Shown: positions 1 to 64,000 of the stretch, in pieces | Layout: the number at the start of each line of letters is the position of its first letter | Position numbering within the stretch: the first letter of the stretch is position 1 | Source: Patescibacteria group bacterium | GTDB taxonomy: Bacteria > Patescibacteriota > Minisyncoccia > Phycocordibacterales > UBA918 | Direction: 5' to 3' | NCBI GenBank assembly: GCA_038065355.1 | Contig: JBBTRC010000008.1 | Location: forward strand, 5,406-69,405 | DNA: 64,000 bases | The notes under the pieces: model-generated | Database searches by the model: none | What the model was told of the DNA's origin: nothing | What the model saw: only the letters and a program-made list of their open reading frames with translations | Program-made: the position numbers and the translations under genes

Positions 1-370
1 TGTTTTGTCTTCGGTCAAGTGTGCACACTGAACCCAGCCGGAAAGATTTCTGGTGGAGACGTGCGCAAACTGGCCGTCGACCGCACGCACCGAAGCGACA
101 GTCGCAAAGGGGAACGTGCCTATCTGCCCGTCGAAAGCAAAGACCGGCCGGTGGAGAAGCGGGGTTGATTCCGCCACAACATATACCTGCGCGCCGAGTC
201 GAGGAAGAAACTCTTCGTCATTGACGGGAGGTGCTTCGGTTTCTGCTTCAACCTCAATCGTTTTCTCTACCGATTCTCGAAGCCCCGATGCGGCGGGCGC
301 CGGCTGTAGCGCGCCAAAGGCAAATCTGTAGAGATCATAGACTACTGCCAGAAAGGCGCGCCACATACTG

Positions 371-1516
371 TTAGGTGCGTTTAATTTTGAGGAGCAAATC
401 AACAATTGCCCCCAAGGTTATGAAGTAGAGCGCCAATAAAACCAGTGGCCCGACAATGGGAATGACAAAACACACAGCCACCGCGAAGGTGCCGATCATG
501 AGAGAAAGGAGGTTTAACTGTTGTGCGTCCTTTTGGAAAAGGCGCATGATGAATGAACCTGACACCGCCGCCATTCCCACCCCGCTGAGCACAAATAGCG
601 CTAGATAGGAAAATAACAGCACAAAGCCAATCGGGGCACCGAGCACGCTCATAATAAGTATGCCGATGGCAAACGGCATGAGGATTGACGTGAGCATGCC
701 GACAATAAATGGCCGTGGCGTTGAAGCGAGCGCTTTTTGTACCACTAGTTGCAGTTGCCGTTTGGCGACCAAAAACCAGAACGCGCCAGCGAATAGCAGC
801 ATAAGAACCGGTATCAGAAATGATTCAATCGTCAATGATCTATCGACCACTGGCACAACCGGGTCGTTTCTTACTAAGTCACCGCCAATAACGGTATTCT
901 GTGCGCGAGTTATGAGGGTGGGACTTTCGTAAGTGACCGCGCCTTCAATCGCGGCGCGGTCGCCTAGCACGAGGCTGTCGACCGTCACATCAACAGCACC
1001 AGCTACCGGGGCATCAATACGCAGATTGCCAACTTGCCCAAACACATCACCGCCCACGCTACCCAAAATGCGCGCGTCACCGGCAAAGAGTATGACGTCG
1101 CCGCCAACCGAAGCAGTTGATAAAACTTCAACGGTACCTCCGACGATGAGCAGATCTCCAGTGATTGGTTCGGCGATGGTGATCGTGCCGCCAACTACCC
1201 GCGCGTCATCACCGACAGCGCCATGTACATTGACATCCCAGCCGACTACGGTGGCGTCCTTGCCCACTGTTCCGTTCGTTGTCACGATGCCGCCGGCCAC
1301 AATTAAATCTTCCGTCACTTCTCCTGAAAGATTAATTATATTACCGGCACCGTAAAAATCTCCAGCAATCTGTTGATCTTCGGCGACCGTGACTTCTTCC
1401 CCAGTACGCACCACGGTGCGAGCTTCGGCCACCGCAAAGAGGCCAAAGCACACAAGCAATACAAGAACGAGACGGGTAGACAATGAACCTTTGGACGGAA
1501 AAAACATATGATTCAT
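371..1516 (-). CDS. Membrane protein with an N-terminal signal anchor, a long beta-helical repeat region (bactofilin-like polymer-forming repeats, GGDV/VGGDV-type) and a C-terminal polytopic membrane domain
   Basis: 381-aa ORF. N-terminal hydrophobic segment, then a repetitive Gly/Val/Asp-rich repeat pattern (VGGDV, IVGG, VVGG) of the kind seen in bactofilin/DUF342-type beta-helices. The last ~150 aa are strongly hydrophobic with multiple predicted TM helices. Confidence 0.5.
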   Translation of the reverse strand: MNHMFFPSKGSLSTRLVLVLLVCFGLFAVAEARTVVRTGEEVTVAEDQQIAGDFYGAGNIINLSGEVTEDLIVAGGIVTTNGTVGKDATVVGWDVNVHGAVGDDARVVGGTITIAEPITGDLLIVGGTVEVLSTASVGGDVILFAGDARILGSVGGDVFGQVGNLRIDAPVAGAVDVTVDSLVLGDRAAIEGAVTYESPTLITRAQNTVIGGDLVRNDPVVPVVDRSLTIESFLIPVLMLLFAGAFWFLVAKRQLQLVVQKALASTPRPFIVGMLTSILMPFAIGILIMSVLGAPIGFVLLFSYLALFVLSGVGMAAVSGSFIMRLFQKDAQQLNLLSLMIGTFAVAVCFVIPIVGPLVLLALYFITLGAIVDLLLKIKRT

Positions 1517-1617
1517 ACTATTGCTTTTATGAATAACGACCCACTTCCGCGAGTCAACTCGTTTAAATTAGTTAGTTTGGAAAAGCGTGCCCGGCTTTGC
1601 AGACATTCCTGCACAAG

Positions 1618-1649
1618 CCAAAAAAGACCTTGAGCGTGGTCTTTTTTGG
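1618..1649. terminator. Perfect 12-bp stem hairpin (ccaaaaaagacc / ggtcttttttgg, 8-nt loop); bidirectional intrinsic-terminator-like structure
   Basis: Read directly from the sequence: the arms are exact reverse complements and A/T tracts lie on both sides. It sits 3' of minus-strand ORF 1691..2119 and 5' of 371..1516. Confidence 0.5.
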
Positions 1650-1690
1650 AACTCTGTGAATAGTATACGAGTTTTCCGGTCACGAGTAAA

Positions 1691-2119
1691 CTACGCTTTG
1701 GTCAGGCAGGGAGTGAGTGTCACCATTTCAAAAAACGTGGGTGCCGCGCCGTCTACAATAGCGTCAAATCGGGAAGGACCAAGCACTTGCTGGCCGCACA
1801 GGATCATGGAAGGAGTGATGATAAAAGTTTCGATGTCGATCCCCACGCTTCCGAGCGCATTTGCTTGGGCGGGCGTGAGCGGTAGCGTTTTCAGTGGAAT
1901 ACCCTCTTCAACTTCCTTGCTCTCATCTCTAGAGTCTTCCTGTGCGGATGTGCTGGTACTCGTCGTTCCATTTTGTGGAGTGAAGTCAGCTTCAGGATTT
2001 AATGCCGGAAGCGCACTTTTCTCTTGGTACGTATTGACGAGCGCAAAAGCAATTATAATAAAAACGAGTGCGATAAAAAAGAGTATGGCAGAAACCACGG
2101 TGTACCATTTTATTTTCAT
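1691..2119 (-). CDS. Hypothetical membrane-anchored protein (single N-terminal TM, low-complexity Ser/Thr-rich linker)
   Basis: 142-aa ORF with N-terminal TM (VVSAILFFIALVFIIIAFALV) and the terminator hairpin immediately downstream. The overlapping plus-strand ORF 1587..2156 is judged spurious. Confidence 0.4.
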   Translation of the reverse strand: MKIKWYTVVSAILFFIALVFIIIAFALVNTYQEKSALPALNPEADFTPQNGTTSTSTSAQEDSRDESKEVEEGIPLKTLPLTPAQANALGSVGIDIETFIITPSMILCGQQVLGPSRFDAIVDGAAPTFFEMVTLTPCLTKA

Positions 2120-2372
2120 ACCGAGTGGTACTCAACTGGTGTTTGTAGCACACTAATAATCGCCAGAGCAAGGAGCAACAAAAAAAGCCCGGCACAAAAG
2201 AGCGCCAGTCGGGCGCGCGAGAGCTCCATTTCTCCGCTGTGCCAGTTGCGAACATAGAGGAATGAAAATGTGAATTTTAAAAAACTCATATCAGTTTAAT
2301 TGCCTTACCTAGTGATGACCAACTTTCACACTGCCTGGTGCGAACACACAGTCACACAATCTCATCTTGCTA

Positions 2373-3578
2373 TTATAACGCCTTTTTCAAGTTTACCGAA
2401 AGTGTCTTTCGCTCTTTTTTCGATATTACTTCAAGCGCTACTTTGTCACCCACAGATTTTGTCCGCAAGACGGTTGCCAAATCTTTCCCTTCCAATGATT
2501 CTCCGTCGATAGAAAGAATGATGTCGTTTTCGACCAAACCGGCCAAATCAGCCGGCGAGCCCGGTATCACCGCAATGTCTTCAGGATTTTCGCCGCCAAT
2601 GATGAACGCACCGTAGTTCACTTCAAGATTATTCTGCTTGGCCATAGCCTCCGTAATCATGGTATATCTCACACCGATGTATGGTCGCACGATTTCTCCG
2701 TATTCTTTCACCGACTTTACCACTTCTTTCACAACCTGAACGGGTAAGGCAAAGCCAATATTATCGGCACCTTGTGAGGTGGCAACATTGACCCCAACCA
2801 CCTCCCCGGCGACATTGAGAAGCGGGCCGCCAGAGTTGCCGGGATTAATGGCGGCGTCAGTCTGAATCACCTGATTAAGCTGTTCACTATGGCCAGCGTT
2901 GTCACTCGCCACTATCGTACGCGAAAGACCAGAAATCACCCCGACCGACACCGAGTTTTGGAATTCGGCCAGCGCGTTGCCGATCGCAACCACTGTCTGT
3001 CCGAGTCTAAGAGAATTTGAATCGCCAAATTCTACGTACGACAGAGCCGACTGTAACGGTTCGGAAATTTTTAAAATAGCTATATCAAATTGCGGATCGC
3101 GCGCCAATACTTCTACCGCATAGGCAGTTCCATCGGGCAAGACAACTGAATATCGAGCATCGGGGTCATCAACCACGTGACGGTTGGTAACGATCAACCC
3201 GTCGTTACTGACGATAAAGCCGGAACCGCCGCCCACCTCTCGTTCTTCGGTTCCGTTCTCACGCAAACGCGGAATGGTGAAGCCGCCGAAAAATCCACCG
3301 GGGTCAAAGTTTTCGTAATAACGTTCGTAGACCGGTACGTCTTTTGTCACTATGACCGATACGACAGCCGGATTAACTTGCTCGATCATGCCGACAATGT
3401 CCTCATCAACTCGAGAGACCTCTGTTGCACGCGTGGTCGCCGGCAGGTCGAGTTTTCCATCAAGGTAATCAATTATTGCATTGCGAGCGATAAACAAAAC
3501 ACCGCCGATAATCACCAGCGTGATCAAACTGCTAAAAAGGGCGGTTTGTGCAATCAGATTGGCTGACGGCTTTTCCAT
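2373..3578 (-). CDS. htrA: HtrA/DegP-family trypsin-like serine protease with C-terminal PDZ domain
   Basis: N-terminal TM anchor, catalytic His/Asp region, GNSGGPLLN serine motif, and a C-terminal PDZ-like segment (ILSIDGESLEG). Confidence 0.8.
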   Translation of the reverse strand: MEKPSANLIAQTALFSSLITLVIIGGVLFIARNAIIDYLDGKLDLPATTRATEVSRVDEDIVGMIEQVNPAVVSVIVTKDVPVYERYYENFDPGGFFGGFTIPRLRENGTEEREVGGGSGFIVSNDGLIVTNRHVVDDPDARYSVVLPDGTAYAVEVLARDPQFDIAILKISEPLQSALSYVEFGDSNSLRLGQTVVAIGNALAEFQNSVSVGVISGLSRTIVASDNAGHSEQLNQVIQTDAAINPGNSGGPLLNVAGEVVGVNVATSQGADNIGFALPVQVVKEVVKSVKEYGEIVRPYIGVRYTMITEAMAKQNNLEVNYGAFIIGGENPEDIAVIPGSPADLAGLVENDIILSIDGESLEGKDLATVLRTKSVGDKVALEVISKKERKTLSVNLKKAL

Positions 3579-3608
3579 ATGGCTTTGTATTCTATTACTA
3601 CGAGCTCT

Positions 3609-4652
3609 TTAATCAACATCTTTCAAAAAGAGTTGCTTGCCGCGTTCCCACATTTCCGAACGACCTTGGAGGTGGAGCCAGTACCACCACTCGGCTCCCC
3701 ACAAATACTGTGTGTCAAAATGCGTACGTTTTGCGTAGGAAATTATATCCTCAAATTTTTCCAAATTCATCCGAGAAAACTGGGTCTCAAGCGGCACCTC
3801 AGTGAGCGGCTCGATGAGCCATGGCTCAGCAGAAAGTTCTATAAGCACGGCTCTTTTTTCACCATAGATCAGCGCCATGACATTGTCCTTCACACGGTAG
3901 AACCAGGCGGGTAGGATGGTTCGCAGTTGGCCGAGTTCCGGATTCCATAAATGCACGTACACGCTGGTACCAAAGACATCGCCGCGCTTGTACGCACCAG
4001 ACCAAGTTCCCAGATTGCCGCTATCGGTCACGAGAATTTGTCGTGACGGATCAAGTTTTTTTACCAATGCGATTTCCTTATCGAGTTCTGCCACATCAAG
4101 GTCTCCGCACTGTTCGTAAGCAAAGACCGTGAGGAAAGGCTCATTTTCAACTTGCCAGAGCTCAATTGCCGGACTGTCTTTGTAGCGTAAAATAACTGTT
4201 TCAATATATTTATCGAGCGCAGCATTTTGTTCGGCGAGAGGTAGCCGCTGTGCCCACTCTGGCACGTGGCATTCTGGCCAGCGCGGCAAGCGTCGCCCGA
4301 CCGCCAATACTACCTTTGCCTCCACCTCTTCAGCGCGACTGATTTGATAGTCAAGTTCGGAAAAGTTGTACACGCCCGCAACCGGCTCGACCATTGGCCA
4401 ATGAGCCGCCAAGCGTAAATGACGAACACCGAGTTCGTCGAGTATCGCATCATAAGCGGACTGCCAGTTAAGCCCGAGTTCGCGGGCATACGGCGTGTTG
4501 AATGACATGCCGTAGGTAATCGTCTCTGGCTTTTCTTTTTGCGCAAGCAAGAATACGCTCCACACTCCCAACAGCACGAGCGCAAGTAACACCAGTCCGA
4601 TTTTTTTCAGCATGGTAAAAATTTTATCATGTGAACAAAATGACGTAGCCAA
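3609..4652 (-). CDS. Secreted/membrane-anchored TIM-barrel glycoside hydrolase (clan GH-A, GH5-like)
   Basis: N-terminal signal/TM. WQVENEP motif typical of the GH-A acid/base strand (NEP). Trp-rich barrel sequence. Located next to the GH1 gene. Confidence 0.4.
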   Translation of the reverse strand: MATSFCSHDKIFTMLKKIGLVLLALVLLGVWSVFLLAQKEKPETITYGMSFNTPYARELGLNWQSAYDAILDELGVRHLRLAAHWPMVEPVAGVYNFSELDYQISRAEEVEAKVVLAVGRRLPRWPECHVPEWAQRLPLAEQNAALDKYIETVILRYKDSPAIELWQVENEPFLTVFAYEQCGDLDVAELDKEIALVKKLDPSRQILVTDSGNLGTWSGAYKRGDVFGTSVYVHLWNPELGQLRTILPAWFYRVKDNVMALIYGEKRAVLIELSAEPWLIEPLTEVPLETQFSRMNLEKFEDIISYAKRTHFDTQYLWGAEWWYWLHLQGRSEMWERGKQLFLKDVD

Positions 4653-5559
4653 CTACAATGACGACAACGTACAGAAGGCGGCGGAAAAACACGTCTGGTC
4701 TTGTATCGCGATCGGTGGCTGATGCTGGTAACCAGTGCGCAAACACCGCACCGATAATAAGGATGAAAACGAACCGCAGACCGTCAAGCGCCTGAACGAC
4801 GGACACATCTCCCCAGTCGGTGGCCTTAAGGAGCAGAAAGGCGGCGACACCAGCGAGAAGTTTGGTTATAACAACGAGATACCCTGTCTTTCTGGTGGCA
4901 GATTTTGTTTGTGATACGATCCTGTCGTAGTACGCCGGTACCAAAAGCAAAGAGAGAGTGAACAGCACAAAACCAACCCGCGACCAAAAGAAACCGTCGT
5001 CAAAACTGGTTTCAAGAAACAGTCCTTTCATGGTGATGTAGTGCAAACCGAAAAACAAACCGCTATGAAAGACGTGCACCACCACGTCTGCTTTGGGAAG
5101 TGTTTGCGCGACCAAGAGTGTCCCGACAGACAACAGAATGATGCCAAAAATAAAATTATGTGACAGTTGTACGTTCAAAAATAAGTAGCTCATGCCAAAC
5201 GTCGAGAGCGCCGACACGGCGCCGATGATCGGCATCACATTTGATGCGTCCGCGCGTTTGAGCGCGTCATACATAGACACGAGCGCCATAAAAAACGTGT
5301 AAGCGGCCAAAAACGACATGCCAACCACTTGAATGGTCGGGGACTTTACGTTTTCAAATGTCGGCATGCCGAGCTCCGCTAAGCCCGGCACCAATCCCAA
5401 AAAATAAATGATCACCCAGAAACCGGTTAAAAGACATGAATAAAAGGCGTACACAAACGGACGTGGCAAAACCCGATCGTCGGAAACGATGTACTTATCC
5501 AAAATCGCAACGACCGCATTCACAAGCTGCCCAGCGGTCGCCAAGAGTAACCAAGTCAT
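4627..5559 (-). CDS. Polytopic integral membrane protein (about 9-10 TM), function unknown
   Basis: 310-aa strongly hydrophobic ORF whose 26-nt overlap with the downstream gene suggests translational coupling. Confidence 0.5.
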   Translation of the reverse strand: MTWLLLATAGQLVNAVVAILDKYIVSDDRVLPRPFVYAFYSCLLTGFWVIIYFLGLVPGLAELGMPTFENVKSPTIQVVGMSFLAAYTFFMALVSMYDALKRADASNVMPIIGAVSALSTFGMSYLFLNVQLSHNFIFGIILLSVGTLLVAQTLPKADVVVHVFHSGLFFGLHYITMKGLFLETSFDDGFFWSRVGFVLFTLSLLLVPAYYDRIVSQTKSATRKTGYLVVITKLLAGVAAFLLLKATDWGDVSVVQALDGLRFVFILIIGAVFAHWLPASATDRDTRPDVFFRRLLYVVVIVVGYVILFT

Positions 5560-5563
5560 GTCC

Positions 5564-6793
5564 TTATTCTACTACGCTGTTTGATTCACAAATTTCTTTA
5601 TACACGTACGCCGACGGACGGATTTTTCTCTCAAGCGAGCTGTAATCGATTTCAACCAAACCAAATCGCTTTTCAAACCCAAGCGCCCATTCGTAGTTAT
5701 CGAGTAGCGACCAATACATGTGACCGCGCACGTCAGCCCCGTCTTGAATAGCTCGCCAAGTCGCTTCAACTTGCTTTTTTATATACTCTGCTCGATCAGA
5801 ATCATCGTGGTCAGCCAGCCCGCCTTCTGAAACAAACAGCGGTTTCCGATACTTGGCCAACATCATGAGCGCGCCGTAGATTTTTTCGGGAGCAAAATTC
5901 CAGTCCATGTCTGTTTTCTTCCAAACTCGTTTGTCGCCAAACTGTTTATAAAAGTAATAGTTGAGTCCGATTGAGTCACAGTACTTTGACACGCGGCGCA
6001 TGAACACGTGAGTCCAGTAGTAGTTGGCGATGGCCGCCATTAGCTTGTTGACTGGGTTCCAATTGGCGTCAAAGACAATGACATGCTTCACTACGCTTAC
6101 TTCTGTTTGAGGTGATACTAATTTTATTTTGGCAAATGCTCGATTGTGGGCAGATGCCAGATTACTCATGACCCGGCGATAGACGAAATATGACTCGAAC
6201 CCCCTAACTGCCTTTCCGTCATAGGTAGCGCCGGAGTTAGTAATTGACACCAGGTCAGTCAATGAAAAGCGTTTGAATGGCGGCCAATTGCCTCTCAGCC
6301 ACCCATTACTACCAAATACATTTGGTTCGTTCATGGTTGAGAAGTGTTGACATAAATCGCCCAATTGAGAAACCGCATACGCAGCATAGCGAGCGAAAAT
6401 TTCCGGAGAATCTTTTCGCTCAAAGCCGCCAGATTTGGAAAACCAGAGCGGTAGCGTGAAGTGCCAGAGTGTCACAAATGGCACCAGGTTTCGATCTTTG
6501 AGAGCTTGTAGAACTTGCCGATAGTGAGCGATAGCGGATTCATCAAATTTTCCTTCTTCTGGTTCAATTCGCGCCCACTCCAGTGAAAAACGGTGAGCGG
6601 TATGGCCAAGTGACTTGGCAATGTCAAAATCTTCCTCGTAGCGATTATAGTGGTCGCAGGCCACTTTGCACGACGGCACGCGGCCTTCCCGGGCCGCCTC
6701 TGCCCAGTCGGTATTTTCGATACCGCCTTCCACTTGGTACGACGCGGTCGCCGCCCCCCAGTAGAAGCCGTTTGGAAATTTCTTTTCGTTCAT
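5564..6793 (-). CDS. Glycoside hydrolase family 1 beta-glucosidase
   Basis: N-terminal GH1 signature FPNGFYWGAATASYQVEGG, acid/base TMNEP, and a nucleophile region FVSEGG (GH1 I/VTENG-like). Confidence 0.85.
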   Translation of the reverse strand: MNEKKFPNGFYWGAATASYQVEGGIENTDWAEAAREGRVPSCKVACDHYNRYEEDFDIAKSLGHTAHRFSLEWARIEPEEGKFDESAIAHYRQVLQALKDRNLVPFVTLWHFTLPLWFSKSGGFERKDSPEIFARYAAYAVSQLGDLCQHFSTMNEPNVFGSNGWLRGNWPPFKRFSLTDLVSITNSGATYDGKAVRGFESYFVYRRVMSNLASAHNRAFAKIKLVSPQTEVSVVKHVIVFDANWNPVNKLMAAIANYYWTHVFMRRVSKYCDSIGLNYYFYKQFGDKRVWKKTDMDWNFAPEKIYGALMMLAKYRKPLFVSEGGLADHDDSDRAEYIKKQVEATWRAIQDGADVRGHMYWSLLDNYEWALGFEKRFGLVEIDYSSLERKIRPSAYVYKEICESNSVVE

Positions 6794-6840
6794 GCGAATA
6801 GTATAGCAAAAGCCGCGTTTCGACTGACGTCGAAACGCGG

Positions 6841-7344
6841 CTAGAACAGGGGTACACGACGAGATGTTATGCCCGCCTTACCGATCTGCCCACTTCCTTG
6901 GTGCACGAGTTCAATCTGCGCACCATCTTTATCTAGACCAAAGAATTTGACCGGCCCCGGACCAATCGTCACTCGCACTGGGCCAGTGACTGCAACCTTG
7001 CTCACTCCAGCCCGTACGTCGTGCGGTATCCAGCCAACGTGCCAGTCGGCAGTGTAGTTGACTGGTGCTAGTACGACGAATGTTCTCCAGCCACCCCATA
7101 CTGGCATATGAAAACGTGGTAAAAAACCAACCCACCGCACCTTGGCTGTCTCTTCGCCTGAAAAAGAGAGCAAAAGACGATTGTCTAGTATTTGGCACGT
7201 TTCAGCTGACAACTTCTGGTTGTTCCAGCGGTGTGTCCGTTGCGGTGCTTCCTTCCACGTCCCTTGCAAAAGGTACATGAGCGGCACCATACACATGTCC
7301 GCCAGCCATCCAAGCGCACCCTGCTTCTTAAAGACAATTGGCAC
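6841..7344 (-). CDS. Hypothetical protein
   Basis: 167-aa ORF with coding-like composition and no recognisable motifs. Confidence 0.3.
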   Translation of the reverse strand: MPIVFKKQGALGWLADMCMVPLMYLLQGTWKEAPQRTHRWNNQKLSAETCQILDNRLLLSFSGEETAKVRWVGFLPRFHMPVWGGWRTFVVLAPVNYTADWHVGWIPHDVRAGVSKVAVTGPVRVTIGPGPVKFFGLDKDGAQIELVHQGSGQIGKAGITSRRVPLF

Positions 7345-7384
7345 GAGTCACCTCCCTTTCTCGTGGCACTATTTCATAGTTACG

Positions 7385-8110
7385 CTAAAAGTCAATAGTA
7401 TTGAGAAAAGTGGTGGGGGCCAAAAGTGTACGCCATTTCTCGTAGAGCTTGGTCGTCGCTACCACGTCACGTGCGTTGTAGCGGGCGATGTCGCGGAACT
7501 TTTTCTGACGAAAAAGTTCCGCGACATCTTCCCCGCTCACCTCTTGTTTTGGACTTTCTATACCGTACGCACGGCAAAACATATGGAGCGAAGGACGACG
7601 CGCCATTGCACCGTAAAAGGTCAGCTCATCCTGCAAATCTATATGATATGGCATTGTTTGCTGAGTTAAGTACCGACGGCGCAGTAACTCCGCCGTCGGC
7701 CGAAGGCCATACGTCACCGAACGATGAAGTAAAAACGGCACGTCGAATGCCCGACCGTTAAAAGTGACAAACGTGTCATAGCTTTGCGCGCCCTCCCAAA
7801 AGTCGGCCAACAATTCTTCTTCAGTACGAGCTTTGAAGGTAAAGTCTCCTTCGGTAAAGTTTTCATTGGCTTCGTCAACAAAGTAGACCGCACCGAGACT
7901 GCGTTCAAGATCGAACATACCAAGAGCCACAACCGAACCGGTGAGCGGTGAGAACCCCAATTCCGCCTTCAATCTTCCAAGCAAGCTCTCTTTTTCTTCA
8001 TCGGAGTGGCTCGTTTGTTCAATCCACTTAGTCAGGTGGTGCTTGGTCGCCTCGTCAAAAGATTCCCACGGGTCACCGACGGTTTCAATATCAAAAATGA
8101 GCGTTGCCAT
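7385..8110 (-). CDS. Stand-alone DnaQ-like 3'-5' exonuclease (PolB exonuclease-domain-like)
   Basis: Exo I motif FDIETVG at the N-terminus, and a ~240-aa size matching the 'predicted 3'-5' exonuclease related to PolB exonuclease domain' family common in CPR genomes. Confidence 0.6.
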   Translation of the reverse strand: MATLIFDIETVGDPWESFDEATKHHLTKWIEQTSHSDEEKESLLGRLKAELGFSPLTGSVVALGMFDLERSLGAVYFVDEANENFTEGDFTFKARTEEELLADFWEGAQSYDTFVTFNGRAFDVPFLLHRSVTYGLRPTAELLRRRYLTQQTMPYHIDLQDELTFYGAMARRPSLHMFCRAYGIESPKQEVSGEDVAELFRQKKFRDIARYNARDVVATTKLYEKWRTLLAPTTFLNTIDF

Positions 8111-8113
8111 ACT

Positions 8114-8902
8114 TTAAAACGTGACCGGCGGGCTGGAAAAACAATTCAGTACTGTCTCTCTATTGTTGGACAGTTCATATCGGTACTGCCCGCCCGCGAG
8201 GCGGCCGCCGCAAGTGTCGGTCGGTTCCGCACCGATTCCGTAGAGCGGAAAGCCATCAAGGGCGTAGCCAATGTGTACGTCATTGGCAAACACGCGGTAC
8301 AACGTCGCTTCGTTATTTCTAATCAGGGACCCGTCGAGGGCGATTCCAACCACATCCGTCGCCACGCAGGTTGACGCGTCAAGCGGCCCGACTGGCAGAG
8401 GTAATTGCAGTAGCACTTCTCTCGAGGCAGTATTCGTAGCCGATGTTTCACTCTTGAATTCTCGGTACACGAGACGATTGCCTTCAGCTAAAGCGAATGT
8501 TATTCCCGTCGAAGACCATACCCGCTCGGAAGGTGCATACCAGGAACAATTTTGGACACCGCTCGCTAGGGGTCGGTTCGGTTCAGGAACATTCGCTTCT
8601 TCCGGTGGTTTTGAAACTACCGTTGGCGGCCGAGCGGAAATTTTTTCCCGCAATGTCCGCAGACGTTCTTCCTTTGAAAGTTTTGTGTCTTCAATAATTT
8701 CAGCACTGTAGATAGTGTCCGTGCTTTCGGTGGGGGTCAAGGAAGGCGAAAATTGAGTTGGAAAAAGCAATTTTGAGATCGTCGTCACCCCAATCGCTCC
8801 AACCAAAAATGCAATGGCGGTAAATAGTAGGACAAAGTCTCTAGTGCGAAACATGTGTGTATCATAGCAAAAGGGCGGCGGCCCAAGGCCGCCGCCCTCC
8901 AC
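8114..8902 (-). CDS. Membrane-anchored extracytoplasmic hypothetical protein
   Basis: 262 aa. N-terminal TM (LLFTAIAFLVGAIGV), Pro/Ser/Thr linker, and a C-terminal domain with a GYALDGFPLYG motif. Confidence 0.45.
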   Translation of the reverse strand: MEGGGLGPPPFCYDTHMFRTRDFVLLFTAIAFLVGAIGVTTISKLLFPTQFSPSLTPTESTDTIYSAEIIEDTKLSKEERLRTLREKISARPPTVVSKPPEEANVPEPNRPLASGVQNCSWYAPSERVWSSTGITFALAEGNRLVYREFKSETSATNTASREVLLQLPLPVGPLDASTCVATDVVGIALDGSLIRNNEATLYRVFANDVHIGYALDGFPLYGIGAEPTDTCGGRLAGGQYRYELSNNRETVLNCFSSPPVTF

Positions 8903-8909
8903 ACCCGAC

Positions 8910-10238
8910 CTACTTCGCGCGCGCTCGAGTACGAGTACGGCGAAATCGTCGCGGAGCTACTTTCACCTCCACCAATTTTTCCACCCGCCTAATATCCGCG
9001 AGCAACTTTCCACGGTCAGCGTTGTATAAATAGAGATCAAAGATAGACCGACCGCCATTACGGGCAAAAATCGCCCGGTCGCCAACTTTTTTCTTGACAT
9101 CAATTTTATGAAACGATTCAAGCTGTTCGATCTTTTTAACCCCTTTCATTTCCTCAATGACACCTTCCTTGGCTGCAAACCACTTCAACGTGCACGCATA
9201 ACCCTTGCACTTCTTCGGGATGATGGGTTTTTTGGGAATCCTAATAAGCACGTCATTCAGTGTGTGGTTGATGTCACAACTAAGACTATGGAGCACGTGG
9301 CGAAATCCGCCCATGCGCGCTCCTACCTCAACCACTTTCCATTCGTCGTCAACTTTCATGAGCTCGGTGTGGGCGAGCGTACTGCGTAGCCCGAGGGCGC
9401 GAATGGCCGCTTCTCCCACCTCCTCAGCTTTTTTTATGGTGGCGGCTTTCAAACCAGTCGGTGTGATCTGCAAGTAGTTATAGAAATCATCATGTCCAAG
9501 TTTTTTGGCGGTCACTTGTTTGACGAGCGGGCAATGATAGATCCTACCCCGCGAATCAACGTAGGAATCAATTGAGTACAGATCGCCATCCATGTATTCT
9601 TCGGCGATTACTTTTGGCTCCTCCAACCGATGATCGTTTTGGTAGGCTTTTCTGATTCGTCGAAACATTGTGCGCAGTTGTTTTTCGAGCTCCTCCTCGT
9701 GGTAGCAGATACTCACAAATAAACTACCAGCCAAGTTGGTCGGCTTAATAATCATCGGGAAACCAATTTTATCCGCTACTCGACGACGTTCGGCCTTGGA
9801 GTTTTCTTTTACCAAAGTGAATTTTGGCGTAATCTTAGGGTCGTAGAGCTTAAATCGTTTCCGCATTTCATATTTGTCACTGGCCCACTTGAGCGACTCG
9901 GTTGTGGGGGTGCGCAGATATGGTACGTGCGGCAACACCTCGACAAATCGCGCCATGCTTTGTTCAGACCGGCAGGTAATGGCGAGTAGTTCGCTTTGGT
10001 AGGGTAGCAACGCCTCAGCGATTTTTTGTGGTTTTGAAAAATCACACGCCACATACAGATCAAGATCCGACGTATCACGCAGATTTTTGTCATCTTTCAC
10101 GCGACTGTCGCGTAACAGCATTATTCGGAGAGGTCGGCCAAGCTCTTTTTCGTAGGCACGCAAAGCTTCAACCGCTCCCGGCGGAAGCGTCATGACGTAC
10201 ACGATAATATTTCTGCTTAATCTACTCGGCTGACTCAT
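8910..10238 (-). CDS. ATP-grasp domain protein
   Basis: 442 aa. Central region with ATP-grasp fold hallmarks (IKPTNLAGS, EEYMDGDLYSIDSYV, VVEVGARMGG). Confidence 0.55.
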   Translation of the reverse strand: MSQPSRLSRNIIVYVMTLPPGAVEALRAYEKELGRPLRIMLLRDSRVKDDKNLRDTSDLDLYVACDFSKPQKIAEALLPYQSELLAITCRSEQSMARFVEVLPHVPYLRTPTTESLKWASDKYEMRKRFKLYDPKITPKFTLVKENSKAERRRVADKIGFPMIIKPTNLAGSLFVSICYHEEELEKQLRTMFRRIRKAYQNDHRLEEPKVIAEEYMDGDLYSIDSYVDSRGRIYHCPLVKQVTAKKLGHDDFYNYLQITPTGLKAATIKKAEEVGEAAIRALGLRSTLAHTELMKVDDEWKVVEVGARMGGFRHVLHSLSCDINHTLNDVLIRIPKKPIIPKKCKGYACTLKWFAAKEGVIEEMKGVKKIEQLESFHKIDVKKKVGDRAIFARNGGRSIFDLYLYNADRGKLLADIRRVEKLVEVKVAPRRFRRTRTRARAK

Positions 10239-10369
10239 GTATCAAATAAAAAAGCAGTTCTTTCGATACTGCATAATCTGCCTTGTTCTACGCCACAAGC
10301 ATACATCAGATTTTTAAAATCCTACATCAAAACACACATATTGTCAAAATCAACTCGCGACAATCGGCC

Positions 10370-11236
10370 TTAGAAACCAAAGCGTACTGGAGAGGACGAA
10401 TCGCTAGCCGAGGCCGACGAGGTACCATAGCGCTCGGCGGCGCCGGCTGGGTCAACCGCAAAGGCAATTTGTTGTTTAAACCCGTCATAGGTTTTAAATT
10501 CATTTGGATCCATTTGGACGCCGTTTAAAATGAAAGTTGGAGTGCTTCCGAGCTGTAGCTCTTGCGCATCGGCCAGATCGGCACGTACCTTCTCGCGCAA
10601 CACTGATGAATTTAGGTGACGGCGGAAAAGTTCGGTGTCGAGTTCAAGTTGCTCGGCGTACTGAATAAAGGCTGTCGTTGGTACCGCAGCCGCCGCCCAT
10701 GAATTTTGATTTTTAAAGAGCAAGTCAGCGTACTCAAAGAATTTCCCTTGTTGGCCGGCTGCTTCGGCCGCCACTGCGGCTTGCTGTGAAAAACGATGGA
10801 TTGGCAACGGAAAATGTTTGTACTCAAAACGTATCCGGTCGCCGTATTCTGCCAACACTTCGTCAACCGACGGCACAAAGGCGGCACAGGCCGGGCATTG
10901 CAGATCGCTATACTCAACGAGCGAGACGCCCGCATCCGGGTTACCGCGCAGGTGCGCGGAGAGCTCGATTCCTTCATTATTCTTCCCTTCAGACTGACCA
11001 GAATACCAGATAGCGCCGCCGAATAGGACGACGGTGAGAATGCCAATGATGACCCAGGGATTTTTCATACCGCTAGAGTGTAGCATATCGTTCTTCTTCG
11101 CGCATAGACAAAGCCGGAAAAGTACAGTAGCCTCAAGGACATACGCATGGCCAGGAAACCAAATTTTGTGAAGAAAAAGAAGCGCCAAGTGCATGGTGCC
11201 GCTTTTTGGGACAGAGAGTACACACATCCCGAACAC
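10370..11236 (-). CDS. DsbA-like thiol:disulfide oxidoreductase (thioredoxin fold, CPAC active site), membrane-anchored
   Basis: CxxC motif (DLQCPACAAF) in a thioredoxin-like domain. The probable true start is the internal Met at about 11068 (MKNPWVIIGILTVVLFGG signal anchor), which removes the 90-bp antisense overlap with the methyltransferase gene. Confidence 0.65.
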   Translation of the reverse strand: MFGMCVLSVPKSGTMHLALLFLHKIWFPGHAYVLEATVLFRLCLCAKKNDMLHSSGMKNPWVIIGILTVVLFGGAIWYSGQSEGKNNEGIELSAHLRGNPDAGVSLVEYSDLQCPACAAFVPSVDEVLAEYGDRIRFEYKHFPLPIHRFSQQAAVAAEAAGQQGKFFEYADLLFKNQNSWAAAAVPTTAFIQYAEQLELDTELFRRHLNSSVLREKVRADLADAQELQLGSTPTFILNGVQMDPNEFKTYDGFKQQIAFAVDPAGAAERYGTSSASASDSSSPVRFGF

Positions 11237-11881
11237 CTACAGCTCTCAAGCGACGAAAGCGAAGATTTAGCCAAATTCACACGCTGGCTCCCGCGCCAAG
11301 ATCGGATGGATATTTTGGCACCCCAGGCAAGCGCCATTGATATTGGCTGCGGCAACGGACGCAATCTTATTTTCTTGGCGCGATCGTTTGGCATGTCGGG
11401 TGTCGGGTTTGATATTTCCTCGGCGGCAATTGCCCAGGCAAAAGCCGCCTCCACCTCCCTACCGCTTTCCTACTTTGTACGAAAAGCCGAGGAACCATTG
11501 CCGGTAGAAGCTGGTTCGCAAGCTCTCGCGCTCGATATGATGACCTCGCACTTTTTAAACGGAGCGGAGCGCAAAGCGCTCCGCGACGAGATCTATCGCG
11601 CCCTAAAGCCGGGCGGCTTTCTCTTTATGAAAACGTTTCTTAAGGACGGCGATTTGCACACCAAGCGACTGCTCGAAGAGCACCCCGCCACCGAACCAGG
11701 CACGTACATACACCCGGTGATGGGTGTCCCAGAATATGTGTACAGCGAAGAAGCTTTGGTAGATTTTCTTCGCGAGAAATTTATCGTTCACAAAATATAT
11801 CGCTCGCACCGACACATCTCGCGCGGCAAAGCCCGAAAACGGCGCACCATCTCTGTCTACGCCGAAAAAGATTACCGATAA
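11147..11881 (+). CDS. Class I SAM-dependent methyltransferase
   Basis: Motif I IDIGCGNGRNLIFLA and a post-I acidic residue (GFD). Confidence 0.7.
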   Translation: MARKPNFVKKKKRQVHGAAFWDREYTHPEHLQLSSDESEDLAKFTRWLPRQDRMDILAPQASAIDIGCGNGRNLIFLARSFGMSGVGFDISSAAIAQAKAASTSLPLSYFVRKAEEPLPVEAGSQALALDMMTSHFLNGAERKALRDEIYRALKPGGFLFMKTFLKDGDLHTKRLLEEHPATEPGTYIHPVMGVPEYVYSEEALVDFLREKFIVHKIYRSHRHISRGKARKRRTISVYAEKDYR

Positions 11882-11916
11882 TAATCGGCGTGGAGTTGCC
11901 GTTATCATTTCATCTC

Positions 11917-12561
11917 CTAAAACTCTCCGCTGTTGTAGAGTGTCCCGTATTCCATACCAGCTCCTTGGAGCGCGGCCGCATCTTTAAAAAGCACATCGCT
12001 CGGTGGCACGAAGACACTACCATCAACGGCTGTCCACGTTTTGCAGTCATAGCGAACTGGTTCGGTACTCGGTACTGGAGTTTTTATCAGCGACCCGTCG
12101 CTCGATTCGGAGTTGGCTGCAGCGAGCGTGAGATCAGCCTTTACGCCGTAGGTAGCATCGGCAATCGTTGACCAGGCGTACATGTTGGTACCCTCGATAA
12201 TCACTGAAGACACCATGTCTTCGTCCAAGTCGGGCGAAGGGGTGAGGAAGTCGCCCCGCACCTGCCCGTCACCTATGAAGTAGGTTCCAGTCACCGCCGC
12301 TTCGTGCTCGTTTGGCGTGTACGAAATCGCGCACTCAATATTTTTGCCCAGAGCCTGCAGTTCAGCCAGTGTACCACTACCAGCGAATACTTCTGGTTCA
12401 GATTCAGCTTCCGGTGGCGTGGCAGTTTCTCCGCTTGTCTTTTCAACAACCTCCTCTTCTCCGTCAGGTGAGGCATCATCGAACAAGGTAAAAAAGACGA
12501 AACCTCCGACAATGACCGCAATAATCGCTAGCAGTGCAATCAGCTTCATACGCATTTTCAC
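11917..12561 (-). CDS. Membrane-anchored/secreted hypothetical protein
   Basis: 214 aa, N-terminal TM (LIALLAIIAVIVGGFVFFTLF) followed by an acidic Ser/Glu-rich linker. Confidence 0.45.
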   Translation of the reverse strand: MKMRMKLIALLAIIAVIVGGFVFFTLFDDASPDGEEEVVEKTSGETATPPEAESEPEVFAGSGTLAELQALGKNIECAISYTPNEHEAAVTGTYFIGDGQVRGDFLTPSPDLDEDMVSSVIIEGTNMYAWSTIADATYGVKADLTLAAANSESSDGSLIKTPVPSTEPVRYDCKTWTAVDGSVFVPPSDVLFKDAAALQGAGMEYGTLYNSGEF

Positions 12562-12618
12562 TTAGACGAATAACCATTCAACTTTCCTTATTGTACACGA
12601 AAGTAACTGCCTCGGGCT

Positions 12619-13653
12619 TTGGGCAATTTGGCTCTATGTCATAATAGTGGCGATATGCCATCTACAAAAACGTTAATTCGGCTAGCTTACACGTTTGTAC
12701 TTATGCTCACGTTTGGCGCAACCGTCGGTATTGGCGTGCTGATTCAGTCGAAATTACAAATTTTTAAACACGTCGCCGTAGAGACCGCCACGACGACCGA
12801 GCCGTTTCCGGTCGGCGTCGATCCACAAAACAAAACAATTGTTGAAAATCCCGCGGTTGATGCTTTTTTCTACAACACACTCGCCCACACGTCAGAGTCA
12901 CCTTCCTGGTGGCAGAGAGTGGCTGTGCTTTTTTTTGAAAAAAACTGGTACCAAAACTTGGCCTCGCCGGTCAGCCGGGTGGTGGTCATTTGGCCGGGCG
13001 AGCGCACAGAAGAGGTGAAAAAACACTTCGGCGACATACTCAACTGGAGTGTGGAAGAGCGAGACGAATTTGTGTCGCTTGTTCAAACGAGCGCGCCGGT
13101 CCTTCAGGAAGGCAAATTTTTTCCGAGCGAATACGTGACCCACAAAGACGCCCGGCCGGATGAAATGGCCATACTCGTGACATCAAAATTTAATACGGAA
13201 ATACAGGCCAGATACACGAGTGACGTAGCCGCCGAAGTACCGCTCGACGACGCGCTTGTCATCGCTTCGCTTTTGGAACGGGAAGCACGCGACTTCACCA
13301 ACATGCGCGAAATCTCCGGCGTGATTTGGAACCGACTATTTCTCGATATGCCGCTCCAGCTGGATGCCACTTTGCAGTACGCGCGCGGCAGTCGGCCCCT
13401 CGAACCAAAGTGGTGGCCGGTTGTACGCCCAAGTGACAAATACATCAATTCTCCTTTCAACACGTACCAAAACGAAGGTCTGCCGCCAACTCCCATCGCC
13501 AACCCATCTTCCGAGGCTGTGTTGGCGGCGCTAAACCCCCGACACACCGACTGTCTCTACTACTTTCACGACAACGCGCAAAACTACTACTGCTCTCCAA
13601 CCTACGAAGAACACATTGCGAAGTTGCGCCAACTGTATGGCCGCGGCCGTTAA
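12619..13653 (+). CDS. mltG: Endolytic murein transglycosylase MltG (YceG-like)
   Basis: N-terminal TM, and a YceG domain with LQLDATLQYA (compare canonical LQSDPTVIY) and the conserved FNTYQNEGLPPTPIANP region. Confidence 0.7.
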   Translation: MGNLALCHNSGDMPSTKTLIRLAYTFVLMLTFGATVGIGVLIQSKLQIFKHVAVETATTTEPFPVGVDPQNKTIVENPAVDAFFYNTLAHTSESPSWWQRVAVLFFEKNWYQNLASPVSRVVVIWPGERTEEVKKHFGDILNWSVEERDEFVSLVQTSAPVLQEGKFFPSEYVTHKDARPDEMAILVTSKFNTEIQARYTSDVAAEVPLDDALVIASLLEREARDFTNMREISGVIWNRLFLDMPLQLDATLQYARGSRPLEPKWWPVVRPSDKYINSPFNTYQNEGLPPTPIANPSSEAVLAALNPRHTDCLYYFHDNAQNYYCSPTYEEHIAKLRQLYGRGR

Positions 13654-14217
13654 TTACTTTACGTCACACACCAAGGGGTCGTTGATCTTTTGAATCAGGT
13701 AATAAAAAGACGTGAGCAGAAGCGCGATACCGAGAAGAGCAAATTCGCCGCCGTGAAGCGGCAGGTACACCAAGAGGCCGCCGATGCCAAACGAAGTGAA
13801 CAGTGTGGTGAGAATGACCGAGCCGCAGGCCGCGCACCCGATACCGAGCACGCTACTCACAAGCGCACCGACGCTAGTGAGATGTAGTTTGCCCTCGCTC
13901 CGCTTCCCTATCCGAGCGCGTCGTATGTAGTACACAAGTAGCGCGCCGTTGAGACCAATAAGGATGGAAATGGCCACCGTGTAGATCGCTGAAAACACCG
14001 TAAAATTTGTCACAATCGAGCCGTACAATTCGGCAATGAGGCTGATTTTACTCCCGAGCGAGGAGGTACTCCTCGTGAGTACGCTCCCGATCAAGCCGAG
14101 GTTGGGTAACAGGACCGCCACCGAAAACACTACGAGCGCAATCAAAAGCGCCAGACTTTGGTATTGCCCTTTCCGAAACACTTTCGCAAAGACACTGAAT
14201 ACTATGCTATTTGGCAT
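13654..14217 (-). CDS. Polytopic membrane protein with an intramembrane CxxC (GIGCAACGSV); candidate redox partner of the adjacent DsbA-like protein
   Basis: 187 aa, 4-5 TM, Cys-x-x-Cys inside a predicted TM helix. Its start overlaps the stop of the upstream DsbA-like gene by 11 nt. Confidence 0.4.
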   Translation of the reverse strand: MPNSIVFSVFAKVFRKGQYQSLALLIALVVFSVAVLLPNLGLIGSVLTRSTSSLGSKISLIAELYGSIVTNFTVFSAIYTVAISILIGLNGALLVYYIRRARIGKRSEGKLHLTSVGALVSSVLGIGCAACGSVILTTLFTSFGIGGLLVYLPLHGGEFALLGIALLLTSFYYLIQKINDPLVCDVK

Positions 14218-15040
14218 CGGTTTTTGCTATATCGATGAGTTGCTCAATCGCCGCCTGCGGGACGGCTCCGTTGATTGGGTAGGTCTTTCCATCGGGACCG
14301 ATGAGGATGCTCCACGGCGTACCTTGACCGCCGGTTTCACCCACGTCGGCCAAATCTTCGTCGATGATCGACTGGTGGCGGCCGCTCTCAAAGCAACTCG
14401 TGAAAGCGGTTCGATTCACACCGGCTTGTAGTACAAGCTGTGGAATAAGTGTTTCGTGTGGCGTCTTGTCTCCTTTGCCCCGTGCCTCAAAGTAGGCGTC
14501 GGCAAAAGTCCAAAAGGCGTCGTTGCCTCCGAGTTCAGCAACGCACAAAGACGCCAACGCGACCGAATTAGCATTCGGATGCAGACCAGTAATCGGAAAG
14601 TGTCGGTACACCCAGGCGATTTGGCCATTTGAGTTTTCAACCAGCGTGTTCATGGTGGCGTGGAAACGACTACAGAACGGACAGTCAAAGTCGGAATATT
14701 CAACTATTTTTATCGGCGCGTCTGGATTGCCTTTGATGTGGTCTTCCGCAGAAATAGGATCAACCTTTTCGGTCGCCGCTGTGGCCGCCGCCGCTTGCTC
14801 GGCTGGCGCTGGTACGTTTTGTGCTGCGGTACTGGCGCCATCACCAAAATACAAACCCACCCCCACAAACAACCCAGCTACCACAATCGCTGCGGGGGTG
14901 AGCATGTCCTTAGTCTGTAGCGCGGTTGAAGCCTGCGAGGGTGTTGAAGCGGCGGGGGTAACTGGTGTCTGTTGTTCGTCCGACATAGATAGGGCTGAAA
15001 GTTTAATTATAGTGCTCTTAGTATACACGTTTATACGCAA
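14207..15040 (-). CDS. DsbA-like thioredoxin-fold oxidoreductase (CPFC active site), membrane-anchored
   Basis: DFDCPFCSRFH CxxC motif. N-terminal TM after a Pro/Ala/Thr-rich leader. Confidence 0.65.
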   Translation of the reverse strand: MRINVYTKSTIIKLSALSMSDEQQTPVTPAASTPSQASTALQTKDMLTPAAIVVAGLFVGVGLYFGDGASTAAQNVPAPAEQAAAATAATEKVDPISAEDHIKGNPDAPIKIVEYSDFDCPFCSRFHATMNTLVENSNGQIAWVYRHFPITGLHPNANSVALASLCVAELGGNDAFWTFADAYFEARGKGDKTPHETLIPQLVLQAGVNRTAFTSCFESGRHQSIIDEDLADVGETGGQGTPWSILIGPDGKTYPINGAVPQAAIEQLIDIAKTDAK

Positions 15041-15207
15041 AATCGAGGTATCTTTTTCAATCTGCGCCCACTACCAGCCACCACCAGAATGTATCTTTAT
15101 CTCTTTATTACACATTTTGAGCGTCCGCGGAGATAAAGTGCCTGTAGTAATTAGACATCGGAGCGTGTGAAAAATATGTAATAAGGGGATAAGTCGAACC
15201 GGAAACA

Positions 15208-15236
15208 TTGACTTTTGAAGCAAAGTATGATATTAT
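15208..15236 (+). promoter_or_regulatory. Sigma70-like promoter (-35 TTGACT, 17-nt spacer, -10 TATTAT) upstream of 15290 ORF
   Basis: Hexamers read from the sequence: TTGACT at 15208-15213 and TATTAT at 15231-15236. An AAGGAGG RBS at 15278-15284 lies 5 nt before the ATG. Confidence 0.35.
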
Positions 15237-15289
15237 AAAAACAGGTAATTAACGCCCTTTTTGGGCCCTAGCTGGCTAAGGAGGCCACT

Positions 15290-15781
15290 ATGAAAAAGTT
15301 CATTGTCACGCTCATGATGATCACCGTCTGCACCGCGGCGAACGCCGAAAAGCTCGAACCAGGCGACCATCGAGGTTTCGTCTGGAAGCAACAAGAAAGC
15401 GGCGCGGGCCACGTCCAAGTCAAGGCTGACATGTCTGGCCGAGACACGTGCACAGCGCTTGTTATTTACGATGACTCGCCACGCATGAAGACATCTGAAT
15501 GCTGGCTCAGCCAGAGCCGCGACCAGTACGTCGTACAGGTCGGCGACGGTGAAAATGACGTCGTAGTGCTTGACCGACGTGATCACGATCGTGAGTTCTT
15601 TCGTGACCATCGCACCTTCGGTCAACGTTTGGAGGACGCAGTGGTAGAGAGTGATCTCTACCGAGCACCTCCCTTTCGTTACCGGGAGACACGCATAATC
15701 GGAGTCGGAGCACGCGCCACCATTTACTCCTACGGTGCCCGCACATGCTACGGAAGGCACTTCAAACCGTATCCGTGCTAA
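15290..15781 (+). CDS. Secreted cysteine-containing hypothetical protein
   Basis: Signal peptide MKKFIVTLMMITVCTAANA. Strong RBS and promoter upstream. Confidence 0.5.
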   Translation: MKKFIVTLMMITVCTAANAEKLEPGDHRGFVWKQQESGAGHVQVKADMSGRDTCTALVIYDDSPRMKTSECWLSQSRDQYVVQVGDGENDVVVLDRRDHDREFFRDHRTFGQRLEDAVVESDLYRAPPFRYRETRIIGVGARATIYSYGARTCYGRHFKPYPC

Positions 15782-15873
15782 GAGGAGTGGTACCCGCCGC
15801 GTTGCGCAAGCTTCGCGGCGGTTTTCTTTTACTCATACAAAACAAAGGCGGTCCTAAAGGACCGCCAATTTTA

Positions 15874-16260
15874 TTATCGGAGACCGCAGTTTTTTAAAAA
15901 CTGCTCGCTCTCCGCCGTCCTTTTTAAATCTAACTCGAACTCGCAAACCGCATTTGGAAAACGGAGGTGGACCAGCGTGTTGACGTACTGTGATTCTCCA
16001 TCAATGTGCACGTATGGCCCTGGCTGTCTCTGATGTTCCTGACCAATGCGAAGCATGCCCATGTAGATACCATCATCGATAGTGAGTTTCTCGATTAATG
16101 GCCTCTCCTTTTTGAGGCACCGTTTCCAGCACAGATCCAAATAGCCTGTCGGCCAGCCAGAGCTGGTGAAACGCATTGAGACAGTTAGCTTGGTTTTTGG
16201 TAAGTCAAACAAAACCAACTCTTTCGACTTAACTTGCAGTCGTTTCGGTTCATCAAACAT
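15874..16260 (-). CDS. Hypothetical protein
   Basis: 128-aa ORF, no motifs. Confidence 0.3.
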   Translation of the reverse strand: MFDEPKRLQVKSKELVLFDLPKTKLTVSMRFTSSGWPTGYLDLCWKRCLKKERPLIEKLTIDDGIYMGMLRIGQEHQRQPGPYVHIDGESQYVNTLVHLRFPNAVCEFELDLKRTAESEQFLKNCGLR

Positions 16261-16394
16261 GCGCCCTCTCCCAAATAGCTTCCTTATTCAGGCTAGCTTA
16301 TCCACCCCATTTTTGGCAAGGCTTGATGGGGTACAAGTGTCCTGCACACATTGACATGTGGTAACAAATATGCTACTATAGGAAGCGGTATGGT

Positions 16395-16760
16395 GTGGTT
16401 GCCAACTTGGGGAAACGCTCAAGAAAAACAGCCAAGGAGTTGTGTATGTCTACAAAAAAAGACTACCTGATCTTCATCATCGTGGCGTTACTCGTGTGGG
16501 CCTCCGGCTCGCACGCAAGCGCACAAGTGAACAACACTCCCCTGTACAACTCGTCGGTCGGAACCGCGATTGTTGTGCAAAAAACAGACCGAGATTTGTT
16601 GTTCACTGATCAGAAAGGCAATCCTTTCTCTTACCGTGCACCAAGAGGTGCGGAGGTTTGGCTCGAGAGTGGGAACTCTCTGGCGATCATTGGTGCCAAG
16701 GGGGAACTTGGCGCCGGCGGTGATGTAAGAGCTTTACTGCAGGTTCAGGTCCGCTTCTAG
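16395..16760 (+). CDS. Small secreted/membrane-anchored hypothetical protein
   Basis: Hydrophobic N-terminus (YLIFIIVALLVWASGSHASA). Confidence 0.35.
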   Translation: MVANLGKRSRKTAKELCMSTKKDYLIFIIVALLVWASGSHASAQVNNTPLYNSSVGTAIVVQKTDRDLLFTDQKGNPFSYRAPRGAEVWLESGNSLAIIGAKGELGAGGDVRALLQVQVRF

Positions 16761-16804
16761 CGCACCTTCACATGCAGAAACAATGATGCCGTCCAAGCGC
16801 AAGT

Positions 16805-17698
16805 TTGGACGGCATTTTCTATAGATCACGCGAACTTGCTTTGATTGAAACATGGTACCATGAGCACATGGGCACCTTTGAAGACACTCCTAATCAAGCT
16901 GAGCAGGTAGCTATTCCTAAAAACCGCGCTGCAAAACTCTTAACAAGGATTGCCGCATTATTATTGCCAGACTCATTTTTCGACAGCAAAGTCATAGGCG
17001 AGCGTGACGAGTCTGATCCGAGGGAATTTGAAGTTCCTGACCCTGACGACTTTCCCGCTGACGAACTGGACCTTGCACATGAACAAGAAGTTATTGACTT
17101 CTTAGATAAAATTGAAAAACTTGGTATGGTTCGAACCAGAAGCGCAGATGAATTTGTTAAAACCGAGCAAGGTAACTTAGTGTATAACCGACTCTTGGTG
17201 CCGTGGGAAGAAACGGGTCGTGGAGCAATCGACGTCACTTTTGATGCGCGAAAGCTAAAACGGCTAATTAATAGGCTGGCTGACGACTCGAAAAAGGAAC
17301 GGGCTTTGCAATATTTTGAAGAGTTGCAAAAAATTATTGAGGTTGAGGAAGTTGAATCGCCGTTACGCTACATTGAAAATTTACCCGAGCCTTCTTTCGA
17401 ATCCCTTGCCGGACTTGAGAAATACGTAACTCAGTTTGATGAAGAAACCATTGCCCGCGTAAATGCGATTACCGACGCGAAATCAGCCCTTAACGACCCC
17501 GATCGTATTCGCATGAAAAATTCTCACGCCGACGTATATGAGAGCGTTCGACAACTTCTGACGAGTACAAAAATCTATCTCGATAAAAACCGCGAAAACT
17601 ACCCCGAATTTTGGTTAAATTTTGAAAAATTTAAGCTGATCAATGATGCCATTGGCATCATTGGAAAAGACGGCGTTCGGCATAAAATGTCTTTTTAG
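16805..17698 (+). CDS. Acidic hypothetical protein
   Basis: 297-aa ORF, Asp/Glu-rich, no motifs. Confidence 0.4.
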   Translation: MDGIFYRSRELALIETWYHEHMGTFEDTPNQAEQVAIPKNRAAKLLTRIAALLLPDSFFDSKVIGERDESDPREFEVPDPDDFPADELDLAHEQEVIDFLDKIEKLGMVRTRSADEFVKTEQGNLVYNRLLVPWEETGRGAIDVTFDARKLKRLINRLADDSKKERALQYFEELQKIIEVEEVESPLRYIENLPEPSFESLAGLEKYVTQFDEETIARVNAITDAKSALNDPDRIRMKNSHADVYESVRQLLTSTKIYLDKNRENYPEFWLNFEKFKLINDAIGIIGKDGVRHKMSF

Positions 17699-17756
17699 TA
17701 ATTGATCTACTTTTGCTTTTTGGAAAAAGGTGCCGCGCGAAGCTCGGTAGTACGAT

Positions 17757-18176
17757 TCACTCACCAAACCACTCCTCCGGAAACTCTTTAATATCAGCAC
17801 TGGTATGTGCGGAAATAAAGTTGTGTTCCCAAGTGGCACCACGCGACTTCTCCCAGTCCTTAAGAAAGAAAGCGGCTGACAGCAAATTCGCTTCAAAAAT
17901 CGGACGGTGGTACGTTTCCATCACCAAATCCCAATCGGTAATACCGGCCTTGATAATTTGCGCTTCATCGTCATTGCTTTTGAAGTAATCAAATACCGTA
18001 TAGCCTTTCTCTTTGAGAATCGCTTCCGCCTGCTCGAGCCGATGCTGATTTTCCTCACGAGTGGTACCTCCGGTAGTGAGTGGCCCGCACACTCGGACCA
18101 CTGGGTGCGGCAGTTGTTTGAGACGCTCGATAGCGCCAACAGCCAGACGTTTTAGTAATTCTTCATGTGTTTCCAT
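17757..18176 (-). CDS. Hypothetical protein (Rossmann-like, possibly nucleoside deoxyribosyltransferase/DUF4406-like)
   Basis: 139 aa. VRVCGPLTTGG glycine-rich turn. Confidence 0.35.
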   Translation of the reverse strand: METHEELLKRLAVGAIERLKQLPHPVVRVCGPLTTGGTTREENQHRLEQAEAILKEKGYTVFDYFKSNDDEAQIIKAGITDWDLVMETYHRPIFEANLLSAAFFLKDWEKSRGATWEHNFISAHTSADIKEFPEEWFGE

Positions 18177-18231
18177 TGCGAGTCCCTATACTTTCCTTCG
18201 CCACTAAATCATGATGGTTAATTCTATGCAA

Positions 18232-18708
18232 TCACTGCGACAGCTGTACCACCACCTCAACGGCTTGGTCATACTCCGGTAAACCGGATGGGTTGTCTTT
18301 CTGGAAAATAATCGTGCCGGTGGCGCTGTAAGAATCGGCAGGCAATTCATAACTAATCGTACCTGAAAATGGGACAAAGTCTTCGGTCATCCATTCACCT
18401 TCAGTCATCACGAACCCTTGACCAATAATTAAGCCGTCCCAATTGGTCACGATGACCGGTGCGCTAGCCTCAAAAAACCACGTACCCCGCGCTTCCCCGC
18501 GTACCACAACCGGATTCGCTACTGTCTCTCCTGGAAGCGGTGACGTAATGGTGATCAAGTCTGGAATATCAACTGGCATCGCTGGCGTTCCCGATTCTTC
18601 GGTGACCGTCGGCGCCGTCGTCTTCGTCGGCAAGAAATACAAAATTAATCCGATGGCGACTACGACCAGTCCGATAATTCCAACCTGCGTTTTTAAAGTA
18701 GTTGTCAT
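18232..18708 (-). CDS. Membrane-anchored extracytoplasmic hypothetical protein
   Basis: N-terminal TM (VGIIGLVVVAIGLILYFL), then a beta-rich domain. Confidence 0.45.
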   Translation of the reverse strand: MTTTLKTQVGIIGLVVVAIGLILYFLPTKTTAPTVTEESGTPAMPVDIPDLITITSPLPGETVANPVVVRGEARGTWFFEASAPVIVTNWDGLIIGQGFVMTEGEWMTEDFVPFSGTISYELPADSYSATGTIIFQKDNPSGLPEYDQAVEVVVQLSQ

Positions 18709-18711
18709 AAA

Positions 18712-19149
18712 TTATGGCCAGTACAACGGGTCTGGCTTCTCGTTAAAAAATTTTTCATAGTGGCTCTTGGTTTTCTCGTACGTAGCGGTGCCTGGCCTAG
18801 GCACTCCAAGCGTCGCTTGTATGTGCTCCCAAGCTTCTTCTTTGGTATCAACGGCCGGGGGCGGGTTGGGGACATGGTGGATGAAGGCGCCGATAAACTC
18901 CGCGAAGTCTTTGTAGAAACGAGTAAACATGAGCATTTCGTGCCAGGCCCAATCAACTCGCCCAGATGGCGCCACACTATCATCTGAAATATGCGCCAAA
19001 TACAACATGCGCTTGGCTTCTTTGATCAAACCTTCGGCAAAATCAAGCGGCACGCCGTGGAGGCGCACAATCCGATTGGCCAGCAAGTCCGGCACCGCAA
19101 AGGCGTCGACCTCGGCCAGCGTGGGAGTTTTGTGTGTCATAGCTATCAT
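18712..19149 (-). CDS. Hypothetical protein
   Basis: 145-aa ORF. Its start lies 4 nt below the stop codon of 18232..18708, adjacent to a promoter-like AT-rich region. Confidence 0.4.
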   Translation of the reverse strand: MIAMTHKTPTLAEVDAFAVPDLLANRIVRLHGVPLDFAEGLIKEAKRMLYLAHISDDSVAPSGRVDWAWHEMLMFTRFYKDFAEFIGAFIHHVPNPPPAVDTKEEAWEHIQATLGVPRPGTATYEKTKSHYEKFFNEKPDPLYWP

Positions 19150-19195
19150 TATACAAAAAAATTAAAAGCAAGGGGTTTCCTTGCTTTTAATGTAG

Positions 19196-19393
19196 TTATT
19201 CAGGCTTCTTTTCGCCTTCGCAATCTCCTCCCTCTTTTTTTCCTTTGCAGTCTTCACCTTCCTTTTTTCCTTCACACTTTTCTCCTTCCTTCTGGCCTTC
19301 ACAGTTAGTACCTTCGCCAGTTACTTTGTTTGTGTCATCGTTTAACATACAGCAGATTACATTAACTTTTAATGCCCCACTATGGTAGCACAA
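19196..19393 (-). CDS. Possible small Cys/Glu/Gly/Lys-rich repeat peptide (CEGxKEGE x4); may be spurious
   Basis: 65-aa ORF with four near-identical 8-9 residue repeats, each containing one Cys. The underlying DNA is a short tandem repeat. Confidence 0.2.
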   Translation of the reverse strand: MCYHSGALKVNVICCMLNDDTNKVTGEGTNCEGQKEGEKCEGKKEGEDCKGKKEGGDCEGEKKPE

Positions 19394-19431
19394 GTTTTTT
19401 GTCGTTACCTACAATCCAATAAAAAAGACGC

Positions 19432-20073
19432 CTACACAACCTCGGTGTAATTTGTGTGCAGAATGTCTTCGTTGGCAATCAGGTAGCGGTTGTCGGTGAA
19501 GTCGCCCTGAGGTGAGAGGACAAATACTATGAAGCAATGTTCATCGCCACGTTGTGGACCGGGGTTTTCTTCGTTGGCCCACGGCGGGATGATAGCAATC
19601 GGTTCGCCGGTGGGATTAGGGAGCACTAGGACGCTTTTTTCCTTTGGGAGCCACTGCCCGCTCTCGTCTTGCTCGTAGTTCTCATGAAACTCCGCGTCGG
19701 TATTTTTAAATTGCTCACCAGTCGAGCCGGTCACCACCCAGTCACCCACTTTTGCTAGCCTGGTATCCTCCTTAAATTCTTTTACAATGGTTTCAACCGT
19801 CTCTTCAGCCTCAACTTGCCGCGCCCCAGCTATCGGTACGGACGTGCGTCGTGAAAATAGGTGGCCCTCCGCGCGCATGCGCTCTTCCATCTCCTCACTA
19901 AAGAGGTCGGTTAGTTTTGGCTCTCCCGGAGTTTTTTCAAATGAAGGCATAGCTTGTGCGACGGGTAATGCTTGAAAGTAGGGTATCATACATTTAGATT
20001 TCTGGTAATTTGTGCCTAACGCACTGATAATTTGCCGCTTTGCCTGCCAACATGGTAATATTTTAGCAATCAC
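19432..20073 (-). CDS. Hypothetical protein
   Basis: 213-aa ORF. The true start is probably an internal Met. Confidence 0.4.
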   Translation of the reverse strand: MIAKILPCWQAKRQIISALGTNYQKSKCMIPYFQALPVAQAMPSFEKTPGEPKLTDLFSEEMEERMRAEGHLFSRRTSVPIAGARQVEAEETVETIVKEFKEDTRLAKVGDWVVTGSTGEQFKNTDAEFHENYEQDESGQWLPKEKSVLVLPNPTGEPIAIIPPWANEENPGPQRGDEHCFIVFVLSPQGDFTDNRYLIANEDILHTNYTEVV

Positions 20074-20087
20074 GCAAGTAATAAACT

Positions 20088-20408
20088 ATGATGCTAGGAA
20101 CATCGAAAATTGACCGTATAAAAAAGCGCCTCGAGGCGTCAGAGGACGACATCATTTTGGCCGAGGTGTTCAAACTGCTCGGCGACCGGACTCGCTACCG
20201 TATTGTAAAGATCCTCACTGAGGAAGGCGAAATGTGCGTCGGCGACCTCGCGTCCATTCTCGACGCCTCGATGTCGGCCGTCTCGCAACATCTGCGAGTA
20301 CTGGAGATGTCTGGCATTGTCGCTGGCCGGCGGATGGGCCAAATGATGTGCTACAAACCGCTTTTCCGTCACCCGAAGGTGAAGGCAATTATTAAACTAA
20401 TGAAATAA
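20088..20408 (+). CDS. ArsR/SmtB-family metalloregulatory HTH transcriptional regulator
   Basis: Winged HTH with LGDRTRYRIVKILTEEGEMCVGDLASILDASMSAVSQHLRVLEMSGIV. Confidence 0.8.
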   Translation: MMLGTSKIDRIKKRLEASEDDIILAEVFKLLGDRTRYRIVKILTEEGEMCVGDLASILDASMSAVSQHLRVLEMSGIVAGRRMGQMMCYKPLFRHPKVKAIIKLMK

Positions 20409-20413
20409 CACTT

Positions 20414-20653
20414 ATGAAAACAGTTCACATCTACTCATCACCCACTTGCCACTTCTGCCATATGACAAAAAGTTTCTTTCAAGCACACAATGTTGAGTTC
20501 ACCGATCACGACGTCGCTACCGACCCAAACGCCATTAAAGAGGCAGTCGCAAAGTCGGGCCAAATGGGCGTACCGGTCATTGATATTGATGGACAGATCG
20601 TTGTTGGTTTTAACGAACCAGAACTGCGAAGATTATTAGACATTAAGGACTAA
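20414..20653 (+). CDS. Glutaredoxin-like protein (NrdH/YruB-type)
   Basis: 79 aa. CHFC active site at the N-terminus (YSSPTCHFCHMTK) and a GVPVIDIDG motif. Confidence 0.75.
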   Translation: MKTVHIYSSPTCHFCHMTKSFFQAHNVEFTDHDVATDPNAIKEAVAKSGQMGVPVIDIDGQIVVGFNEPELRRLLDIKD

Positions 20654-20660
20654 TACGACT

Positions 20661-21164
20661 ATGAAATTTTCAGTGCCAATTATTATTGGAGTCATTGTGC
20701 TGGTGCTTGGCATCGGCTATCTGGCCACCAACTCACCCAGCCAAGCGCCGGTCACAACCGCGACACCAGAAAAAACAGTGGCGCCAGAATCAAGCCCGAT
20801 TGAATCTCCACCTGTCACCGAAAGCACGACGCCGGGAGACGTTGCGTCGGTGACGGCACGAGGTACCTATACCCCTTATGATGCAGAAAAGATTGCCGCC
20901 AGCACGGCCGATCATATTCTCCTTTTCTTCCACGCCACCTGGTGTCCAAGCTGTCGCGCCTTGGAGGCTGATATTGTCGCAAAGGCCGCGACTATCCCTG
21001 CCGGCGTCGAAATATACAAAGTAGACTACGACACCGCGACCGCCCTCAAGCGAAAATACGGCATCACCACCCAGCACTCGATTGTTGAGATTGATGCAAG
21101 TGGGAACGCCAAGAGTAAAGTAACTCATCCGCTGACGCTCGCCGGCGTACTCGCCACCATCTAA
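20661..21164 (+). CDS. Membrane-anchored thioredoxin-family protein
   Basis: N-terminal TM and WCPSCRAL CxxC thioredoxin motif. Confidence 0.65.
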   Translation: MKFSVPIIIGVIVLVLGIGYLATNSPSQAPVTTATPEKTVAPESSPIESPPVTESTTPGDVASVTARGTYTPYDAEKIAASTADHILLFFHATWCPSCRALEADIVAKAATIPAGVEIYKVDYDTATALKRKYGITTQHSIVEIDASGNAKSKVTHPLTLAGVLATI

Positions 21165-21166
21165 AT

Positions 21167-22852
21167 ATGACACTGTTCCTTGTATCATTCATCGCCGGAG
21201 TCCTCACTGTGCTGGCTCCGTGTATTCTGCCGCTCCTGCCGGTTGTGATAGGCAGTAGTGTGGGGGCACGCAGTAAAGCAACGCCGTACATTGTGATCGG
21301 TTCACTCGCGGTGTCGATCCTGCTTTTCACCTATCTTCTCAAAGCTTCAGCGGCGCTCATAGATATTCCGCAGTATGTGTGGGGCTACATCTCTGGCGGC
21401 ATCTTGCTGGTGTTTGGTCTCATTCTCATTTTTCCGCAATTATGGGAGCGTCTGCCGTTTATGGCCAAAACGAGCGCCAGTGCCAATAAGCTTGTGGGAG
21501 CTGGTTATCAAAAGAAAAGCGTCTGGGGTGATGTGCTCATTGGCGCCGCTTTGGGGCCAGTCTTCTCATCCTGCAGTCCGACGTATTTTGTGATTCTGGC
21601 CACGGTCCTGCCGGCGAGCTTTCTCTTGGGCACTGCCTACCTCTTGGCGTACATTGCCGGTCTCGTCTTGGTGCTCATACTGATCGCCATCCTCGGACAG
21701 CGTCTCACGAACAAACTTCAAATCATGGCCGACAGCCACGGCATAGTGAAGCGCGCTATCGGACTTCTATTTCTCATTGTCGGTCTCTTCATAGTGACCG
21801 GCTATGATAAGAAATTTGAAACGTGGATACTCGACCAAGGCTACAACAGCGGCATACTCCAGATTGAACAGCGACTCCTTGACCGCGTCGACACACCGAG
21901 CGAAACGTCGGTCAATAACACAAACACCGTGAACAAAAAAGACACTGATCAAAACAAGCAACCGAGCATCAGAGTACCCGCTCCACTGACACGAAATTTT
22001 CCCGACACAGATTTCAGCCAGGCCGACCCGCGACTAGAGGGTGCAATCTCAGGCGGCCCAGCCAAAGATGGGATTCCGGCCATCGACTCCCCGAAGTTCG
22101 TGCCGCTCGCGGAATTCAACCGTCCCGACAGCGTACAAGCTATTGTGCTTATCGGCGAACAAGAAACCAAAGTCTATCCATACAATATCCTCACCTGGCA
22201 CGAGATCGTGAACGACGAAATCGACGGCACGCCAGTCGCCATTACCTTCTGCCCGCTCTGCGGTAGCGCCGTCGTGTACAACCGCACTCTCCCAGACGGC
22301 ACAGTGAGTACCTTTGGCGTGAGTGGCTCCCTACTTGAGAGCAATATGATCATGTATGACCGAGCCACCGAAAATCTCTGGCAGCAAAGCACCGGCCAGG
22401 CGCTCGCTGGTTCTTTCTACCCGGCTGAACTCACTCGCGAATCATTCCAGCTCCTCACCCTTGGTGAAGTGAGAAGTGAGCACCAGAAGGCCGTGGTTTT
22501 AAGTGAAAACACCGGCCACTTCCGCGACTACGCCCGCAACCCGTACGCCGGCTACGAGACCGACGATAATTTTGTATTTAATCCAAGCAACCTCGACACT
22601 TCGTTTCCGCCGAAGACCATCATGGCCGTCTTTCGTGCCAACGACACTACCTTCGCGACACCGTGGCTGAAGCTTCGTGAAGTTGGTTCGGCTACCCAAA
22701 CTTCAGGCGGCATCACTTACACCCTCACCGTCACAGACAATGGCGAGCTCACCATCACCGACGTATCCGGCACTACTTACCCTTTCTACTTCGAGATGTG
22801 GTTTAGCGTTGCCGTACAACACAAAGAAGAGCTTCAGGTTATTCAACCATAA
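21167..22852 (+). CDS. Fusion of CcdA/DsbD-like transmembrane thiol-disulfide transporter domain with C-terminal DUF3179 domain
   Basis: The N-terminal ~240 aa are polytopic with the CcdA-type LAPCILPLLPVVIG motif. The C-terminal ~300 aa are soluble with DUF3179-like conserved Trp/Cys pattern (FCPLCGSAVVYNR). Confidence 0.55.
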   Translation: MTLFLVSFIAGVLTVLAPCILPLLPVVIGSSVGARSKATPYIVIGSLAVSILLFTYLLKASAALIDIPQYVWGYISGGILLVFGLILIFPQLWERLPFMAKTSASANKLVGAGYQKKSVWGDVLIGAALGPVFSSCSPTYFVILATVLPASFLLGTAYLLAYIAGLVLVLILIAILGQRLTNKLQIMADSHGIVKRAIGLLFLIVGLFIVTGYDKKFETWILDQGYNSGILQIEQRLLDRVDTPSETSVNNTNTVNKKDTDQNKQPSIRVPAPLTRNFPDTDFSQADPRLEGAISGGPAKDGIPAIDSPKFVPLAEFNRPDSVQAIVLIGEQETKVYPYNILTWHEIVNDEIDGTPVAITFCPLCGSAVVYNRTLPDGTVSTFGVSGSLLESNMIMYDRATENLWQQSTGQALAGSFYPAELTRESFQLLTLGEVRSEHQKAVVLSENTGHFRDYARNPYAGYETDDNFVFNPSNLDTSFPPKTIMAVFRANDTTFATPWLKLREVGSATQTSGGITYTLTVTDNGELTITDVSGTTYPFYFEMWFSVAVQHKEELQVIQP

Positions 22853-22862
22853 CAAAACACAT

Positions 22863-22970
22863 ATGAACGAACCAAGCGAACCATTTGTCTGCGCGATGTG
22901 CAAAAAGATCCACACCAAAGAGAGCACGGCGTGTAGTGAATGGTGTGATGAGCCAGCCAAACAAAAATAA
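22863..22970 (+). CDS. Mini zinc-ribbon protein (35 aa, C-x2-C ... C-x3-C)
   Basis: ATG at 22863. FVCAMCKKIHTKESTACSEWCDE. Paralogous to the next small ORF. Confidence 0.3.
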   Translation: MNEPSEPFVCAMCKKIHTKESTACSEWCDEPAKQK

Positions 22971-22981
22971 TATCTAAGCCC

Positions 22982-23131
22982 ATGGAACAGAAAAAAGAAT
23001 CATATCAATGTCCGGTCTGTACGCTACACTACCCGACAGAGGGATTAGCCAAGTCCTGCGAAGCCTGGTGCTCAGCTCACAATAGTTGTAACTTAGACAT
23101 TATCCAACACGCGACTAAGCCGCTTAGCTAA
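22982..23131 (+). CDS. Mini zinc-ribbon protein (49 aa, C-x2-C ... C-x3-C), paralog of 22863..22970
   Basis: YQCPVCTLHYPTEGLAKSCEAWCSAHNSC. Shares the SCE.WC core with the upstream 35-aa ORF. Below the 60-aa ORF-track cutoff. Confidence 0.3.
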   Translation: MEQKKESYQCPVCTLHYPTEGLAKSCEAWCSAHNSCNLDIIQHATKPLS

Positions 23132-23174
23132 CTCGCCATTCCTAAAAGAACTAATTGAGACATTGTGTGAAATA

Positions 23175-23564
23175 TCACTGAAACGCTATCTCAAACTCAT
23201 ACATTCCCATTGAGCAGAGACCTTTGAGCGTTGTTCCGGCTTTTTGTGGCTGAAGTTCAATGTCCATCACACCCGACGGCGGCAGATTTTTTTGATAGTT
23301 CAGTGACGGGATGGTAAGCGCTGACGAACAATCAAAGGTCCCTGTCGTTTCTACACGAAGTGTCGTTGGGGTGTCAGCCTTGGCTTTTGAGAAACGTGGA
23401 AAGTATCCACCCTTGGCAGAGATTGAGACAATCTGTTTCCCGGCTTCGCTGGCCACGTTATCGACTGGTGGTGAATTGGCAGGTGCAGTTTTGTTTTGTG
23501 TCAGGATAAAGGCAGAGAGCACGAGCGCTCCACTAATAATGATCGCAATGATAGTTGGTTTCAT
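23175..23564 (-). CDS. Secreted hypothetical protein (signal peptide), last gene of the copper-efflux operon
   Basis: Signal peptide MKPTIIAIIISGALVLSAFIL. Its start lies 3 nt below the stop codon of the HMA-permease gene 23567..24586. Confidence 0.45.
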   Translation of the reverse strand: MKPTIIAIIISGALVLSAFILTQNKTAPANSPPVDNVASEAGKQIVSISAKGGYFPRFSKAKADTPTTLRVETTGTFDCSSALTIPSLNYQKNLPPSGVMDIELQPQKAGTTLKGLCSMGMYEFEIAFQ

Positions 23565-23566
23565 AA

Positions 23567-24586
23567 TTAGAAGCTAAATAACGAGGGGGTAATACCAGCG
23601 GCCACCAGGCCATAGTGGAGATTGAAGATACCGAAGAAGATCACGATAAGACCCGCAGTCTTGAAGAAGATACCAGAGCGTACCTTGGTGTGAATGGTGA
23701 GGGAGCTGAATGAAAGAAGCGCCAATACCGGCAGTGTGCCGAGCGCAAACACCAACATCGTGAGCGCACCCGGAAGGAAACTTCCTGTTGTGAGCGCGTA
23801 TATCTGCATGGATTGGGTAAAGCCACAAGGCAAGAAGAAAGTCGCCACGCCAAGTAATGTTGGTGTAAGAGTGTGGTTTACCTTCCTCAACTCTTGTACA
23901 TGGTCTCCGATAAATCGCGGCAAAGTCGGTTGGAGTTTTTTTGTCCACGGGAAGACATCGAGGAGATTAATACCAAGAATCAAGAGCACAACGGCAACAG
24001 TGATACTAAGCACAAACGTCCCTGCGATTCCAATTTTAAATACTGAACCAAGTGCACCAATGACTCCACCCAGTACAAAGAACGAGGCGAGGCGCCCGGC
24101 GTGGAAGAACAATTGTGGACGAATCTTATCGCCTTCTTTCGCGTAATTTGCAGACACAGAGAGCACCAGCCCTCCCACGACCGCCATACAGCTGGAGACA
24201 GAGGCGATCATACCGATAATGAAGGCGGTACTGTACGAGACATGGGAAGTAGTCACGAGATTCACAAGACCGAGCTTTTGGATGATGAGGAAGAACGCTA
24301 TAAACCCAAACGCTATAGGAATCGCCACACCAAACTCGTGCCACTTCGCGGTGTGTGTTTGTTTTTCCGGTGTCAGCGTATATCCGTGCGACTTTGTCAC
24401 CGATGTTAACTCGTGTGCAATCTCCTCAAGCGTTTTTTTGCCAAAGTCGCCGGTGATTTCTACATGGTTGTGTTTGAGTGAAGCTTTCGCCTGTGTGATG
24501 TGCGGTATGTCGGTGAGTTCTCCTTCAATAAGCATTGGACAGGAAGCACAGTGCATGCCGCTGACGTGGAGTGTGCATGTTTTCAT
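23567..24586 (-). CDS. Heavy-metal-associated (HMA) domain fused to a TauE/SafE-like polytopic permease
   Basis: N-terminal GMHCASCPMLIE HMA motif, then about 8 TM helices. Start lies 3 nt below the copA stop codon. Confidence 0.55.
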   Translation of the reverse strand: MKTCTLHVSGMHCASCPMLIEGELTDIPHITQAKASLKHNHVEITGDFGKKTLEEIAHELTSVTKSHGYTLTPEKQTHTAKWHEFGVAIPIAFGFIAFFLIIQKLGLVNLVTTSHVSYSTAFIIGMIASVSSCMAVVGGLVLSVSANYAKEGDKIRPQLFFHAGRLASFFVLGGVIGALGSVFKIGIAGTFVLSITVAVVLLILGINLLDVFPWTKKLQPTLPRFIGDHVQELRKVNHTLTPTLLGVATFFLPCGFTQSMQIYALTTGSFLPGALTMLVFALGTLPVLALLSFSSLTIHTKVRSGIFFKTAGLIVIFFGIFNLHYGLVAAGITPSLFSF

Positions 24587-24588
24587 AC

Positions 24589-26883
24589 TCAGAGTTTCTT
24601 AGCCTTAAGTCGAAGCGAGTTCCCGACCACCGACACACTGGAACTGGCCATCGCAAATCCGGCAAAAACAGGACTCAAAAGCCAGCCAAAAAACGGAAAG
24701 AAGATTCCGGCAGCTAGGGGAATTCCCACAATATTGTAGACGAAGGCAAAGAAGAGATTCTGTCTGATGCCCCGCATGGTGAGCTTGGAAAGCCGGATCG
24801 CTTTCACTAGCTTTCCGATATCTCCATTGAGGAGCGTGATGCCGGCCGTCTCGATGGCTACGTCCGTCCCCGTCCCCATTGCTATGCCGACATCTGCTCC
24901 GGCCAGTGCCGGCGCGTCATTTACACCGTCTCCTGCCATGGCGACGATGTGGCCGTTCTGTTGGAGTTTGCGGATGTGGGTCAACTTTTCCGATGGCAGC
25001 ACTTCGGCTACCACAACGTCAATTCCCACTTCTTTGGCGATTGCATCAGCCGTCTCTTTGTTGTCGCCCGTCAACATAGCCACCTCGATCCCGAGTGCAT
25101 GAAGATTCTTCACAGCGGCAACTGCCTCCGGCTTAATGGCATCAGCCACAAATACCGTTGCAAGAACGGCACTTGCAGATGCGAGAATCACCGGTGTCTT
25201 ACCCTCTGATGTTTCCGTGAGAATTGTTTTTTTGTCAAAGGCAAGATTCAAGTCAGCAATGAGTTTTAGATTGCCCGCAAAGTACTCTACCCCACCAATC
25301 ACTCCTTTCAGTCCTTTACCTTTTAAGATGGTAAAATTTTCGACTGGTTTTTCTTCGTAACCCTTTGCCTTTCCGTATTCAGTGATGGCATGCGCGATTG
25401 GGTGTTCTGATTTTCGTTCCAAAGACAAGAGGAGCGACCCGATTTCATCGTCCGAATGAGTGGAGTGGTTGTGCATACCGACAAGTTCTGGTTTGCCTTT
25501 CGTAATCGTACCGGTTTTATCGACTACTACAGTATCTACTTTGTGCAACTTTTCCAGTGTGGCTGCATCCTTTATCAGGATGCCTTCCTTGGCTCCTTTG
25601 CCGACACCCACAATGATGGCAGTTGGCGTAGCGAGCCCCAAGGCACAAGGACAGGCGATGACCAAGATACCCACAAAAGAAGTGAGTCCGTACGTGAGCG
25701 CTTGTGCAAAGCCGAGCGTTGCTGTGCCAAAGAGAAGCCAACCAGCGAGCGTTAAGAAAGCAAAAACCAGCACCGACGGGACAAACACGCTCGAGATCTT
25801 ATCAGCCAAGGCTTGTATTGGCGCTTTGCTTCCCTGTGCCTCTTCGACCATTTTAATGATGCTCGCGAGGAGCGTTTCTGAACCAACTTTGGTGGCTGTG
25901 AAGGTAAAAGTGCTGTTGGTATTAATAGTCCCTGCGACCACATGGTCACCAACAATTTTCTCAACCGGAATTGGTTCCCCAGTCACCATCGACTCATCAA
26001 CGAACGATGCTCCATCAACAATACTGCCGTCAACCGGAATCTTTGCTCCGGGTTTAATGACGACGCGGTCGCCATGGACTACCTGATTGATGGGGACTTC
26101 CATTTCGATTCCGTTCTTCAGCACTAGCGCTGTTTTGGCCTGGAGATTGAGAAGTGCTTCGATGGCATCGCCTGTTTTAATTTTAGATTTTGTCTCCAGA
26201 TACTTACCGAGCGCAATGAAGGTAATGACAACGATCGTAACGTCGTAGTACGAATCTTGCACATTCACATACTGCGAAAGCGGCATCTCAAGCGCGGTAA
26301 CGAGAAAACTGTAGAGATAGGCAACCGAAGTTCCAATTCCAATGAGACTGTCCATGTTTGCACTGCCATAGCGGAGAAAACGGTAGAAACCGAGTAGGTA
26401 AGGTTGCCCTACCACAAAGAGCACGTATGTAGCCATAAGCGGCATGAGGTGATGCACAAACTCAGATACCGTCTCTGACATTGGTGCCACGAGATCTAAT
26501 TCCGTAAAAATATCCCACCCCATCACCAAAATGCTAAAGAAGGCGAGTGGCAAAGCGCTAAATACTTTTGTCTTTAAGTCAGCGAGTTCAGCGAGCTTTT
26601 CTTTCTTTGTTTGGTTGAGTCCTAAATGCGCCGCATGTTCGTTGTCTGACATGCCCATTTCCGATGCAGTTGGCACAGCAAATGAGTACCCTAAAGGCTC
26701 AATCTTTTTAGACAAGTCGGTGATCTTGGCAACGGTCTCATCGTGATCAATTTTGGCGGATTCGGTGCCATAGTTTACTTCAACCGAAGCGACGCCGTCT
26801 GCTTTTTTAAGTGTTCGTTCAATGACACTGGCACAGGAGGCACAATGCATTCCTTTGATTTTGTAAGTATGAATTTTTCCCAT
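24589..26883 (-). CDS. copA: Copper-translocating P1B-type ATPase
   Basis: N-terminal HMA ([12 protein letters not shown]), CPC motif ([11 protein letters not shown]), DKTGTIT phosphorylation site and [10 protein letters not shown] hinge. Confidence 0.9.
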
Positions 26884-26951
26884 ATATAACTAATGCTATC
26901 AGTAACAAGCGGAGTGTCAGACTATGACACACTCGCTGCCTCGCGACAGCA

Positions 26952-27377
26952 CTAGTACAGCTTGGGGTTGAGAATACCGTTTGAAAACGCTTCCTCTAAG
27001 AAATTGAATTGCGTCCTGTGTTTTTGTTTCCGTATTTTGAATCGTGTCGCGCCTCGGGGCGGAGAAAAGAAACCGAAAAAAGTAGCCAAGACGAGAGCGG
27101 AAGAAATTAGAAAAAGGAGCAGTGCCGAATCAGAAGTGAGCGTAACACCACTAAGAAAGCTTTGCGAGGCCGCAACCATTTCAAGCGGACTCATCAGACA
27201 AACAGAGATGCCGGGCATAAATGGACAGTCAGCCGTATCGCCACTCATATTCATCATGTGATGAGTGATACCCAGCGATCCTGCCACCAAAAGAGCCCCA
27301 ACGAGGAGTGCTAATGCGGAGTTGAGGTTGAATATCTTCATAGACGTTAATGAAATTGTATCATTTGCGAGCGACAA
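26952..27377 (-). CDS. Small membrane protein with His/Met/Cys-rich segment (possible Cu-binding)
   Basis: 141 aa. ITHHMMNMSGDTADCPFMPGISVCLM between TM segments. Confidence 0.35.
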   Translation of the reverse strand: MSLANDTISLTSMKIFNLNSALALLVGALLVAGSLGITHHMMNMSGDTADCPFMPGISVCLMSPLEMVAASQSFLSGVTLTSDSALLLFLISSALVLATFFGFFSPPRGATRFKIRKQKHRTQFNFLEEAFSNGILNPKLY

Positions 27378-27398
27378 ACGCTCACTTTTAATAACAGC

Positions 27399-28196
27399 TC
27401 ATTCTTTCTTTGTCTCAATTTTGAGTAGCAGCGGTGCGTGATCAGAAACTTCATCAGGCAAAACTTTGAATTCTTTCACTTCTATCTCTCTAGAAACAAA
27501 GATGTAGTCAGCGAATTTTTCAGGCTTTGTGTAGTAAGAAGTTCTGGTGGAAGTAACACCTGTTTCCTTGATGAGATTTCTTAGACCGGTATCTTCCAGG
27601 ATTTGAATACTTTGAGTATTTGGGAGAAGATTAAAATCTCCACACATCACAACGTTTCCTTGAAGGGTTTCAATGAATTCTTTTATCTTATTTGACTGAT
27701 TCAACCGATCTTCGGAGTCGCCTTTTCCCCCTCCACTCCAAAGTCCGTGGAAATTTATAACCGTCAGAGACGTGTCATTAAATTCTGTCGTGATGAACTG
27801 AATGTTACGGGCGTGATTCCCAACATCACCTTCGGGTATATAGCCCTTGTGTTTATGCACGAAAATTTCCCCCTCGACCTTCACTTCAATATTTTTCTTT
27901 ACAAGCATTAAAAGACCGTAATGATCGCCATGATGTGGTCTAAAGTATGGAGTAAAGTCAGATAGAAGCAAGGTGATTTCCTGAAGACCGTGGTCCATGA
28001 TTTCAGAGTGGTTGATCTCTTTGCCACCAGCTTTATAACCCTCCAAGTGGTTGTAGGGAGCAGACCAGATTTCCTGAAGACAAAAGATGTCGGTGTCGTT
28101 TTTGTGCTCCTTGAAAAAAGAAAGTAGTCCCTCCTTTCCTGCGCGGCCGCCCCACGTGTTTAAGCTAATAATTTTCACGCTTTGATTATATCGCAT
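27399..28196 (-). CDS. Endonuclease/exonuclease/phosphatase (EEP) family protein
   Basis: IISLNTWGG ... IFCLQEIW N-terminal EEP signature. C-terminal SDHAPL. Confidence 0.65.
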   Translation of the reverse strand: MRYNQSVKIISLNTWGGRAGKEGLLSFFKEHKNDTDIFCLQEIWSAPYNHLEGYKAGGKEINHSEIMDHGLQEITLLLSDFTPYFRPHHGDHYGLLMLVKKNIEVKVEGEIFVHKHKGYIPEGDVGNHARNIQFITTEFNDTSLTVINFHGLWSGGGKGDSEDRLNQSNKIKEFIETLQGNVVMCGDFNLLPNTQSIQILEDTGLRNLIKETGVTSTRTSYYTKPEKFADYIFVSREIEVKEFKVLPDEVSDHAPLLLKIETKKE

Positions 28197-28339
28197 TTAG
28201 CACAGAACCACTCTGGGCAGTTTTGCGCTTTCGCGCACGTCTCGTGCGCGATGACTTCACATTACTAGGCTGTCAGAACAAGGCTATTCTACCGAGAATG
28301 TTACAAATGTGACATGAGAAGGCTTTCGGCAAAATATCG

Positions 28340-30751
28340 CTAGAATCTCGTCCCTTGAAGCTTGATGAGATTCGTAATTCTCTGCTGGGATATCGGTCCG
28401 AAGTAGCCGACAGCCGGAACGATAGCTTGAGCCTTCTGGAAGGTGATCACAGCATTCTGTGTCAGCGGTCCGAAGAAGCCGGTGACGAGCCCTTCGGGAT
28501 AATAGCCGAGTTTCGCGAGGTGCGATTGGAGAAGTGACACGTCTTGTCCGCTCATGCCTAGTACCAGATCCCGATCCCAGTAGTCGTGGAGCTTCTTAAA
28601 TGGAGTGACATGCTCAATAGTCGAAACTTTTTGGAGTTTATCGAGCGTCGCCCTATCCGCGATACCGGTCTGGGGCAGTTTGTATTTTGTCTGGAAGCGA
28701 ACAAGTGCCGAAGATGTCAATTGTCCATAGTATCCGGTTACCAAGCCTTCGGGATATATTTTCGGTTCTGATGCCAAAAGAACTTGGAGGTGAGAGATCT
28801 TCTTGCTGGTGTCGCCTGGCGTGAGTGCTTGATCGAACGTATAGATAGGCGTTCGTTGAACTACTGCAGGAACGATATCGATCGCCGTCTGCGTTATGCC
28901 GGATTTTGGAACAACGGTATATTCTGTCGGCTTGGAATAATTACCAAGCTGATCGACGCGAAAAACTGAATAGTAGTAAGTATTGTCATTGGACAGTCCG
29001 GTATCAGTGAACCGGCCCGATGTCCCCTTGTATACGGTAGTGCCATCAAATGGCGTTGCCGGGTGATGACCGGCTTTCTTCACGATGACTGTCTTGACTT
29101 TGCTTGTTTCAGGAACCGCATTCCAAAGGAAGAGTGCTTGGGAATCAAGTGGCGAGACGTTCGTCACGCCTGATGATCCGGTGGTGAACCTGCGCCTGCC
29201 ACCGCCCCTTGAAGATCGAGGTGCGGGAGAAGATACTGCGGGTGGATTTACTGTTGAATTGGCTGGAGTTGAAACATTCGAACTTGCTGCGGCAGTCCTG
29301 AATGTCATGTTTTCATACACGCTTTCATTGCCCGCCGTATCCCAAACTACCGGCTGAAAATTGTACGTCGTGTTCGGCGTAAGGCCAGAAAGGACATGGC
29401 GATGCGCCGTCAAAAGATTGGTATGGCCATTATCGGTATATCCATATGCCGTTGTTGCACCGTAGTAAAGTTCTCCGGCGGCACCCTCGTTGGTATTCCA
29501 GATGATAGAGACCGTTGAAGTGCCGACTGATTCCACTTGGACGTTTGATATCACGGGAGCTGGATCAACGATTACTTGCTTGAAAAGCGTTGTGAATTCA
29601 TATCCTGATTTTGTGACGGTCTGTCCTCGCGAATTTGTGGAAACTACTTTGTAGAAATAGACCGTGCCAGGTGTCAGACTGGTGAGCTTCACCGTGTGGG
29701 AAGTCTCTGAACTTGAAATGAGAGGCGAGGACTGAAGATGACTTTCTGTTTTTCCATAAAAAACCTGGGTCGTTGCCGCCTCGTTCGTCGTCCAGATTAT
29801 TGTCGCCGTTGCGGTACTGACCGATGCGGTTTCGACCTCCGAAATGGCAAAAGCTGGCGAAGGTGTCGAGCCGCCTCCCGAAGATCCATTTGTTGTCGTT
29901 GATGTGGTGTTTGTGGAATCGGTAGTCGTCGCGGTCGGCGTTGGTTCAGGAGTCGGCTCAATCGAAGAGGCGTCATCGGTCGTAAACATTTCGTCTGGAG
30001 ACGAGAATGTATTCCCTGCTTCGTCGGCAACCACAACACGATAGTGGTATACCGTTCCGGCACTCAAGTTTCCAATGTTGGCGGAATGGTTGGTCGCATA
30101 ATCAGCCGCAACCGGCGTTTGTGATCCGTAGTTTTCCGTAAGGCCATATTCCACTTTTCCCTGGGCAAGCTCATCGGTGTCCCAACCAATCGTCGCTCCG
30201 CTGGTGGTGATGTTGGAGATAATAATATTTTGGATTTCTGGCGGAACGTTATCGGCTGCCACTAATTCAACAGAAGTCTCGAGTGTCCTATCTTGCGAAT
30301 AGCTTGTGTTCCCAGGCTCATCTGTCGCAACAATACGATAGTGATATACCGTGCCAGCGGTAAGTCCGCTGATGGTCTGGCTGTGCTCAAGGGCAAGCGG
30401 GGTGTCGCCTGTGGTTTGTCCATAACTTGTAGTCTGACCGTATTCGATATGCCCCGTGGACATTTCATCAGTTGTCCAAACAATTGAACTTTCGGTTTCG
30501 CCCGCAGAGACGGTGGCAACAGAAATAAAAGATGGTCCTGCGGTATCAGTAGGAGTGATGATTTCTTCGACAACAGGTGTCGGATCGGGCTCTGGGTCCG
30601 GCACTGGCTCTTCTACGGGTTCAGAAACCGGTTCTGCGGCTGTCGTGGTGTCAGTGGTCGGAGCTGTGGCATCAATCTCTGCGATCGCAAGTGGAGAATG
30701 AAAAGCAATTAGAGCGAATACTAATAAAAGACTCGCGATTTTTTGTTTCAT
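28340..30751 (-). CDS. Large surface protein: signal peptide, about five fibronectin-III-like repeats, Thr/Ser/Pro linkers, two C-terminal peptidoglycan-binding (PGB_1-like) domains
   Basis: Repeated GTVYHYRIVATDEAGN-type FN3 (purple-acid-phosphatase-N-like) units. Two C-terminal repeats each containing a 'GYYPEGLVTG(F/Y)(F/Y)G' core. Confidence 0.6.
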   Translation of the reverse strand: MKQKIASLLLVFALIAFHSPLAIAEIDATAPTTDTTTAAEPVSEPVEEPVPDPEPDPTPVVEEIITPTDTAGPSFISVATVSAGETESSIVWTTDEMSTGHIEYGQTTSYGQTTGDTPLALEHSQTISGLTAGTVYHYRIVATDEPGNTSYSQDRTLETSVELVAADNVPPEIQNIIISNITTSGATIGWDTDELAQGKVEYGLTENYGSQTPVAADYATNHSANIGNLSAGTVYHYRVVVADEAGNTFSSPDEMFTTDDASSIEPTPEPTPTATTTDSTNTTSTTTNGSSGGGSTPSPAFAISEVETASVSTATATIIWTTNEAATTQVFYGKTESHLQSSPLISSSETSHTVKLTSLTPGTVYFYKVVSTNSRGQTVTKSGYEFTTLFKQVIVDPAPVISNVQVESVGTSTVSIIWNTNEGAAGELYYGATTAYGYTDNGHTNLLTAHRHVLSGLTPNTTYNFQPVVWDTAGNESVYENMTFRTAAASSNVSTPANSTVNPPAVSSPAPRSSRGGGRRRFTTGSSGVTNVSPLDSQALFLWNAVPETSKVKTVIVKKAGHHPATPFDGTTVYKGTSGRFTDTGLSNDNTYYYSVFRVDQLGNYSKPTEYTVVPKSGITQTAIDIVPAVVQRTPIYTFDQALTPGDTSKKISHLQVLLASEPKIYPEGLVTGYYGQLTSSALVRFQTKYKLPQTGIADRATLDKLQKVSTIEHVTPFKKLHDYWDRDLVLGMSGQDVSLLQSHLAKLGYYPEGLVTGFFGPLTQNAVITFQKAQAIVPAVGYFGPISQQRITNLIKLQGTRF

Positions 30752-30755
30752 ATTT

Positions 30756-31055
30756 TTATTTTTTGGTCTGGGCTTCCATTTTTAGAAGCTTCTTGGCGAT
30801 GATGAAAATAATGAAGGCCAGGATAAGAAAATTGAACAGCTCGGCCGCAAAAGAGCCGATGGCGATGTTGATTGGACCGATATGCCACAGCGCTTCTCTC
30901 CACGATTCAGCACCCATGAGAGGTTCGGCAATCGGCATCAGCACGTCTTTTACCAGTGATTCAACCAATGCCGTGCTTGCCGTACCCATCACAAAGCCGA
31001 CTGCCAAAGCAATGACGTTGAACTCTTTTAAAAACTTGGCAAATTCTTTAAGCAT
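30756..31055 (-). CDS. mscL: Large-conductance mechanosensitive channel
   Basis: 99 aa. MLKEFKEF..NVIDLAVGVIIG-type N-terminus, two TM helices. Confidence 0.75.
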   Translation of the reverse strand: MLKEFAKFLKEFNVIALAVGFVMGTASTALVESLVKDVLMPIAEPLMGAESWREALWHIGPINIAIGSFAAELFNFLILAFIIFIIAKKLLKMEAQTKK

Positions 31056-31057
31056 GG

Positions 31058-31768
31058 TTATAAATTATTTTTAATAGCTCGATGCTCCCGAAAGACGCCG
31101 AATATAAGAAAAATAAACATGCTGCCCACAAGAATGCCAAGCACGTTTAGACCAAAAATACTGGCTGCCCTTAGCGCCAGATCGTCCGCTGGATCGAAAA
31201 GTCCGATCCCCGTCGCCACCAAGGGCGGCATGAGAGAGACGGCGATCCCAATGCCGGTCATCGCCCCGCCTACTTTCGAACGAATGAGACCGTACGCGGC
31301 AATGGCTCCGGAAACTACGGCAATCAAAAGATCGAAGAAAACATTTGGAAAGAAAGAAATAAGTACCCTCTCCACTGTATCGAAGTTACTTTTAACGAAG
31401 AGTGAAAATAGGCCGCCGATGAGAGTCGCGAGAAAGATCGCAATCATGAGCATAGCGAGAGAACGGAGCACAAGCTTGCCGTCGAGAGCAAGTATACCAA
31501 GCCCCAACGAAAGTATCGGATATGCGAGCGGGGCCACGATCATGCTCGCGATAAGGACTGGAATACTGTCAACCAATATGCCGCAAGCGGCGAGGATGAT
31601 CGCACCGATGACCAAAATATAGAAATCTCTGTCGGGAATAGTATTCGAAAGAAGATCGGCGACCGCTTCTTGTTTATTTTTTCTTTCGTACGGTCGTGAT
31701 TCAAATAATAATGACATGGAGCGATAGTACGATATCTCCAATATTGTAGCACTCTTTTCATTGCACAC
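31058..31768 (-). CDS. DUF389-like polytopic membrane protein
   Basis: 236 aa, hydrophobic repeats with GIAVSLMPPLVATG motif. Confidence 0.4.
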   Translation of the reverse strand: MCNEKSATILEISYYRSMSLLFESRPYERKNKQEAVADLLSNTIPDRDFYILVIGAIILAACGILVDSIPVLIASMIVAPLAYPILSLGLGILALDGKLVLRSLAMLMIAIFLATLIGGLFSLFVKSNFDTVERVLISFFPNVFFDLLIAVVSGAIAAYGLIRSKVGGAMTGIGIAVSLMPPLVATGIGLFDPADDLALRAASIFGLNVLGILVGSMFIFLIFGVFREHRAIKNNL

Positions 31769-31802
31769 TAAAGTGCCCGCTCGAAAACGCCGCCCGCTTA
31801 GT

Positions 31803-32807
31803 CTATACCTTAATTAAACTGGCAATAAAAGATGTGCCTGTATCAAAGATGTGATGCTCGGGAGAAATCTTTTCAAGTTCATTTTCAAGTTGTTCTTTTG
31901 TATAGCGAAGTGACTGAAACACAAGAAGTTTGTCCCCATTTACAACTCCTTTTTCCTCGATTTCCTTAGAAACATGTAGTATTGAGCACCATACACTTAT
32001 TTTGTCATCCGCCTCTCTTGTACTTACATCAGTATCTGGATTCAGTCCGATCAATTTTAATTTATCGTCAGCCAAAGTGAGTGCATCTTCTGCATACACA
32101 TTTTGTAGAGCAGTCATATCGATACGATCTCTCATTTGGGAATTTATGAAGACAAATCCGCCTTTACCAGCAATCTCTTTTAGCATACTCAGAATAGTCT
32201 GTGGTGCATAGTTAGAAAAAGTAAGCCCAATATTTACAAAACGTGGTGTGGTATTCTCTCCAAGAATTGCAGCAACTTCTTCAAACGGAGCCTGGATTGG
32301 GCGTACCTGAACATTCTGACTTTTTGCATGTTTCTCGGCGAGTCTGAGATAGTACTCACTTATATCAACTGGGATATAAGTAAATTCTTTTCCTTGCTTC
32401 TTGAGCTCATCAAAAAAGAACTGTTCTTTATGCTCGGTACCAGGGCCGAGATCGATGTATTCAAATTTGTTGGGCAGCAAATCAGCGACACTCATTGCGA
32501 TGGATTGTAGATATTCTCTTTCTGGTTTGGTAACTAGTTTAAAGTATGGAGTGTCAGTCTTTTGCAGAGACTCATATTGCTCAACACCTGAAGAAAGATA
32601 GAGGAGCAATGAGTCGGAATAGTCCCAAATATGAGGAGCGGTAGGAACAAGCGATTTAAGAGCTCGCTTTTTAAACCAATTATTGTCGTATTTGATATCT
32701 TTTTCCATTAACATGATTTTAGCATTTTGCGCTACAAACAACCTGTCTGGGTCTACCGGTACGATTTCATGCGTACTGGCTCTAGGACGAAGTTGGAATT
32801 TTTTCAA
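31803..32807 (-). CDS. SAM-dependent methyltransferase, EgtD/Methyltransf_33-like
   Basis: IDLGPGTEHK ... YIPVDISEYYL pattern resembling histidine-N-alpha-methyltransferase family. Confidence 0.45.
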   Translation of the reverse strand: MKKFQLRPRASTHEIVPVDPDRLFVAQNAKIMLMEKDIKYDNNWFKKRALKSLVPTAPHIWDYSDSLLLYLSSGVEQYESLQKTDTPYFKLVTKPEREYLQSIAMSVADLLPNKFEYIDLGPGTEHKEQFFFDELKKQGKEFTYIPVDISEYYLRLAEKHAKSQNVQVRPIQAPFEEVAAILGENTTPRFVNIGLTFSNYAPQTILSMLKEIAGKGGFVFINSQMRDRIDMTALQNVYAEDALTLADDKLKLIGLNPDTDVSTREADDKISVWCSILHVSKEIEEKGVVNGDKLLVFQSLRYTKEQLENELEKISPEHHIFDTGTSFIASLIKV

Positions 32808-33226
32808 TCAAGAGCAGGAATAGCGAATCCATCGTATTGAACAGCTTCAGCGTCTAAAACCTCTTCAAGAGAATTCACATGGGTAATATCAGGATGCAGT
32901 TGCATCAACGAACGGCGAGAGTGTTTTCCAACAATGTATATTCTCTTCTTGCCAGAAAGCTCTTTATGGGCTAAACAAATACCCAGCTCAATAAACATAT
33001 CGGTGCCTTCCGGATCACTAATTAATACGAAGATCTCAGTAGCTAACAGAGCTTTGATTATTTTTCTATTAAATTCTTCAACTTTATGCAAGTTACTTTC
33101 ATAGTTGGCAAACACCTCAACATTAAGCCAGTCGGCCAAGACTACTTCACCCTTCTCCTCAAGAAATTGAGCTAATTCTGCTAACTTCTTTTGGTGTCGA
33201 GTGCGGGAAGCGAAATACCATTTCAC
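32804..33226 (-). CDS. Nucleoside 2-deoxyribosyltransferase-like Rossmann protein
   Basis: C-terminal PEGTDMFIELGICLAHK...KRIYIV resembles the D.GT.FE.G.A.A.GKPV signature. Confidence 0.4.
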   Translation of the reverse strand: MKWYFASRTRHQKKLAELAQFLEEKGEVVLADWLNVEVFANYESNLHKVEEFNRKIIKALLATEIFVLISDPEGTDMFIELGICLAHKELSGKKRIYIVGKHSRRSLMQLHPDITHVNSLEEVLDAEAVQYDGFAIPALD

Positions 33227-33261
33227 AAGGGATAGTTTACCAAAATCACTGGCTGTGTTTG

Positions 33262-34293
33262 TTAGAAATTCGCAAAAAGCCTTTTATTTGTGACCTCGAT
33301 TCGTACTTTGCTACCGTACGGCATCGGTATTTGCGGATCGGTATGTCCGAAATTCATGTTCTGCACCACTGGAACAGTCTGGTTATACGAACGCACCACC
33401 TTAAGAATCGTCTCCTGCTGTTCTTTGCAGTATGCCGTCTTAGCTTCTGGCGAGTTGGGTTTATCAAACTCCCACGCTTTCGCTCGTCCTATCAGGACAC
33501 CTTGAACCCTCTGGAGTATGCCCCGCTCGCCAAGCGCACGCATGACGCGGAATACATAGTCGGCGCGCGGTATCTCTTCAGAGGTCTCAAGCATCAGAAC
33601 AATGTTCCCAAACTGATCAATGTTTGGAATAGGTATTCCGTGACGGAGCATCTCATCGACCGATTCTACACAGCCGCCCCAAAGTAACCCTTCGGTATTA
33701 GCTGATCCGTCCCAGACCATACCTTCGTTCGGCCAATATTGGCGCTTCGTTTTAAGAAGCGAGGGATCATCCCAACTGAGTCCCATGTCGTTGTATGTCT
33801 CAGATGCTCTCAACTCAAATTCCCCTTCATCAAAGAGGGCGTGTTCAAGATAATCAACAGTGTAGTCATCCATCTTTCCTTGCATCGCAAACTGCGTAAA
33901 CAGTGCTCCTCCATAAAATGATGGGATCCCATTAAGCCAAAGGAAGTTAGCAAAGTGAGAGTTGTCACTAAAACCAAAGAACGGCTTGGGGTTGGAAGCA
34001 AAAGGTGCTGAGGGAAGATTTTTTATATAGGTCACCTGATCGTCTCCACCAATAGAGCTGATCACCCCTTTGATCGACGGATCCTCAAAAGCGGCGATAA
34101 GGTCCTGTGCACGCTCTCTGGTTGGCGCATCAATTTTTGTTGTTGTCGGAAATGCAACAGGAACTAATCCAAATTCCTCCCGCAGTCGTTTAAGTCCCAG
34201 CTGATAGACATGCGGCCATTTCCCCGGAGCCGCAGAGGACGGTGAGAGAATGGCAACCTTATCTCCCTTTCTCAATTTGGTAAGCGGTTTCAT
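33262..34293 (-). CDS. LD-carboxypeptidase (peptidase S66; LdcA/MccF-like)
   Basis: N-terminal KGDKVAILSPSS, an S66-family-like sequence pattern, and a 343-aa length. Confidence 0.7.
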   Translation of the reverse strand: MKPLTKLRKGDKVAILSPSSAAPGKWPHVYQLGLKRLREEFGLVPVAFPTTTKIDAPTRERAQDLIAAFEDPSIKGVISSIGGDDQVTYIKNLPSAPFASNPKPFFGFSDNSHFANFLWLNGIPSFYGGALFTQFAMQGKMDDYTVDYLEHALFDEGEFELRASETYNDMGLSWDDPSLLKTKRQYWPNEGMVWDGSANTEGLLWGGCVESVDEMLRHGIPIPNIDQFGNIVLMLETSEEIPRADYVFRVMRALGERGILQRVQGVLIGRAKAWEFDKPNSPEAKTAYCKEQQETILKVVRSYNQTVPVVQNMNFGHTDPQIPMPYGSKVRIEVTNKRLFANF

Positions 34294-34300
34294 GTATTGA

Positions 34301-35413
34301 TTACGGATGCATCTGCGTACCCTTCATTCTCGGATATAAAATAGCTTTAGATATATTATCAAATCCAAGGACCCAGGAAATAAAACGCTCGATACCTAAG
34401 CCGAATCCCGATGTTGTTTTATAATTGGAAATACGCCGCAGATCCACGTACCATTCATAAGGGTTGGGGTCGATTCCTTGGCGTCGCATCGACTCATACA
34501 TCTCTTCTACAGAATCCTGTCGCTGACCCATACCCAAAACCTCGCCTCCGAAAGCATTCTCAATGATTGATGGAAATAAAAGGTCCCCATTGATCACTCG
34601 TTCAGAATTATCAGCTGCTGGTTTCTGATAAAACGGCACACGGTCACGATGATAGTGCGTTACCCATACAGGAGCTTTAGTTCCTAGAATCTTCAGCAGT
34701 TCACGCTCTCCGGCGCTTGTTAAGTCTTTGCCATGCACTGATTCTCGAATACCTTCTGTGTACCCATGTTTCAGAAGGAGTGCTTCTGCTTCATCAAAAG
34801 TTATTTGCTGAAATAGCTTTGTAGCAAGGAGCACATCAAGAGCCTCACGTGACTTTTTTGGATCTTGTGATAATTTCTCGACAGTATGAGTCATTTCCTT
34901 AATGAGCGATGCCAAGCTCCGAACATATCCTTCTGCGACAGCCTGAGCCACCTCAAATGTCTCCTGAGCTTCATATTCACAGTGATAGAACTGATTAAGA
35001 TGGCGTTTATCCGGATCTTCCCCGCGCATGGATGCTAAATAGCAATACGCACGAGGCACGCCTCCAATGAGCACGGGCTCAAACCCGAACTGTGACGAAT
35101 CAACGAGGTAAGTATCGAACCCTCCAAACGTAAGCGGAATAGGTTCAGAGTCTGATCCGGGACCCGCCGGAGAAGAGACTGATGATGTCATAAGAAACAG
35201 ATCGACATTCTTCGCTCCGACGACATTAGAAAAATATGCATCGCTTATGGCCCGCACATGATGCCGCAGATGGGTCAAGACCGCAAAATAGGGGTCAGTT
35301 GCAACCTGGCGATAATAATGACTCGCATCAAGTACCGGGTGTTCAAGGCGAGCGTGAGCATCCTGCCCTATTTGTTCATCATCAATTTTTGCTTTCAGTA
35401 ATGCTGCGTCCAT
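34301..35413 (-). CDS. Class IIb aminoacyl-tRNA-synthetase catalytic-core paralog lacking an anticodon-binding domain (AsnRS-like; candidate archaeal-type asparagine synthetase AsnA)
   Basis: Motif-2-like MRGEDPDKRHLNQFYHCEYE (compare AsnRS FRAE..T.RHL.EF.M.E.E). C-terminal motif 3 GFGLGIERFISWVLGFDNISKAILYPR. Confidence 0.55.
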   Translation of the reverse strand: MDAALLKAKIDDEQIGQDAHARLEHPVLDASHYYRQVATDPYFAVLTHLRHHVRAISDAYFSNVVGAKNVDLFLMTSSVSSPAGPGSDSEPIPLTFGGFDTYLVDSSQFGFEPVLIGGVPRAYCYLASMRGEDPDKRHLNQFYHCEYEAQETFEVAQAVAEGYVRSLASLIKEMTHTVEKLSQDPKKSREALDVLLATKLFQQITFDEAEALLLKHGYTEGIRESVHGKDLTSAGERELLKILGTKAPVWVTHYHRDRVPFYQKPAADNSERVINGDLLFPSIIENAFGGEVLGMGQRQDSVEEMYESMRRQGIDPNPYEWYVDLRRISNYKTTSGFGLGIERFISWVLGFDNISKAILYPRMKGTQMHP

Positions 35414-35425
35414 ATTTGTAATTTT

Positions 35426-36241
35426 CTATACGCCAAAGAGAGCTATCTGCTCCTTTTCGGGAGTCTTTCTGCAGAGAAGGACGGTGTAGCTCAGATACTT
35501 ATGATTCTCATTAAACATACTCATGTAACCATGCAGCTTCTTGAACGCTGACTCATGCGCTGCCTCTGAAAGATCAAGCGGAGTTATCAATGCCTCACAA
35601 TATGTCCTTACGTCATCATCCGATGGATATACGGGCATAGGAGCATCGTAAACGTAATACTCTTCCAGACCTGCATTTGTATACAGCGATATCCAATATT
35701 CCTTACTCCATTTTTGGATGGAGATATTAAGCGATTCATTTATGGTATCGACTATCTCTTGCGGGGGATCCTGACGATAATACAAGAATACATCCCCGAT
35801 AAACCCATACGGCTTGCACACGCGCGCGTATTCACGGGCCACTTTCTCTTTGTCGCGCATGAACGCAGTTGACCCCCCAGACATAACCAGATCAAAAGTG
35901 TTATCAGCAAAGCGTAAACTATGAGCATCCCCCTGTTCAAAGGTGATGAGGCTACTGTATGGTTCCGGTTCTTTCTTTAGACGTGCATTGGCTGAGCGGA
36001 GCATCTCTTCATTGAAGTCGAGCGCGGTGACTCGGCACTTGGTGAGATGGCTCAATTCAAAAGAGCAATACCCTGTATTGCATCCTGAGTGCAACACATG
36101 AGAATCTGAGGTCAGAAATGCATTTTGCGCCATGCGACGCATGGAGTCTTTACCTCCAGGCGGACGATTCGTTTCATTGAGAAACCCCATAAAGGAGACG
36201 TAGTCCATCGCTTCAATTTGCTCCAAAGTGGCGGAATTCAT
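35426..36241 (-). CDS. Class I SAM-dependent methyltransferase
   Basis: VLHSGCNTGYCSF motif I, acidic post-I (ALDFN), LVMSGGS motif. Confidence 0.6.
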   Translation of the reverse strand: MNSATLEQIEAMDYVSFMGFLNETNRPPGGKDSMRRMAQNAFLTSDSHVLHSGCNTGYCSFELSHLTKCRVTALDFNEEMLRSANARLKKEPEPYSSLITFEQGDAHSLRFADNTFDLVMSGGSTAFMRDKEKVAREYARVCKPYGFIGDVFLYYRQDPPQEIVDTINESLNISIQKWSKEYWISLYTNAGLEEYYVYDAPMPVYPSDDDVRTYCEALITPLDLSEAAHESAFKKLHGYMSMFNENHKYLSYTVLLCRKTPEKEQIALFGV

Positions 36242-36297
36242 GACTGAAATAGTATATCAAAAAAGAAGCGGGTGGCCGCATGTATCGGCCCCCCCCA

Positions 36298-37587
36298 CTA
36301 CAGTGGGTACAGGATCGTTTCACGAATATTTGCGGGTAAGTTACCGCGCATGGTCATGAACAGACGATTTAGACCCATGCCGATGCTACCAGACGGCGGC
36401 ATTCCGTACTCAAGTACCCGAAGATACTCTTCGTTAACTGGAACTCCAACTTCTAGGAACTGGCGCTTCATCGCCGATCGGACTCGCTCAGGATCGTTCT
36501 CGTCCGCATACACATCGGCGATATCAGTCCCTTGGATGAGGAGTGCAGCTCGATCTGTTGTTGACGAGTCGTCTGCATTCACTTTCACTAGGGGCGAGAT
36601 GCCTGCAGGGATGCGGGTGATGAATGTCGGATCCTTGAAGTGGGGCCCGAGCAGCTTGTTGATGGCTTTGAAGACCCACGTGAAGGTCCCCATACCGCTA
36701 ACGAACTGCTCAGGGTAGCGGCTGATGAAGGTCTCCAAACGGCATTCCAGTCGAGGAATACACAAGATCTGTTCACACGCGTCATAGAATGCGACTCGTG
36801 CGAACGGCACAGGCAGTGCAACCTCGCCTTCAGGGGAAGAGGCTGATAAGGAGCCACCTGCCTCCACCGCCCTGAGCATAGACTCGAGCAACTGCATCAT
36901 TGCTTCGCAATCTGCACCCGTCCGATACACTTCAAGAAGTGTAAACTCCGGTGAGTGTAGTGAGTCCATGCCTTCGTTGCGGAACGACTGAAGAATTTCG
37001 AAAACGTTCTCGAAACCAGCCACTTGCAGTTTTCGGAGCTTGAGCTCACTGGTAAGACCGAGCGTATATTCACGTCCGTTTGCATTGCAGTGGGTCGTGA
37101 AGAGGTTCGCTGTTCCCGCTTCCCGTTGCTGCTGCAAGACTCCGGTTGAAAACTCGTCGAATCCAGCAGACCACAAGAATCTTCTGATTTCCTTGGTACC
37201 CTGCGTGATGCGACGAAACAACTCGAACGAAGCCGGCTCAGCAAGCAAGCCTGCCAAGCGATCAGCGTAACGCTTCCCCGACTGCATGCCTACATACTTA
37301 CTCGGGAGCGGACGCGTGCACGACGCGACCACAACGACACTAGAGCAACGGACAGAGAACTCTTTCGAATTGCTCAGGCACGTAACGCCAGTAAACCAGA
37401 TGCTGCTTCCGATCAATGTCTTCGACACCACATCATAGTCATCGACAGCATGTGCTGCCAGTATGAGCTGGATGAGGCGCTGTTGAAAACGAATGGTCCA
37501 GAAGGAGACCTTGCCCATCCGTCGCTTTCGCAGCAGGCGGGCATATCCCGACAAGTTACAGTCGAGGTCAAACGGGTATTGCCCCAT
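36298..37587 (-). CDS. Divergent class II lysyl-tRNA synthetase-like protein (N-terminal OB fold plus class IIb core)
   Basis: Motif 2 SFRNEGMDSLHSPEFTLLEVY (LysRS/EpmA-type FRNEG..H.PEFT.LE.Y). Motif 3 GSIGMGLNRLFMTM. PLPSKYVGMQSGKRYADR resembles LysRS LP.KFHGL.D.E.RYRQR but is degenerate. Confidence 0.55.
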   Translation of the reverse strand: MGQYPFDLDCNLSGYARLLRKRRMGKVSFWTIRFQQRLIQLILAAHAVDDYDVVSKTLIGSSIWFTGVTCLSNSKEFSVRCSSVVVVASCTRPLPSKYVGMQSGKRYADRLAGLLAEPASFELFRRITQGTKEIRRFLWSAGFDEFSTGVLQQQREAGTANLFTTHCNANGREYTLGLTSELKLRKLQVAGFENVFEILQSFRNEGMDSLHSPEFTLLEVYRTGADCEAMMQLLESMLRAVEAGGSLSASSPEGEVALPVPFARVAFYDACEQILCIPRLECRLETFISRYPEQFVSGMGTFTWVFKAINKLLGPHFKDPTFITRIPAGISPLVKVNADDSSTTDRAALLIQGTDIADVYADENDPERVRSAMKRQFLEVGVPVNEEYLRVLEYGMPPSGSIGMGLNRLFMTMRGNLPANIRETILYPL

Positions 37588-37749
37588 GGGACATATCCTT
37601 TCTATTGATGAGAACTGAATGATCAGCTTGCGGTACTGTATAACGAAATCTGTGATGTGTACAGAGAGACAATTTTTTACCCCTTCCGCAACGATTCACA
37701 CCAGAAGAGAGCATTGGATCAAAAACAAGAATAATTGGTTTATCGAAAA

Positions 37750-37771
37750 GCCGCCCGTTCAGGCGGCTTTT
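37750..37771. terminator. Hairpin gccgcc-cgttca-ggcggc followed by TTTT; bidirectional intrinsic terminator at the backbone/island junction
   Basis: Exact 6-bp GC stem with A-tract 5' and T-tract 3'. Confidence 0.4.
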
Positions 37772-38010
37772 CTGTCTGGACACCGGACTCACCAGGTGTG
37801 CGATTTTCGGAATAATATCGTGTGATTTCCTGGAAGTTCGAGCCCACGACTGATTCTCAGAATTTCTTGACCGAAACGGCGATTTTAGCCGTCTCGATAG
37901 GTCTCACCACGTTGTTGAAAAAACCATCTCGGGCTAGAACCGTAGTCGGTCAAGCCCCGATTAGTTCTTTTGGCTTCCTTTTGGTTTATCAAAATAACGC
38001 GTCTCGAGCG

Positions 38011-38217
38011 CTATTTAATTTTAGCTTTACAGTAATTAAATGTATAGAAAAACAGAGTAAACAAAACAGATGAAGTAGATATGATGCTTAGGAAACAAGA
38101 TATATTTAATAATATAGGCAAATTAAAATATTCAGCAATCCCCAAACCCAATAACGAGATGACTAAAACCCACAGGTTTTGATTTAGGTTAATTTTGAAG
38201 TTATCAATGGTGCTCAT
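38011..38217 (-). CDS. Small two-TM membrane protein
   Basis: 68 aa, hydrophobic. Confidence 0.3.
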   Translation of the reverse strand: MSTIDNFKINLNQNLWVLVISLLGLGIAEYFNLPILLNISCFLSIISTSSVLFTLFFYTFNYCKAKIK

Positions 38218-38221
38218 AAAA

Positions 38222-38458
38222 CTATCTTACAATATTTTGATAGTAACTATCTTCTTTGAAGTTGTTCTCCTGAGTCTGACTTTCATACGAGCCATCGCAA
38301 TACGAACTGTGGGACCATTTTGCCTCTCTGCAATCAACATACACGGTATTTTCCTTATCATATGAACTTTGGTTTTCCAGAAGCCCTCCGAAAATCATCC
38401 ACAATATAAAGAGTCCAAATAAAACACCCAGTATGTTTTTTATATTTTCTATATTCAT
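38222..38458 (-). CDS. Small membrane-anchored protein
   Basis: 78 aa, N-terminal TM. Confidence 0.3.
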   Translation of the reverse strand: MNIENIKNILGVLFGLFILWMIFGGLLENQSSYDKENTVYVDCREAKWSHSSYCDGSYESQTQENNFKEDSYYQNIVR

Positions 38459-38564
38459 GAATCTATGTTACCGCAATATCAAGCCAGCTCAAATCGGCTG
38501 GGACACTCGAGCTAGAACCGTGGACCGCAAAGCCCTGCTTGACGGTTTTACTATATTATTGAAT

Positions 38565-39161
38565 TCAATTTTGACCCGTCTCGTGCTCCTGCTCACTTAT
38601 TTCTTCAACCTGTGACATTAGTATCGAATACATATACAAACTTAACAACATTACACCCTCTTTCTCTGGGATAATTGAACTTAAAGAAATTTCCATACCC
38701 TCACGATATCTGGTCTGCAAATTTACCTCTATATAAACCATTTCTTTAGATTTATGATTCCATAGACGATATTTAATATCTACAGGATGTTCTTTCGTCA
38801 AAAATTGGTCTATTTTTCCACAAGTCTCAACACTTGTAATTAGTTCTTTGTCAAAGACGATTTCTTCCCATGAAGAATAAAATGGAAAATGAAGCAAGAG
38901 ATTTCTCAAGAAACCAACTAGATGCTTACCCACTAATTCAGTATGCGGTCTTTTTGAATTTGACAACAAAAAACCTAACGGTCTGTATTTAATCAACTCA
39001 ACATATACAGATAACAATTCTTTAACTACGAGCAACCTTTCTTCTTTTGCCTTACTCCAGAAACCTACACTAGAAACTTCTTTATACAAATCTAAAAACC
39101 TGTTGTAGCCTAGAGCAAGAAATTTTTCTTCTTGCTTTGATGGATATTTTCTATTTTCCAT
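38565..39161 (-). CDS. Hypothetical protein
   Basis: 198-aa ORF with AT-rich codon usage consistent with the island. Confidence 0.4.
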   Translation of the reverse strand: MENRKYPSKQEEKFLALGYNRFLDLYKEVSSVGFWSKAKEERLLVVKELLSVYVELIKYRPLGFLLSNSKRPHTELVGKHLVGFLRNLLLHFPFYSSWEEIVFDKELITSVETCGKIDQFLTKEHPVDIKYRLWNHKSKEMVYIEVNLQTRYREGMEISLSSIIPEKEGVMLLSLYMYSILMSQVEEISEQEHETGQN

Positions 39162-39233
39162 AAGTTCTTAAGACTAATTCATATAAAACAACTGTCTTGA
39201 GAAAGAGTGTTGACTGCTTTATTTAAGCAATGA

Positions 39234-39713
39234 CTACTTATCTTCTGTCAACAATTTGATTTCTTGAATTATAAGATCCACCTCACGCATATATTCCTGA
39301 TGCAAAAGTCCGTTACTTATCCCATACTTCTCAGTCCTGTTGAGTTCGATTAAAGTATTGTAGTACTGCAACCTTGAATTCAAACCATTTAGTTTTGCAG
39401 TAATTTTTAATGAAGCTGCCTGTTTAGTTAATGCTTCTCCAGAAGCTTCCTGCGCTTCTGCAGCTCGTTTTAACTCGGCTCTAGTCAATTCCAGTTCTTT
39501 CCTTTGCAATCCAAGTTCTTGAGTTTGAAGAATGATTGTGTAAATTATTCCCAAAAATGCAAAACCAGAGAACAAAGCATTTAAAGCGCCAAACGAATCT
39601 CCGAATAATCCACGATTGCTTAGTTCAGGATAAACATAAAATGTGAGACAAAGGTACCCAACAAAAAGAAATCCAAGTGTCACGACGCCAAAAAGGATCG
39701 TTTTAAAATTCAT
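39234..39713 (-). CDS. Membrane-anchored coiled-coil protein
   Basis: Two N-terminal TM segments, then a heptad-like ELELTRAELKRAAEAQEASGEALTKQAASLK. Confidence 0.4.
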   Translation of the reverse strand: MNFKTILFGVVTLGFLFVGYLCLTFYVYPELSNRGLFGDSFGALNALFSGFAFLGIIYTIILQTQELGLQRKELELTRAELKRAAEAQEASGEALTKQAASLKITAKLNGLNSRLQYYNTLIELNRTEKYGISNGLLHQEYMREVDLIIQEIKLLTEDK

Positions 39714-39962
39714 AAATCCATTATACCGCTTTCGAAAGTTTTGCTAAGTCTATGCAAAGTTAGATAAGCGTTAGGTTAACGCTCTTCGTGCTTTGCACGA
39801 GTTGGCTGCCCGACAGGGATTCGGTCACGAGTTACTAAGCATTGTACTCGCTACGCTCCTAAAATGCTAAGTACTCTCGACCCCGGCTCGCTGGTTCGTT
39901 GCGCTAGGAAATGAGCAACTCACATCGCTACGCCTTTCTCGTCCCAGTCTCGACATCTCCGA

Positions 39963-40000
39963 GCACTAAAAAACCTTGAGAAACAAGGCTTTTTTAGTGC
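39963..40000. terminator. Long palindromic hairpin gcactaaaaaaccttg-agaaa-caaggcttttttagtgc (bidirectional terminator-like) inside a GC-rich structured intergenic region
   Basis: Arms are reverse complements with one bulged C. Flanked by A6/T6 tracts. Confidence 0.4.
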
Positions 40001-40151
40001 TAGCTGGCTGTCACGGATGCGAACTTGCGTAGTAAGACCCCATAAGGGTATTTCACCACCCCTTCTACTCCTTGTATGAGGTGTCTCGGTCTCAGGGGTC
40101 ATTTTGTGAATGATACAGATGAGACACGAAACACCCGTCTCGGTCTCTGTC

Positions 40152-41483
40152 TCATTTACGCTTCTTGCGAACCTTTCGGGCTGATTTGACCTTCTCTCGA
40201 TGCAGTCGACGAGCTTCTTCTTTGGCTTTCCGCTCCTCCTCACGCTGTTTCATCTCCTCAGGCGGAACCACACGAAGATGATCCATGATTTTGTATCCCT
40301 TGAGGATTACGTACGGATCGCCAAAGTGATACCACGGATGCATCTGATTCCATTCCTTTCCATCTTTTACCTCCTTAACCATATGCGATTCAAGAAGCTT
40401 TTTCGGAGGCAGAAAATCCTTGTTGTCTTTGATCAGGAATAGCTGTGTATGCACACCCTCGCCATAATGAGTGACAGTGCGAGAATTGACGATACCTGCT
40501 CTAATCCACTTCTGGAGCGTCTGGCCTTTGACGTTGAAGTAGTGGTCGAAATCGTGTTTGGTATACCAACCGTCCTTGTTCTTTGCGAGAGACGCTGGTA
40601 TCTCCTTCTTGTCGATCGCCTTCTGGCAGACGAGGCACTTGATGCCGTACTGGTCGTACCAATTATCTCCCTCAGGAGTACTGTCTCCGCAGATGGCACA
40701 CCTATAGCCAACTCCTTCCCGATGAAAACCTTTGGGATTTTCTTCGAGTCTCTTATCTAGTGCTTTCTGCTTCTCGTCCCATTCCTCCATAAACTTACCA
40801 GCTCGCTCCATATTCCATTTTAGGTCTTGGAACTCTCGACCCTTCTCCTCAGTCAGACAGAAGCGGTCACGATCCTCGACAAAGTGTTCGTCGTACTCGT
40901 CTTCCGTCTTGGACCACACGTACTCATCCGTCTCTATATGCTTACACTTCGGACAAGTGTACGTGGTTACAATCTTTTCCTTATCATCGGTGACCGCTTC
41001 CTTGGTTGGATTGGCACACTTAGCACAAAGGTGAGGCTTAGATCGCCACTCCTCACCATCATTAAAAAATGCCCGACGTGGTAGGCACTTGTTCGGGCAT
41101 TCAAACATAAAGAGGACACGGTCTGGCTTGTCTTCGTCTCCGTGCCAAAGTTGCTTGTCTAAAACAGCGAGGCGGTTGCGACAGGTAAGGCAACGGATGT
41201 CTTCTGGTGGTTGTGCCGACTCCAGTAATTCATCTCGTTGTCGGTCTCGTTCCATCCACCCATTGATGGTCTTTTCCTTACTGAGGTATCGCTCACCCTT
41301 TTCAAACGTGAGCATCAGTTCATGGACGTAGTTCTTGACCGCCTCTGATTCTTTCTTGGTGACCTTCTTATCTTTCGGAATCTCAGTTTCGGATTGGGTC
41401 TTTTCAAGACGACGGCAACGCTCGACGGTATGCTTGTCGTATAGGTCTATGTAGTATTGTTTTGACTTAAGATGCTCTATCAC
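40152..41483 (-). CDS. Highly charged multi-zinc-ribbon protein with Lys/Arg-rich C-terminal tail
   Basis: 443 aa with at least six CxxC pairs (CLTCRN, CPNKC, CAKC, CPKCKH, CAICGD, CLVCQK). C-terminus EERKAKEEARRLHREKVKSARKVRKKRK. Confidence 0.5.
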   Translation of the reverse strand: MIEHLKSKQYYIDLYDKHTVERCRRLEKTQSETEIPKDKKVTKKESEAVKNYVHELMLTFEKGERYLSKEKTINGWMERDRQRDELLESAQPPEDIRCLTCRNRLAVLDKQLWHGDEDKPDRVLFMFECPNKCLPRRAFFNDGEEWRSKPHLCAKCANPTKEAVTDDKEKIVTTYTCPKCKHIETDEYVWSKTEDEYDEHFVEDRDRFCLTEEKGREFQDLKWNMERAGKFMEEWDEKQKALDKRLEENPKGFHREGVGYRCAICGDSTPEGDNWYDQYGIKCLVCQKAIDKKEIPASLAKNKDGWYTKHDFDHYFNVKGQTLQKWIRAGIVNSRTVTHYGEGVHTQLFLIKDNKDFLPPKKLLESHMVKEVKDGKEWNQMHPWYHFGDPYVILKGYKIMDHLRVVPPEEMKQREEERKAKEEARRLHREKVKSARKVRKKRK

Positions 41484-41513
41484 AGAATAATTATAAAATA
41501 TTCTGTGATAGAG
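41475..41513. promoter_or_regulatory. Perfect 15-bp inverted repeat (ctctatcacagaata ... tattctgtgatagag, 9-nt AT loop) overlapping the start codon of 40152..41483
   Basis: Exact reverse-complement arms, located between two co-directional minus-strand genes. Either an operator or a terminator. Confidence 0.4.
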
Positions 41514-41529
41514 GAAAATAGTATCTAAA

Positions 41530-42231
41530 TTATTTTCCCTTCACCGCTTGTCCGATGTGCCACACCAGCCGTTCGTACGACCAGCGATCAAGTGCTCTTT
41601 GTCCACTGAGCATTGAGGTAAAGAACATCGGTATTTTCTTTCCACCTCTAGTGAACCAATGGAAGCCACGTTCTGCATCCCATGAGAGGTCATCCTTTAT
41701 GTATTCACGAAGTATCTCTGAAGCTGTCGCATTAGTTACCACGACACAGCGAGGTTCGGTCTGCACCAAGATCTCCTCAAACAGCTTGATCTGATCCATT
41801 CCGAATTCGTTAAGCTTGCCCTTGCTTCGCACACGGTTCATAAAACTGCTCTGAGAAGTTTCCTTGTATAGAAAGAGGTCGATGTGTTGCCACTCAAGCC
41901 CAACCTTCTTGGCAATCTCTATCGGTCTGCCGAAGTATTGGGAATAGTTCTGGTATGCATAGTTCTCCATCTTGATGCAGTCATCGATCAGTTTAGGGTC
42001 GGATGAGATATTCTGCCACTTGAAAAAAGTGACCATGTCGAAATCTGCGTACTCGGTATCCTTGAGTATCGTCCTGAATCCGCGAGCACTGAACGATGGG
42101 TTCATTCCGACAAACAGCAGTCGGTCTTTGTGTAGCTCGTCATAAAAAAGCGGAGCGTACACATCAGTGTTGCCAGTAAAGTGTCTATTCCAAAGGGCTA
42201 CTATTTTCTGATTGATTTCCGAATTTCTCAT
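41530..42231 (-). CDS. Hypothetical protein, possibly uracil-DNA-glycosylase-superfamily-like
   Basis: LLFVGMNPS resembles the UDG-superfamily GxNPG motif and there is a C-terminal TSMLSGQ, so the assignment is weak. Confidence 0.3.
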   Translation of the reverse strand: MRNSEINQKIVALWNRHFTGNTDVYAPLFYDELHKDRLLFVGMNPSFSARGFRTILKDTEYADFDMVTFFKWQNISSDPKLIDDCIKMENYAYQNYSQYFGRPIEIAKKVGLEWQHIDLFLYKETSQSSFMNRVRSKGKLNEFGMDQIKLFEEILVQTEPRCVVVTNATASEILREYIKDDLSWDAERGFHWFTRGGKKIPMFFTSMLSGQRALDRWSYERLVWHIGQAVKGK

Positions 42232-42882
42232 ATATTGCTCGTATAATCACACTTGGGATAGGTACTGCATCCCATAAATCTGCCGAACTTTCCCTTACGT
42301 TCAACCAGCTGTCCTCCGCACTTTGGACATACGGTATCAGCTACTGGCATCTCGACATTAGCAAGCTTCATGTACTCCATGAGCTTGAAGCGGTCAACGA
42401 GTTCAATGGGCTTTCCTTCCGCAAACTTCTCAGCGTCGAGCGTGAACACGTTGGTGGTTATGAAATACCCCTTACCACCATCAATCTTGTCTGCAATAGC
42501 ACCGTAGAAGTCACGTACAGCTCCGACAGGAACTTGGCGAGTGATGAACCTTGCACTGAATGTAATGGACAACGCCGTCCTTCTCAGCTTCAACGTCGAT
42601 ACCGCCATCACCTCTGCCACCGACTGTTTTCGTCTTGTACCCGAGAGAGCGGAAAAGCTCCTCGATATAGTTCTCGAATTGAGTTGGCGTGAGGTATTGG
42701 AGATCCTGTATTTTCTTCTTCCCGAGAAACCACTTGATCTTGCTTTTTCTATCTAGGAGATCCGTCAGTATCCTGAAAGAAAGTGCCAGAAGCAAAACAC
42801 CCCCTGCCATTAGGTAGAGTCCTTTGAATTGCCAAAAGCTTTTCAGTGTCTGTATTAAAATGTCTCCTAAATTGAATTCCAT
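42228..42882 (-). pseudogene. Frameshifted gene for a TM-anchored Mrr-type restriction endonuclease catalytic domain (Mrr_cat) fused to a topoisomerase-type C4 zinc finger
   Basis: ORF 42511..42882 carries GDGGIDVEA ... YIQCK (first half of Mrr_cat). ORF 42228..42620 in another frame continues with RFITRQVPVGAVRDFYGAI ... GYFITTNVFT (second half of Mrr_cat) and CPKCGGQLVERKGKFGRFMGCSTYPKCDY (zf-C4_Topoisom). The frames cross at about 42550 within an aagg run. Confidence 0.5.
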
Positions 42883-42896
42883 ATTTTTAAAATTAA

Positions 42897-44081
42897 TTAA
42901 GTCGTCTTTACTTCCTCAAGTTTTTCGTAGGTCATCAATGGTTCCGTGACTATTCCAGAAAAATACTCTTGGATATGTGGGTTATACCTGAACCATTCGG
43001 TTAACAATTCTTGAGCTAAACTTAGATCGAAGACCCCTTCCACAAGGAACATCTTGTGTCGTTTGCCAATTTTTTCGTCTAAATCCAATCCACTCTCTAT
43101 CTGATAATAGTATTTTTTATATTCGTCTAATTCAAATACACGCACCGCACCATCTAAATGTGTGAAGCACTCCTTTTTCTGGTCAAAACAGAAATGTGCA
43201 AATTTCTGAATAGAGTACTTCTCACCCATACCTGAAGACTTTCCGCCAAGTGGTGCTTCAACCGGACAGTATTCCTCAATCATGAACTCACGAAGTCCGT
43301 TGTCCATCATTTTTGTTCTAAAAACTGTATGCCTGACATCGTAACTCATGCAATGAACTCCACGGCTCGAATGTAATGTCCTTTCGTTACGATGCGAATC
43401 TTTCAGCAAAGACTCTGTAAAGGGCGGACCATACCAGTGATCGAACTCCATTATTTCTCTGTAGTTTTTTGCATCAGTAATTCTTAAGGGATCCAGTCTT
43501 ACAGAGACATTTGCTCCAGCGTCAAACGCCTTATCTAGTAAGGATGGCATACCAACAAAATGAGAAGAGTAGTATCTTCGAAGAAATTGATGGGGGTATA
43601 TCAATTTAGTGCCTCCAAAGATAATCCCGTGGTTCTTCATTTGTATACGATTATCAGAAAGATTCACAAGAAAATCATCACTGATTTCAATCTTCAATTC
43701 ATTAAAAAGTGATTGATCTAGAATATGCTCGACATGATCATCTAGTCGAAGTCCCTTTTTCTGTACAAGAGCCATGCTTATATGCATCGCGACTTTATCT
43801 AGATCAAGATTTTCCTTATCTTGTCCAAAAAATAAAGCGTAACTTAGCCATTCTGGCTTTGGTGTCAAACTAATAAGTTCTTTAAAATTATTTTCATCTG
43901 CTACAAAAGTCTTGATAAGCGAATATAATTTTGAGCAGTATTTTCCAATATCTGTTTTTGGATTATCCGATATAAAGACATGCATATCTACCAATGCAAA
44001 TAGATTTCGATTTGCCAGTTCAATAGCAATAGTATTTGTTATTTCATCTATTTCTTTATTATTTAATAATTTTTCCTGCAT
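42897..44081 (-). CDS. Hypothetical protein
   Basis: 394-aa ORF, no motifs. Confidence 0.45.
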   Translation of the reverse strand: MQEKLLNNKEIDEITNTIAIELANRNLFALVDMHVFISDNPKTDIGKYCSKLYSLIKTFVADENNFKELISLTPKPEWLSYALFFGQDKENLDLDKVAMHISMALVQKKGLRLDDHVEHILDQSLFNELKIEISDDFLVNLSDNRIQMKNHGIIFGGTKLIYPHQFLRRYYSSHFVGMPSLLDKAFDAGANVSVRLDPLRITDAKNYREIMEFDHWYGPPFTESLLKDSHRNERTLHSSRGVHCMSYDVRHTVFRTKMMDNGLREFMIEEYCPVEAPLGGKSSGMGEKYSIQKFAHFCFDQKKECFTHLDGAVRVFELDEYKKYYYQIESGLDLDEKIGKRHKMFLVEGVFDLSLAQELLTEWFRYNPHIQEYFSGIVTEPLMTYEKLEEVKTT

Positions 44082-44085
44082 ATGG

Positions 44086-44952
44086 TTAATACCAACAAAC
44101 TTCGGACTTGCTATCTGTCAGATTCTCCAAATATATTTCTGCCTCACGCAGACCACCAATATCATCAATTAGATGAAGTTCTTTTGCTCGCTCACCAAGC
44201 ACAGAAGATCCATCGGAAATAATTTCAACTTCAGTTAAGGGAATATTTCTATTGGTCGATACATCTGCAATAAAGTTCTGATGTACGATTTTAATATCTC
44301 TTAAAAATATCTGTCTTTCTTCCTCTGTGAGAGGACGATCAGGATCACCTGCATCTTTGTATTTTCCTGAACTCAATTGCACGTAGTCACTTCCATCTTT
44401 TTGATTTTTTCCTACGTTCTGGAGATAAGATGCTGTGACACCAATACTTCCAACATCAGAATTTTTGGAAGCAAAGATATAATCTGCACCTGTTACTGCC
44501 CAATAAGCCGCAGAGAGTCCACTTTGTCTTATTACGGCAACAGTAGGTTTCTCACTATTCTTAAGAGAATTGGCAACTTCCTCGCCAGCAACTGGTAAGC
44601 CTCCCAATGAATCAACCTCAATCAAGATTGCTTCAATAGCATCATCTTCATTTGCCTGCTTAATCAAATAGTTTATATCTTCACTTGCTACAATATCTTT
44701 GTCGATAAAAACATCGTCTTCACTTTGGGGTGGAATATATGTCCAAAGTGTTCCATGTAAATTAATACCCATAATCGAACAATCGTAGTCCTCATCTGAA
44801 TATTCATTGGAGGTTGCAATAAAGGGTGCCTTAATTACTCCATCGTAAATCGCATAGCTGACAATTGCTAATACGATAAATGACAATCCAAACCCTATCT
44901 TCTTTAAGACAATTCCTTTTCCATTCCAGATTTTTATTAGTTGATTATTCAT
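44086..44952 (-). CDS. Membrane-anchored S49-family serine peptidase (SppA / ClpP-fold; the same family as phage prohead proteases)
   Basis: N-terminal TM, and an S49 core with IDSLGGLPVAGEEVAN ... VIRQSGLSAAYWAVTGADYIFASKNSDVGSIGV (Ser nucleophile context). Confidence 0.65.
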   Translation of the reverse strand: MNNQLIKIWNGKGIVLKKIGFGLSFIVLAIVSYAIYDGVIKAPFIATSNEYSDEDYDCSIMGINLHGTLWTYIPPQSEDDVFIDKDIVASEDINYLIKQANEDDAIEAILIEVDSLGGLPVAGEEVANSLKNSEKPTVAVIRQSGLSAAYWAVTGADYIFASKNSDVGSIGVTASYLQNVGKNQKDGSDYVQLSSGKYKDAGDPDRPLTEEERQIFLRDIKIVHQNFIADVSTNRNIPLTEVEIISDGSSVLGERAKELHLIDDIGGLREAEIYLENLTDSKSEVCWY

Positions 44953-44955
44953 GAA

Positions 44956-45537
44956 TTAATATTGGTCAAATTGCGAAAGATCAACATCGCTTGCACTCGC
45001 TGTACCGCCAGTCACTTCATTTAATGTTACTTCCCATCCTGCTGACTGTGTAGCTGTTGTTTCAAACTCAAATGTCTCATCGAATGCAGAGGCGTGAGCA
45101 TTTCGATTGAATTTCTGCGTCGATGTATTCCAATCTGTTCCTTGTGCAAATGCAAGCCAATATGTACCGTCATCTATATTTTCCATTGTGTAAGTACTGT
45201 TGGCTTTGATGTATACAGTAAGTACTGAGGCACCGTCACGAATCAATTTTGCCACCGCGTCATAACTAGTTCCATTACTAATTTGCAACTGTCCTTCACC
45301 TTGCAAATACACACTTTGCTTCTTCAAGACAGTACCAGTCGGAAGCGAATTTCCTGGCGTAAGATCTGGAACCTGTACTGTCTCTTGCTGAGATGGCGTT
45401 CCTGGCGAAGGAGTTGGCAGAGGTGATGATGTGCTGGTGTCTTCCATAGCCCCCCAAATAATCAAACCAACAACAATTAGCCAGGACCACCAGCGGGCCA
45501 CAAATCGAAGAACGTCTTTTATTGATAAGTTTTGCAT
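44956..45537 (-). CDS. Secreted hypothetical protein
   Basis: N-terminal TM/signal (WWSWLIVVGLIIWGAM), followed by a Pro/Ser/Thr linker. Confidence 0.45.
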   Translation of the reverse strand: MQNLSIKDVLRFVARWWSWLIVVGLIIWGAMEDTSTSSPLPTPSPGTPSQQETVQVPDLTPGNSLPTGTVLKKQSVYLQGEGQLQISNGTSYDAVAKLIRDGASVLTVYIKANSTYTMENIDDGTYWLAFAQGTDWNTSTQKFNRNAHASAFDETFEFETTATQSAGWEVTLNEVTGGTASASDVDLSQFDQY

Positions 45538-45543
45538 AAAATA

Positions 45544-45864
45544 TTAATCATTATTTTTATAATGTTTTGGCGACCTAAAGAACAGAACCGCCACTACAAT
45601 ATCCACAACAGACCAAAGGAAGTGACCGAAATATAGTGGGTTGATCGGATTAAAAACAATAGCGATACCAATCATGATCAACATCCATTTCTTGTTCTTT
45701 TCTTTATGATAAAGATACACAGAGAATACAGCCGATCCAAAAACCACAAGTTTCAACGCTTGGTAAAAGAAATAAGGCCAGATTGGAATTACAGCAACAA
45801 GCAAAACAATGGCCGCAATCTTTGAGAATAGTATTCGATATTCGCTTTGTTCTTTGGTTACCAT
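45544..45864 (-). CDS. Small polytopic membrane protein
   Basis: 106 aa, three hydrophobic segments. Confidence 0.4.
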   Translation of the reverse strand: MVTKEQSEYRILFSKIAAIVLLVAVIPIWPYFFYQALKLVVFGSAVFSVYLYHKEKNKKWMLIMIGIAIVFNPINPLYFGHFLWSVVDIVVAVLFFRSPKHYKNND

Positions 45865-45869
45865 ATTTT

Positions 45870-47048
45870 TTACGATCGTTCTAAATCACCGAATTGACTA
45901 TAGTAGGCAATTTCCTCGACTGAAATCGAAGGGGTAAATTTTTTGATTGCATTAATCAACATTTTTTCATTGACCATTTGCTCATCCTCTAATACTGCCG
46001 CACGAGCCGCTTCGGTTACGATAAGCTCAATATCTGATCCTACATAGTTCTCAGACATCTTAGCGAGCTTTTCAAAATCAATTTTTTTATCATAAGGTCG
46101 ACCTGAGAGACAGATTTTAAATAAGTCCCTCCGTGCTTCTAGGTCTGGTGGTCCAACAAATATACGCTTGTCCATTCGTCCAGATCGTAAGATTGCCGTG
46201 TCGATCATGTGAGGACGGTTTGTGGCTCCCACAACTAAGATTTTACTGCTACCAGCATTGTTAAGCTGGAGGAGAAACTCGTTGATTTCTTCTTTCTTAA
46301 TATCTGCGGATGAACTGAGTTCTTCTCGCTTTGGGATAAGACCCTCGATCTCATCAATAAAGACAATTGATGGTGCCTGCAGTCTTGCCATCTCAAAGAC
46401 TTTGCCAATATTTCCAACGGCACCGTGCACATATGACGTGGCAACAGAAGATGGATTCATTTCTATAAAACTGTACCCAAGTTGTTCAGCCAACTTTTTA
46501 ACAATAAAGGTCTTCCCACATCCAGGAGGTCCGAACAACAAGATACCGTTAGGGATACCTAGCTTAAATTTCTTATACTTCTCTGGGTTCATGAGTGGCT
46601 CAATCACATCATTCATAAGCATTGCTTTGAGGGGCCTCATTCCTGCAACACAATCAAAACCTCGCAAGACAGTCAGGTCATCGATGATTGCAGTAATCTT
46701 GTCGTGAGAATGCTCGTCAGTTATAACACCGAGGTATTTTTTACCGCTTATTTCGAGATGTACGAGATCGTACTTTTGACTACGGTCAATAATCTCATCC
46801 TGTTGGATGTTGGTAAATAAATAGAGGAACTTATCATTTGAAAGCGAATACACCTCAGTGAAAAAAATCTTTTCTACACGAGCAACCACACTCAATTTAT
46901 CTTTGAGTTTGTAGCCTGGGTGTAAAAGTGGTTTTGTTGGATTTGTCATATATTTATATTTAATAAGGTGCTGTACATATGTATTTACCGTCCTCGACGT
47001 AACCGGCATATCTACTATTTCGACCCACATCTTTTTCACATATTGCAT
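45870..47048 (-). CDS. Classical-clade AAA+ ATPase (CDC48/FtsH/SpoVK-like single AAA module)
   Basis: Walker A GILLFGPPGCGKT, Walker B SIVFIDEIEGL, SRH ATNRPHMIDTAILRSGRMD. The likely true start is Met34 at 46949, just after the upstream stop. Confidence 0.8.
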   Translation of the reverse strand: MQYVKKMWVEIVDMPVTSRTVNTYVQHLIKYKYMTNPTKPLLHPGYKLKDKLSVVARVEKIFFTEVYSLSNDKFLYLFTNIQQDEIIDRSQKYDLVHLEISGKKYLGVITDEHSHDKITAIIDDLTVLRGFDCVAGMRPLKAMLMNDVIEPLMNPEKYKKFKLGIPNGILLFGPPGCGKTFIVKKLAEQLGYSFIEMNPSSVATSYVHGAVGNIGKVFEMARLQAPSIVFIDEIEGLIPKREELSSSADIKKEEINEFLLQLNNAGSSKILVVGATNRPHMIDTAILRSGRMDKRIFVGPPDLEARRDLFKICLSGRPYDKKIDFEKLAKMSENYVGSDIELIVTEAARAAVLEDEQMVNEKMLINAIKKFTPSISVEEIAYYSQFGDLERS

Positions 47049-47823
47049 TTATCGATGCTGTACTAACACACGAGTTTCTCTCAATGTCCCAGTCATATCC
47101 ATATCCACAATCGCACACTCGTTTCCCATCTTCCGTAGTCGAATAAGCACCAGTTCCATAACTATTCACGCACGACTGATTGAACGAGCTAAGGGAATAA
47201 CATGCAGTTCGCCCGCTATCCCAGTAAGAACCAACTTCACAATCACATATGTTTTTTCCGTCAGCAGGATCTACTTTAAGGAAACTTGTCCCTGGCCACT
47301 GTGAAGCACAGCTTTCATCACGTGCAACTGTGAAGTTTACGCACTGTTGCGAGGTAGCACCTAAGGAATATCCAGCTGTACAACCGCAAGAATTCGTAGC
47401 ACTATCATATGTTGCATTGTATCCATTACGCTCCTGACAAATTTCTAGAGGAGTTTGAACCACAGGAGTTGTTTGTGTCCTTTCGGCTACTGGAACGTAG
47501 GAATTTGTATCTGTCTCTGCTTCGACATCTGTTTCTGAAGTATCAAAAATATCATTCAATGATTCGCTATTTGAGGGTGGGGGCAAAGTATTAGTCGTTG
47601 CTGTGCTATTACTATCTCCACTACTGGCACTTACAGCAATAATAATTATTAAAACTCCAAGAGCAATCGCTCCCAGTGTCCATTTAGCACCATCTGACAT
47701 TGCTGACTCATCAACCGTCGATTTATGTGACGGTTGATGAGATCCCTTCTTTTCTGATTTTTTAGGAGCACCTTCCCCAAGGAAGTCCAAATCAAGTTTT
47801 AGTTTTTTATCTTTATGCTCCAT
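46960..47823 (-). CDS. Membrane-anchored extracytoplasmic cysteine-rich protein
   Basis: Lys-rich N-terminus, one TM (LGAIALGVLIIIIAVSA), Thr/Ser-rich linker, and a C-terminal domain with at least 16 Cys in repeated CxC/GY patterns. Confidence 0.45.
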   Translation of the reverse strand: MEHKDKKLKLDLDFLGEGAPKKSEKKGSHQPSHKSTVDESAMSDGAKWTLGAIALGVLIIIIAVSASSGDSNSTATTNTLPPPSNSESLNDIFDTSETDVEAETDTNSYVPVAERTQTTPVVQTPLEICQERNGYNATYDSATNSCGCTAGYSLGATSQQCVNFTVARDESCASQWPGTSFLKVDPADGKNICDCEVGSYWDSGRTACYSLSSFNQSCVNSYGTGAYSTTEDGKRVCDCGYGYDWDIERNSCVSTASINAICEKDVGRNSRYAGYVEDGKYICTAPY

Positions 47824-47828
47824 AGTTT

Positions 47829-48542
47829 TTATTCAAATAATGCACTGGCAATGACCAATACGTAGAAAATTGCAGGCGCAACAACGAACCAGAATATACC
47901 TCGACCTTTCTGCACATGCATGACTTTTTTCACACCCTGATAACTAATATAAATTGAGTAGCCGATTGCCAAGAGAGAAAGAATTCCAAAAATAACATCC
48001 ACACTGGATGCTTCTGAATAATAGAGATCAAAATAATCACTGCCGTAAGCAACGTGATTAAGGAGCAGAGAACCAATAGCTGTCACTGAAATTGGGAGAG
48101 AAGAAAAAGTATAGATATTTCGGGCTGTATCGATAGTGCCAGATCCTTTTGACCATCCGACTCGAACATGATAGAACCAGCCACCGATGTAATAAGCAAT
48201 TGCTCCAGATAAGATACCTCCGAATAGAGCAATCGCCCAAACTTCACCCCAACTAGAGGATTCAGAGCCAGTAAGTCGATCCGCTGCACTCCCGATACCA
48301 AGAATCCAAATCGCCAAAAGTAGGTATTTTGGATTAGATGTAACCAGATGTTTCTGTGCGAATTCGCTAAAGTTTGTAAAACAGTCTTTAAAATACTCAA
48401 AGAATTTAACTCTATCTGCACTAGGAACAGACGTAGGCTCTGGGGTTGCGACTGGAACACTAGTTTGCTCCCCAGCTTTTTGTGGACTTTTGTCTAAGAA
48501 ATCAAAATTTAAAGATTTTTTCTCGTTCATATATTTATCCAA
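47829..48542 (-). CDS. Polytopic membrane protein (Yip1-like topology)
   Basis: Soluble N-terminal ~60 aa, then 5 TM helices. Confidence 0.4.
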   Translation of the reverse strand: MDKYMNEKKSLNFDFLDKSPQKAGEQTSVPVATPEPTSVPSADRVKFFEYFKDCFTNFSEFAQKHLVTSNPKYLLLAIWILGIGSAADRLTGSESSSWGEVWAIALFGGILSGAIAYYIGGWFYHVRVGWSKGSGTIDTARNIYTFSSLPISVTAIGSLLLNHVAYGSDYFDLYYSEASSVDVIFGILSLLAIGYSIYISYQGVKKVMHVQKGRGIFWFVVAPAIFYVLVIASALFE

Positions 48543-50130
48543 AGATTGCTCCTAAAACAATTATAATAATAATCCACACGACCCAGCCGATCACACTCGA
48601 CTTTGTGTTCTCTGCTTTTTTATTTTTAATCACTTCACCAAGTCCTACGTAATAGTAGGAGTTGAGAAGGATCTTAATTGCCATCTGCTCCCAGCGTTCA
48701 TCGAATGCCTCATCGATTTTCTTCAACATCTTATTTTGAACCTCATCCACTTCACTTGCATTATCCGCAGTAAGAACCTTAACGTTGTTTTTAATCAAAT
48801 CTAGCCAGGAGTCGATTACGCTCTTGTCTACATCATAAATTTCAATGTGTTCATACACAATCGATGCTGATTTTTGAAGTCCAGGTCGAGCCTCGTCGTA
48901 TTTATCAGCTTCAAATAACTTCTTCGCCTCAACGAACTCGACCACAGCATACATCGTAACAGCTTCCTTTTTCTTGCTATCCATCGCATTTTTAAATTCT
49001 GGATCTTTGCTCTCAGACTTCTTTTGATCTATGAGTGCTATCGCTTCTTGGAACTTCTTCTCATTCATGAGTTCCATGATTGGAGCTGTTGCATTTAAGA
49101 ACTTCTTATTTTCTTCAAATTGGTCGAGATCCTGCTTAAGTTTGTTTTCCATCCCAGATGTACCAACAAACTGCATAGCAATCTTTAGAAGTTGCTCAGC
49201 TTTGGGCATATCGTCCAAATTATTGTGGATATCAAGAACAATAGAACGTATCGCACCCGCCGCTCGGTCACGTATCGTTTTTGATTGACTGTCATCATAT
49301 AGACCGAGATCGATCAGCTTGTTGCAACAATCTTGGATTTTTCCGATATGTTCTTTGATATCTGAAGCTTCTTGTGCATCAAGGTCACCATCCTCTGAAA
49401 CCTTCATTGCTTCGAGCTTCTCGACCGCTTCTGTAATCTCCTGAAATATTGGAGCCATTACAACTTTCTCAGTCTTTTCTCCACGAAGATTAAATACTTT
49501 AGTAAATTCAGCTATGTAACCTCCATCCTCTCGAGAATGACTAATCTCTGTATAAAGATCAGAGAGAAATGAGGGTATCTGTTTATGAAAATCAGAGATA
49601 ACTTCTTGATCAGTATCAAGCTCATCGTTATGCTTATATACCTTTGTGAAAGCTGTCCAGAATTTTGATGAGTTAGTAAGCTCGTGCCAGATTTTTAAAG
49701 ACTCTTTTAGATATCGTTTATTGTCTTCTTTGAAAAGTAAGATGCAATACAGAAGCGCTAGATTCTTTTTATAAAACATCGCCTTTGTAGTATCGCCTTC
49801 GGAATTATGTTCCCAAACCCTTATAGCTCCTTCTGGATCTTTCTTACGAAGAATACCGACCGCTTGTTCGTCTACATCGTCAGAAATATGAAACCAGAAG
49901 AAATAATCCTTAATCTGCTTCTTTGGTGAAGAGAGTTTTTGAACAGCGTCCTTTATTGCACCTTCCGTTCGAAAGTTATCGAACACTCCCATATCTAGGT
50001 CGTATTCTGGAGTATCATCAATTTGGAGAAACTTTACAATTTCCTTTGCACGTTTCTGCATATCTCGTTGTGAAGCCGACGTGTCGAGACCGAGGATGTG
50101 ATATGCATTATTTTTTAATAGGTTTGACAT
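48535..50130 (-). CDS. J-domain-like protein with degenerate HPD motif and long helical C-terminal region; putative co-chaperone of adjacent Hsp70
   Basis: N-terminus NAYHILGLDTSASQRDMQKRAKEIVKFLQIDD aligns to the J-domain helices II-III (Y.ILG...AS...I.KAY.KL....HPD) but has IDD where HPD should be. Its start overlaps the next gene by 8 nt and lies 4 nt below the Hsp70 stop codon. Confidence 0.45.
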   Translation of the reverse strand: MSNLLKNNAYHILGLDTSASQRDMQKRAKEIVKFLQIDDTPEYDLDMGVFDNFRTEGAIKDAVQKLSSPKKQIKDYFFWFHISDDVDEQAVGILRKKDPEGAIRVWEHNSEGDTTKAMFYKKNLALLYCILLFKEDNKRYLKESLKIWHELTNSSKFWTAFTKVYKHNDELDTDQEVISDFHKQIPSFLSDLYTEISHSREDGGYIAEFTKVFNLRGEKTEKVVMAPIFQEITEAVEKLEAMKVSEDGDLDAQEASDIKEHIGKIQDCCNKLIDLGLYDDSQSKTIRDRAAGAIRSIVLDIHNNLDDMPKAEQLLKIAMQFVGTSGMENKLKQDLDQFEENKKFLNATAPIMELMNEKKFQEAIALIDQKKSESKDPEFKNAMDSKKKEAVTMYAVVEFVEAKKLFEADKYDEARPGLQKSASIVYEHIEIYDVDKSVIDSWLDLIKNNVKVLTADNASEVDEVQNKMLKKIDEAFDERWEQMAIKILLNSYYYVGLGEVIKNKKAENTKSSVIGWVVWIIIIIVLGAIFG

Positions 50131-50133
50131 AAA

Positions 50134-52647
50134 TTATTTAGTAATACCAGACATGTTACCTTGTATCATTTTCTGCTCGCTCGGCGGAAGGAGAAGCATC
50201 AGGTTGTGTACCGACCTTTTAAGTTCCTCAACATCGCCAAGCTCAAGGGCACGCTGTCCTTTATTCATGTAGTACTCAGCCTCTTTCGGACTTGTCCAAG
50301 CATGACTAGTTTCCTTTATCTTATTGAACATATAGACCCATGATGCAGGATTTGAGAAAAGTGCCTTATGATTGAGTTCTTGAAGCTGTTCCAATGAACG
50401 GCTGAGCATTACCTTGTCCTCTTTACCAATAGCCAGATCAGCTTCTTCCTTGATCACACGCAACTGGTCTTCGTACATTGCTTTTTCTGTCTGTTCACTC
50501 CATTCACTAATAATTCCTTCTACACTTTTTACCTTTTCTTCGTATTCTGATTTAAGCTGTGGAAACTCTTTCATCTTTTCGAGACCATCGAGCCGGATTT
50601 TTAGATCTTTGAGTTGTTTATCAGCCTTTCGTTTTTCATCCTCATCCACTTTTGCAGTCGATAGACTTCCTTCAAGAGACTGGACCAGATTCTGAAGCTT
50701 ACCTTTCTCTTCTGGAGTACATGATTGTTCGACTTTTTTCGCACGCTCGCTCTGCTCCTTGAGCTGTGTCTCCATTTCTTCGACACTCAAATTTTCTGCA
50801 TGGATTGTCGCACGTGCACTAAACGTGAGATCAATCGACGGAATAAACGCCTCCACCTTAACCTCACGAGATTCGTTCACCTCGATTGTAAGTGCAATTT
50901 CTGTACCTTCTGGTAAATCATATGGGAGTTTTTCTCCTGTCACCTTGAGGTCACAAATGAACTGATTCTGATCTGGCACAGCTGATTCACCTTCACGGAT
51001 TTTGATCGGGAGTGCGTTCTCTTTATCACCTTTGGCAAGCGGTTTAAGTGTCTTATATGTATGTGTGGCTTTGAGGGGAAGAATACTATTTTTCTCAAAA
51101 ATCACTTCAAACTCCTCGGTCATAGCAAAGCTAGCACCACTGAATCCACGCTTTACAACTCCTACTCCTATGGAGTGTGGTATCGGTGCACCAGACACTG
51201 AAAGACCGTGCGTTATAGAGAACGCCTCTGGTTCGGTTTTGATCGGGTTTCCTTCTGCATCGAACAAGTAAATCCAAAAGAGAGTAGTTTTGTTTTTATC
51301 GAGATTTACAGTTTCAATAAATTTGCCATTCTTAAGTTTTATTTTCTTTCCGCTAAAGAGTCCTCCCTCGCTCTGTATCTGAATGAAGTATTCTTCTTCT
51401 GTATCCTTAAGCTCTTCTACGACTCCAGTTATGGTCTCTTCGGTTTCGGAAGTCAGGGATTCATAGTTGAGACGCAAGGTTTTAATTGAGGAATCAGTTA
51501 ACTTTTTTGACTCAAGAAATTCCTTTGGAATCTTCTGGCTCACAGCATAGATACATGCACCACGCGCAACGACGGTTAGTGGATCGGACGAAGTGTCTAC
51601 TTCTATCTTCAAGTCTTTTTCCAAACGATCTTTTACGTACGGAATCATAGTAGGTCCGCCAACAAGTACAATCCTTGAAATGGATGATTGCTTCACTCCA
51701 GCCTCCTTAATGGTCTCCTTACTCAATTCAACAGTTTTATCGACAAACGGTTTAATCAGCTTTTCGAAATCTTTACGGGTAAAAGGTATAGTGAGATATA
51801 TTTCCTTGTTGTTGTCATCATCACCGATCTTTTCAACCTCGATAGTTATTTCATCAGTTTGAGAAAGTGAAATCTTTGCCGTCTCTGCATAGTATTTAAG
51901 CTTTGCAAACACACTACGATATTTTTTACTACTACGAGTAAAGTCTTCGATTTCATACTTTTCTAGAATAGCTGGTACGATGACCTTATCCACAACAGCC
52001 CAATCGAAATCTTTACCACCAAGGAAGTTGTCTCCATTATGCCCTAGTACAGAAAGTGCACCGTCCTTTGACGAAATGAGGGCAACATCGAACGTACCGC
52101 CTCCCAAGTCATACACAAGCCAGTTTTCATTCTGAGAATTCATAAAACCGTAAGCTATTGCCGCCGCAATCGGTTCCTGTATTAAGACCACATGCTTGAA
52201 GCCCGCAACATTACCCGCACGCTTGGTGGCTTCTGCTTGAAGCGTTGAAAAATAGGCAGGTATCGTGATGACAACACCAGTGGTTGGTGTGCCAGGATAC
52301 TTACGCAAAACATCTTCTTTAAGGCTCTTTAAAATTTCTCCAGAAATTTCTTCTGGAGACATATCCTCACCAAGACGATCGAAATGGACGGTGTCCGAAG
52401 TACCCATCAAGCGTTTTACTTCCGCCTTGTTATTTGAAAATTCTTCTTCTGATGCGTCTTTATAGAGACGCTCATAGGCTCGTTTTCCGACAACTTTATT
52501 TTTTGCTTTATCTACGCCAAAAACTGACGGCGTGTATTCATCATTAAAAATATTTTTAACCACCTCCACATGGTTTTTATTGTTTGCTGCAACTTCGGAA
52601 TTTGTTGTACCTAGGTCGATACCAATCTGTATGTTTTGGTTGTTCAT
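50134..52647 (-). CDS. Atypical Hsp70-family ATPase (DnaK-like NBD+SBD with about 200-aa coiled-coil C-terminal extension)
   Basis: IGIDLGTTNSEVA phosphate-1 motif, DLGGGTFDVALIS, and IVLVGGPTMIPYV. 837 aa compared with about 640 for DnaK. Confidence 0.8.
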   Translation of the reverse strand: MNNQNIQIGIDLGTTNSEVAANNKNHVEVVKNIFNDEYTPSVFGVDKAKNKVVGKRAYERLYKDASEEEFSNNKAEVKRLMGTSDTVHFDRLGEDMSPEEISGEILKSLKEDVLRKYPGTPTTGVVITIPAYFSTLQAEATKRAGNVAGFKHVVLIQEPIAAAIAYGFMNSQNENWLVYDLGGGTFDVALISSKDGALSVLGHNGDNFLGGKDFDWAVVDKVIVPAILEKYEIEDFTRSSKKYRSVFAKLKYYAETAKISLSQTDEITIEVEKIGDDDNNKEIYLTIPFTRKDFEKLIKPFVDKTVELSKETIKEAGVKQSSISRIVLVGGPTMIPYVKDRLEKDLKIEVDTSSDPLTVVARGACIYAVSQKIPKEFLESKKLTDSSIKTLRLNYESLTSETEETITGVVEELKDTEEEYFIQIQSEGGLFSGKKIKLKNGKFIETVNLDKNKTTLFWIYLFDAEGNPIKTEPEAFSITHGLSVSGAPIPHSIGVGVVKRGFSGASFAMTEEFEVIFEKNSILPLKATHTYKTLKPLAKGDKENALPIKIREGESAVPDQNQFICDLKVTGEKLPYDLPEGTEIALTIEVNESREVKVEAFIPSIDLTFSARATIHAENLSVEEMETQLKEQSERAKKVEQSCTPEEKGKLQNLVQSLEGSLSTAKVDEDEKRKADKQLKDLKIRLDGLEKMKEFPQLKSEYEEKVKSVEGIISEWSEQTEKAMYEDQLRVIKEEADLAIGKEDKVMLSRSLEQLQELNHKALFSNPASWVYMFNKIKETSHAWTSPKEAEYYMNKGQRALELGDVEELKRSVHNLMLLLPPSEQKMIQGNMSGITK

Positions 52648-52659
52648 AAAATATATTCC

Positions 52660-53181
52660 TTAGTTACTTAATAATATGATCTTGGCCTTTTTAACGACCT
52701 GACCTTTAACCAAAATTGTTGGCTCAACGGTTTCTTTCACCACAGGCGATACCACGGTAGGATCTTTTTCTACCGAGAGAACATCTAGGTTCAGTCCGTC
52801 ATTGAATTTCTGATTGGTGTAATCAATAATCTCAATGTCGTAATTGGATATATACCGTCTAAACTTGAGGACAGAATTCTCTAACCCCTTTCGTTGGTTT
52901 TCCTGAAGACTGTCAGCAATTTTTAATAATCGTTGTTCAACTCGCCACACTTCTGTCGCAAGTTCAACGAGTTCAGCGACGCTCGTAGAAAGATTTATAG
53001 ATTTGGGAGCAACAGCGTATTTAATTTCCTCGCTAATCTTTTTGTAGAGTTCATCAAATTTATCTGAAGCTTCTGTACTCTGCCCTGATTTGCGTCTAAG
53101 TAAATATAGAAATGCAAATATAAAAAATATCGCAATTACGAGAACGAGTATAAATATTGGATTTAAAAATAAGTTATTCAT
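52660..53181 (-). CDS. Membrane-anchored hypothetical protein
   Basis: N-terminal TM (LNPIFILVLVIAIFFIFAFLYLL), followed by a helical region. Confidence 0.4.
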   Translation of the reverse strand: MNNLFLNPIFILVLVIAIFFIFAFLYLLRRKSGQSTEASDKFDELYKKISEEIKYAVAPKSINLSTSVAELVELATEVWRVEQRLLKIADSLQENQRKGLENSVLKFRRYISNYDIEIIDYTNQKFNDGLNLDVLSVEKDPTVVSPVVKETVEPTILVKGQVVKKAKIILLSN

Positions 53182-53182
53182 T

Positions 53183-53518
53183 TTATTTCATTAACTCGTC
53201 AGTAGGGACACCTACTGCTTTAGCCAATTTGGCAATGGTTGCGAGAGTGGGGTTTGTCTTACCATTCTCGATATTGCTTATAAAGCTTCGACTGACCTCA
53301 AGTTCCCGAGCAATATCACCCTGAGAGATATTCTTTGCTGTTCGGATACGCTTAAGGTTATTACCTAATTTTTCTGACTCGCTTTTCATAATCTCACTAT
53401 ACGCTCTGTTATAGTTTAACACAACAGTATCATATAGTGTACTACCTCCAGAGTGTTCTAGTTGTGCAGAAAGTATGCTCATGATAATTCGACTTTCTCT
53501 CTTAAATCTTGGAAGCAA
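53183..53518 (-). CDS. XRE-family HTH transcriptional regulator (Cro/CI-like)
   Basis: C-terminal HTH_3: LKRIRTAKNISQGDIARELEVSRSFISNIENGKTNPTLATIAKLAKAVGV. Confidence 0.65.
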   Translation of the reverse strand: MLPRFKRESRIIMSILSAQLEHSGGSTLYDTVVLNYNRAYSEIMKSESEKLGNNLKRIRTAKNISQGDIARELEVSRSFISNIENGKTNPTLATIAKLAKAVGVPTDELMK

Positions 53519-54072
53519 ACTGGTGATATTTGTTGCTTAGTAAGGAGCACCATCGATACGCTAGCCCTGTTTTTCGATATATTTCGTAGTTCATCTTTAG
53601 AAAGGACATAGAAGCACCACTGATCCATATCGAGGATGTCGAGCGTGGCGTGTTCTTGGTGTTTGAACAGTGCAAGGACGTAGATGTCGGATTTGTAGTC
53701 GGCAAGCTTGTTCAATTCAGAAAGCTTAGTGACGGCTTCCGAGTAGTACAGTTCTTTTGCTTTGAGTCCTGACCATTGGATCGTCGTGAGTTTGTTCTGA
53801 TCCCAGTCTTGGATATATGAACAGCATTTCACTTCTATCTTCTTTCCTTTATACAAAACATCGTAGTCACCCCACGGACTGCGAACTTCAATCTCCATAT
53901 TGTCCTTGAGTGCGTTCTCGACGATGAACTCGGCAAGTGCACCTCGAAGTACGTTCGAGTTCAGACTTGAAAAGCCATACTGCCAGAATTCCAGTACGGA
54001 GAATTTCTTTTGACCGACATTTTTAAATTGTTCAGAGCCTGTGAGTTTGCTCACAGGAATTCTTTTATACAT
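53479..54072 (-). CDS. Hypothetical protein with PD-(D/E)xK-nuclease-like motif
   Basis: GDYDVLYKGKKIEVKC fits the D ... E-x-K pattern, a weak single-motif call. First gene of the minus-strand block, overlapping the XRE gene by 40 nt. Confidence 0.3.
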   Translation of the reverse strand: MYKRIPVSKLTGSEQFKNVGQKKFSVLEFWQYGFSSLNSNVLRGALAEFIVENALKDNMEIEVRSPWGDYDVLYKGKKIEVKCCSYIQDWDQNKLTTIQWSGLKAKELYYSEAVTKLSELNKLADYKSDIYVLALFKHQEHATLDILDMDQWCFYVLSKDELRNISKNRASVSMVLLTKQQISPVCFQDLREKVELS

Positions 54073-54075
54073 TTT

Positions 54076-54177
54076 TTTGGACGGTTTTAGTTTCGGTCAG
54101 GTAGCAAAAAGCTCCTAACCAGGCCGATATACCCCGTGAGATATACCCATACCCCTTTCGAGATATGACCGTCCAAA
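54076..54177. repeat. MITE-like 102-bp element bounded by 10-bp terminal inverted repeats (tttggacggt ... accgtccaaa) in the divergent control region
   Basis: TIRs are exact reverse complements. The interior contains gatataccc x2 and gagatat x2. It begins 4 nt upstream of the start codon of 53479..54072. Confidence 0.4.
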
Positions 54178-54203
54178 GTAGCTCTGATTAGGAGTTCTTT
54201 ACT

Positions 54204-54260
54204 TTGGACGGATTTTCGACCATATCCGAAAAGTTTTAAGGCTTTTCGGGGTTAGGTCTC
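54204..54260 (+). repeat. Copy A of direct repeat ttggacggNttttcgaccatatc ... gggttaggtct, upstream of the DGR target gene
   Basis: Shares a 23-nt core and an 11-nt 3' box with copy B at 57328..57376. The core is also the near-palindromic partner of the MITE-like element's right end. Confidence 0.4.
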
Positions 54261-54547
54261 TTATTCAGTTGTACCTAGAACATAATACCAAAATTGATGG
54301 TATTAGTCAGTAGCTTAGCTTAGAAAAAGGCAGTTGCGAAGCCCTTTTACCGACATTTGACAGATTGCCAAAATCATTGACAAACAGTCATTTGTTTGAT
54401 ATGATACTTGAGACTGCTCTTTGAGATAAGAATCACTGCATAACGATGTTTGAGATGAGCTTTTTGAGCCTTAAATCAGGGCCTAGAAAGCTCGTCTCAA
54501 ACTGAGGCAAGTCGTTCCGAGCGTTCTCGGTAAATCAGCAAAAGGAG

Positions 54548-55348
54548 ATGATGTCGATGAAAACATTGAACACGTCTGCACTGGTAACCGCAGACAGTCC
54601 GAAAGGACAGAGAGCTACCGAAACGTTCCGTGCCCAATACAACAAGGCGGGACTCAACGACGAAAGCGCACAAATCCTGAACGAGAATCCCGGCTTCGCC
54701 GTGTATCTCGCCGAAGGTATCCGTCGCTTCTCAGCCAAAGCGCCCGACTACGGTTTGGCGCAGTCAATCCTCGGCACGGATTTCATCACGCCAGAGGAAG
54801 TCAGCAAGGCTCGCCCGAGCATCGTGTACACCGACGACCAGATCACGGCACTCGCCGAAAGTCTGCCGTCGGAAGACATGCTCAAGTGGTGCAAGGACAA
54901 CGGTTACGCCGTCATGCCCGCACCGCCCACGGCGATGTCACTGCTCGACGTTCGGGAGATCCAGTCCACCCACTTCTACTCGAAGACGGGTGGGTGGTAT
55001 TCCGACCAGAAGTTCGCTCGCGAAGACAGGACGTCTTTCGGATGGCTCGCCATCAAGAAGACTCCGATCTCCGACTCGACCAGCAAAAACTGGAACGAGC
55101 AGAACAAGCTTCTGTCCGCACTCGAGACGGTGCCTAACGCCGCCGAGATGAGCTGGTTCATCACGACCTATTTCGAGGTCCGTGGTATCCGACTCTTCGA
55201 AAGCATCTACGTTCGGACTTCCAGTCTCGGCTCGGGCGGTGGCCGTGTTCTCGTCGGCAGCTTCGTTTCCGGGGGTCTCATCGTCAACGACTGGGACGGC
55301 GACCGCCGCGACAGCAACATCGGCTTGTCGGGTGCCAGGAAGCAGTGA
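54548..55348 (+). CDS. DGR target (variable) protein; C-terminal variable repeat in a presumed C-type-lectin/FGE-like fold
   Basis: The last ~40 codons (VR) are a near-copy of the downstream TR, differing only at TR adenines. It ends ... NIGLSGAR, resembling the conserved CLec-fold VR terminus. AGGAG RBS at 54543 fits best with the ATG at 54557. Confidence 0.7.
   Translation: MMSMKTLNTSALVTADSPKGQRATETFRAQYNKAGLNDESAQILNENPGFAVYLAEGIRRFSAKAPDYGLAQSILGTDFITPEEVSKARPSIVYTDDQITALAESLPSEDMLKWCKDNGYAVMPAPPTAMSLLDVREIQSTHFYSKTGGWYSDQKFAREDRTSFGWLAIKKTPISDSTSKNWNEQNKLLSALETVPNAAEMSWFITTYFEVRGIRLFESIYVRTSSLGSGGGRVLVGSFVSGGLIVNDWDGDRRDSNIGLSGARKQ
55225..55339 (+). repeat. DGR variable repeat (VR)
   Basis: 115-bp alignment to TR (offset +477) with 17 mismatches, all where TR has A. 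The last 26 bp are identical and GC-rich (IMH-like). Confidence 0.8.
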
Positions 55349-55701
55349 TCCTTGATCCCTTGAGGACTTGTTCCTCTTGAATACTTGAGCCTTCGCGAAA
55401 TTTTTTTTCGCGAAGGCTCTTTCTTTTTATACATAAACAAAATATACTCTTATTATCTTGCTCATGTAGCTTGGATCACGGTTCAAGCTCGCGAGATACC
55501 TCACCTGAGAACTGCCTGAGTGCCATTAGTCTACGGATTACGGCAGAGCGCAGTAAAGGATAGAGAGAACTTCTTGCCTGTTTCTAGTGGAGATGTCTTT
55601 GAAAAAAGACTGCTCCCAAATAAAATTCAGAGATGGGAGGATATAGACCTGTAAAGGTAGTAAACCTCGATTCTCGGTGACACAGACGGAAATGGGCAAT
55701 A

Positions 55702-55816
55702 TCTCGACTCGGACGGTAACCGTGTTAACGTCGGCAACTTCGATTCCAAGGGTCTCAACGTCAACAACTGGAACGACGACAACCGCAACAGCAACATCGG
55801 CTTGTCGGGTGCCAGG
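55702..55816 (+). repeat. DGR template repeat (TR)
   Basis: Non-coding copy of the VR, rich in AAC codons in the VR frame (gacggtaaccgtgttaacgtcggcaacttcgattccaagggtctcaacgtcaacaactggaacgacgacaaccgcaacagcaac). Confidence 0.8.
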
Positions 55817-55836
55817 CAGTCATAACTCTATCCAAG

Positions 55837-55861
55837 GAAAACCCACGTAATGTGGGTTTTC
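55837..55861. terminator. 10-bp hairpin gaaaacccac-gtaat-gtgggttttc immediately 3' of TR and 3' of avd (opposite strands)
   Basis: Exact reverse-complement arms, with a T-tract on the plus strand and an A-tract on the minus. Confidence 0.4.
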
Positions 55862-55863
55862 TG

Positions 55864-56265
55864 TTAACGCTCTCTCGTGGACTTTATCCAGCCTCCAAGC
55901 ATTCTTCCGATCTCATCAAGGTTCGCTTCGATAATGATGTATTTCTTGGAGTCGATTGCCTTGATGTCCTTCATGAGACGGATGCACACTCGTAGAAAGT
56001 TAAGCTTGACGCTCGTCTTCTCCAAGGTCGGCAATTTGTCCGCTTTGGATTGCTGGCTTGAGAAAAGAATTCCCTCCAGAACCTCGATCAGAAGACTCTC
56101 GCACTTTTGCCAGAGCGTATAGCGGTCTTGTTTTGGTACGCTCAGCCTCAGAGCATAAAACTCTTTGTACAAATCGTAGGACTTCTTGAATATTGGTATG
56201 TCTAAGTCATTCATATATGAAGATTCATAATAATTTATATTGGTTGATAATTTCTCCCGAAACAC
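55864..56265 (-). CDS. avd: DGR accessory variability determinant (Avd), four-helix-bundle family
   Basis: C-terminus IIEANLDEIGRMLGGWIKSTRER matches Bordetella phage bAvd ... LIAEVGRILGSWIARVNRK. Size 117-133 aa. The probable start is Met18 at 56214. Confidence 0.6.
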   Translation of the reverse strand: MFREKLSTNINYYESSYMNDLDIPIFKKSYDLYKEFYALRLSVPKQDRYTLWQKCESLLIEVLEGILFSSQQSKADKLPTLEKTSVKLNFLRVCIRLMKDIKAIDSKKYIIIEANLDEIGRMLGGWIKSTRER

Positions 56266-57266
56266 TTTTCCGTGCGTGGGAAATATTCAAATCCGACAAA
56301 CGCAACAAGCCTGATGTTATAGAGTTTGAGCTGAACCTCGAGCAAAATATTTTTGATCTTTACAGGGATTTGAAAGCAGGAAAATACAAGCACGGACCAT
56401 ACCGAGGATTCTGGATTCACGACCCCAAGCTCAGGCGAATCCACAAGGCTACGGTACGAGATCGAGTGCTTCATCATGCTGTGTTCTATATTTTGAATCG
56501 AATATTTGAGCCGACCTTTATCAACGATTCGTATTCCTGCCGAATCGGCAAAGGTACGCACAAGGGCATGGAAAAGGTTGCCAGCATGATTCGAGCTGTG
56601 AGCAAGAACTACACGCATCCGTGTTACGCACTGAAATGCGATGTGAGAAAATTCTTTGATTCGATGGATCATGACACTCTTCTGAAGATTCTCTATAAGA
56701 AGGTTAAAGATGAGAAAGTACGCTGTCTTCTGAGCGAGATTATCGAGAGCTTCGAGGCAAGTCGTCCGAATCTTTTCGAACGCAGGGGTGTGCCGATTGG
56801 AAACCTGACCTCGCAAGTGTTCGCAAACATCTATATGAATGAATTTGATCAGTTTATGAAGCATGAGTTGAAAGTAAAAAATTATGCACGGTACACCGAT
56901 GACTTCGTGATCATTTCCGATGACAAAGCATATCTCGAAGGATTGCTAGAACCGATTGGAAAATTCCTAAAATCAAAGCTCCATCTCGATCTGCACCCGA
57001 AGAAAATAATCTTGAAGAAGCACACCCAAGGTATCGATTTTCTTGGGTACGTGATACTTCCGCATCACATCAAGCTCCGCACGAAAACGAAGCGCAAGAT
57101 TCCCAAGAAAATCCGCCAAAGCGTAGCCCTCTACAAAGACGAGCGGATAAACGAGATAACAATGAAATCCTCACTCGCTTCCTACTTGGGAGTACTTTCC
57201 CATGCCGATGCTTACGAGATGACCGAGAGCGTAAGGAATTTGTTTTGGTTCTGGCTGAGTGAATAA
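56193..57266 (+). CDS. DGR reverse transcriptase
   Basis: RT4 motif PIGNLTSQ (DGR-specific IGxxxSQ, as opposed to QGxxxSP of group II introns), YTDD catalytic box, and N-terminal KAGKYKHGPYRGFWIHDPK matching bRT KAGNYERGPYREFLVYEPK. The likely start is 56217 (MKIHNNLYW). Confidence 0.85.
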   Translation: MVCLSHSYMKIHNNLYWLIISPETLFRAWEIFKSDKRNKPDVIEFELNLEQNIFDLYRDLKAGKYKHGPYRGFWIHDPKLRRIHKATVRDRVLHHAVFYILNRIFEPTFINDSYSCRIGKGTHKGMEKVASMIRAVSKNYTHPCYALKCDVRKFFDSMDHDTLLKILYKKVKDEKVRCLLSEIIESFEASRPNLFERRGVPIGNLTSQVFANIYMNEFDQFMKHELKVKNYARYTDDFVIISDDKAYLEGLLEPIGKFLKSKLHLDLHPKKIILKKHTQGIDFLGYVILPHHIKLRTKTKRKIPKKIRQSVALYKDERINEITMKSSLASYLGVLSHADAYEMTESVRNLFWFWLSE

Positions 57267-57327
57267 AACAAAATCCTCGCAAGCCGACTCGACACAAAAG
57301 GTCGAATCCTCATGCGAGGAATCTCTC

Positions 57328-57376
57328 TTGGACGGCTTTTCGACCATATCTCTTTCGAGGGTTAGGTCTTCGGATT
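57328..57376 (+). repeat. Copy B of direct repeat ttggacggNttttcgaccatatc ... gggttaggtct, immediately downstream of the DGR RT
   Basis: See copy A. Preceded by a small hairpin tcctc-atgc-gagga at 57309..57322. Confidence 0.4.
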
Positions 57377-57430
57377 TTGTACGGCAATTATATCAAAAAT
57401 ATTCATAAGTTGAGATATAGACATCAACAT

Positions 57431-57461
57431 TGTTTCAAAAAAGATTTACTTGTTGTATAAT
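57431..57461 (+). promoter_or_regulatory. Candidate promoter (TG-extended -10 TATAAT at 57456..57461) for the MTase/terminase block
   Basis: tgttgTATAAT read from the sequence. The -35 is poor. About 340-nt leader before the 57803 ATG. Confidence 0.25.
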
Positions 57462-57802
57462 CTGGACAGAAGCAACTTGAAACACCCAACTAAGGGTTTT
57501 CCACCACAGAATGGTCAAAGGGCTTAGTAAGCCAAGGACAATACAAGTTTTGTGTGGGAAATCCGAAATGATTTTATATTGAAACTGGATGTGCTGATGT
57601 CACCGGCAAACAGACCACGGTACTCACGGCCAAGGATAAGGCACATCAAAGGGATATAAATTTCGAACAATAAGTAACCTATTCATTTAGGAGTATTTTG
57701 TTGTTGGAAATTTGTACCCCTTTTTTGATTTCTAGCACCAAATTCTCAAATGAGGGTTTGGTGTTTTTCGTTGCTTCACATTAGCAACTAACCATAAATA
57801 AA

Positions 57803-59083
57803 ATGGCTAAACAAAAATTAGAGTGGCGCACTGAGCGTCGCAAAGTGAAGGATCTCATTCGTTATGAAAAGAATCCTCGCAAATTATCAGCAACCCAGCT
57901 TGATGGACTGAAACGCAGTCTCAAGAAATTCAATGTCGCCGAACTGCCCTGCATCAATACTGACGGCACGCTCGTGGCAGGAAATCAGCGGGTCTTGGCA
58001 CTTTCCCTTCTTGGTCGAGGCGAGGAAGAAATCGAAGTGCGTGTACCGAATAGGACTTTGACCGATGAGGAGTTCAAAGACTATCTTCTGACTTCTAACC
58101 GTAGTGGAGCGTCATGGGACTTCGAGAAACTTGCCGCCGAGTTCAACCTCGACGAACTGCTCACTGCAGGTTTCGACTCATTCGACCTCTCAAACATCTT
58201 TGACGACAACCTTGAAGTTGAGGACGACGAGATAGACATCGAGAAAGAGATTAAGGAGGCACAGACAACAGACATCAAGTCTGGGGACAGATTCTTGCTC
58301 GGAACTCACACCCTGATCTGTGCAGACAGCACGGATCCAGAGACGGTACACAAACTTGTCGGTGAAAACAGAATTGACCTCATCAATATAGATTATCCGT
58401 ACAACATCGGCGTGGACTATTCCGCAGGTCTAGGTGGGAAGCAAAACTATGGAGGGACGACCAATGACAAGAAGACCGATGCTGAGTACGAAGAATTTCT
58501 TGCCAGCATTCTCACCAATGCAATAAGTGTCACAAAGAAAGACGCACACATCTTCACGTGGCTCGATGAGAAATATATCGGCACGATGCAGAACGTGTTC
58601 AAGACGACAGGTGTCGAGTTCAAGCGATTGTGCCTATGGGCGAAAAACTCACATAACCCGACACCAAAGATAGCGTTCAACCGAGCCGTCGAGCTGTGTA
58701 TGTATGGGGTTAAGGGCAAGCCATTCCTTTCGGACAAGATAAAGAACCTGACCGAATTCCAGAACAAGGAGATCGCTTCGGGCAATCGGCTCATTGACGA
58801 CATCCTCGACATGTTCAACATCTGGCTCGTAAAGAGACTGCCAAGCTCTGATTATCTCCATCCGACAATGAAGCCTCCTACCTTGTATGAAAAGAGTATC
58901 AGGCGATGCAGTAGACCAGGAGATGCCGTGCTTGATCTCACGGCAGGTTCGGGAAGCCTGATGGTTGCCTGTGAGGCACTTAAGCGTCGAGCGTATCTAG
59001 CGGAAATTGAACCCGTGTTCTGCCAAGTCATCATTAATCGCTTTAAGAAAATATCAAATGAAAAAATCATCAAACTCAATTAA
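57803..59083 (+). CDS. ParB-like nuclease N-terminal domain fused to a beta-class N6-adenine/N4-cytosine DNA methyltransferase
   Basis: ParB-N (KVKDLIRYEKNPRKLSATQLDGLKRSLKKFNVAELPCI...GNQRVLA). MTase motif IV region IDYPYNIG (non-canonical DYPY) and motif I DLTAGSGSLMVACE. Confidence 0.75.
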   Translation: MAKQKLEWRTERRKVKDLIRYEKNPRKLSATQLDGLKRSLKKFNVAELPCINTDGTLVAGNQRVLALSLLGRGEEEIEVRVPNRTLTDEEFKDYLLTSNRSGASWDFEKLAAEFNLDELLTAGFDSFDLSNIFDDNLEVEDDEIDIEKEIKEAQTTDIKSGDRFLLGTHTLICADSTDPETVHKLVGENRIDLINIDYPYNIGVDYSAGLGGKQNYGGTTNDKKTDAEYEEFLASILTNAISVTKKDAHIFTWLDEKYIGTMQNVFKTTGVEFKRLCLWAKNSHNPTPKIAFNRAVELCMYGVKGKPFLSDKIKNLTEFQNKEIASGNRLIDDILDMFNIWLVKRLPSSDYLHPTMKPPTLYEKSIRRCSRPGDAVLDLTAGSGSLMVACEALKRRAYLAEIEPVFCQVIINRFKKISNEKIIKLN

Positions 59084-59819
59084 GTACGGCGACAGTTTTC
59101 GCCTCGGCAACCATCTGCTTCTTTGTGCCGATTCCCGCAACAAGGACATGGTCGCCAAACTAGTCGGAGATCAAAAAATAAAAGCCGTGGTCATCGACCC
59201 TCCGTACGGAGTTGCCGTAACCGAGAGCAAGGAGGGATTCCAGACGCTCGCGAAGAACAAGGTGATCGCAAACGACCATCTCCAAAGCGACGAGGAATAC
59301 CGCAAGTTCACATCGGACTGGATCGAGGCAGTTACTCCGCATCTTGAACGCAAGAACTCTTTCTACATCTTCAACTCGGACAAGATGGTCTTCGCCCTGC
59401 GTGAGGGCATGGTGGATGCGGGTGTGAAGTTCGGACAGTTATTGATCTGGGTTAAAACGCACGCAGTCATCGGACGCATGGATTACGCACCCCAGCACGA
59501 ACTCATCGCATATGGATGGTTTGGAGTGCACGAGTTCCTGAAGTCGAAAGACAAAAGCGTCCTTCTCTGCCCGAAGCCGAACAAGAGCAAGATGCATCCG
59601 ACGACAAAACCCTTGGACTTGATTCGTCGTCTCATCTTGAACAGTACACGGATTGGTGACGTGGTGTATGACGGTTTCCTCGGAAGCGGTACCGCACTGC
59701 TTGCATGCGAACAAACCAAGCGTATCTGCATCGGTGTCGAGCTTGATCCCGAATACTGCCAGACGATCATCGACCGCTTTGAGAAATTAACAGGAATTAA
59801 GGCGGAACGGTATGAGTAG
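59058..59819 (+). CDS. Beta-class DNA methyltransferase (DPPY), tandem paralog of the upstream MTase domain
   Basis: VIDPPYGV motif IV and DGFLGSGTALLACE motif I. N-terminal DSFRLGNHLLLCADSRNKDMVAKLVG parallels DRFLLGTHTLICADSTDPETVHKLVG of the upstream gene. The ORF track's earliest Met is 59007. Confidence 0.75.
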   Translation: MKKSSNSIKYGDSFRLGNHLLLCADSRNKDMVAKLVGDQKIKAVVIDPPYGVAVTESKEGFQTLAKNKVIANDHLQSDEEYRKFTSDWIEAVTPHLERKNSFYIFNSDKMVFALREGMVDAGVKFGQLLIWVKTHAVIGRMDYAPQHELIAYGWFGVHEFLKSKDKSVLLCPKPNKSKMHPTTKPLDLIRRLILNSTRIGDVVYDGFLGSGTALLACEQTKRICIGVELDPEYCQTIIDRFEKLTGIKAERYE

Positions 59820-60234
59820 ACGTGACACCATCAAAGCCCGACAAAACAAGCTCAAGGAGGCGTTCCTTGAGCAGTTGAAGCGTACACCGACGATCGAGAC
59901 TGCGTGCCAGAAAGTCGGAGTGGCTCGGGCGACAGTGTATCGATGGATCAGCGGGAACAAGAAGTTTGAAAAGCTGGTGGACGAAGCCTTGGTCGAAGGC
60001 AGGACGTTCATGTCAGACATCGCCGAGAACCAGCTCTTTTCCCTCATCGGCGACAAGAAGATCGAAGCAATCAGGCTGTACCTGTCGACACACAACGCAC
60101 GGTACAGCAACAAGATCGAGTTATCTGGATCTGTGTCGAAAGACGAGCCGCTCACCAAGGAGCAGAAGAAGCTTATCCGCGAAGCTCTAAAGCTTTCGTC
60201 ATTACGCAACTATGGCAAGAGAAAGGAAAAGTAA
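59812..60234 (+). CDS. Putative terminase small subunit (HTH)
   Basis: 140 aa, HTH (TPTIETACQKVGVARATVYRWISG), directly upstream of and overlapping the TerL start. Confidence 0.4.
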   Translation: MSRRDTIKARQNKLKEAFLEQLKRTPTIETACQKVGVARATVYRWISGNKKFEKLVDEALVEGRTFMSDIAENQLFSLIGDKKIEAIRLYLSTHNARYSNKIELSGSVSKDEPLTKEQKKLIREALKLSSLRNYGKRKEK

Positions 60235-61693
60235 ATCCGACAAGCTGTTCGACAGGGTTCTCTCGGACAAGGCGACGAGAAAGGTGCTCGTGCGTGAGCG
60301 GTTGGAGTATTTCTTCCCGATCTACTTCCATCGGTACATGCAGTACGAGACTGCCAATTTCCACAAGGAAATATTCGACATTCTTGAGAACGAAGCGATC
60401 AAGCTCGCCGTCATCTGTGCCTTCCGAGGCTCCGCCAAGTCGACCATCATCACGACCGCATACGTCCTGTGGTCTATTCTTGGCGTGCAACAGCGGAAGT
60501 TCATCGTCATCTGCGGTCAGACCGAACAGAAATCGAGACAGTACCTTCTCAACATCAAGAACGAGCTTCTGAACAATGACCTCCTGAAGAAAGACCTCGG
60601 ACCGTTCACTGAGGAAACGAACCATCTGGGCAATGCCACGGCGATCATAATCAAGAAGCTCAACGTGAAGATCATGATCAGCTCAGTCGAGCAGAGTATC
60701 CGTGGTATGCGACACGGCGAGCATCGTCCCGACCTCATCATTCTCGACGACATCGAGGACACGAACTCTGTGAAGACCAAGGAAGGTAGAGACAAAGCAT
60801 TCAACTGGCTAACGAGCGAGGTTGTTCCTGCGGGTAGCAAGAAGACCCGCATCATTGCCGTGGGTAACCTGCTCCATGAGGACTCGGTACTGAAGCGTCT
60901 CCAGAAAAAAATCGAGAGCGACGAGATGACGCACATGAACGGCGTGTATCGTGAGTATCCGATCATCGACGATCAAGGGAATCCTCTCTGGCTTGGGAAG
61001 TATCCGACCCCTGACGATATCGAGATGGAACGGCAAAAAACCATGAGCGAGACGGCGTGGTATCGGGAGTATCTTCTGAAGATCATCTCGACCGAGGAAC
61101 AGGTCGTGTATCCCGAATGGATACAGTGCTATGCCAAGATGCCGTATGACGGATTCCGAAGCGTTGCCATCGGTATTGACTTGGCGGTGAGCGAGAAGGA
61201 GTCTGCTGACTATACCGCCATGGTGGTAGGTCATGTCTACGGATATGGGAAGAACATGGCGATATACATCCAGCCGAATCCGATCAATGCACGTATGCCG
61301 TTCCCAGTTCAGACGCAGACAATCAAGTCACTCGTCGCCACGGAAAAGCAGAAGCATCATCGGGTGAAGCTGTACATCGAGGACGTTGGGTACCAGAAGG
61401 CACTCGTGCAAGTATTCGAGAGCCAAAGATACGATGTCGAGGGCGTGCCGACTGGACGGAGCGACAAGACCGCACGACTCAGACTGACGACTCCCTTCAT
61501 CAAAGAGGGTCGTGTGCTCTTCCCCGAGAAAGGATGCGAGGAACTTCTGATGCAACTGACAGGGTTCGGCAAAGAGACGCATGATGACCTTGCGGACGCT
61601 TTTGCGATGCTTGTTTTGAAAGTGATCGAAGATAATCCGCGCTGTGGGACAGCAGGAACTTTTGCGAATGGCGTACGCTTTGATGCCATCTAG
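60212..61693 (+). CDS. Phage terminase large subunit
   Basis: N-terminal ATPase with AFRGSAKST Walker A (Terminase_6/PBSX-type GGRGSGKS). C-terminal RNase-H-like nuclease (IGIDLAVSEKESADYTAMVV). Confidence 0.75.
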   Translation: MARERKSKSDKLFDRVLSDKATRKVLVRERLEYFFPIYFHRYMQYETANFHKEIFDILENEAIKLAVICAFRGSAKSTIITTAYVLWSILGVQQRKFIVICGQTEQKSRQYLLNIKNELLNNDLLKKDLGPFTEETNHLGNATAIIIKKLNVKIMISSVEQSIRGMRHGEHRPDLIILDDIEDTNSVKTKEGRDKAFNWLTSEVVPAGSKKTRIIAVGNLLHEDSVLKRLQKKIESDEMTHMNGVYREYPIIDDQGNPLWLGKYPTPDDIEMERQKTMSETAWYREYLLKIISTEEQVVYPEWIQCYAKMPYDGFRSVAIGIDLAVSEKESADYTAMVVGHVYGYGKNMAIYIQPNPINARMPFPVQTQTIKSLVATEKQKHHRVKLYIEDVGYQKALVQVFESQRYDVEGVPTGRSDKTARLRLTTPFIKEGRVLFPEKGCEELLMQLTGFGKETHDDLADAFAMLVLKVIEDNPRCGTAGTFANGVRFDAI

Positions 61694-61699
61694 ACTTCC

Positions 61700-62080
61700 A
61701 TGAGGGACTGCGTCATTCATTGGTATGTGGATGACATCGAAGCAATCATAGATGCGAGCAAGCATTTCAAATACCATGAGCCGACTGGCACGACTCCTTT
61801 CAATCGCATTTCCAATCTTCCTGAGACAAAGAAGCACATGAAGAGAGCGATCAAGGAACGGATGCAACTTCTAGTCGGAGCGTATATCTCGCTTGCCTCA
61901 TTTATCGACGACGACCTCGTCGATTTTTTGGAGAGCGACGAATCAAGTTTTGATAAAGAAAAGATAAAGAGGGTTTACGAGACGGTACTGGATGACATGG
62001 AAAAGCTGAGGGAAGAAATGGAGGAATTCGACCCTTTTGAGTTACCAACTTCGGGAGTCTCGGACTCACTAGACTCATAG
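61700..62080 (+). CDS. Acidic hypothetical protein
   Basis: 126-aa ORF flanked by a ~40-bp direct repeat. Confidence 0.4.
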   Translation: MRDCVIHWYVDDIEAIIDASKHFKYHEPTGTTPFNRISNLPETKKHMKRAIKERMQLLVGAYISLASFIDDDLVDFLESDESSFDKEKIKRVYETVLDDMEKLREEMEEFDPFELPTSGVSDSLDS

Positions 62081-62086
62081 AGGGTA

Positions 62087-63436
62087 TTGCGTCATTCATT
62101 GTGTTGTATGACAAACATAACAATACAAAAGCCGGAAATGGGGTTGGCACAGGAGGTATCCCCATCAGGAGTTAAGTACTGCCTGTATGCAAGAAAAAGT
62201 ACGGAACAAGAGGACAAGCAAGCATTATCAATTGAATCGCAGGTTAAGGAGATGATCACCCTCGCCGAACGGGAGGGTCTGGAGATTGTGGAAATAAAGC
62301 GAGAGTCGCACTCTTCAAAGGAGGTTGGGCAAAGACCCGTGTACAACGAGCTAATCAATGAGATCAGACAAGGAAAATTCAACGGAATACTTACATGGGC
62401 ACCCGATCGCTTGAGTCGAAATGCGGGCGACCTTGGTAGTGTGGTAGACCTGATGGATCAAGGATTGCTCCACGAAATACGCACCTACGGACAGAAGTTT
62501 ACGAACAACCCAAATGAGAAGTTTCTCCTGATGATCCTCGGATCGCAAGCGAAGCTTGAGAACGACAACAAGATGGTGAACGTGAAGCGAGGATTGCGAG
62601 CAAGGTGTGAGATGGGACTCTGGCCGTCGGTACCGCCGACTGGGTATCTGAGCCACTCTGACCGAAACAAGAAGTGCGAGGTAGTACTCGATGAGCAACG
62701 AGCTGACGTGATCAAGCAGATGTACGAGAAAGTGGCATACGACGGATGGTCTGGACGAAAGCTCTTCTACTGGCTCAAAGACGACATACGGTTCAGAACA
62801 AAGCACGGAAAGCCACTGACCCTGAGCAACATTTACATAATATTAAAGAGTACCTTCTACTACGGAGAGTTTGAGTACCCTAAAGGAGGCGGACAGTGGT
62901 ACAAGGGTGTGCACGATCCGATCATCACCAAGGACCTCTACTTGCAGGTGCAGGACAGGATCACGAGCGACCACGTGGTGCGTGACCAGAACAAGGAGTT
63001 TGCCTTCACGAGGATGATCACCTGCGGACTCTGCGGATCAGGAGTGACAGCAGACGAGAAATTCAAGAAGCTCAAGGACGGAACGACTAACAGGTACGTC
63101 TACTACGGATGCACGAAGTTCAAAGACAAAAACTGTCCGTGCGGGTATGTGCGAGAAGAAGACTTGATTGAACAGCTAGCCAGCGTGCTCGACGTGGTAT
63201 CGCTCGACGAGATCGGTATGAAAGACAGGATCAAGGCAGAAATAGAATCACACAATGAGTTCCAAGAATCGGTACTCGGGAAAGAGGTTAAGGAGAAGAT
63301 AAAGATCAAGGAGATCGACATCAGGAACTATGCGAAGCACATCCTACGAAAGCGACCAATGCACGAGAAGCGAGAGCTATTGAAGCATCTGAGGAGTAAG
63401 CTGGTGCTGAAAGATAAAACACTTACACTCGTATAA
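62087..63436 (+). CDS. Large serine recombinase (integrase)
   Basis: Resolvase catalytic N-domain (YCLYARKSTEQE ... LTWAPDRLSRN), a recombinase domain, and a C-terminal zinc ribbon (CGLCGSG ... YYGCTKFKDKNCPCGY). The track start is TTG. The first ATG is at 62108. Confidence 0.8.
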   Translation: MRHSLCCMTNITIQKPEMGLAQEVSPSGVKYCLYARKSTEQEDKQALSIESQVKEMITLAEREGLEIVEIKRESHSSKEVGQRPVYNELINEIRQGKFNGILTWAPDRLSRNAGDLGSVVDLMDQGLLHEIRTYGQKFTNNPNEKFLLMILGSQAKLENDNKMVNVKRGLRARCEMGLWPSVPPTGYLSHSDRNKKCEVVLDEQRADVIKQMYEKVAYDGWSGRKLFYWLKDDIRFRTKHGKPLTLSNIYIILKSTFYYGEFEYPKGGGQWYKGVHDPIITKDLYLQVQDRITSDHVVRDQNKEFAFTRMITCGLCGSGVTADEKFKKLKDGTTNRYVYYGCTKFKDKNCPCGYVREEDLIEQLASVLDVVSLDEIGMKDRIKAEIESHNEFQESVLGKEVKEKIKIKEIDIRNYAKHILRKRPMHEKRELLKHLRSKLVLKDKTLTLV

Positions 63437-63437
63437 A

Positions 63438-63968
63438 TTAAAAGCCTATGCCAGGATTTTTTATAGCATCAATCGCCTCAAGTCTATCTTTTACATCTCC
63501 CATCTCATCGTAATACGACTCGACCTCGTCTATTACCCCCTGCATTTCCTTAGGTCTCTTGTAGAGTATCGCTTGCAGATATTCTGAATCAAGTGCGGAA
63601 TCCAGCGGCAAAGGATCAGTCTCTTTCATAAAATCAACTAGTGAGGAATCTTTTGTTGTCATCAGAAATATGAGTGCCTCAACCATAGCTCTATCTTCGC
63701 CCTCAAACGTTATTGATTCATCTCCCATTAGTACTTTTCCAGCTTTTGAACTACTACTTGAAATTTCATCGGTATTCAAACCCTTCTTTCCAGCAAATTC
63801 TTGAATGACTTTATAAAGTGCTCTGGCAATATCTTTAACGAGTCTTCCAATAAAGTTTTTAACCTCTGGAGAATTTTCTACATAGAAAATAGAAGACTCC
63901 TCTTTGATATCTATACCGAGGTGCTTGTGCAAAAAGTCGAGAAATGCCTTTTTGTCTTTCGAGAACAC
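63438..63968 (-). CDS. Hypothetical protein
   Basis: 176-aa ORF convergent with the recombinase gene. Confidence 0.4.
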   Translation of the reverse strand: MFSKDKKAFLDFLHKHLGIDIKEESSIFYVENSPEVKNFIGRLVKDIARALYKVIQEFAGKKGLNTDEISSSSSKAGKVLMGDESITFEGEDRAMVEALIFLMTTKDSSLVDFMKETDPLPLDSALDSEYLQAILYKRPKEMQGVIDEVESYYDEMGDVKDRLEAIDAIKNPGIGF

Positions 63969-64000
63969 AGTAAGCTCCTGAAAACTGAGCCTGTCGTAGC

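Follow-up and report, generated by a model that had tools for sequence, protein, structure and literature searches.

Why should a member of the Patescibacteria carry, on a mobile element, a compact row of genes for an Hsp70, several membrane proteins, an AAA+ ATPase and a peptidase? The row lies in the window, by which we mean the whole 64,000-nucleotide stretch of DNA analysed here, and the initial annotation read it as one unit of nine genes with a function other than housekeeping. The explanation we favour, to which we give about an even chance of being right, is that the block is an extended form of a conserved, horizontally mobile Patescibacteria module. This module would provide a private and complete Hsp70 machine that is tethered to the membrane on its cytoplasmic side, is coupled to a Cdc48-like AAA+ ATPase and acts on the module's own tagged membrane proteins, probably in genetic conflict or in the maintenance of the element.

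Gene layout and conservation of the module

An ORF check of the window recovered nine co-directional minus-strand genes between positions 44086 and 53181 (Table 1), all of them as annotated and abutting, with successive gaps of -8 to +12 nt. The sole larger overlap in the row, 89 nt between the genes for the Cys-rich protein and the AAA+ ATPase, disappears when the latter is started at the ATG at 46949, which lies 10 nt past the upstream stop and yields a protein of 359 aa, the same as in its homologues. The predicted membrane segments and orientations agree with the earlier description of the components as membrane-associated. The XRE-type gene that was said to lead the block does so, and among the 56 loci with enough upstream sequence, 32 have such a gene as the next one upstream of that for the GrpE-like protein; the regulator is a frequent, non-universal upstream neighbour of the module. 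Another leading ORF (197 aa), previously labelled nuclease-like, has no Pfam match and is not conserved with the block in related loci. At the downstream end the gene row extends, after a gap of 4 nt, into a 394-aa ORF that is absent from related loci.

Table 1. Features of the module and of its carrying element, with positions counted from the first nucleotide of the window.
Feature	Position	Strand	Basis
S49 (SppA-type) serine peptidase, membrane-anchored, accessory	44086..44952	-	Peptidase_S49 3.3e-29
Extracytoplasmic beta-rich protein ("secreted"), membrane-anchored, accessory	44956..45537	-	weak SdrD_B match; membrane segment 9-27
DUF6804 small membrane protein	45544..45864	-	PF20619 6.5e-21; 5 nt past AAA+ gene
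Classical (Cdc48/PAN-like) single-ring AAA+ ATPase	45870..47048	-	AAA 2.1e-33 and AAA_lid_3 3e-10; likely start 46949
Cys-rich membrane protein, tagged	46960..47823	-	no Pfam match; membrane segment 49-67
Tag of Cys-rich protein, KKLKLDLDFLG	47776..47808	-	translation; motif census
Yip1-family polytopic membrane protein, tagged	47829..48542	-	Yip1 3.3e-12; predicted membrane segments
Tag of Yip1 protein, KKSLNFDFLD	48492..48521	-	translation; cross-family motif
J-like co-chaperone-like protein, 531 aa, tail-anchored	48535..50130	-	J-like N-terminus, helical body, C-terminal membrane segment
Hsp70, 837 aa	50134..52647	-	PF00012 5.4e-82
GrpE-type exchange factor, 173 aa, membrane-anchored	52660..53181	-	family-level GrpE matches
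XRE-type HTH regulator	53183..53518	-	HTH_3 5.6e-18; directly upstream of module
Large serine recombinase of carrying element, outside operon	62087..63436	+	Resolvase, Recombinase and Zn_ribbon_recom

The expectation that the gene order would be conserved elsewhere was borne out. Genes for the GrpE-like protein, the Hsp70, the J-like protein, the tagged membrane protein or proteins and the AAA+ ATPase follow each other in this fixed order in 78 distinct related loci, an arrangement far beyond chance, and form a conserved unit. Because these loci were all retrieved through the Hsp70 or the J-like gene, co-occurrence is conditional on those genes: where contigs reach, the Hsp70 and the GrpE-like protein are each encoded in 56 of 56 loci, the AAA+ ATPase in 42 of 42 and DUF6804 in 27 of 38. 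The core of the module consists of the GrpE-like protein, the Hsp70, the J-like protein, at least one tagged membrane protein and the AAA+ ATPase, usually with DUF6804. Contrary to what had been assumed, the nine genes do not form a fixed set: the S49 peptidase, the Yip1 protein (each in 7 of 25 loci), the Cys-rich protein (6 of 25) and the secreted protein (5 of 25) can be swapped between loci.

The Hsp70 and its co-chaperones

The Hsp70 comprises a nucleotide-binding domain (NBD, residues 1-370), a beta-rich insert (389-478), a linker assigned with low confidence (479-487), a substrate-binding domain SBD-beta (493-614) and a helical lid (622-837). The NBD matches DnaK structures, and the SBD-beta aligns weakly with that of DnaK by sequence. 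In the AF2 model (pLDDT 79.5) strands occupy residues 493-614 and helices residues 622-837, and Foldseek matches the model to full-length DnaK (E 4e-36); together with the weak sequence match, this identifies a substrate-binding domain of the beta-sandwich type and, after it, a helical lid. Of the initial annotation, the canonical NBD motifs and the extra helical C-terminus stand (about 200 aa as first given, about 215 residues in our delimitation); the beta-rich insert of about 90 residues had been overlooked.

The catalytic positions D8, T11, K70, E171, D194, T199 and D201 are invariant in 40 members of the family, in DnaK numbering. Read from its sequence, the Hsp70 appears to be ATPase-competent and to have a substrate-binding domain. 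In the same numbering, residues of the J-interface and of the relay are replaced, and the replacements are fixed in the family (R167V, N170Q, T173I, D481S and R151A/S). In DnaK, R167 is hydrogen-bonded by D35 of the HPD motif (PMC8215388). The VLLLD linker of DnaK is not recognisable, the region 479-487 reading THGLSVSGA at low model confidence, and the loop at the position of the DnaK "GrpE signature" (DnaK 290-295; PMC8215388) is retained. The protein scores 270 bits against a cut-off of 648 in the NCBIfam DnaK model NF001413 and 265 against 822 in TIGR02350, and the HscA models give 242 against 620 and 230 against 708. It is thus not an ordinary DnaK ortholog, in keeping with the earlier view of a non-housekeeping Hsp70.

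The first gene in transcription order had been described simply as encoding a TM coiled-coil protein. Its product is instead a membrane-anchored GrpE homologue, with an N-terminal membrane segment (residues 9-27) and a C-terminal GrpE-like domain predicted to be cytoplasmic. Pfam GrpE (PF01025) matches 14 of 15 family members (best E 2.4e-9), but the copy in the window (E 0.0033, 17.6 bits) falls under the 25.8-bit cut-off, so the assignment holds at the level of the family. A profile of the family found no GrpE among PDB sequences, and we therefore regard the window protein as a divergent member. With this exchange factor, which had been missed, the Hsp70 triad is complete.

The remaining member of the triad contains, in order, an HPD-less J-like domain, an all-helical TPR/MIT-like body and a membrane segment at residues 513-531; TPR fusions occur in its relatives. 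Aligned by hhalign with a DnaJ reference sequence (probability 72%, E 3.3e-5, 57 columns), its residues Y43-D-L-D46 fall on Y32-H-P-D35 of DnaJ. All six matches of its profile in the PDB are J-domains, but they are weak (E 0.075-1.3), and AF2 places the helices of the N-terminus in the right order with a low pLDDT of 43-67 over residues 1-70, and under 65 over residues 1-60. Pfam gives no match at E 0.01. We thus consider the J-like assignment of this N-terminus to be of moderate strength only. The earlier claim that the J-like partner lacks HPD holds for the window protein, which has D-L-D at this site, and for the family, in which 101 of 103 N-termini are without HPD and two have it at a different position. 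On the sequence evidence, the D-L-D partner and the replaced DnaK docking and relay residues of the Hsp70 are a matching replacement.

A shared N-terminal tag on the membrane proteins

The strongest functional clue, which was overlooked in the first reading, is a tag shared by all membrane proteins encoded between the J-like and AAA+ genes. This N-terminal cytoplasmic motif, h-(D/N)-h-(D/E)-F-L-D, is found in 63 of 63 loci with enough sequence, its F and L are invariant in 95 of 95 tags, and a single off-target occurs among 2141 plus-strand ORFs. The tag is carried by at least five unrelated families (Yip1, RDD-like, helical two-Cys, Cys-rich and beta-rich), essentially all of them membrane proteins. 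Each module encodes one to three tagged membrane proteins, and a linker of about 25-130 residues (median 39) separates the tag from the first membrane helix. Single-pass proteins are the commonest tagged partner, accounting for 53 of 103 tagged ORFs, and polytopic partners are optional.

In the window both proteins encoded at this position carry the tag, and both had been characterised correctly, one as a Yip1-like polytopic membrane protein and the other as a membrane-anchored, Cys-rich extracytoplasmic protein. The latter is predicted to be single-pass with the N-terminus in and the C-terminus out, with basic residues on the N-side of the membrane segment and the Cys-rich repeat domain outside the cell. 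It is among the fastest-diverging components of the module (49-54% identity where the Hsp70 has 79-90%).

The AAA+ ATPase and the distal extracytoplasmic proteins

The assignment of the AAA+ ATPase to the classical clade is confirmed by its Pfam matches and by a strong alignment with the AAA domains of Cdc48, p97 and VAT (domain scores of about 140 bits). The protein is soluble, and its sequence contains intact motifs: Walker A (GPPGCGKT), Walker B (DEIE), an aromatic-hydrophobic pore loop (Y-V-H-G) and the arginine fingers of the SRH. The N-domain of about 96 residues is private and finds no match among PDB sequences. The best NCBIfam match is PAN with 185 bits, and the PAN, Cdc48 and FtsH models all rank above IteA. 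An identity as FtsH was rejected: the score is 168 bits against a cut-off of 600, and the protein has neither the membrane segment nor the protease domain (Peptidase_M41) of FtsH, in agreement with the earlier opinion that it is not a housekeeping enzyme of this type. The small membrane protein that had been noted after the AAA+ ATPase belongs to DUF6804, a domain mentioned in no paper found in our literature search.

The S49 peptidase scores 102 bits with PF01343 (cut-off 24.9) and has the Ser (GLSAAYW) and Lys (GKYKDAG) motifs; its score of 135.7 bits with TIGR00706 lies below the cut-off of 155.45, so it is a member of the family and not an SppA equivalog. It was rightly called membrane-anchored, with a membrane segment at residues 13-31 and a catalytic domain predicted outside the cell. 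The proposed pairing of this protease with the AAA+ ATPase as an unfoldase fails on topology, since the two are predicted on opposite sides of the membrane, the peptidase outside and the ATPase inside. The distal hydrolases vary: one related locus (L005) encodes a membrane-anchored trypsin-like peptidase instead of S49, and in another (L015) the gene for S49 is preceded by one for a secreted SNase nuclease. In a third (L055), a relative of the beta-rich protein carries the tag and is encoded directly after the J-like gene.

Mobility and genomic neighbourhood

The module has a GC content of 0.38-0.41 vs about 0.50 in its flanks, and copies of its Hsp70 from bins with the labels Saccharibacteria, Uhrbacteria and Paceibacterota share 88-98% identity. 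Its distribution across Patescibacteria/CPR is sporadic and horizontally transferred. The element in the window encodes a large serine recombinase that is 58-61% identical to recombinases adjoining the module in two related loci (L011 and L018), and it also has a terminase, two methylases and a diversity-generating retroelement (DGR). Among 150 flanking proteins there are 9 serine recombinases and 4 tyrosine integrases, and recombinases abut tRNA genes in related loci. Typically, the module seems to be carried by an integrative element whose serine recombinase gene adjoins a tRNA gene. The description of the element as phage-like holds only loosely: the module is found on 1 of 2.9 million IMG/VR contigs vs more than 100 metagenome contigs, it has no match in 50,697 phage records or in sequenced plasmids, and no capsid, portal or tail genes flank it in related loci. 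Defence-type neighbours, counted as raw occurrences, comprise AbiEii/AbiEi, SoFic, Schlafen-AlbA_2, methylases, Mrr, a Gabija-like OLD and UvrD pair and a DGR; they are a minority of the flanking genes. The module is an abundant cargo of integrative elements in the Patescibacteria, a group whose mobile-element and defence biology is poorly known.

Comparison with known systems

The initial annotation could not match the block to any described defence or secretion system, and our searches of PADLOC, NCBIfam and the literature concur, with no match and no description of such a system. In PADLOC the core proteins match nothing except for a generic AAA+ similarity to IetA (6.3e-35). Taken as a whole, the earlier interpretation is upheld for a non-housekeeping, membrane-associated module with conserved order and an HPD-less partner, and not for the fixed set of nine genes or the unfoldase-protease pair.

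The three-part logic of DnaK-DnaJ-GrpE recurs in the module: its Hsp70 retains the ATPase site, the SBD and the lid, and it is accompanied by a GrpE-family factor and by a protein with a putatively J-like N-terminus. However, both co-chaperones of the module are membrane-anchored, HPD has become D-L-D, and the Hsp70 has lost R167, N170, T173, D481 and R151, has gained the beta-rich insert that separates NBD from SBD and has an enlarged lid; moreover, its genes travel on a mobile element together with those for an AAA+ ATPase and for tagged membrane proteins. HscC of E. coli (550-580 aa) has NBD deletions and is thought to be GrpE-independent, and its partners DjlB and DjlC keep HPD; HscC-DjlB/DjlC was suggested to chaperone transmembrane proteins (PMC8215388). 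This system is likewise a specialised, sporadic and probably horizontally spread Hsp70 with a co-evolved J-type partner and membrane-located J-proteins. The description of HscC nevertheless sets the module apart, with its Hsp70 of 837 aa, adjacent GrpE-like gene, HPD-less partner and AAA+ companion.

The mitochondrial PAM import motor consists of mtHsp70, Tim44, Pam18, the HPD-less J-like Pam16 and the GrpE-type factor Mge1. By analogy, the module too would hold an Hsp70 at the inner face of a membrane through membrane-bound J or J-like proteins, one of them HPD-less, and a GrpE-type factor. Homology is limited to the Hsp70, J and GrpE folds, and the module has no conserved channel; in place of a translocon it has a Cdc48-like AAA+ ATPase and tagged single-pass proteins. 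In extraction of the ERAD-C type in yeast, the Hsp70 Ssa1 works with the tail-anchored J-protein Hlj1 and with Cdc48, and Cdc48 is brought in by short linear motifs that membrane proteins carry in their cytosolic tails. By analogy, the module would bring together at a membrane an Hsp70 of the cytosol, a J-like co-chaperone with a tail anchor and an AAA+ ATPase of the Cdc48 type. The module's AAA+ ATPase, however, is single-ring and its N-domain is unrelated; a ubiquitin system and a cytosolic protease are both missing, and the operon itself encodes the candidate clients or adaptors.

Two kinds of described systems were considered as identities and rejected. IetAS likewise encodes a classical-clade AAA+ ATPase (IetA) with a serine protease, which is the S8 protease IetS; the module has no S8 protease, its S49 enzyme is optional and predicted outside the membrane, and the IteA_antiphage model gives 114 bits against a cut-off of 510. 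CoCoNuT type III (with CnuD; PMC11090510) and GAP1-N2 GTPase systems with Hsp70, GrpE and DnaJ-FNIII (PMC7159879) are predicted conflict systems. Their defining components are GTPases of the McrB type or of the GAP1-N2/DO type, and their Hsp70 ATPase motifs are frequently degenerate (PMC11090510, PMC7159879). Their Hsp70 homologues, too, are non-housekeeping and occur in mobile or defence settings, sometimes with DGRs; in one of the systems GrpE and a J-domain protein accompany the Hsp70. In contrast, the ATPase residues of the module's Hsp70 are invariant, and neither the window block nor the conserved families of the 78 loci contain GTPase or McrBC domains.

Alternative explanations

One alternative is a specific version of our favoured explanation and not strictly exclusive of it: the module may be an anti-phage system, acting by abortive infection or exclusion, in which the Hsp70 and the AAA+ ATPase keep tagged effectors (Yip1, RDD and helical two-Cys proteins) inactive or extracted. 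The chaperones would be titrated or disabled upon infection, or the variable outer domains would sense the phage; the effectors, once released, would damage or seal the membrane. The position beside defence-type genes and a DGR on integrative elements, the sporadic, horizontally transferred distribution, the extracytoplasmic parts being the fastest to diverge, the upstream XRE regulator, the resemblance of the AAA+ ATPase to IetA and the occurrence of Hsp70/GrpE/J modules in other predicted conflict systems (PMC7159879; PMC11090510) all fit this idea. We nevertheless consider it unlikely, given that PADLOC matches no core component beyond the generic AAA+ similarity, the IteA score is far under its cut-off, and the module lacks the GTPases and McrB by which the known conflict systems with an Hsp70 are defined. 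The core also has no recognisable toxin and no classical effector (nuclease, NADase or pore-former of known family).

The layout at the cytoplasmic face, which is that of PAM on the matrix face (an Hsp70 with membrane-anchored J or J-like protein and GrpE), would also suit a polypeptide translocation motor. Here the J-like and GrpE-type proteins would tether the Hsp70 at a membrane channel (Yip1, RDD or Tic20-like), with the AAA+ ATPase as a second motor, and polypeptides would be pulled across or out of the membrane, as in PAM or Sec63/BiP. The operon does encode polytopic membrane proteins, and the pore loop of the AAA+ ATPase is predicted to be threading-competent. However, the commonest tagged partner is single-pass and polytopic partners are optional, which leaves no conserved channel; there are no evident cargo genes, and the Tic20 match is sub-threshold (E 0.0066). 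We regard this explanation as improbable. Still less credible is a phage morphogenesis cassette, that is, a phage chaperone set with an S49 prohead protease for virion assembly. The S49 peptidase does match PHROG 53, a head maturation protease (2.5e-34), the window contains a terminase and a serine recombinase, and one IMG/VR contig has the module. Yet this peptidase is membrane-anchored with its domain predicted outside the cell, occurs in only 7 of 25 loci and can give way to a trypsin-like peptidase, and both the flanks of related loci and the phage records searched speak against a virion context. An ordinary housekeeping set, composed of DnaK, DnaJ and GrpE paralogues with an FtsH-like protease, accounts for the membership of the parts in the Hsp70, GrpE and AAA families, and is already contradicted to the point that we give it almost no credence. 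The proteins score under every NCBIfam equivalog cut-off (DnaK, HscA and FtsH), HPD and the DnaK J-interface residues are lost or replaced, and the AAA+ ATPase is without the FtsH membrane and protease domains. Furthermore, the atypical GC content, the near-identical sequences across different CPR classes and the recombinase and tRNA flanks indicate a mobile element.

Possible mode of action and significance

If the private Hsp70 machine that we favour is correct, the tag would serve as a docking handle through which the cytoplasmic ATPases reach the tagged membrane proteins. Candidate receptors are the helical body of the J-like protein, the substrate-binding domain of the Hsp70 and the N-domain of the AAA+ ATPase. 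ATP-driven binding and pulling on the N-terminal tails may then hold, gate, assemble or extract the tagged proteins, and would thereby control which things are displayed or opened at the cell envelope. The variable outer domains, together with the hydrolases encoded at the distal end and acting outside the cytoplasm (S49, trypsin-like, SNase), would be exchangeable outputs or sensors. The least supported step is the physiological role. Since the module is carried by integrative elements and has defence-type genes as neighbours, it most likely serves in genetic conflict or in maintaining the element, and this could take the form of phage exclusion, abortive infection or addiction.

Reviews recognise three prokaryotic Hsp70 types only and treat other DnaK derivatives as unexplored "dark matter" (PMC8215388, PMC13580251). 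A bolder proposal, which we put forward tentatively as possible though not probable, is that the module represents a fourth type beside DnaK, HscA and HscC. Its J/Hsp70 interface would have been rewired (HPD to DLD, with R167, N170 and T173 replaced), and together with the Cdc48-like AAA+ ATPase it would hold or dislocate tagged membrane proteins. This would make it a ubiquitin-free bacterial counterpart of ERAD-type systems and a chaperone-gated envelope switch of CPR mobile elements, for example a new phage defence or addiction system. We found no description of an Hsp70 paired with a Cdc48-like AAA+ ATPase at a bacterial membrane. The module would offer a complete, self-contained fourth Hsp70 arrangement with its own exchange factor, along with a naturally redesigned HPD/R167 contact, which is nearly universal elsewhere. 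The short tag with its invariant residues, found at the N-termini of unrelated membrane proteins, is an immediate experimental handle.

Conservation and architecture of the module

All nine minus-strand genes reported in the initial annotation were found in the ORF list at the same coordinates, and consecutive genes are spaced by -8 to +12 nt. The sole large overlap, 89 nt between the genes for the Cys-rich protein and the AAA+ ATPase, is due to an over-extended AAA+ ORF, as the AAA+ homologues start at the residue equivalent to the ATG at 46949, 10 nt past the upstream stop codon. Pfam matches were obtained for the Hsp70 (Hsp70, 5.4e-82), the Yip1 protein (Yip1, 3.3e-12), the AAA+ (AAA plus AAA_lid_3, 2.1e-33), the DUF6804 protein (6.5e-21) and the S49 peptidase (Peptidase_S49, 3.3e-29); the regulator upstream of the block is an HTH_3 protein. 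The GC content is 0.36-0.47 over approximately 38-54 kb of the window (0.38-0.41 in the operon), whereas both flanks are at about 0.50. A scan for promoters and terminators found promoter-like sites to be fewer than in shuffles, and terminator-like matches that were weak and located within genes.

Metagenome bins and contigs of Patescibacteria contain hundreds of equally long relatives of the Hsp70, and hundreds of its 531-aa J-like partner. We retrieved 100 related loci, which after annotation with tblastn and HMMs (the family HMMs being derived from the first 20 loci, and the gene calls from simple ORF heuristics) represented 78 distinct loci. The gene order is kept outside the window: all 78 follow the order (XRE) - GrpE-like - Hsp70 - J-like - tagged membrane protein(s) - AAA+ - (DUF6804) - (distal accessories), with parentheses for genes that may be missing. 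Counted only where the contig reaches far enough, and subject to the fact that loci were retrieved by way of either the Hsp70 or the J-like gene, the Hsp70 and GrpE-like genes are each present in 56/56 loci, the AAA+ in 42/42, DUF6804 in 27/38 and XRE in 32/56. The Yip1 protein (7/25), the S49 peptidase (7/25), the Cys-rich protein (6/25) and the secreted 193-aa protein (5/25) are rarer, and a single-pass helical protein of about 200 aa with two invariant cysteines, absent from the window, occurs in 20 of 25. From these counts it follows that the core comprises five to six genes and that the block in the window is an extended subtype of it.

The taxonomic labels come from metagenome bins and are possibly wrong in places. 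The labels Omnitrophota and Bacteroidales of two loci, L013 and L017, are probably binning errors and not spread beyond Patescibacteria, as the per-gene identities of L017 are those of the Gracilibacteria locus L016. Near the distal end of the block in the window lie a 394-aa ORF, 4 nt after the S49 gene, with neither a family match nor a counterpart in the related loci, and a 443-aa zinc-ribbon-rich ORF; on the IMG/VR contig (L005), a relative that shares 35% identity with the latter lies a short way upstream of the module.

A tag shared by the co-encoded membrane proteins

In all related loci, the genes lying between those for the J-like protein and the AAA+ encode proteins that without exception open with the same short motif, and this common tag on the co-encoded membrane proteins is a new observation. 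In the window it reads KKSLNFDFLD in the Yip1 protein and KKLKLDLDFLG in the Cys-rich protein; the consensus is (K/E/D)(K/H)(L/I)x(L/I)(D/N)(L/F)(D/E)-F-L-D-(K/E), with F and L invariant in 95/95 tags. Where the sequence runs on for 1.2 kb or more beyond the J-like gene, all 63 loci have the tag, which was recognised by pattern in 61 and by eye in the other two; a single one of 2141 plus-strand ORFs was an off-target match. In total, 103 distinct proteins carry it. They come from families that are not related to one another and are essentially all membrane proteins: 53 single-pass helical two-Cys proteins, 26 Yip1 proteins, 15 Cys-rich proteins, and a remainder made up of a few polytopic fusions, some RDD-like proteins and a single beta-rich protein. 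The tag lies on the cytoplasmic side, 25-131 residues (median 39) ahead of the first membrane helix; an example of the tag peptide plus linker is MEHKDKKLKLDLDFLGEGAPKK. Its terminal position on a flexible tail is as would be expected if a cytoplasmic machine docked or initiated there.

The chaperones and the AAA+ ATPase

The module encodes a complete set of Hsp70, exchange factor and J-like protein, in which both co-chaperones are membrane-anchored. The first gene product had been described as a TM coiled-coil protein. Its N-terminal membrane helix stands, and the protein is more than a coiled coil: of 15 family members, 14 give a Pfam GrpE match, with 2.4e-9 as the best E-value, and the copy in the window falls below threshold at 17.6 bits. 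Its profile gave no GrpE match among PDB sequences. The GrpE-like domain is predicted to be cytoplasmic because of the basic residues on the C-terminal side of the helix.

The alignment of the Hsp70 with DnaK covers the NBD and, weakly, the latter half of SBD-beta. In the AF2 model (pLDDT 79.5), which Foldseek aligns with full-length DnaK structures, the NBD (residues 1-370) is followed by an extra beta-rich domain (389-478), a low-confidence linker (479-487), SBD-beta (493-614) and a lid of about 215 residues. The first MAFFT alignment had matched the DnaK linker VLLLD to IYLFD (459-463), a match that was dropped because IYLFD is a strand of the inserted domain in the model.

The J-like protein has no Pfam match, and the PDB matches of its N-terminal profile, all of them weak (E 0.075-1.3), are J-domains without exception. 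Compared by hhalign with a J-domain alignment entered by hand, it gave a probability of 72% (E 3.3e-5), with the family-invariant Y43 and D46 aligned to Y32 and D35 of DnaJ, so that H-P-D reads D-L-D. The absence of HPD noted from the sequence alone holds across the family, where HPD occurs in only 2/103 N-termini, at a different position. In DnaK, N170, T173, R151 and D481 have a part in relaying the allosteric signal. R167 is hydrogen-bonded by D35 of the HPD motif of the J-domain (PMC8215388). When the module Hsp70 family is compared with a hand-entered E. coli DnaK reference sequence, the catalytic residues prove invariant across 40 members, and V takes the place of R167, Q of N170, I of T173, S of D481 and A or S of R151, changes that are fixed in the family. 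In the Hsp70 of the window the first three of these are V154, Q157 and I160, and K78 corresponds to DnaK K70. The loss of HPD in the partner, combined with the loss of R167 and the relay residues in the Hsp70, suggests a co-evolved, re-wired interface. One related locus (L001/L002) encodes an ankyrin-repeat protein with a canonical DnaJ domain (PF00226) 2.6 kb downstream of the module; this protein may serve the Hsp70 as an additional J-protein, one with HPD, or may have nothing to do with it.

The AAA domain of the AAA+ aligns strongly with those of Cdc48/p97/VAT, and the protein looks active, judging from its Walker A and B motifs, arginine fingers and aromatic-hydrophobic pore loop (Y-V-H-G). 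The first ~96 residues have no match among PDB sequences, no membrane segment is predicted, and the scores are below the NCBIfam cut-offs of PAN, Cdc48, FtsH and anti-phage IteA. A ClpXP-like pairing of the AAA+ with the S49 peptidase is ruled out, as the latter has an N-terminal anchor with its domain predicted outside the cell and its gene is optional. The hydrolases at the distal end vary: L005 has a membrane-anchored trypsin-like peptidase in the place of S49, and another locus (L015) a secreted SNase nuclease upstream of its S49.

Possible functions and comparison with known systems

The tag would recruit the cytoplasmic ATPases to the tagged membrane proteins, which would then be held, gated, assembled or extracted; we consider the chances of this mechanistic core to be about even. 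The most likely physiological version would be a role in conflict, as a chaperone-gated membrane effector or sensor system for exclusion, abortive infection or addiction. On its own terms we give it a rather low probability, the neighbourhood of the module being its one line of support. PADLOC on all ten proteins of the block gave only generic AAA+ matches (IetA, TRIP13), in agreement with the initial annotation, which could not match the operon to a described defence system. CoCoNuT and GTPase-centred Hsp70 systems were rejected, as their defining GTPases are missing.

Less probable are a translocation motor, a cassette for phage morphogenesis and a role in housekeeping. PHROGs returned generic Hsp70, AAA and S49 families only. 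In layout the module is like the mitochondrial PAM motor and also like yeast ERAD-C, which combines an Hsp70, a tail-anchored J-protein and Cdc48. Membership tests place the Hsp70 outside DnaK, HscA and HscC, the AAA+ outside FtsH, and the module outside both IetAS and those conflict systems with an Hsp70 that are centred on a GTPase or McrB; the J-like protein, without HPD, differs from canonical J-domain proteins. The module works like a specialised Hsp70 system, of which HscC with DjlB/DjlC is the nearest bacterial example. We regard it as a dedicated Hsp70 system, which may well prove to be something more distinct; literature searches found no description of it in the texts searched, which is no proof of novelty.

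Mobile-element context

The module is carried on a mobile element. In the window, a Terminase_6C protein, two methylases, a complete DGR and a split Mrr-type gene lie near the block, and the large serine recombinase is 58-61% identical to recombinases that adjoin the module elsewhere. Of 150 proteins encoded no more than 2.8 kb from the module (47 loci), 9 are serine recombinases and 4 tyrosine integrases; AbiEii/AbiEi, SoFic, Schlafen-AlbA_2, methylases, Macro, NYN and RadC are also represented. Scans of IMG/VR with the single protein and with the alignment each found one contig only, on which a Gabija-like OLD+UvrD pair lies upstream of the module; tblastn with the J-like protein found no match in sequenced phages and plasmids. 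The adjacency of recombinase and tRNA genes in three loci, with a tRNA gene about 130 nt upstream of the XRE gene in a fourth, makes it likely that tRNA genes are the integration sites of the carrying element; the window has none.

The Hsp70 is 88-98% identical between bins assigned to different CPR classes, and identities are mosaic between the chaperone half and the AAA+ half, which indicates that the module spread horizontally and recombined. Its fastest-diverging parts are the extracytoplasmic proteins. In the split Mrr-type gene a frameshift seems to have occurred, which would make it a pseudogene unless the shift is a sequencing error.

Coordinates of features in the window and in related loci
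Feature	Locus	Position	Strand	Remark
Zinc-ribbon-rich ORF	window	40152-41483	-	443 aa
Relative of the zinc-ribbon-rich ORF	L005	5510-6178
Mrr_cat nuclease fused to topoisomerase-type zinc ribbon	window	42228-42882	-	restriction-like; two overlapping ORFs
394-aa ORF	window	42897-44081	-
LOOT RNA	window	54126-54258	-	Rfam RF03000, 79 bits
LOOT RNA	L003	8244-8361
LOOT RNA	L015	7053-7166
LOOT RNA	L007	18702-18820
LOOT RNA	L013	16916-17040
DGR, complete	window	54548-57266
DGR target gene	window	54548-55348	+	variable repeat 55225-55342
DGR template repeat	window	55702-55819		mismatches all at template adenines
DGR bAvd	window	55864-56265	-
DGR reverse transcriptase	window	56193-57266	+
Phage-type gene row	window	57803-63436	+
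N6/N4 DNA methylases (two)	window	57803-59083, 59007-59819	+
HTH_Tnp_1_2 protein	window	59812-60234	+	may be small terminase
Terminase_6C protein	window	60212-61693	+
Serine recombinase	window	62087-63436	+
Large serine recombinase gene	L003	3694-5351		abuts/overlaps tRNA gene
Large serine recombinase gene	L015	755-2520		abuts/overlaps tRNA gene
Large serine recombinase gene	L016	7084-8619		abuts/overlaps tRNA gene
tRNA gene	L006	8994-9064
Ankyrin-repeat protein with DnaJ domain	L001/L002	20843-21598	-

The LOOT RNA, on which the literature search found almost nothing published, lies in the window 54 nt upstream of the 197-aa gene leading the block. Of 14 loci scanned, 5 have copies no more than about 1.3 kb from a module boundary, and because these are found on either side and in either orientation, the RNA looks like a companion of the mobile element rather than an operon leader.

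Follow-up and report, generated by a model that had tools for sequence, protein, structure and literature searches.

The window, by which we mean the whole 64,000-nucleotide stretch of DNA that was analysed, very likely contains a functional diversity-generating retroelement (DGR) of the kind carried by candidate-phyla-radiation (CPR) bacteria, with the order target gene, template repeat (TR), reversed avd and reverse transcriptase (RT). DGRs are enriched in CPR bacteria. The element is real and complete and is probably active. The four components named in the preliminary description (target, TR, avd and RT) were all found in their places, and the DGR reading was upheld by every test that was run on the RT, Avd, the TR/VR repeat and the target fold. 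The same cassette layout was seen in 15 related genome loci, and all relatives sit in Patescibacteria MAGs, in agreement with the CPR-type host that had been suggested.

A TR-(avd)-RT arrangement with a reversed avd corresponds to architecture B3, which is typical of CPR DGRs (Wu et al. 2018, PMC5758913), and the targets of CPR DGRs are usually devoid of recognisable domains or membrane segments. The element is therefore an ordinary example of a type already described for these bacteria. It shares with the published CPR-type DGRs (B3, PMC5758913; DGR clade 2 of Patescibacteria, PMC8144416) a gene order in which avd separates TR from RT and is read in the opposite direction, the host group, a C-terminal variable repeat (VR) and a target without a recognisable domain, membrane segment or signal peptide, and nothing essential is different here. 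The missing signal peptide, earlier regarded as an oddity, is normal for CPR DGR targets (Roux 2021, PMC8144416). No match could be made between this target family and a named VR class in PMC5758913 or PMC8144416.

The strongest repeat in the region is a direct repeat of 55225–55342 and 55702–55819, with an offset of 477. Its 115-nt core comprises the VR (55225–55339, plus strand), covering codons 227–264 at the C-terminal end of the 266-aa target ORF, and the TR (55702–55816, plus strand), which has 30 adenines and 10 AAC codons in the target frame. The two copies differ at 17 positions, all of which are adenines in the TR, whereas none of the 85 non-adenine positions is changed, and every mismatch alters the first or second position of a codon in the target frame. 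With 30 adenines in 115 nt, the chance of 17 random mismatches all falling on A is, by our own arithmetic, about 1e-10. It is clear that the VR claimed for the 3' end of the target and its TR copy 477 bp further on form a real repeat with adenine-specific substitutions; adenine-confined TR/VR differences were also present in 15 related loci. The final 29 nt of the VR (55311–55339) are identical to the TR, GC-rich and IMH-like, and the copies diverge beyond this point. A 22-nt 3' block occurs at these two sites only (0 expected by chance), and a search with this block together with an A-tolerant scan of the whole window revealed no second VR or target. We also looked for a GC-rich hairpin of the IMH/IMH* type directly after the VR; the sole hairpin 3' of the VR is 47 nt away and terminator-like, with a perfect 14-bp stem followed by a T-run, and is assigned as the terminator of the target gene (55387–55419, plus strand).

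The RT (349 aa, 56217–57266, plus strand) matches RVT_1. The PIGNLTSQ and YTDD motifs reported earlier are present in its translation, while the start proposed at 56193, giving 350 aa, was replaced by the most likely ATG at 56217. Its likeness to the Bordetella phage enzyme bRT was confirmed in a PDB search, where the best solved relative was 8ub7_A, aligned over the full length (residues 2–333) with an E value of 1.6e-44, 24 orders of magnitude better than the 1e-20 obtained for group II RTs. The two enzymes have IG(N/S)LTSQ(V/L)FAN in common, and YxDD too; IGxxxSQ is a hallmark of DGRs. The avd gene (accessory variability determinant, 116 aa) occupies 55864–56214 on the minus strand. Its product scored 61.9 bits against Pfam PF22296 bAvd (cut-off 40) and 79.9 bits against the NCBIfam DGR Avd equivalog NF033474, missing the cut-off of 80 by 0.1. 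The identification of an Avd homolog was thus correct, including the EIGRMLGGWI sequence; its strand and start were not, as the gene is on the minus strand and probably starts with ATG at 56214, not with GTG at 56265. With these starts at 56214 and 56217, the start codons of avd and RT stand back to back, 2 nt apart.

If the element were not a DGR, the RT would have to come from a group II intron, retron or defence system, and the repeat would be a chance or recombinational duplication. The RT does give group II, retron and defence-RT (DRT) profile matches, all of them under the curated cut-offs (for example, 153 bits against the group II maturase model TIGR04416, cut-off 300, and 65 bits against the retron St85 RT, cut-off 235, both in NCBIfam). 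Generic and defence-RT profiles in PADLOC likewise give it good scores, and its assignment is accordingly based on the match to bRT, the motif and the context. No group II intron RNA or retron RNA family was found in Rfam scans, the repeat copies differ at adenines only, a bAvd gene lies between TR and RT, and the whole arrangement is seen again in dozens of loci. A non-DGR origin is already contradicted by these data, and we consider it extremely improbable.

The target gene (54548–55348, plus strand; start probably at 54551 or 54557) encodes 266 aa. Upstream lies a promoter-like site (54377–54405, plus strand; TTGACA-17-TATGAT with TG, 11 of 12 consensus matches), followed by a 5' UTR that measures about 135 nt and contains a long hairpin, and both promoter and UTR are kept in 31 distinct related loci. 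The protein family consists of 2226 clusters at 50% identity and has no Pfam model. Searches with the single protein and with 37- and 55-sequence profiles against Pfam, NCBIfam, PHROGs, PADLOC and PDB returned nothing. AF2 run on 37 close homologues gave a useless model (pLDDT 49.7) and succeeded with a 101-sequence alignment spanning 35–92% identity. In this model, which is confident, a helical N-terminal part is followed by a predicted C-type-lectin fold, so the structure check proposed in the preliminary description did find the C-type-lectin/FGE fold at the C-terminus of the modelled protein. The VR lies at the C-terminal end of the modelled fold. The target has only 8–17% sequence identity to TvpA (2Y3C), TaqVP (5VF4), Mtd (1YU0) and FGE-family proteins, and it differs from these solved variable proteins and the FGE family in having no Pfam FGE-sulfatase or DUF1566 match and a distinct helical N-terminal part. 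Compared with viral models by Foldseek, the whole protein had no significant match. Related genomes also contain decayed 'orphan' targets.

Variation within the family is concentrated at the codons templated by adenines. Over 113 family members, the A-templated VR codons had an entropy of 2.55 bits, against 0.68 bits for other VR codons and 0.76 bits for the rest of the protein (p 6e-7 and 1e-10). In addition, we examined a sister lineage for which one study provides six contigs, obtained from different samples; its cassette and that of the window are 94.9% identical. Four of them (L106, L107, L110 and L111) were identical over about 3.1 kb except for 7–20 VR positions; outside the VR they differed at one site, in L107, and by two mismatches at contig ends. 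L108 contributed nothing beyond further contig-end mismatches, and L109 diverged from a point about 1.1 kb beyond the start of the gene, at which a second target copy sits. In this lineage, 19 of the 20 variable VR columns are TR adenines.

The window's own population looked different: the target protein was identical in all four contigs bearing it, and no VR variants were found among them. This would suit a fossil DGR, with parts still recognisable and a VR frozen after retrohoming had ceased in this genome. Decay is indeed known in the family, where about half of the related loci have a target without RT, avd or TR within 6 kb, and three target-only loci retain just the first 64–119 nt of the TR RNA. 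The four identical contigs were, however, obtained from filter fractions and replicate samples of a single groundwater well, and the assemblies give consensus only. The frames of target, avd and RT and the helices of the TR RNA are all intact here, and the absence of any non-adenine TR/VR mismatch argues for a recent copy. Since the lineage with the 95% identical cassette varies between samples in the VR only, the fossil explanation seems to us quite improbable, and the DGR is probably active in exactly this genome as well, as far as can be judged from its relatives.

The TR is probably part of an RNA of about 400 nt (~55455–55862) with its own promoter. A putative -10 box, TATACT (55443–55448, plus strand), precedes the beginning of conservation by 6 nt; in most related loci a TATAAT- or TATACT-like box is found at an equal distance, and conservation starts sharply at ATCTTGC. 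The 5' domain of the RNA (55455–55701, plus strand; 247 nt) folds into about 11 helices; one of these, a long-range helix of 12 bp, closes immediately before the TR. Covariation supports the fold strongly. Among 44 distinct copies, 34 of the 61 predicted pairs showed compensatory changes. When set against slid controls, 36 pairs showed such changes, compared with 7–11 in the controls, and 97.9% of cells were paired compared with 33–48%; none of 500 shuffles reached the observed values. The domain had no Rfam match at E <= 1. We also considered that the conserved region 5' of the TR might be coding sequence. This was rejected, and the region is non-coding, because indels are not multiples of three and changes in the helices are compensatory.

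Two further elements surround the TR. An 8-nt strand, GGAUAGAG (55558–55565, plus strand), pairs with CUCUAUCC (55826–55833, plus strand) on the other side of the repeat, so that the duplex brackets the TR; it was 98.5% paired in 43 sequences, a figure subject to partial ascertainment because 64 of the loci were retrieved with the motif itself. One locus (L005) carries a compensating variant, GGUAGGGA/UCCUUACC. Behind the duplex, an 11-bp stem-loop (55836–55862, plus strand) may serve as a binding site for Avd, as a terminator that works in both directions and is shared with avd, or as both. It was present in all 41 foldable relatives, with 11–17 bp and many differing stem sequences. No duplex of template and primer was identified when the TR 3' end was compared with the remaining RNA. 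An 8-nt match, ACUGCCUG, was tried and rejected, being specific to the window's RNA and not conserved; a GGCAG/CUGCC pairing, which covariation neither supports nor excludes, is not claimed.

On this basis, the element would work as follows. The dedicated promoter would produce the TR RNA, in which the 115-nt template would be held long and unpaired between the 12-bp closing helix of the 5' domain and the GGAUAGAG/CUCUAUCC duplex, with the 11-bp stem-loop coming after the latter. RT and Avd, putatively bound to these RNA elements, would copy the template from a presumed priming site into cDNA with random bases opposite the 30 adenines, and the cDNA would replace the VR, guided by the identical GC-rich 3' block. 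The outcome would be the recoding of 19 codons, about 10^17.6 possible proteins, displayed towards a putative binding partner on the predicted C-type-lectin fold that forms the C-terminal end of a small soluble protein.

The prototype, the Bordetella phage BPP-1 DGR, has the order mtd-avd-TR-brt, whereas here avd is reversed and downstream of the TR. In BPP-1 the TR has avd coding sequence on one side and a 140-nt spacer downstream, while here it has a putative promoter of its own and a large upstream RNA domain. The distant, terminator-like hairpin after the VR is another difference, and the BPP-1 target is a tail-fibre tip, not a small soluble protein. Both RNA elements of the Bordetella DGR ribonucleoprotein are reported to have been predicted in 207 of 278 DGRs, CPR included (Handa et al. 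preprint, 10.1101/2023.10.23.563531). Relative to that RNA, the bracketing duplex precedes the stem-loop here, whereas it follows in Bordetella, and the greater part of the conserved structure (247 nt) is 5' of the TR. For the Bordetella primer strand, thumb ring and long RT-binding stem, no counterpart could be assigned in the TR RNA, and the putative equivalence of the RNA elements is positional only.

The surroundings of the cassette were also investigated. It had been described as lying on an AT-rich element, which did not prove correct: the cassette has 43–50% G+C, like most of the window, and the AT-rich block (34–41% G+C) is the neighbouring 38–54 kb. The phage-like setting was borne out in part. 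A phage-derived module (57803–63436, plus strand; PHROG and Pfam) directly downstream encodes a ParB-DNA methylase, a DNA methylase, the small and large terminase, a 126-aa protein and a large serine recombinase (TerL, phrog_38, 6e-79; large serine integrase, phrog_95, 3e-64). Upstream, there is a gene for an XRE-family HTH regulator; no capsid, portal or tail gene was recognised beside the cassette. The same DGR is accompanied by homologues of the module in 14 of 29 related loci; for orphan-target loci the count is 2 of 13, and one locus (L018) has a CI-like repressor. These observations favour a DGR that belongs to the gene set of a phage or satellite, with the target as a virion or host-recognition protein of that element and not a cellular one. 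Against this, besides the lack of recognised structural genes, the TR-RNA motif has no match in IMG/VR, the target has neither a PHROG match nor a significant similarity to predicted viral structures beyond the lectin fold, and the cassette sits among housekeeping genes in many loci; moreover, the Patescibacteria DGR clade was classed as cellular (Roux 2021, PMC8144416). On balance, we regard a phage or satellite origin as rather unlikely.

A LOOT RNA (Rfam RF03000) is found in the left flank of the cassette (54126–54258, minus strand; 79.1 bits, gathering score 46.4, model positions 1–121). LOOT RNA is not a known DGR part. Directly after the RT there is a partial LOOT-like copy (57280–57430, minus strand), to which the Rfam model gives no match at E <= 1; it forms a direct repeat with 54204–54259, one copy on either side of the cassette. 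The idea that LOOT generally accompanies DGRs was rejected, since only 2 of about 20 DGR loci scanned have it. An 11-nt repeat, TTAGGTCTCTT (54252 and 63550), was considered as an att core and remains a lead only, because 11-nt repeats are expected by chance in 27 kb.

A more far-reaching proposal, which we put forward tentatively and would rate below even odds, is that the ~400-nt TR RNA is an undescribed RNA class of B3 DGRs, in which the Bordetella downstream elements have moved upstream of the TR because the downstream space is filled by the reversed avd, and that the whole cassette is cargo of a small integrative element (about 9 kb, with genes for a serine recombinase, methylase and terminase and without recognisable capsid genes) moving between Paceibacteria. 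If so, a hypervariable soluble lectin-fold protein would serve the mobile element and not the cell.

To our knowledge, almost nothing is known about the roles of CPR DGR targets and the workings of their RNA, and all mechanistic DGR work that we know of was done on one Bordetella phage element. One further CPR DGR alone alters no current view. This locus is nevertheless a clean and well-populated example, with an intact cassette and a target family of more than 2000 clusters that now has a confident model of its lectin fold; the VR-only polymorphism that occurs naturally in a near-identical lineage and the TR RNA helices defined by covariation are further assets. It thus gives concrete constructs for asking whether the Bordetella model of RNA-guided priming holds for the commonest CPR architecture.

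The longest direct repeat of the region (55225-55342 and 55702-55819) joins the end of the 266-aa target ORF (54548-55348, plus strand) to a second copy downstream. Over the 115-nt core of the repeat the two copies, VR (55225-55339) and TR (55702-55816), differ at 17 positions; all 17 are adenine in TR and all fall at codon position 1 or 2 of the target ORF, and the final 29 nt of the core show no differences. Since TR contains 30 A in 115 nt, the chance probability of this adenine-only pattern is, by arithmetic, about 1e-10. No further copy of the 3' block of the repeat occurs anywhere in the window, and a scan of the whole window found no second VR. The diversity-generating retroelement (DGR) proposed in the preliminary description, consisting of target ORF, VR/TR, avd and RT, was thus confirmed by the ORF map, the direct repeat and the mismatch pattern. 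Both of its downstream ORFs, avd at 55864-56265 and RT at 56193-57266 (plus strand), are present, but avd lies on the minus strand and the likely start codons, placed back to back, are the ATG at 56214 for avd and at 56217 for RT. These starts are divergent and 2 nt apart (CAT AT ATG, 56212-56219), and among relatives the spacing is always 2-5 nt. With the starts so close, the promoter of each gene must therefore lie inside the coding sequence of the other, unless RT is read through, across antisense avd, from the TR RNA, a proposed transcript of about 400 nt that contains TR.

The RT carries an RVT_1 domain, and its best solved relative is the Bordetella phage bRT (8ub7_A, E 1.6e-44), aligned over residues 2 to 333 and including IGNLTSQVFANIY in the RT against IGSLTSQLFANVY in bRT. 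Group II RTs rank behind it (1e-20), the scores with the NCBIfam group II and retron models were far under their cut-offs, and PADLOC returned generic RT matches only. Avd scored above the Pfam bAvd cut-off (61.9 against 40) and fell 0.1 bit short of the NCBIfam equivalog cut-off.

Variation among relatives was examined in 113 members of the target family. The mean entropy was 2.55 bits at VR codons in which a TR adenine templates position 1 or 2, 0.68 bits at the other VR codons and 0.76 bits in the remaining protein. The 90% cluster of P0002, the closest relative, comprises nine proteins without differences outside VR; the contigs that encode them originate from different samples of a single study, and the cassette on them is 94.9% identical to that of the window. 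Over about 3.1 kb, four of these contigs (L106, L107, L110 and L111) show no differences save for 7-20 VR positions, an extra site in L107 and two mismatches at contig ends; in L108 only contig-end mismatches are added, and L109 departs from about 1.1 kb beyond the gene start, where a second target copy is found. Among these contigs, 19 of the 20 variable VR columns are TR adenines. For the window genome's own cassette only identical contigs were found and no variants, so activity in that genome is something we infer.

Two of these contigs contain the target gene in two tandem copies, in L106 at 2442-3242 and 3996-4796 (the whole 801-nt gene identical) and in L109 at 1385-2185 and 2939-3739 (VRs identical, the comparison being limited to the VRs). 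This is a true duplication or else a loop in the assembly produced by VR variants. At the start of L110 and L111, upstream of the target, there is a 56-nt fragment of the TR-RNA domain.

Conservation among relatives around TR has a sharp onset at ATCTTGC (55455), preceded in most loci by a TATAAT-like box 6 nt before it, and extends through TR as far as a stem-loop at 55836-55862. A pattern drawn from this region matched 64 metagenome loci; the same pattern had no match in IMG/VR, and no Rfam family matched at E <= 1. In an alignment of 44 distinct copies of the 5' domain (55455-55701), RNAalifold predicted 61 pairs, and compensatory changes occur in 34 of these. The 74-pair structure of the full-length alignment was 97.9% paired, compared with 33-48% when partners were slid, with 36 compensatory pairs against 7-11 in the slid controls, and none of 500 shuffles matched the observed values. 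A 12-bp long-range helix closes directly before TR, and GGAUAGAG (55558-55565) pairs with CUCUAUCC (55826-55833) directly after it; this leaves TR as a long unpaired stretch with a helix on either side. The related locus L005 has a compensating variant of the bracketing duplex, a weak test because the duplex sequence had served for fishing the loci. The 3' stem-loop was present in 41 of 41 relatives, with stems of many different sequences.

Extra hairpins are inserted at four hairpin loops of the 5' domain (alignment A6): columns 53-85 in L035 and L048, 116-135 in L093, about 230-245 in L045, L048, L055, L056, L068 and L089, and about 257-290 in L050 and L091. Such tolerance of insertions is a typical trait of structured RNAs whose peripheral arms vary.

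In their positions, the duplex that brackets TR and the 3' stem-loop are similar to two elements of the Bordetella ribonucleoprotein, the 'cPRT Stop' duplex and the Avd-binding stem-loop, both reported as predicted in 207 of 278 DGRs, CPR included (Handa et al., 10.1101/2023.10.23.563531). The order of elements differs from that in Bordetella, and here TR is preceded by the bulk of the structure.

Among 36 genome loci surveyed, the block of TR, reversed avd and RT has two placements. One puts it downstream of the target, TR and VR sharing a strand (the window, L012, L015, L018 and L029); the other puts it upstream in inverted orientation, with TR on the strand opposite VR (L006, L011, L013, L014, L016, L017 and L031). 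In the inverted placement the TR-RNA and target promoters stand back to back. In about half of the 36 loci the target is present and RT, avd and TR were not found within 6 kb. Three of these orphan-target loci retain just the first 64-119 nt of the TR RNA beside the target (L003, 9717-9789; L010, 5739-5802; L028, 6751-6869) and are therefore decayed DGRs from which the TR-avd-RT block was deleted. In several relatives a tRNA gene lies about 100-1100 nt from the 3' end of the RT gene (L006, 3762-3832; L013, 3743-3813; L031, 3593-3681; L014, 2806-2895; L016, 2825-2911).

The target gene is preceded by a near-consensus promoter and a highly conserved 5' UTR of about 135 nt (54377-54547, plus strand), and two hairpins occur in the UTR, a long one at about 54455-54505 and a small one. 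In 31 distinct loci the conservation of this UTR equals or exceeds that of much of the coding sequence, and variation was too low for covariation analysis.

Upstream of the cassette lie an XRE-family HTH regulator and a LOOT RNA. Downstream, on the plus strand (57803-63436), genes encode a ParB-methylase, a second methylase, TerS, TerL, a 126-aa protein and a large serine recombinase. Homologues of these genes flank the same DGR, in varying order, at 14 of the 29 related loci that span 9 kb or more, compared with 2 of 13 orphan-target loci; in L018 a type III restriction-modification pair and a CI-like repressor are present as well. Neither in the window nor in the many other Patescibacteria contigs with this linkage was a capsid or tail gene recognised, and the module is possibly a small integrative, satellite-like element.

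The full LOOT RNA (RF03000; 54126-54258, minus strand, 79 bits) lies immediately left of the target promoter and a partial LOOT-like copy (about 57280-57430, minus strand) directly after RT; together they form a direct repeat (54204-54259 and 57328-57369) bracketing the cassette. About 590 nt beyond the RT of L029 there is another full LOOT (9316-9434, minus strand, 89.6 bits), and none was found in the remaining DGR loci scanned. The 11-mer TTAGGTCTCTT occurs twice, 9.3 kb apart. One copy (54252-54262) is at the 5' end of LOOT, just to the left of the cassette, and the other (63550-63560) is 114 nt beyond the stop codon of the serine recombinase. What lies between them is exactly the conserved unit of DGR, terminase and recombinase; the 11-mer could be an att core or a chance occurrence.

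The block at 38000-54000 has 34-41% G+C, compared with about 50% in the remaining window, and all its genes are on the minus strand. It encodes an 837-aa HSP70/MreB-like protein (phrog_22485), an AAA ATPase, a Yip1-domain protein, an S49 peptidase and several proteins without a match, and is not conserved beside the DGR in other genomes.

The cassette is a genuine DGR with its parts intact; it is most likely active and represents an already known CPR type in standard form. Its TR-(avd)-RT layout is architecture B3, which makes up 90% of the CPR set of Wu et al. (PMC5758913), and Roux et al. (PMC8144416) described a cellular DGR clade restricted to Patescibacteria, with targets lacking membrane or known domains. 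Its most interesting extras, each a lead rather than an established finding, are the TR RNA, as defined by covariation, and the repeated linkage of the DGR to a terminase and serine-recombinase module.

Follow-up and report, generated by a model that had tools for sequence, protein, structure and literature searches.

A probable complete chromosomal DGR of the CPR type in a Patescibacteria genome, with conserved RNA helices around its template repeat

The window analyzed here, a 64-kb stretch of the genome of an ultra-small groundwater bacterium of the Patescibacteria, contained a target gene ending in a variable repeat (VR), a matching template repeat (TR), an avd accessory gene and a reverse transcriptase (RT) gene. 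These features and their immediate signals were placed as follows.

54377..54405, plus strand: promoter-like site of the target gene, TTGACA-17-TATGAT with TG (consensus scan, 11/12 matches)
54548..55348, plus strand: target gene, 266 aa; helical N-terminal region, C-type-lectin-fold domain at the C-terminus
55225..55339, plus strand: VR, comprising the final ~38 target-gene codons (TR comparison and family alignments)
55340..55392, plus strand: VR-specific 3' flank with the stop codon, five CTTG[A/T] repeats and a 5-bp hairpin
55387..55419, plus strand: target-gene intrinsic terminator with a stem of 14 bp and a T-run (terminator scan)
55702..55816, plus strand: TR, 115 nt with 30 A, non-coding, enclosed by the helices LR1 and LR2 described below
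55864..56214, minus strand: avd accessory gene, coding for 116 aa; it converges on the TR and stands head-to-head with the RT gene
56217..57266, plus strand: DGR reverse transcriptase, 349 aa, RVT_1, one intact ORF

The gene caller placed the start of the target gene at 54557, which gives a protein of 263 aa. The C-type-lectin-fold domain comprises residues ~91-266 and resembles Mtd, TvpA and TaqVP in fold; the VR occupies the 3' end of the ORF (54548-55348), and the variable residues lie on this fold. Searches of the target protein against Pfam, NCBIfam, PHROG and PADLOC returned no match. Treponema denticola TvpA and Thermus aquaticus TaqVP, both variable proteins of bacterial chromosomal DGRs, showed 13-16% identity to the target. 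Unlike these two, the target has a smaller domain and a different N-terminal region, and no signal peptide or lipoprotein sequence was recognisable in it by inspection. The promoter-like site at 54377..54405 may act as the target-gene promoter, judging from its consensus match, and the terminator at 55387..55419 was conserved in relatives.

Avd scored 61.3 bits against the Pfam model bAvd (PF22296; cut-off 40) and 79.4 bits against the NCBIfam model DivGenRetAVD (NF033474), marginally under the cut-off of 80. A curated Avd model, that of a bAvd-like four-helix bundle, thus recognised the 116-aa product, and a sequence-level search of the PDB gave no match for it. The Avd proteins of the close relatives were 86-92% identical to it, those of two divergent relatives 57-60%. 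For the RT, the best PDB match was bRT of the Bordetella phage (8ub7, E 1.6e-44), followed by LtrA (1e-20). The motifs YTDD (YxDD) and IGNLTSQ (IGxxxSQ) were present, and equivalents of the catalytic and adenine-mutagenesis residues of bRT, namely K29, R74, D138, I181, Q187 and D215/216, were conserved. The RT gene starts 401 nt downstream of the TR, and the head-to-head start codons of avd and RT are 2 nt apart.

The initial annotation of this region had aligned VR and TR directly, at a constant offset of 477, and had reported 17 mismatches, all of them at adenines of the TR. Direct comparison reproduced every one of these positions (55230, 55236, 55241, 55242, 55250, 55251, 55260, 55266, 55271, 55272, 55281, 55289, 55295, 55299, 55304, 55305 and 55310), with A in the TR and G, C or T in the VR at 17/17. 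Realignment in search of substitutions at other TR bases, which had been named as the critical check, found zero non-A positions that differ. The adenine content, put at about 30 in the annotation, was exactly 30 in 115 nt, and 30/30 of these adenines occupy codon positions 1 or 2. The reported dominance of AAC codons in the VR frame was likewise borne out, the TR carrying 10 of them. The accompanying claim that the design generates no stops needs a slight correction: stop avoidance is nearly but not fully complete, because one TR codon, AAG, can mutate to TAG. The identical run at the 3' end of the two repeats was GC-rich as described, but it measured 29 nt (55311-55339) and not 26. Beyond the repeat the two copies diverged as claimed, with unrelated flanks on both sides (8/30 identical).

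An ordinary diverged duplication of the 3' end of the gene, involving no retroelement, would explain the existence of a direct repeat and nothing more. The spectrum of substitutions and the neighbouring genes already refute this alternative, and we consider it practically impossible: under random placement, 17/17 mismatches on the 30 TR adenines have a probability of P = 1.4e-12 (hypergeometric), RT and Avd are encoded next to the repeats, and the same A-specific pattern recurs in 16 independent TR/VR pairs. In the repeat search, TR and VR formed the only long repeat pair of the 64-kb window. On neither strand did an adenine-tolerant scan detect a further VR or remote target in the window, the TR/VR pair scoring 85/85 non-A positions versus a background maximum of 42/85.

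The pairs of the relatives were also found with the adenine-tolerant scan, in place of an exact-seed repeat search, which missed most of them because mutagenesis was so heavy. Across the 16 related TR/VR pairs, 250/281 mismatches fell on TR adenines, and the pattern was 100% A-specific in 10/16. In family alignments of the target VR, the hypervariable columns were located exactly at the A-templated codons. One relative (L004) carried an adjacent TR that was not cognate to its VR; its 12 non-A mismatches clustered at the 3' end.

The shared GC-rich end had also been read as an IMH-like 3' boundary. We regard this reading as plausible, given that VR and TR share the identical run and that their flanks then diverge, and it is strengthened by a conserved VR-specific flank that holds a hairpin and that the initial annotation had not noted. 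In this flank, the CTTG[A/T] repeats start at 55351, 55359, 55367, 55376 and 55384, and the hairpin spans 55362-55376 (GAGGA-CTTGT-TCCTC, 5-bp stem). The flank was conserved in 60/61 unique flanks among those listed and was absent from the TR flank, while the hairpin was fully paired in 41/47 unique contexts, compensatory variants included. The VR 3' flank is a candidate target-recognition element resembling an IMH flank or cruciform, and it is also found on targets without a TR nearby.

Conservation around the TR extended well beyond the repeat itself, and the following RNA features were delineated.

55443..55448, plus strand: -10-like box TATACT (alignment of 15 loci, both module orientations)
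55455..55701, plus strand: structured 5' domain of the DGR RNA, shared by 49 unique family sequences (consensus fold)
55558..55565, plus strand: 5' strand of LR1, GGAUAGAG, pairing with 55826-55833
55574..55585, plus strand: 5' strand of LR2, UUGCCUGUUUCU, pairing with 55688-55699
55826..55833, plus strand: 3' strand of LR1, CUCUAUCC, 9 nt after the TR
55836..55862, plus strand: stem-loop 3' of the TR, then a U-rich run (11 pairs, covariation)

The -10-like box, TATAAT or TATACT in relatives, precedes the onset of RNA conservation by 6 nt and may represent the promoter of the DGR RNA, judging from position and motif. The 5' domain contains the hairpins P1 (55455-55497), P3 (55511-55554), P4 (55589-55616) and P5 (55630-55675), as well as the 5' strands of LR1 and LR2 with the invariant GAGAACUUCUU between them. 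Covariation was evaluated per helix, with shifted-partner controls and a shuffle control, after chance 18-mer matches had been filtered out of the RNA alignment. LR2, whose 3' strand GGAAAUGGGCAA (55688-55699) is immediately 5' of the TR, comprised 12 pairs that were 97% canonical, 5 of them changed on both sides, and its shifted-partner controls reached 43-53% canonical. LR1 was also 97% canonical, but it is nearly invariant, so that its support is mostly conservation and not covariation; one relative (L017) carried the compensatory combination GGUAGGGA/UCCUUACC. The stem-loop at 55836..55862 was 96% canonical, with both-side changes in 6/11 pairs. By analogy it is a candidate Avd-binding stem-loop, and it may also serve as a bidirectional terminator shared with the convergent avd gene. 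For the whole RNA, the model contained 97 non-TR pairs that were 96.8% canonical, and both-side changes occurred in 48 of them versus 25.5 ± 2.5 in shuffles, with 0/500 shuffles reaching 48. The MFE fold of the window's own RNA reproduced the consensus structure.

On the 3' side of the TR, conservation covered a linker of 9 nt, a helix strand of 8 nt and a single stem-loop, and then ended. A continuation of the RNA as a conserved antisense-avd 'Sp' region was rejected, since synonymous diversity was flat over the avd region (0.53; RT, 0.51), and this lack of synonymous-site constraint in avd indicates that there is no conserved RNA 3' of the stem-loop. A large conserved structured RNA of the BPP-1 Sp type was thus not found 3' of the TR here; the conserved scaffold of the DGR RNA lies 5' of it. 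The TR-flanking RNA had no Rfam match at E<=5, and the sub-threshold matches to His_leader and isrK were dismissed as chance or terminator-driven.

The order of the parts, TR at 55702-55816 (+), avd at 55864-56214 (-) and RT at 56217-57266 (+), is that of Architecture B3. All 16 genome-derived relatives found to carry avd kept this order, the contig of L004 ending before the RT, and TR, opposing avd and RT stayed together as one conserved module whichever way it faced with respect to the target. CPR and DPANN DGRs have reportedly been described before, in 2017. Architecture B3, TR-(avd)-RT with avd on the reverse strand, is typical of CPR DGRs (Wu et al, 2018, NAR 46:11, PMC5758913). With TR/VR pattern, Avd, bRT-like RT and C-type-lectin target all present, the DGR interpretation proposed in the initial annotation was supported by every testable feature. 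We put the probability that the locus is a complete chromosomal DGR of the CPR type, with the core order TR-(avd)-RT, at roughly 95%. The cassette itself is an already known kind of system, which rewrites the tip of one binding protein.

Conservation and motifs suggest that such a DGR would work from a non-coding RNA of ~410 nt (about 55455-55866), transcribed from its own promoter and composed of the structured 5' domain, the 115-nt TR and the 3' stem-loop; its priming site, ends and promoter are predicted. The covariation data support LR1 and LR2 pairing the 5' domain with the sequences that flank the TR, so that the template would be presented as a closed loop. By homology to the bRT-Avd complex, RT and Avd would bind the RNA and reverse-transcribe the TR, with misincorporation opposite its adenines. 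The cDNA would then replace the VR (55225-55339) in the target gene, as analogy and conservation suggest, its homing presumably guided by the shared GC-rich 3' end and by the VR-specific flank with its small hairpin. The outcome could be the recoding of as many as about 19 codons in the C-type-lectin-fold part of the 266-aa protein.

Whether this cassette still diversifies its VR was judged indirectly, from sequence variation. The window's VR was identical in all six contigs that carry the exact target protein, which come from several Hainich samples. A fossil DGR would be expected to look like this: its cassette would be intact in sequence but would have stopped diversifying the VR in this strain, leaving the 17 substitutions as a record of earlier activity. 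Many relatives, moreover, carry a (GA)n tract that shifts the frame within the RT, which shows that inactivation or decay is frequent in the family. The window's own RT contains no (GA)n tract and hence no simple-sequence repeat of the phase-variable kind; neither RT nor Avd is truncated, all catalytic residues are kept, the TR retains its 30 adenines with a perfect codon-position bias, and the RNA helices and the VR flank are intact. In the nearest sister lineage, nine target proteins had identical bodies and varied in the VR only (0/210 body columns versus 15/44 VR columns). We consider a fossil cassette rather unlikely, though not negligible, and prefer the reading of a complete chromosomal DGR.

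The cassette closely follows the Architecture B3 DGRs of CPR and DPANN organisms. Both have the same core order with an opposite-strand avd between TR and RT, both come from groundwater Patescibacteria, and in both the VR is C-terminal with no recognisable target domain upstream of it; the cassette itself shows no qualitative difference. The 5' RNA domain, the VR-flank element and the terminase/integrase/LOOT neighbourhood, on the other hand, were found nowhere described in the accessible CPR/DPANN DGR literature. The DGR of the Bordetella phage BPP-1 has the order mtd-avd-TR-brt, and a cryo-EM model of its bRT-Avd-RNA complex exists (PDB 8ub7 series; bioRxiv 10.1101/2023.10.23.563531). In BPP-1, Avd-binding stem-loops lie just downstream of the TR, and a 'cPRT Stop' duplex joins sequences upstream and downstream of it (Handa et al, bioRxiv 10.1101/2023.10.23.563531). 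The present locus shares with BPP-1 the adenine-specific TR/VR logic, a homologous RT, an Avd, a CLec-fold target and an inverted repeat past the VR. Candidates are present for two further BPP-1 features, namely the stem-loop next to the 3' end of the TR (55836-55862) and the helix formed by sequences on either side of it (LR1, 55558-65/55826-33). By this analogy, LR1 is a candidate counterpart of the 'cPRT Stop' duplex. The two systems differ in that avd here occupies the opposite strand and is free of overlap with the RNA. They also differ in the scaffold: the Sp scaffold of BPP-1, ~140 nt, follows the TR on its 3' side, whereas here only ~45 nt are conserved past the TR and the structured scaffold, ~250 nt, lies 5' of it. 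The element described here is also chromosomal in a bacterium, and its target is not a phage tail-fibre gene.

These differences may mean that this CPR DGR lineage carries its protein-binding and priming scaffold 5' of the template, in a permuted arrangement relative to BPP-1, with LR1 and LR2 clamping the TR as a loop. Published RNA surveys examined only 40 nt upstream of the TR. The present model provides a testable, covariation-supported structure for the whole DGR RNA of Architecture B3, the commonest CPR cassette type. The (GA)n tract, in turn, may be a slipped-strand switch in the RT that gates hypermutation on and off in many relatives; if it is a true phase switch, one diversity mechanism would control another. 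No report of DGR RTs switched by simple-sequence repeats was found in the literature, within an incomplete coverage. That at least one of the two, RNA topology or (GA)n switch, is both real and previously undescribed is a tentative proposition, with the odds leaning somewhat against it. The cassette is of value as a clean, fully annotated CPR-type DGR example with its parts placed to the nucleotide, and chiefly through these comparative by-products.

In the surroundings of the cassette, Rfam searches and a consensus scan added three features.

54126..54258, minus strand: LOOT RNA (Rfam RF03000), 79.1 bits versus a gathering score of 46.4, model positions 1-121
54310-54282, minus strand: promoter-like site upstream of the LOOT RNA (consensus scan)
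57269..57368, minus strand: weak LOOT-like match, 20.8 bits, E 0.71, below the gathering score

Directly downstream of the DGR, genes for a ParB-methylase, a methylase, TerS, TerL and a serine integrase were present. These genes are phage-derived and accompany the DGR in several relatives, as they might if the DGR were phage-borne and resided in a prophage, where, like the BPP-1 element, it would switch the tropism conferred by a receptor-binding protein. Beside the module, however, no capsid, portal, tail or lysis genes were found, either in the window or in a relative that reaches beyond it (L001), and the target had no PHROG match. A family-specific RNA 18-mer gave 79 metagenome matches, none of them in IMG/VR viral contigs, and in many relatives the DGR has tRNA or cellular genes as neighbours, a terminase being absent from the surrounding ±4 kb. 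A prophage origin of this kind thus appears improbable, clearly more so than a fossil cassette, and we retain the chromosomal DGR. Membership in a defence system was also rejected, PADLOC giving only generic RT and methylase matches and none for the target or Avd.

The DGR was repeatedly linked in relatives to the methylase-terminase-integrase module and to LOOT RNA. Possibly a compact methylase-TerS-TerL-serine-integrase mobile module carries the entire cassette as cargo, with the orphan LOOT RNA as a further possible component. Together with the (GA)n tract, the terminase/integrase module and the LOOT RNA are associations that could explain spread and regulation, and they bear on how hypermutation spreads and is switched in organisms with ~0.5-Mb genomes. 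As an obligatory part of the DGR, LOOT was rejected, being present in only 6/32 sequences scanned, the window included. The LOOT RNA at 54126..54258 is divergent from the target gene and holds the same relative position in three relatives (L091, L081 and L059). The weak LOOT-like match that directly follows the stop codon of the RT gene may be due to chance; a strong LOOT occurs at the equivalent position in two relatives (L026 and L042).

The window carries a genuine, complete diversity-generating retroelement (DGR); the follow-up analysis supports this interpretation from the initial annotation, and earlier work had already described both the system type and the layout of the cassette in this bacterial group. 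Direct base-by-base comparison of the variable repeat (VR, 55225-55339) with the template repeat (TR, 55702-55816) bore out the constant offset of 477 and reproduced all 17 previously reported mismatches, position for position. At 17/17 of these the TR base was A and the VR base G, C or T, and realignment revealed no substitution at a non-A TR position inside the 115-nt block. The TR contains 30 adenines in 115 nt, in agreement with the earlier estimate of about 30, and the probability of 17 mismatches all landing on these adenines was 1.4e-12 (hypergeometric). The flanks beyond the repeats were unrelated (8/30 identical on either side), consistent with the divergence described there, and the identical 3' run, previously given as 26 bp, extended over 29 nt past the last mismatch. 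In the VR reading frame, the TR was dominated by AAC as claimed (10 codons), with 30/30 adenines at codon position 1 or 2 and 0 at position 3. The proposed stop-free design was nearly complete, the exception being a single AAG codon able to become a stop. The pair was the sole long repeat pair detected by repeat search within the 64-kb window, and an adenine-tolerant scan of both strands found no further VR copy in the window (85/85 non-A positions for the VR/TR pair versus a background maximum of 42/85).

Genes of the DGR cassette
54548-55348, forward strand: target ORF, containing the upstream repeat copy; the VR forms its last ~38 codons
55864-56214, reverse strand: accessory gene avd, 116 aa (Pfam bAvd, 61.3 bits, cut-off 40; NCBIfam DivGenRetAVD, 79.4 bits, cut-off 80)
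56217-57266, forward strand: reverse transcriptase (RT), 349 aa (RVT_1)

The best solved relative of the RT was chain 8ub7_A (E 1.6e-44), followed by group II intron and retron RTs at ~1e-20. The residue numbering of 8ub7_A agrees with the residues named for bRT, the RT of Bordetella phage BPP-1 (K29, R74, D138, I181, Q187 and D215/D216; Handa et al., bioRxiv 10.1101/2023.10.23.563531), and the window RT keeps the equivalents of all of them, together with the DGR-typical IGNLTSQ motif and YTDD. The cassette order corresponds to TR-(avd)-RT, or 'Architecture B3' (Wu et al. 2018, PMC5758913). Related loci keep [TR-> <-avd RT->] as a block, which follows the target on the same strand in some and precedes it on the opposite strand in others. 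In the window the head-to-head start codons of avd and RT are separated by 2 nt (56212-56219), and in all related loci the gap is no more than a few nt (2-3, usually 2); the promoter and leader of each gene must therefore lie within the coding sequence of the other. Synonymous diversity in RT codons 1 to ~14-15 was 0.26 versus ~0.5 elsewhere, with nearly invariant nucleotides, a constraint that would fit an embedded avd promoter or leader.

Adenine specificity extended to 16 TR/VR pairs, drawn from the window plus 14 related loci: 250/281 mismatches fell at TR adenines, and 10 pairs were 100% A-specific. The 90%-identity cluster nearest the window's target comprised nine proteins with identical bodies (0/210 columns vary) and a variable VR region (15/44 columns vary), which is evidence that the DGR family diversifies in nature. 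The window's exact target protein had a single VR version in 6/6 contigs carrying it.

The target protein had no family match in Pfam, NCBIfam, PHROG or PADLOC, and no hydrophobic N-terminal signal sequence was seen by inspection. Its 411 homologues, where named, were mostly from Patescibacteria (Paceibacterota, Taylorbacteria, Kaiserbacteria, Nomurabacteria), and the exact protein was found on a 523-kb contig from Hainich groundwater, deposited as MEK7638972.1 ('Patescibacteria group bacterium'). Synonymous codon diversity of the target gene was low, 0.28 over 73 loci versus ~0.5 for avd and RT, whose locus set overlapped only in part, and was lowest (0.12-0.14; 73 loci) in the first 30 codons (54548-54640), which hints at nucleotide-level constraint or recent target-gene exchange. 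Many homologous targets (L005, L006, L007, L018, L019, L021, L023-L025, L027, L034-L036) had a VR and its conserved flank but lacked TR, avd and RT over +/-4 kb; a DGR located elsewhere in the genome may act on these in trans, or they may be orphaned. Some target homologues (P0029, P0065) contained a tandemly duplicated VR segment. At one related locus, L004, the TR was not cognate to the adjoining VR (L004:4681-4795 vs L004:5154-5268). Of its 33 mismatches, 12 involved non-A positions and were grouped toward the 3' end, which points to cassette exchange or to a second TR at another site.

Four leads, supported to differing degrees, emerged from the comparison: a 5' RNA domain with clamp helices, a VR-flank element, associations with terminase/integrase genes and LOOT RNA, and a (GA)n tract in relatives. 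For all four, no prior description was found in the searchable literature.

The ~50 nt past the VR were conserved across the family, including targets without a nearby TR, and were absent from the TR flank.

Features 3' of the VR
55351, 55359, 55367, 55376 and 55384: five CTTG[A/T] repeats, 8-9 nt spacing
55362-55376: 5-bp hairpin, fully paired in 41/47 unique contexts
55387-55419: strong terminator, after the VR flank

The hairpin showed compensatory variants (GAGGG/CCCTC, GAGGA/TCCTC, GAGAG/CTCTC), and in some relatives it held longer insertions, apparently self-complementary by eye. Efficient homing in Bordetella and Legionella requires an inverted repeat downstream of the IMH, a feature recognisable in only 34% of DGRs (Wu et al., PMC5758913). 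Because the last 29 nt of both repeats are identical, we propose the VR-flank element as a candidate recognition feature distinguishing VR from TR.

When the TR regions of 15 loci were aligned, the ~250 nt preceding the TR matched it in conservation, in either module orientation. Conservation began at ATCTTGC (55455), 6 nt past a conserved TATAAT/TATACT box (55443-55448). A family-specific 18-mer matched 79 metagenome loci and had 0 matches in IMG/VR. A consensus fold, built on the 49 unique sequences left after filtering, was reproduced by the window's own minimum-energy fold.

Consensus fold of the DGR RNA
55455-55497: P1 hairpin
55511-55554: P3 hairpin
55558-55565 (GGAUAGAG) with 55826-55833 (CUCUAUCC): long-range helix LR1, 3' strand 9 nt 3' of the TR
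between the 5' strands of LR1 and LR2: invariant GAGAACUUCUU
55574-55585 with 55688-55699: long-range helix LR2, 3' strand directly 5' of the TR
55589-55616: P4 hairpin
55630-55675: P5 hairpin
55836-55862: 3' stem-loop

Pairing was 93-100% canonical in the main hairpins, in LR2 and in the 3' stem-loop, versus 15-70% in partner-shifted controls; each of these elements had 4-6 pairs with changes on both sides. Over the 97 non-TR pairs, 96.8% of cells were canonical and 48 pairs had changed on both sides, compared with 25.5 ± 2.5 in shuffles (0/500 reached 48). LR1 was almost invariant, and its support came mainly from conservation and a compensatory variant at the related locus L017. Rfam 15 gave no match to the TR-flanking RNA region at E<=5. 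Synonymous codon diversity was flat across avd (0.53) and equal to that of RT (0.51), which excludes a conserved RNA structure running antisense through avd.

In BPP-1, a ~140-nt Sp scaffold 3' of the TR envelops bRT and supplies the primer; it pairs both with the TR and with upstream sequence, making two duplexes, and the stem-loop that binds Avd comes immediately after the TR. Candidate counterparts in the window RNA are the stem-loop just 3' of the TR and the duplex joining sequences on either side of it but, unlike in BPP-1, most of the scaffold lies 5' of the TR. By analogy, we infer that the DGR RNA topology may be permuted relative to BPP-1. The published survey of DGR RNA elements covered only 40 nt upstream of the TR.

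Features flanking the cassette
48535-53181, reverse strand: operon-like run encoding a J-domain-like protein (531 aa, hydrophobic tail at the C terminus), an Hsp70-like protein (837 aa) and a weakly GrpE-like protein (173 aa)
53183-53518: HTH gene, after the operon-like run
53479-54072: 197-aa ORF without family match, after the operon-like run
54126-54258, reverse strand: LOOT RNA (Rfam RF03000), the sole above-threshold Rfam match in 64 kb
57269-57368, reverse strand: weak second LOOT site
57803-63436: ParB-methylase, second methylase, TerS, TerL, 126-aa ORF and serine integrase, downstream of the RT

Of the upstream genes, the J-domain-like, Hsp70-like, GrpE-like and 197-aa ORFs recurred beside the DGR in 0 related loci and the HTH gene weakly in two. 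Of the downstream genes, the integrase stood beside the DGR in 16 related loci and TerL in 8, whereas 5 had the methylases and TerS. Loci in which the DGR sat in such a module included L015, L026, L081, L091, L004, L042, L038 and L113. The usual order in relatives is MTase-TerS-TerL-[DGR]-integrase, of which the window order is a permutation. Capsid, portal and tail genes were not found near the module, which resembles a compact integrative unit, perhaps a satellite or remnant, more than a complete prophage. The strong and weak LOOT matches flank the window's cassette exactly. In the DGR family, LOOT occupies two fixed positions, one on the strand opposite the target, ~260-430 nt upstream of it, the other antisense to the RT, 200-600 nt downstream of it; matches in relatives were at L091:9165-9294, L081:5389-5515, L059:3755-3879, L042:8736-8864 and L026:7316-7434.

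Many family members (L003, L008-L013, L017, L028 and ~18 metagenome loci) had a tract of (GA)5-16, translated as 'RERERE', in an RT loop that immediately precedes the IGNLTSQ motif; the tract is missing from the window RT (56217-57266), and no report of one in such RTs was found in the searchable literature. Tract length varied between loci. All RTs without the tract were in frame (20/20), and 22/27 with it were out of frame. The tract looks like a slipped-strand phase switch, or a decay hotspot, on the mutagenic enzyme itself.
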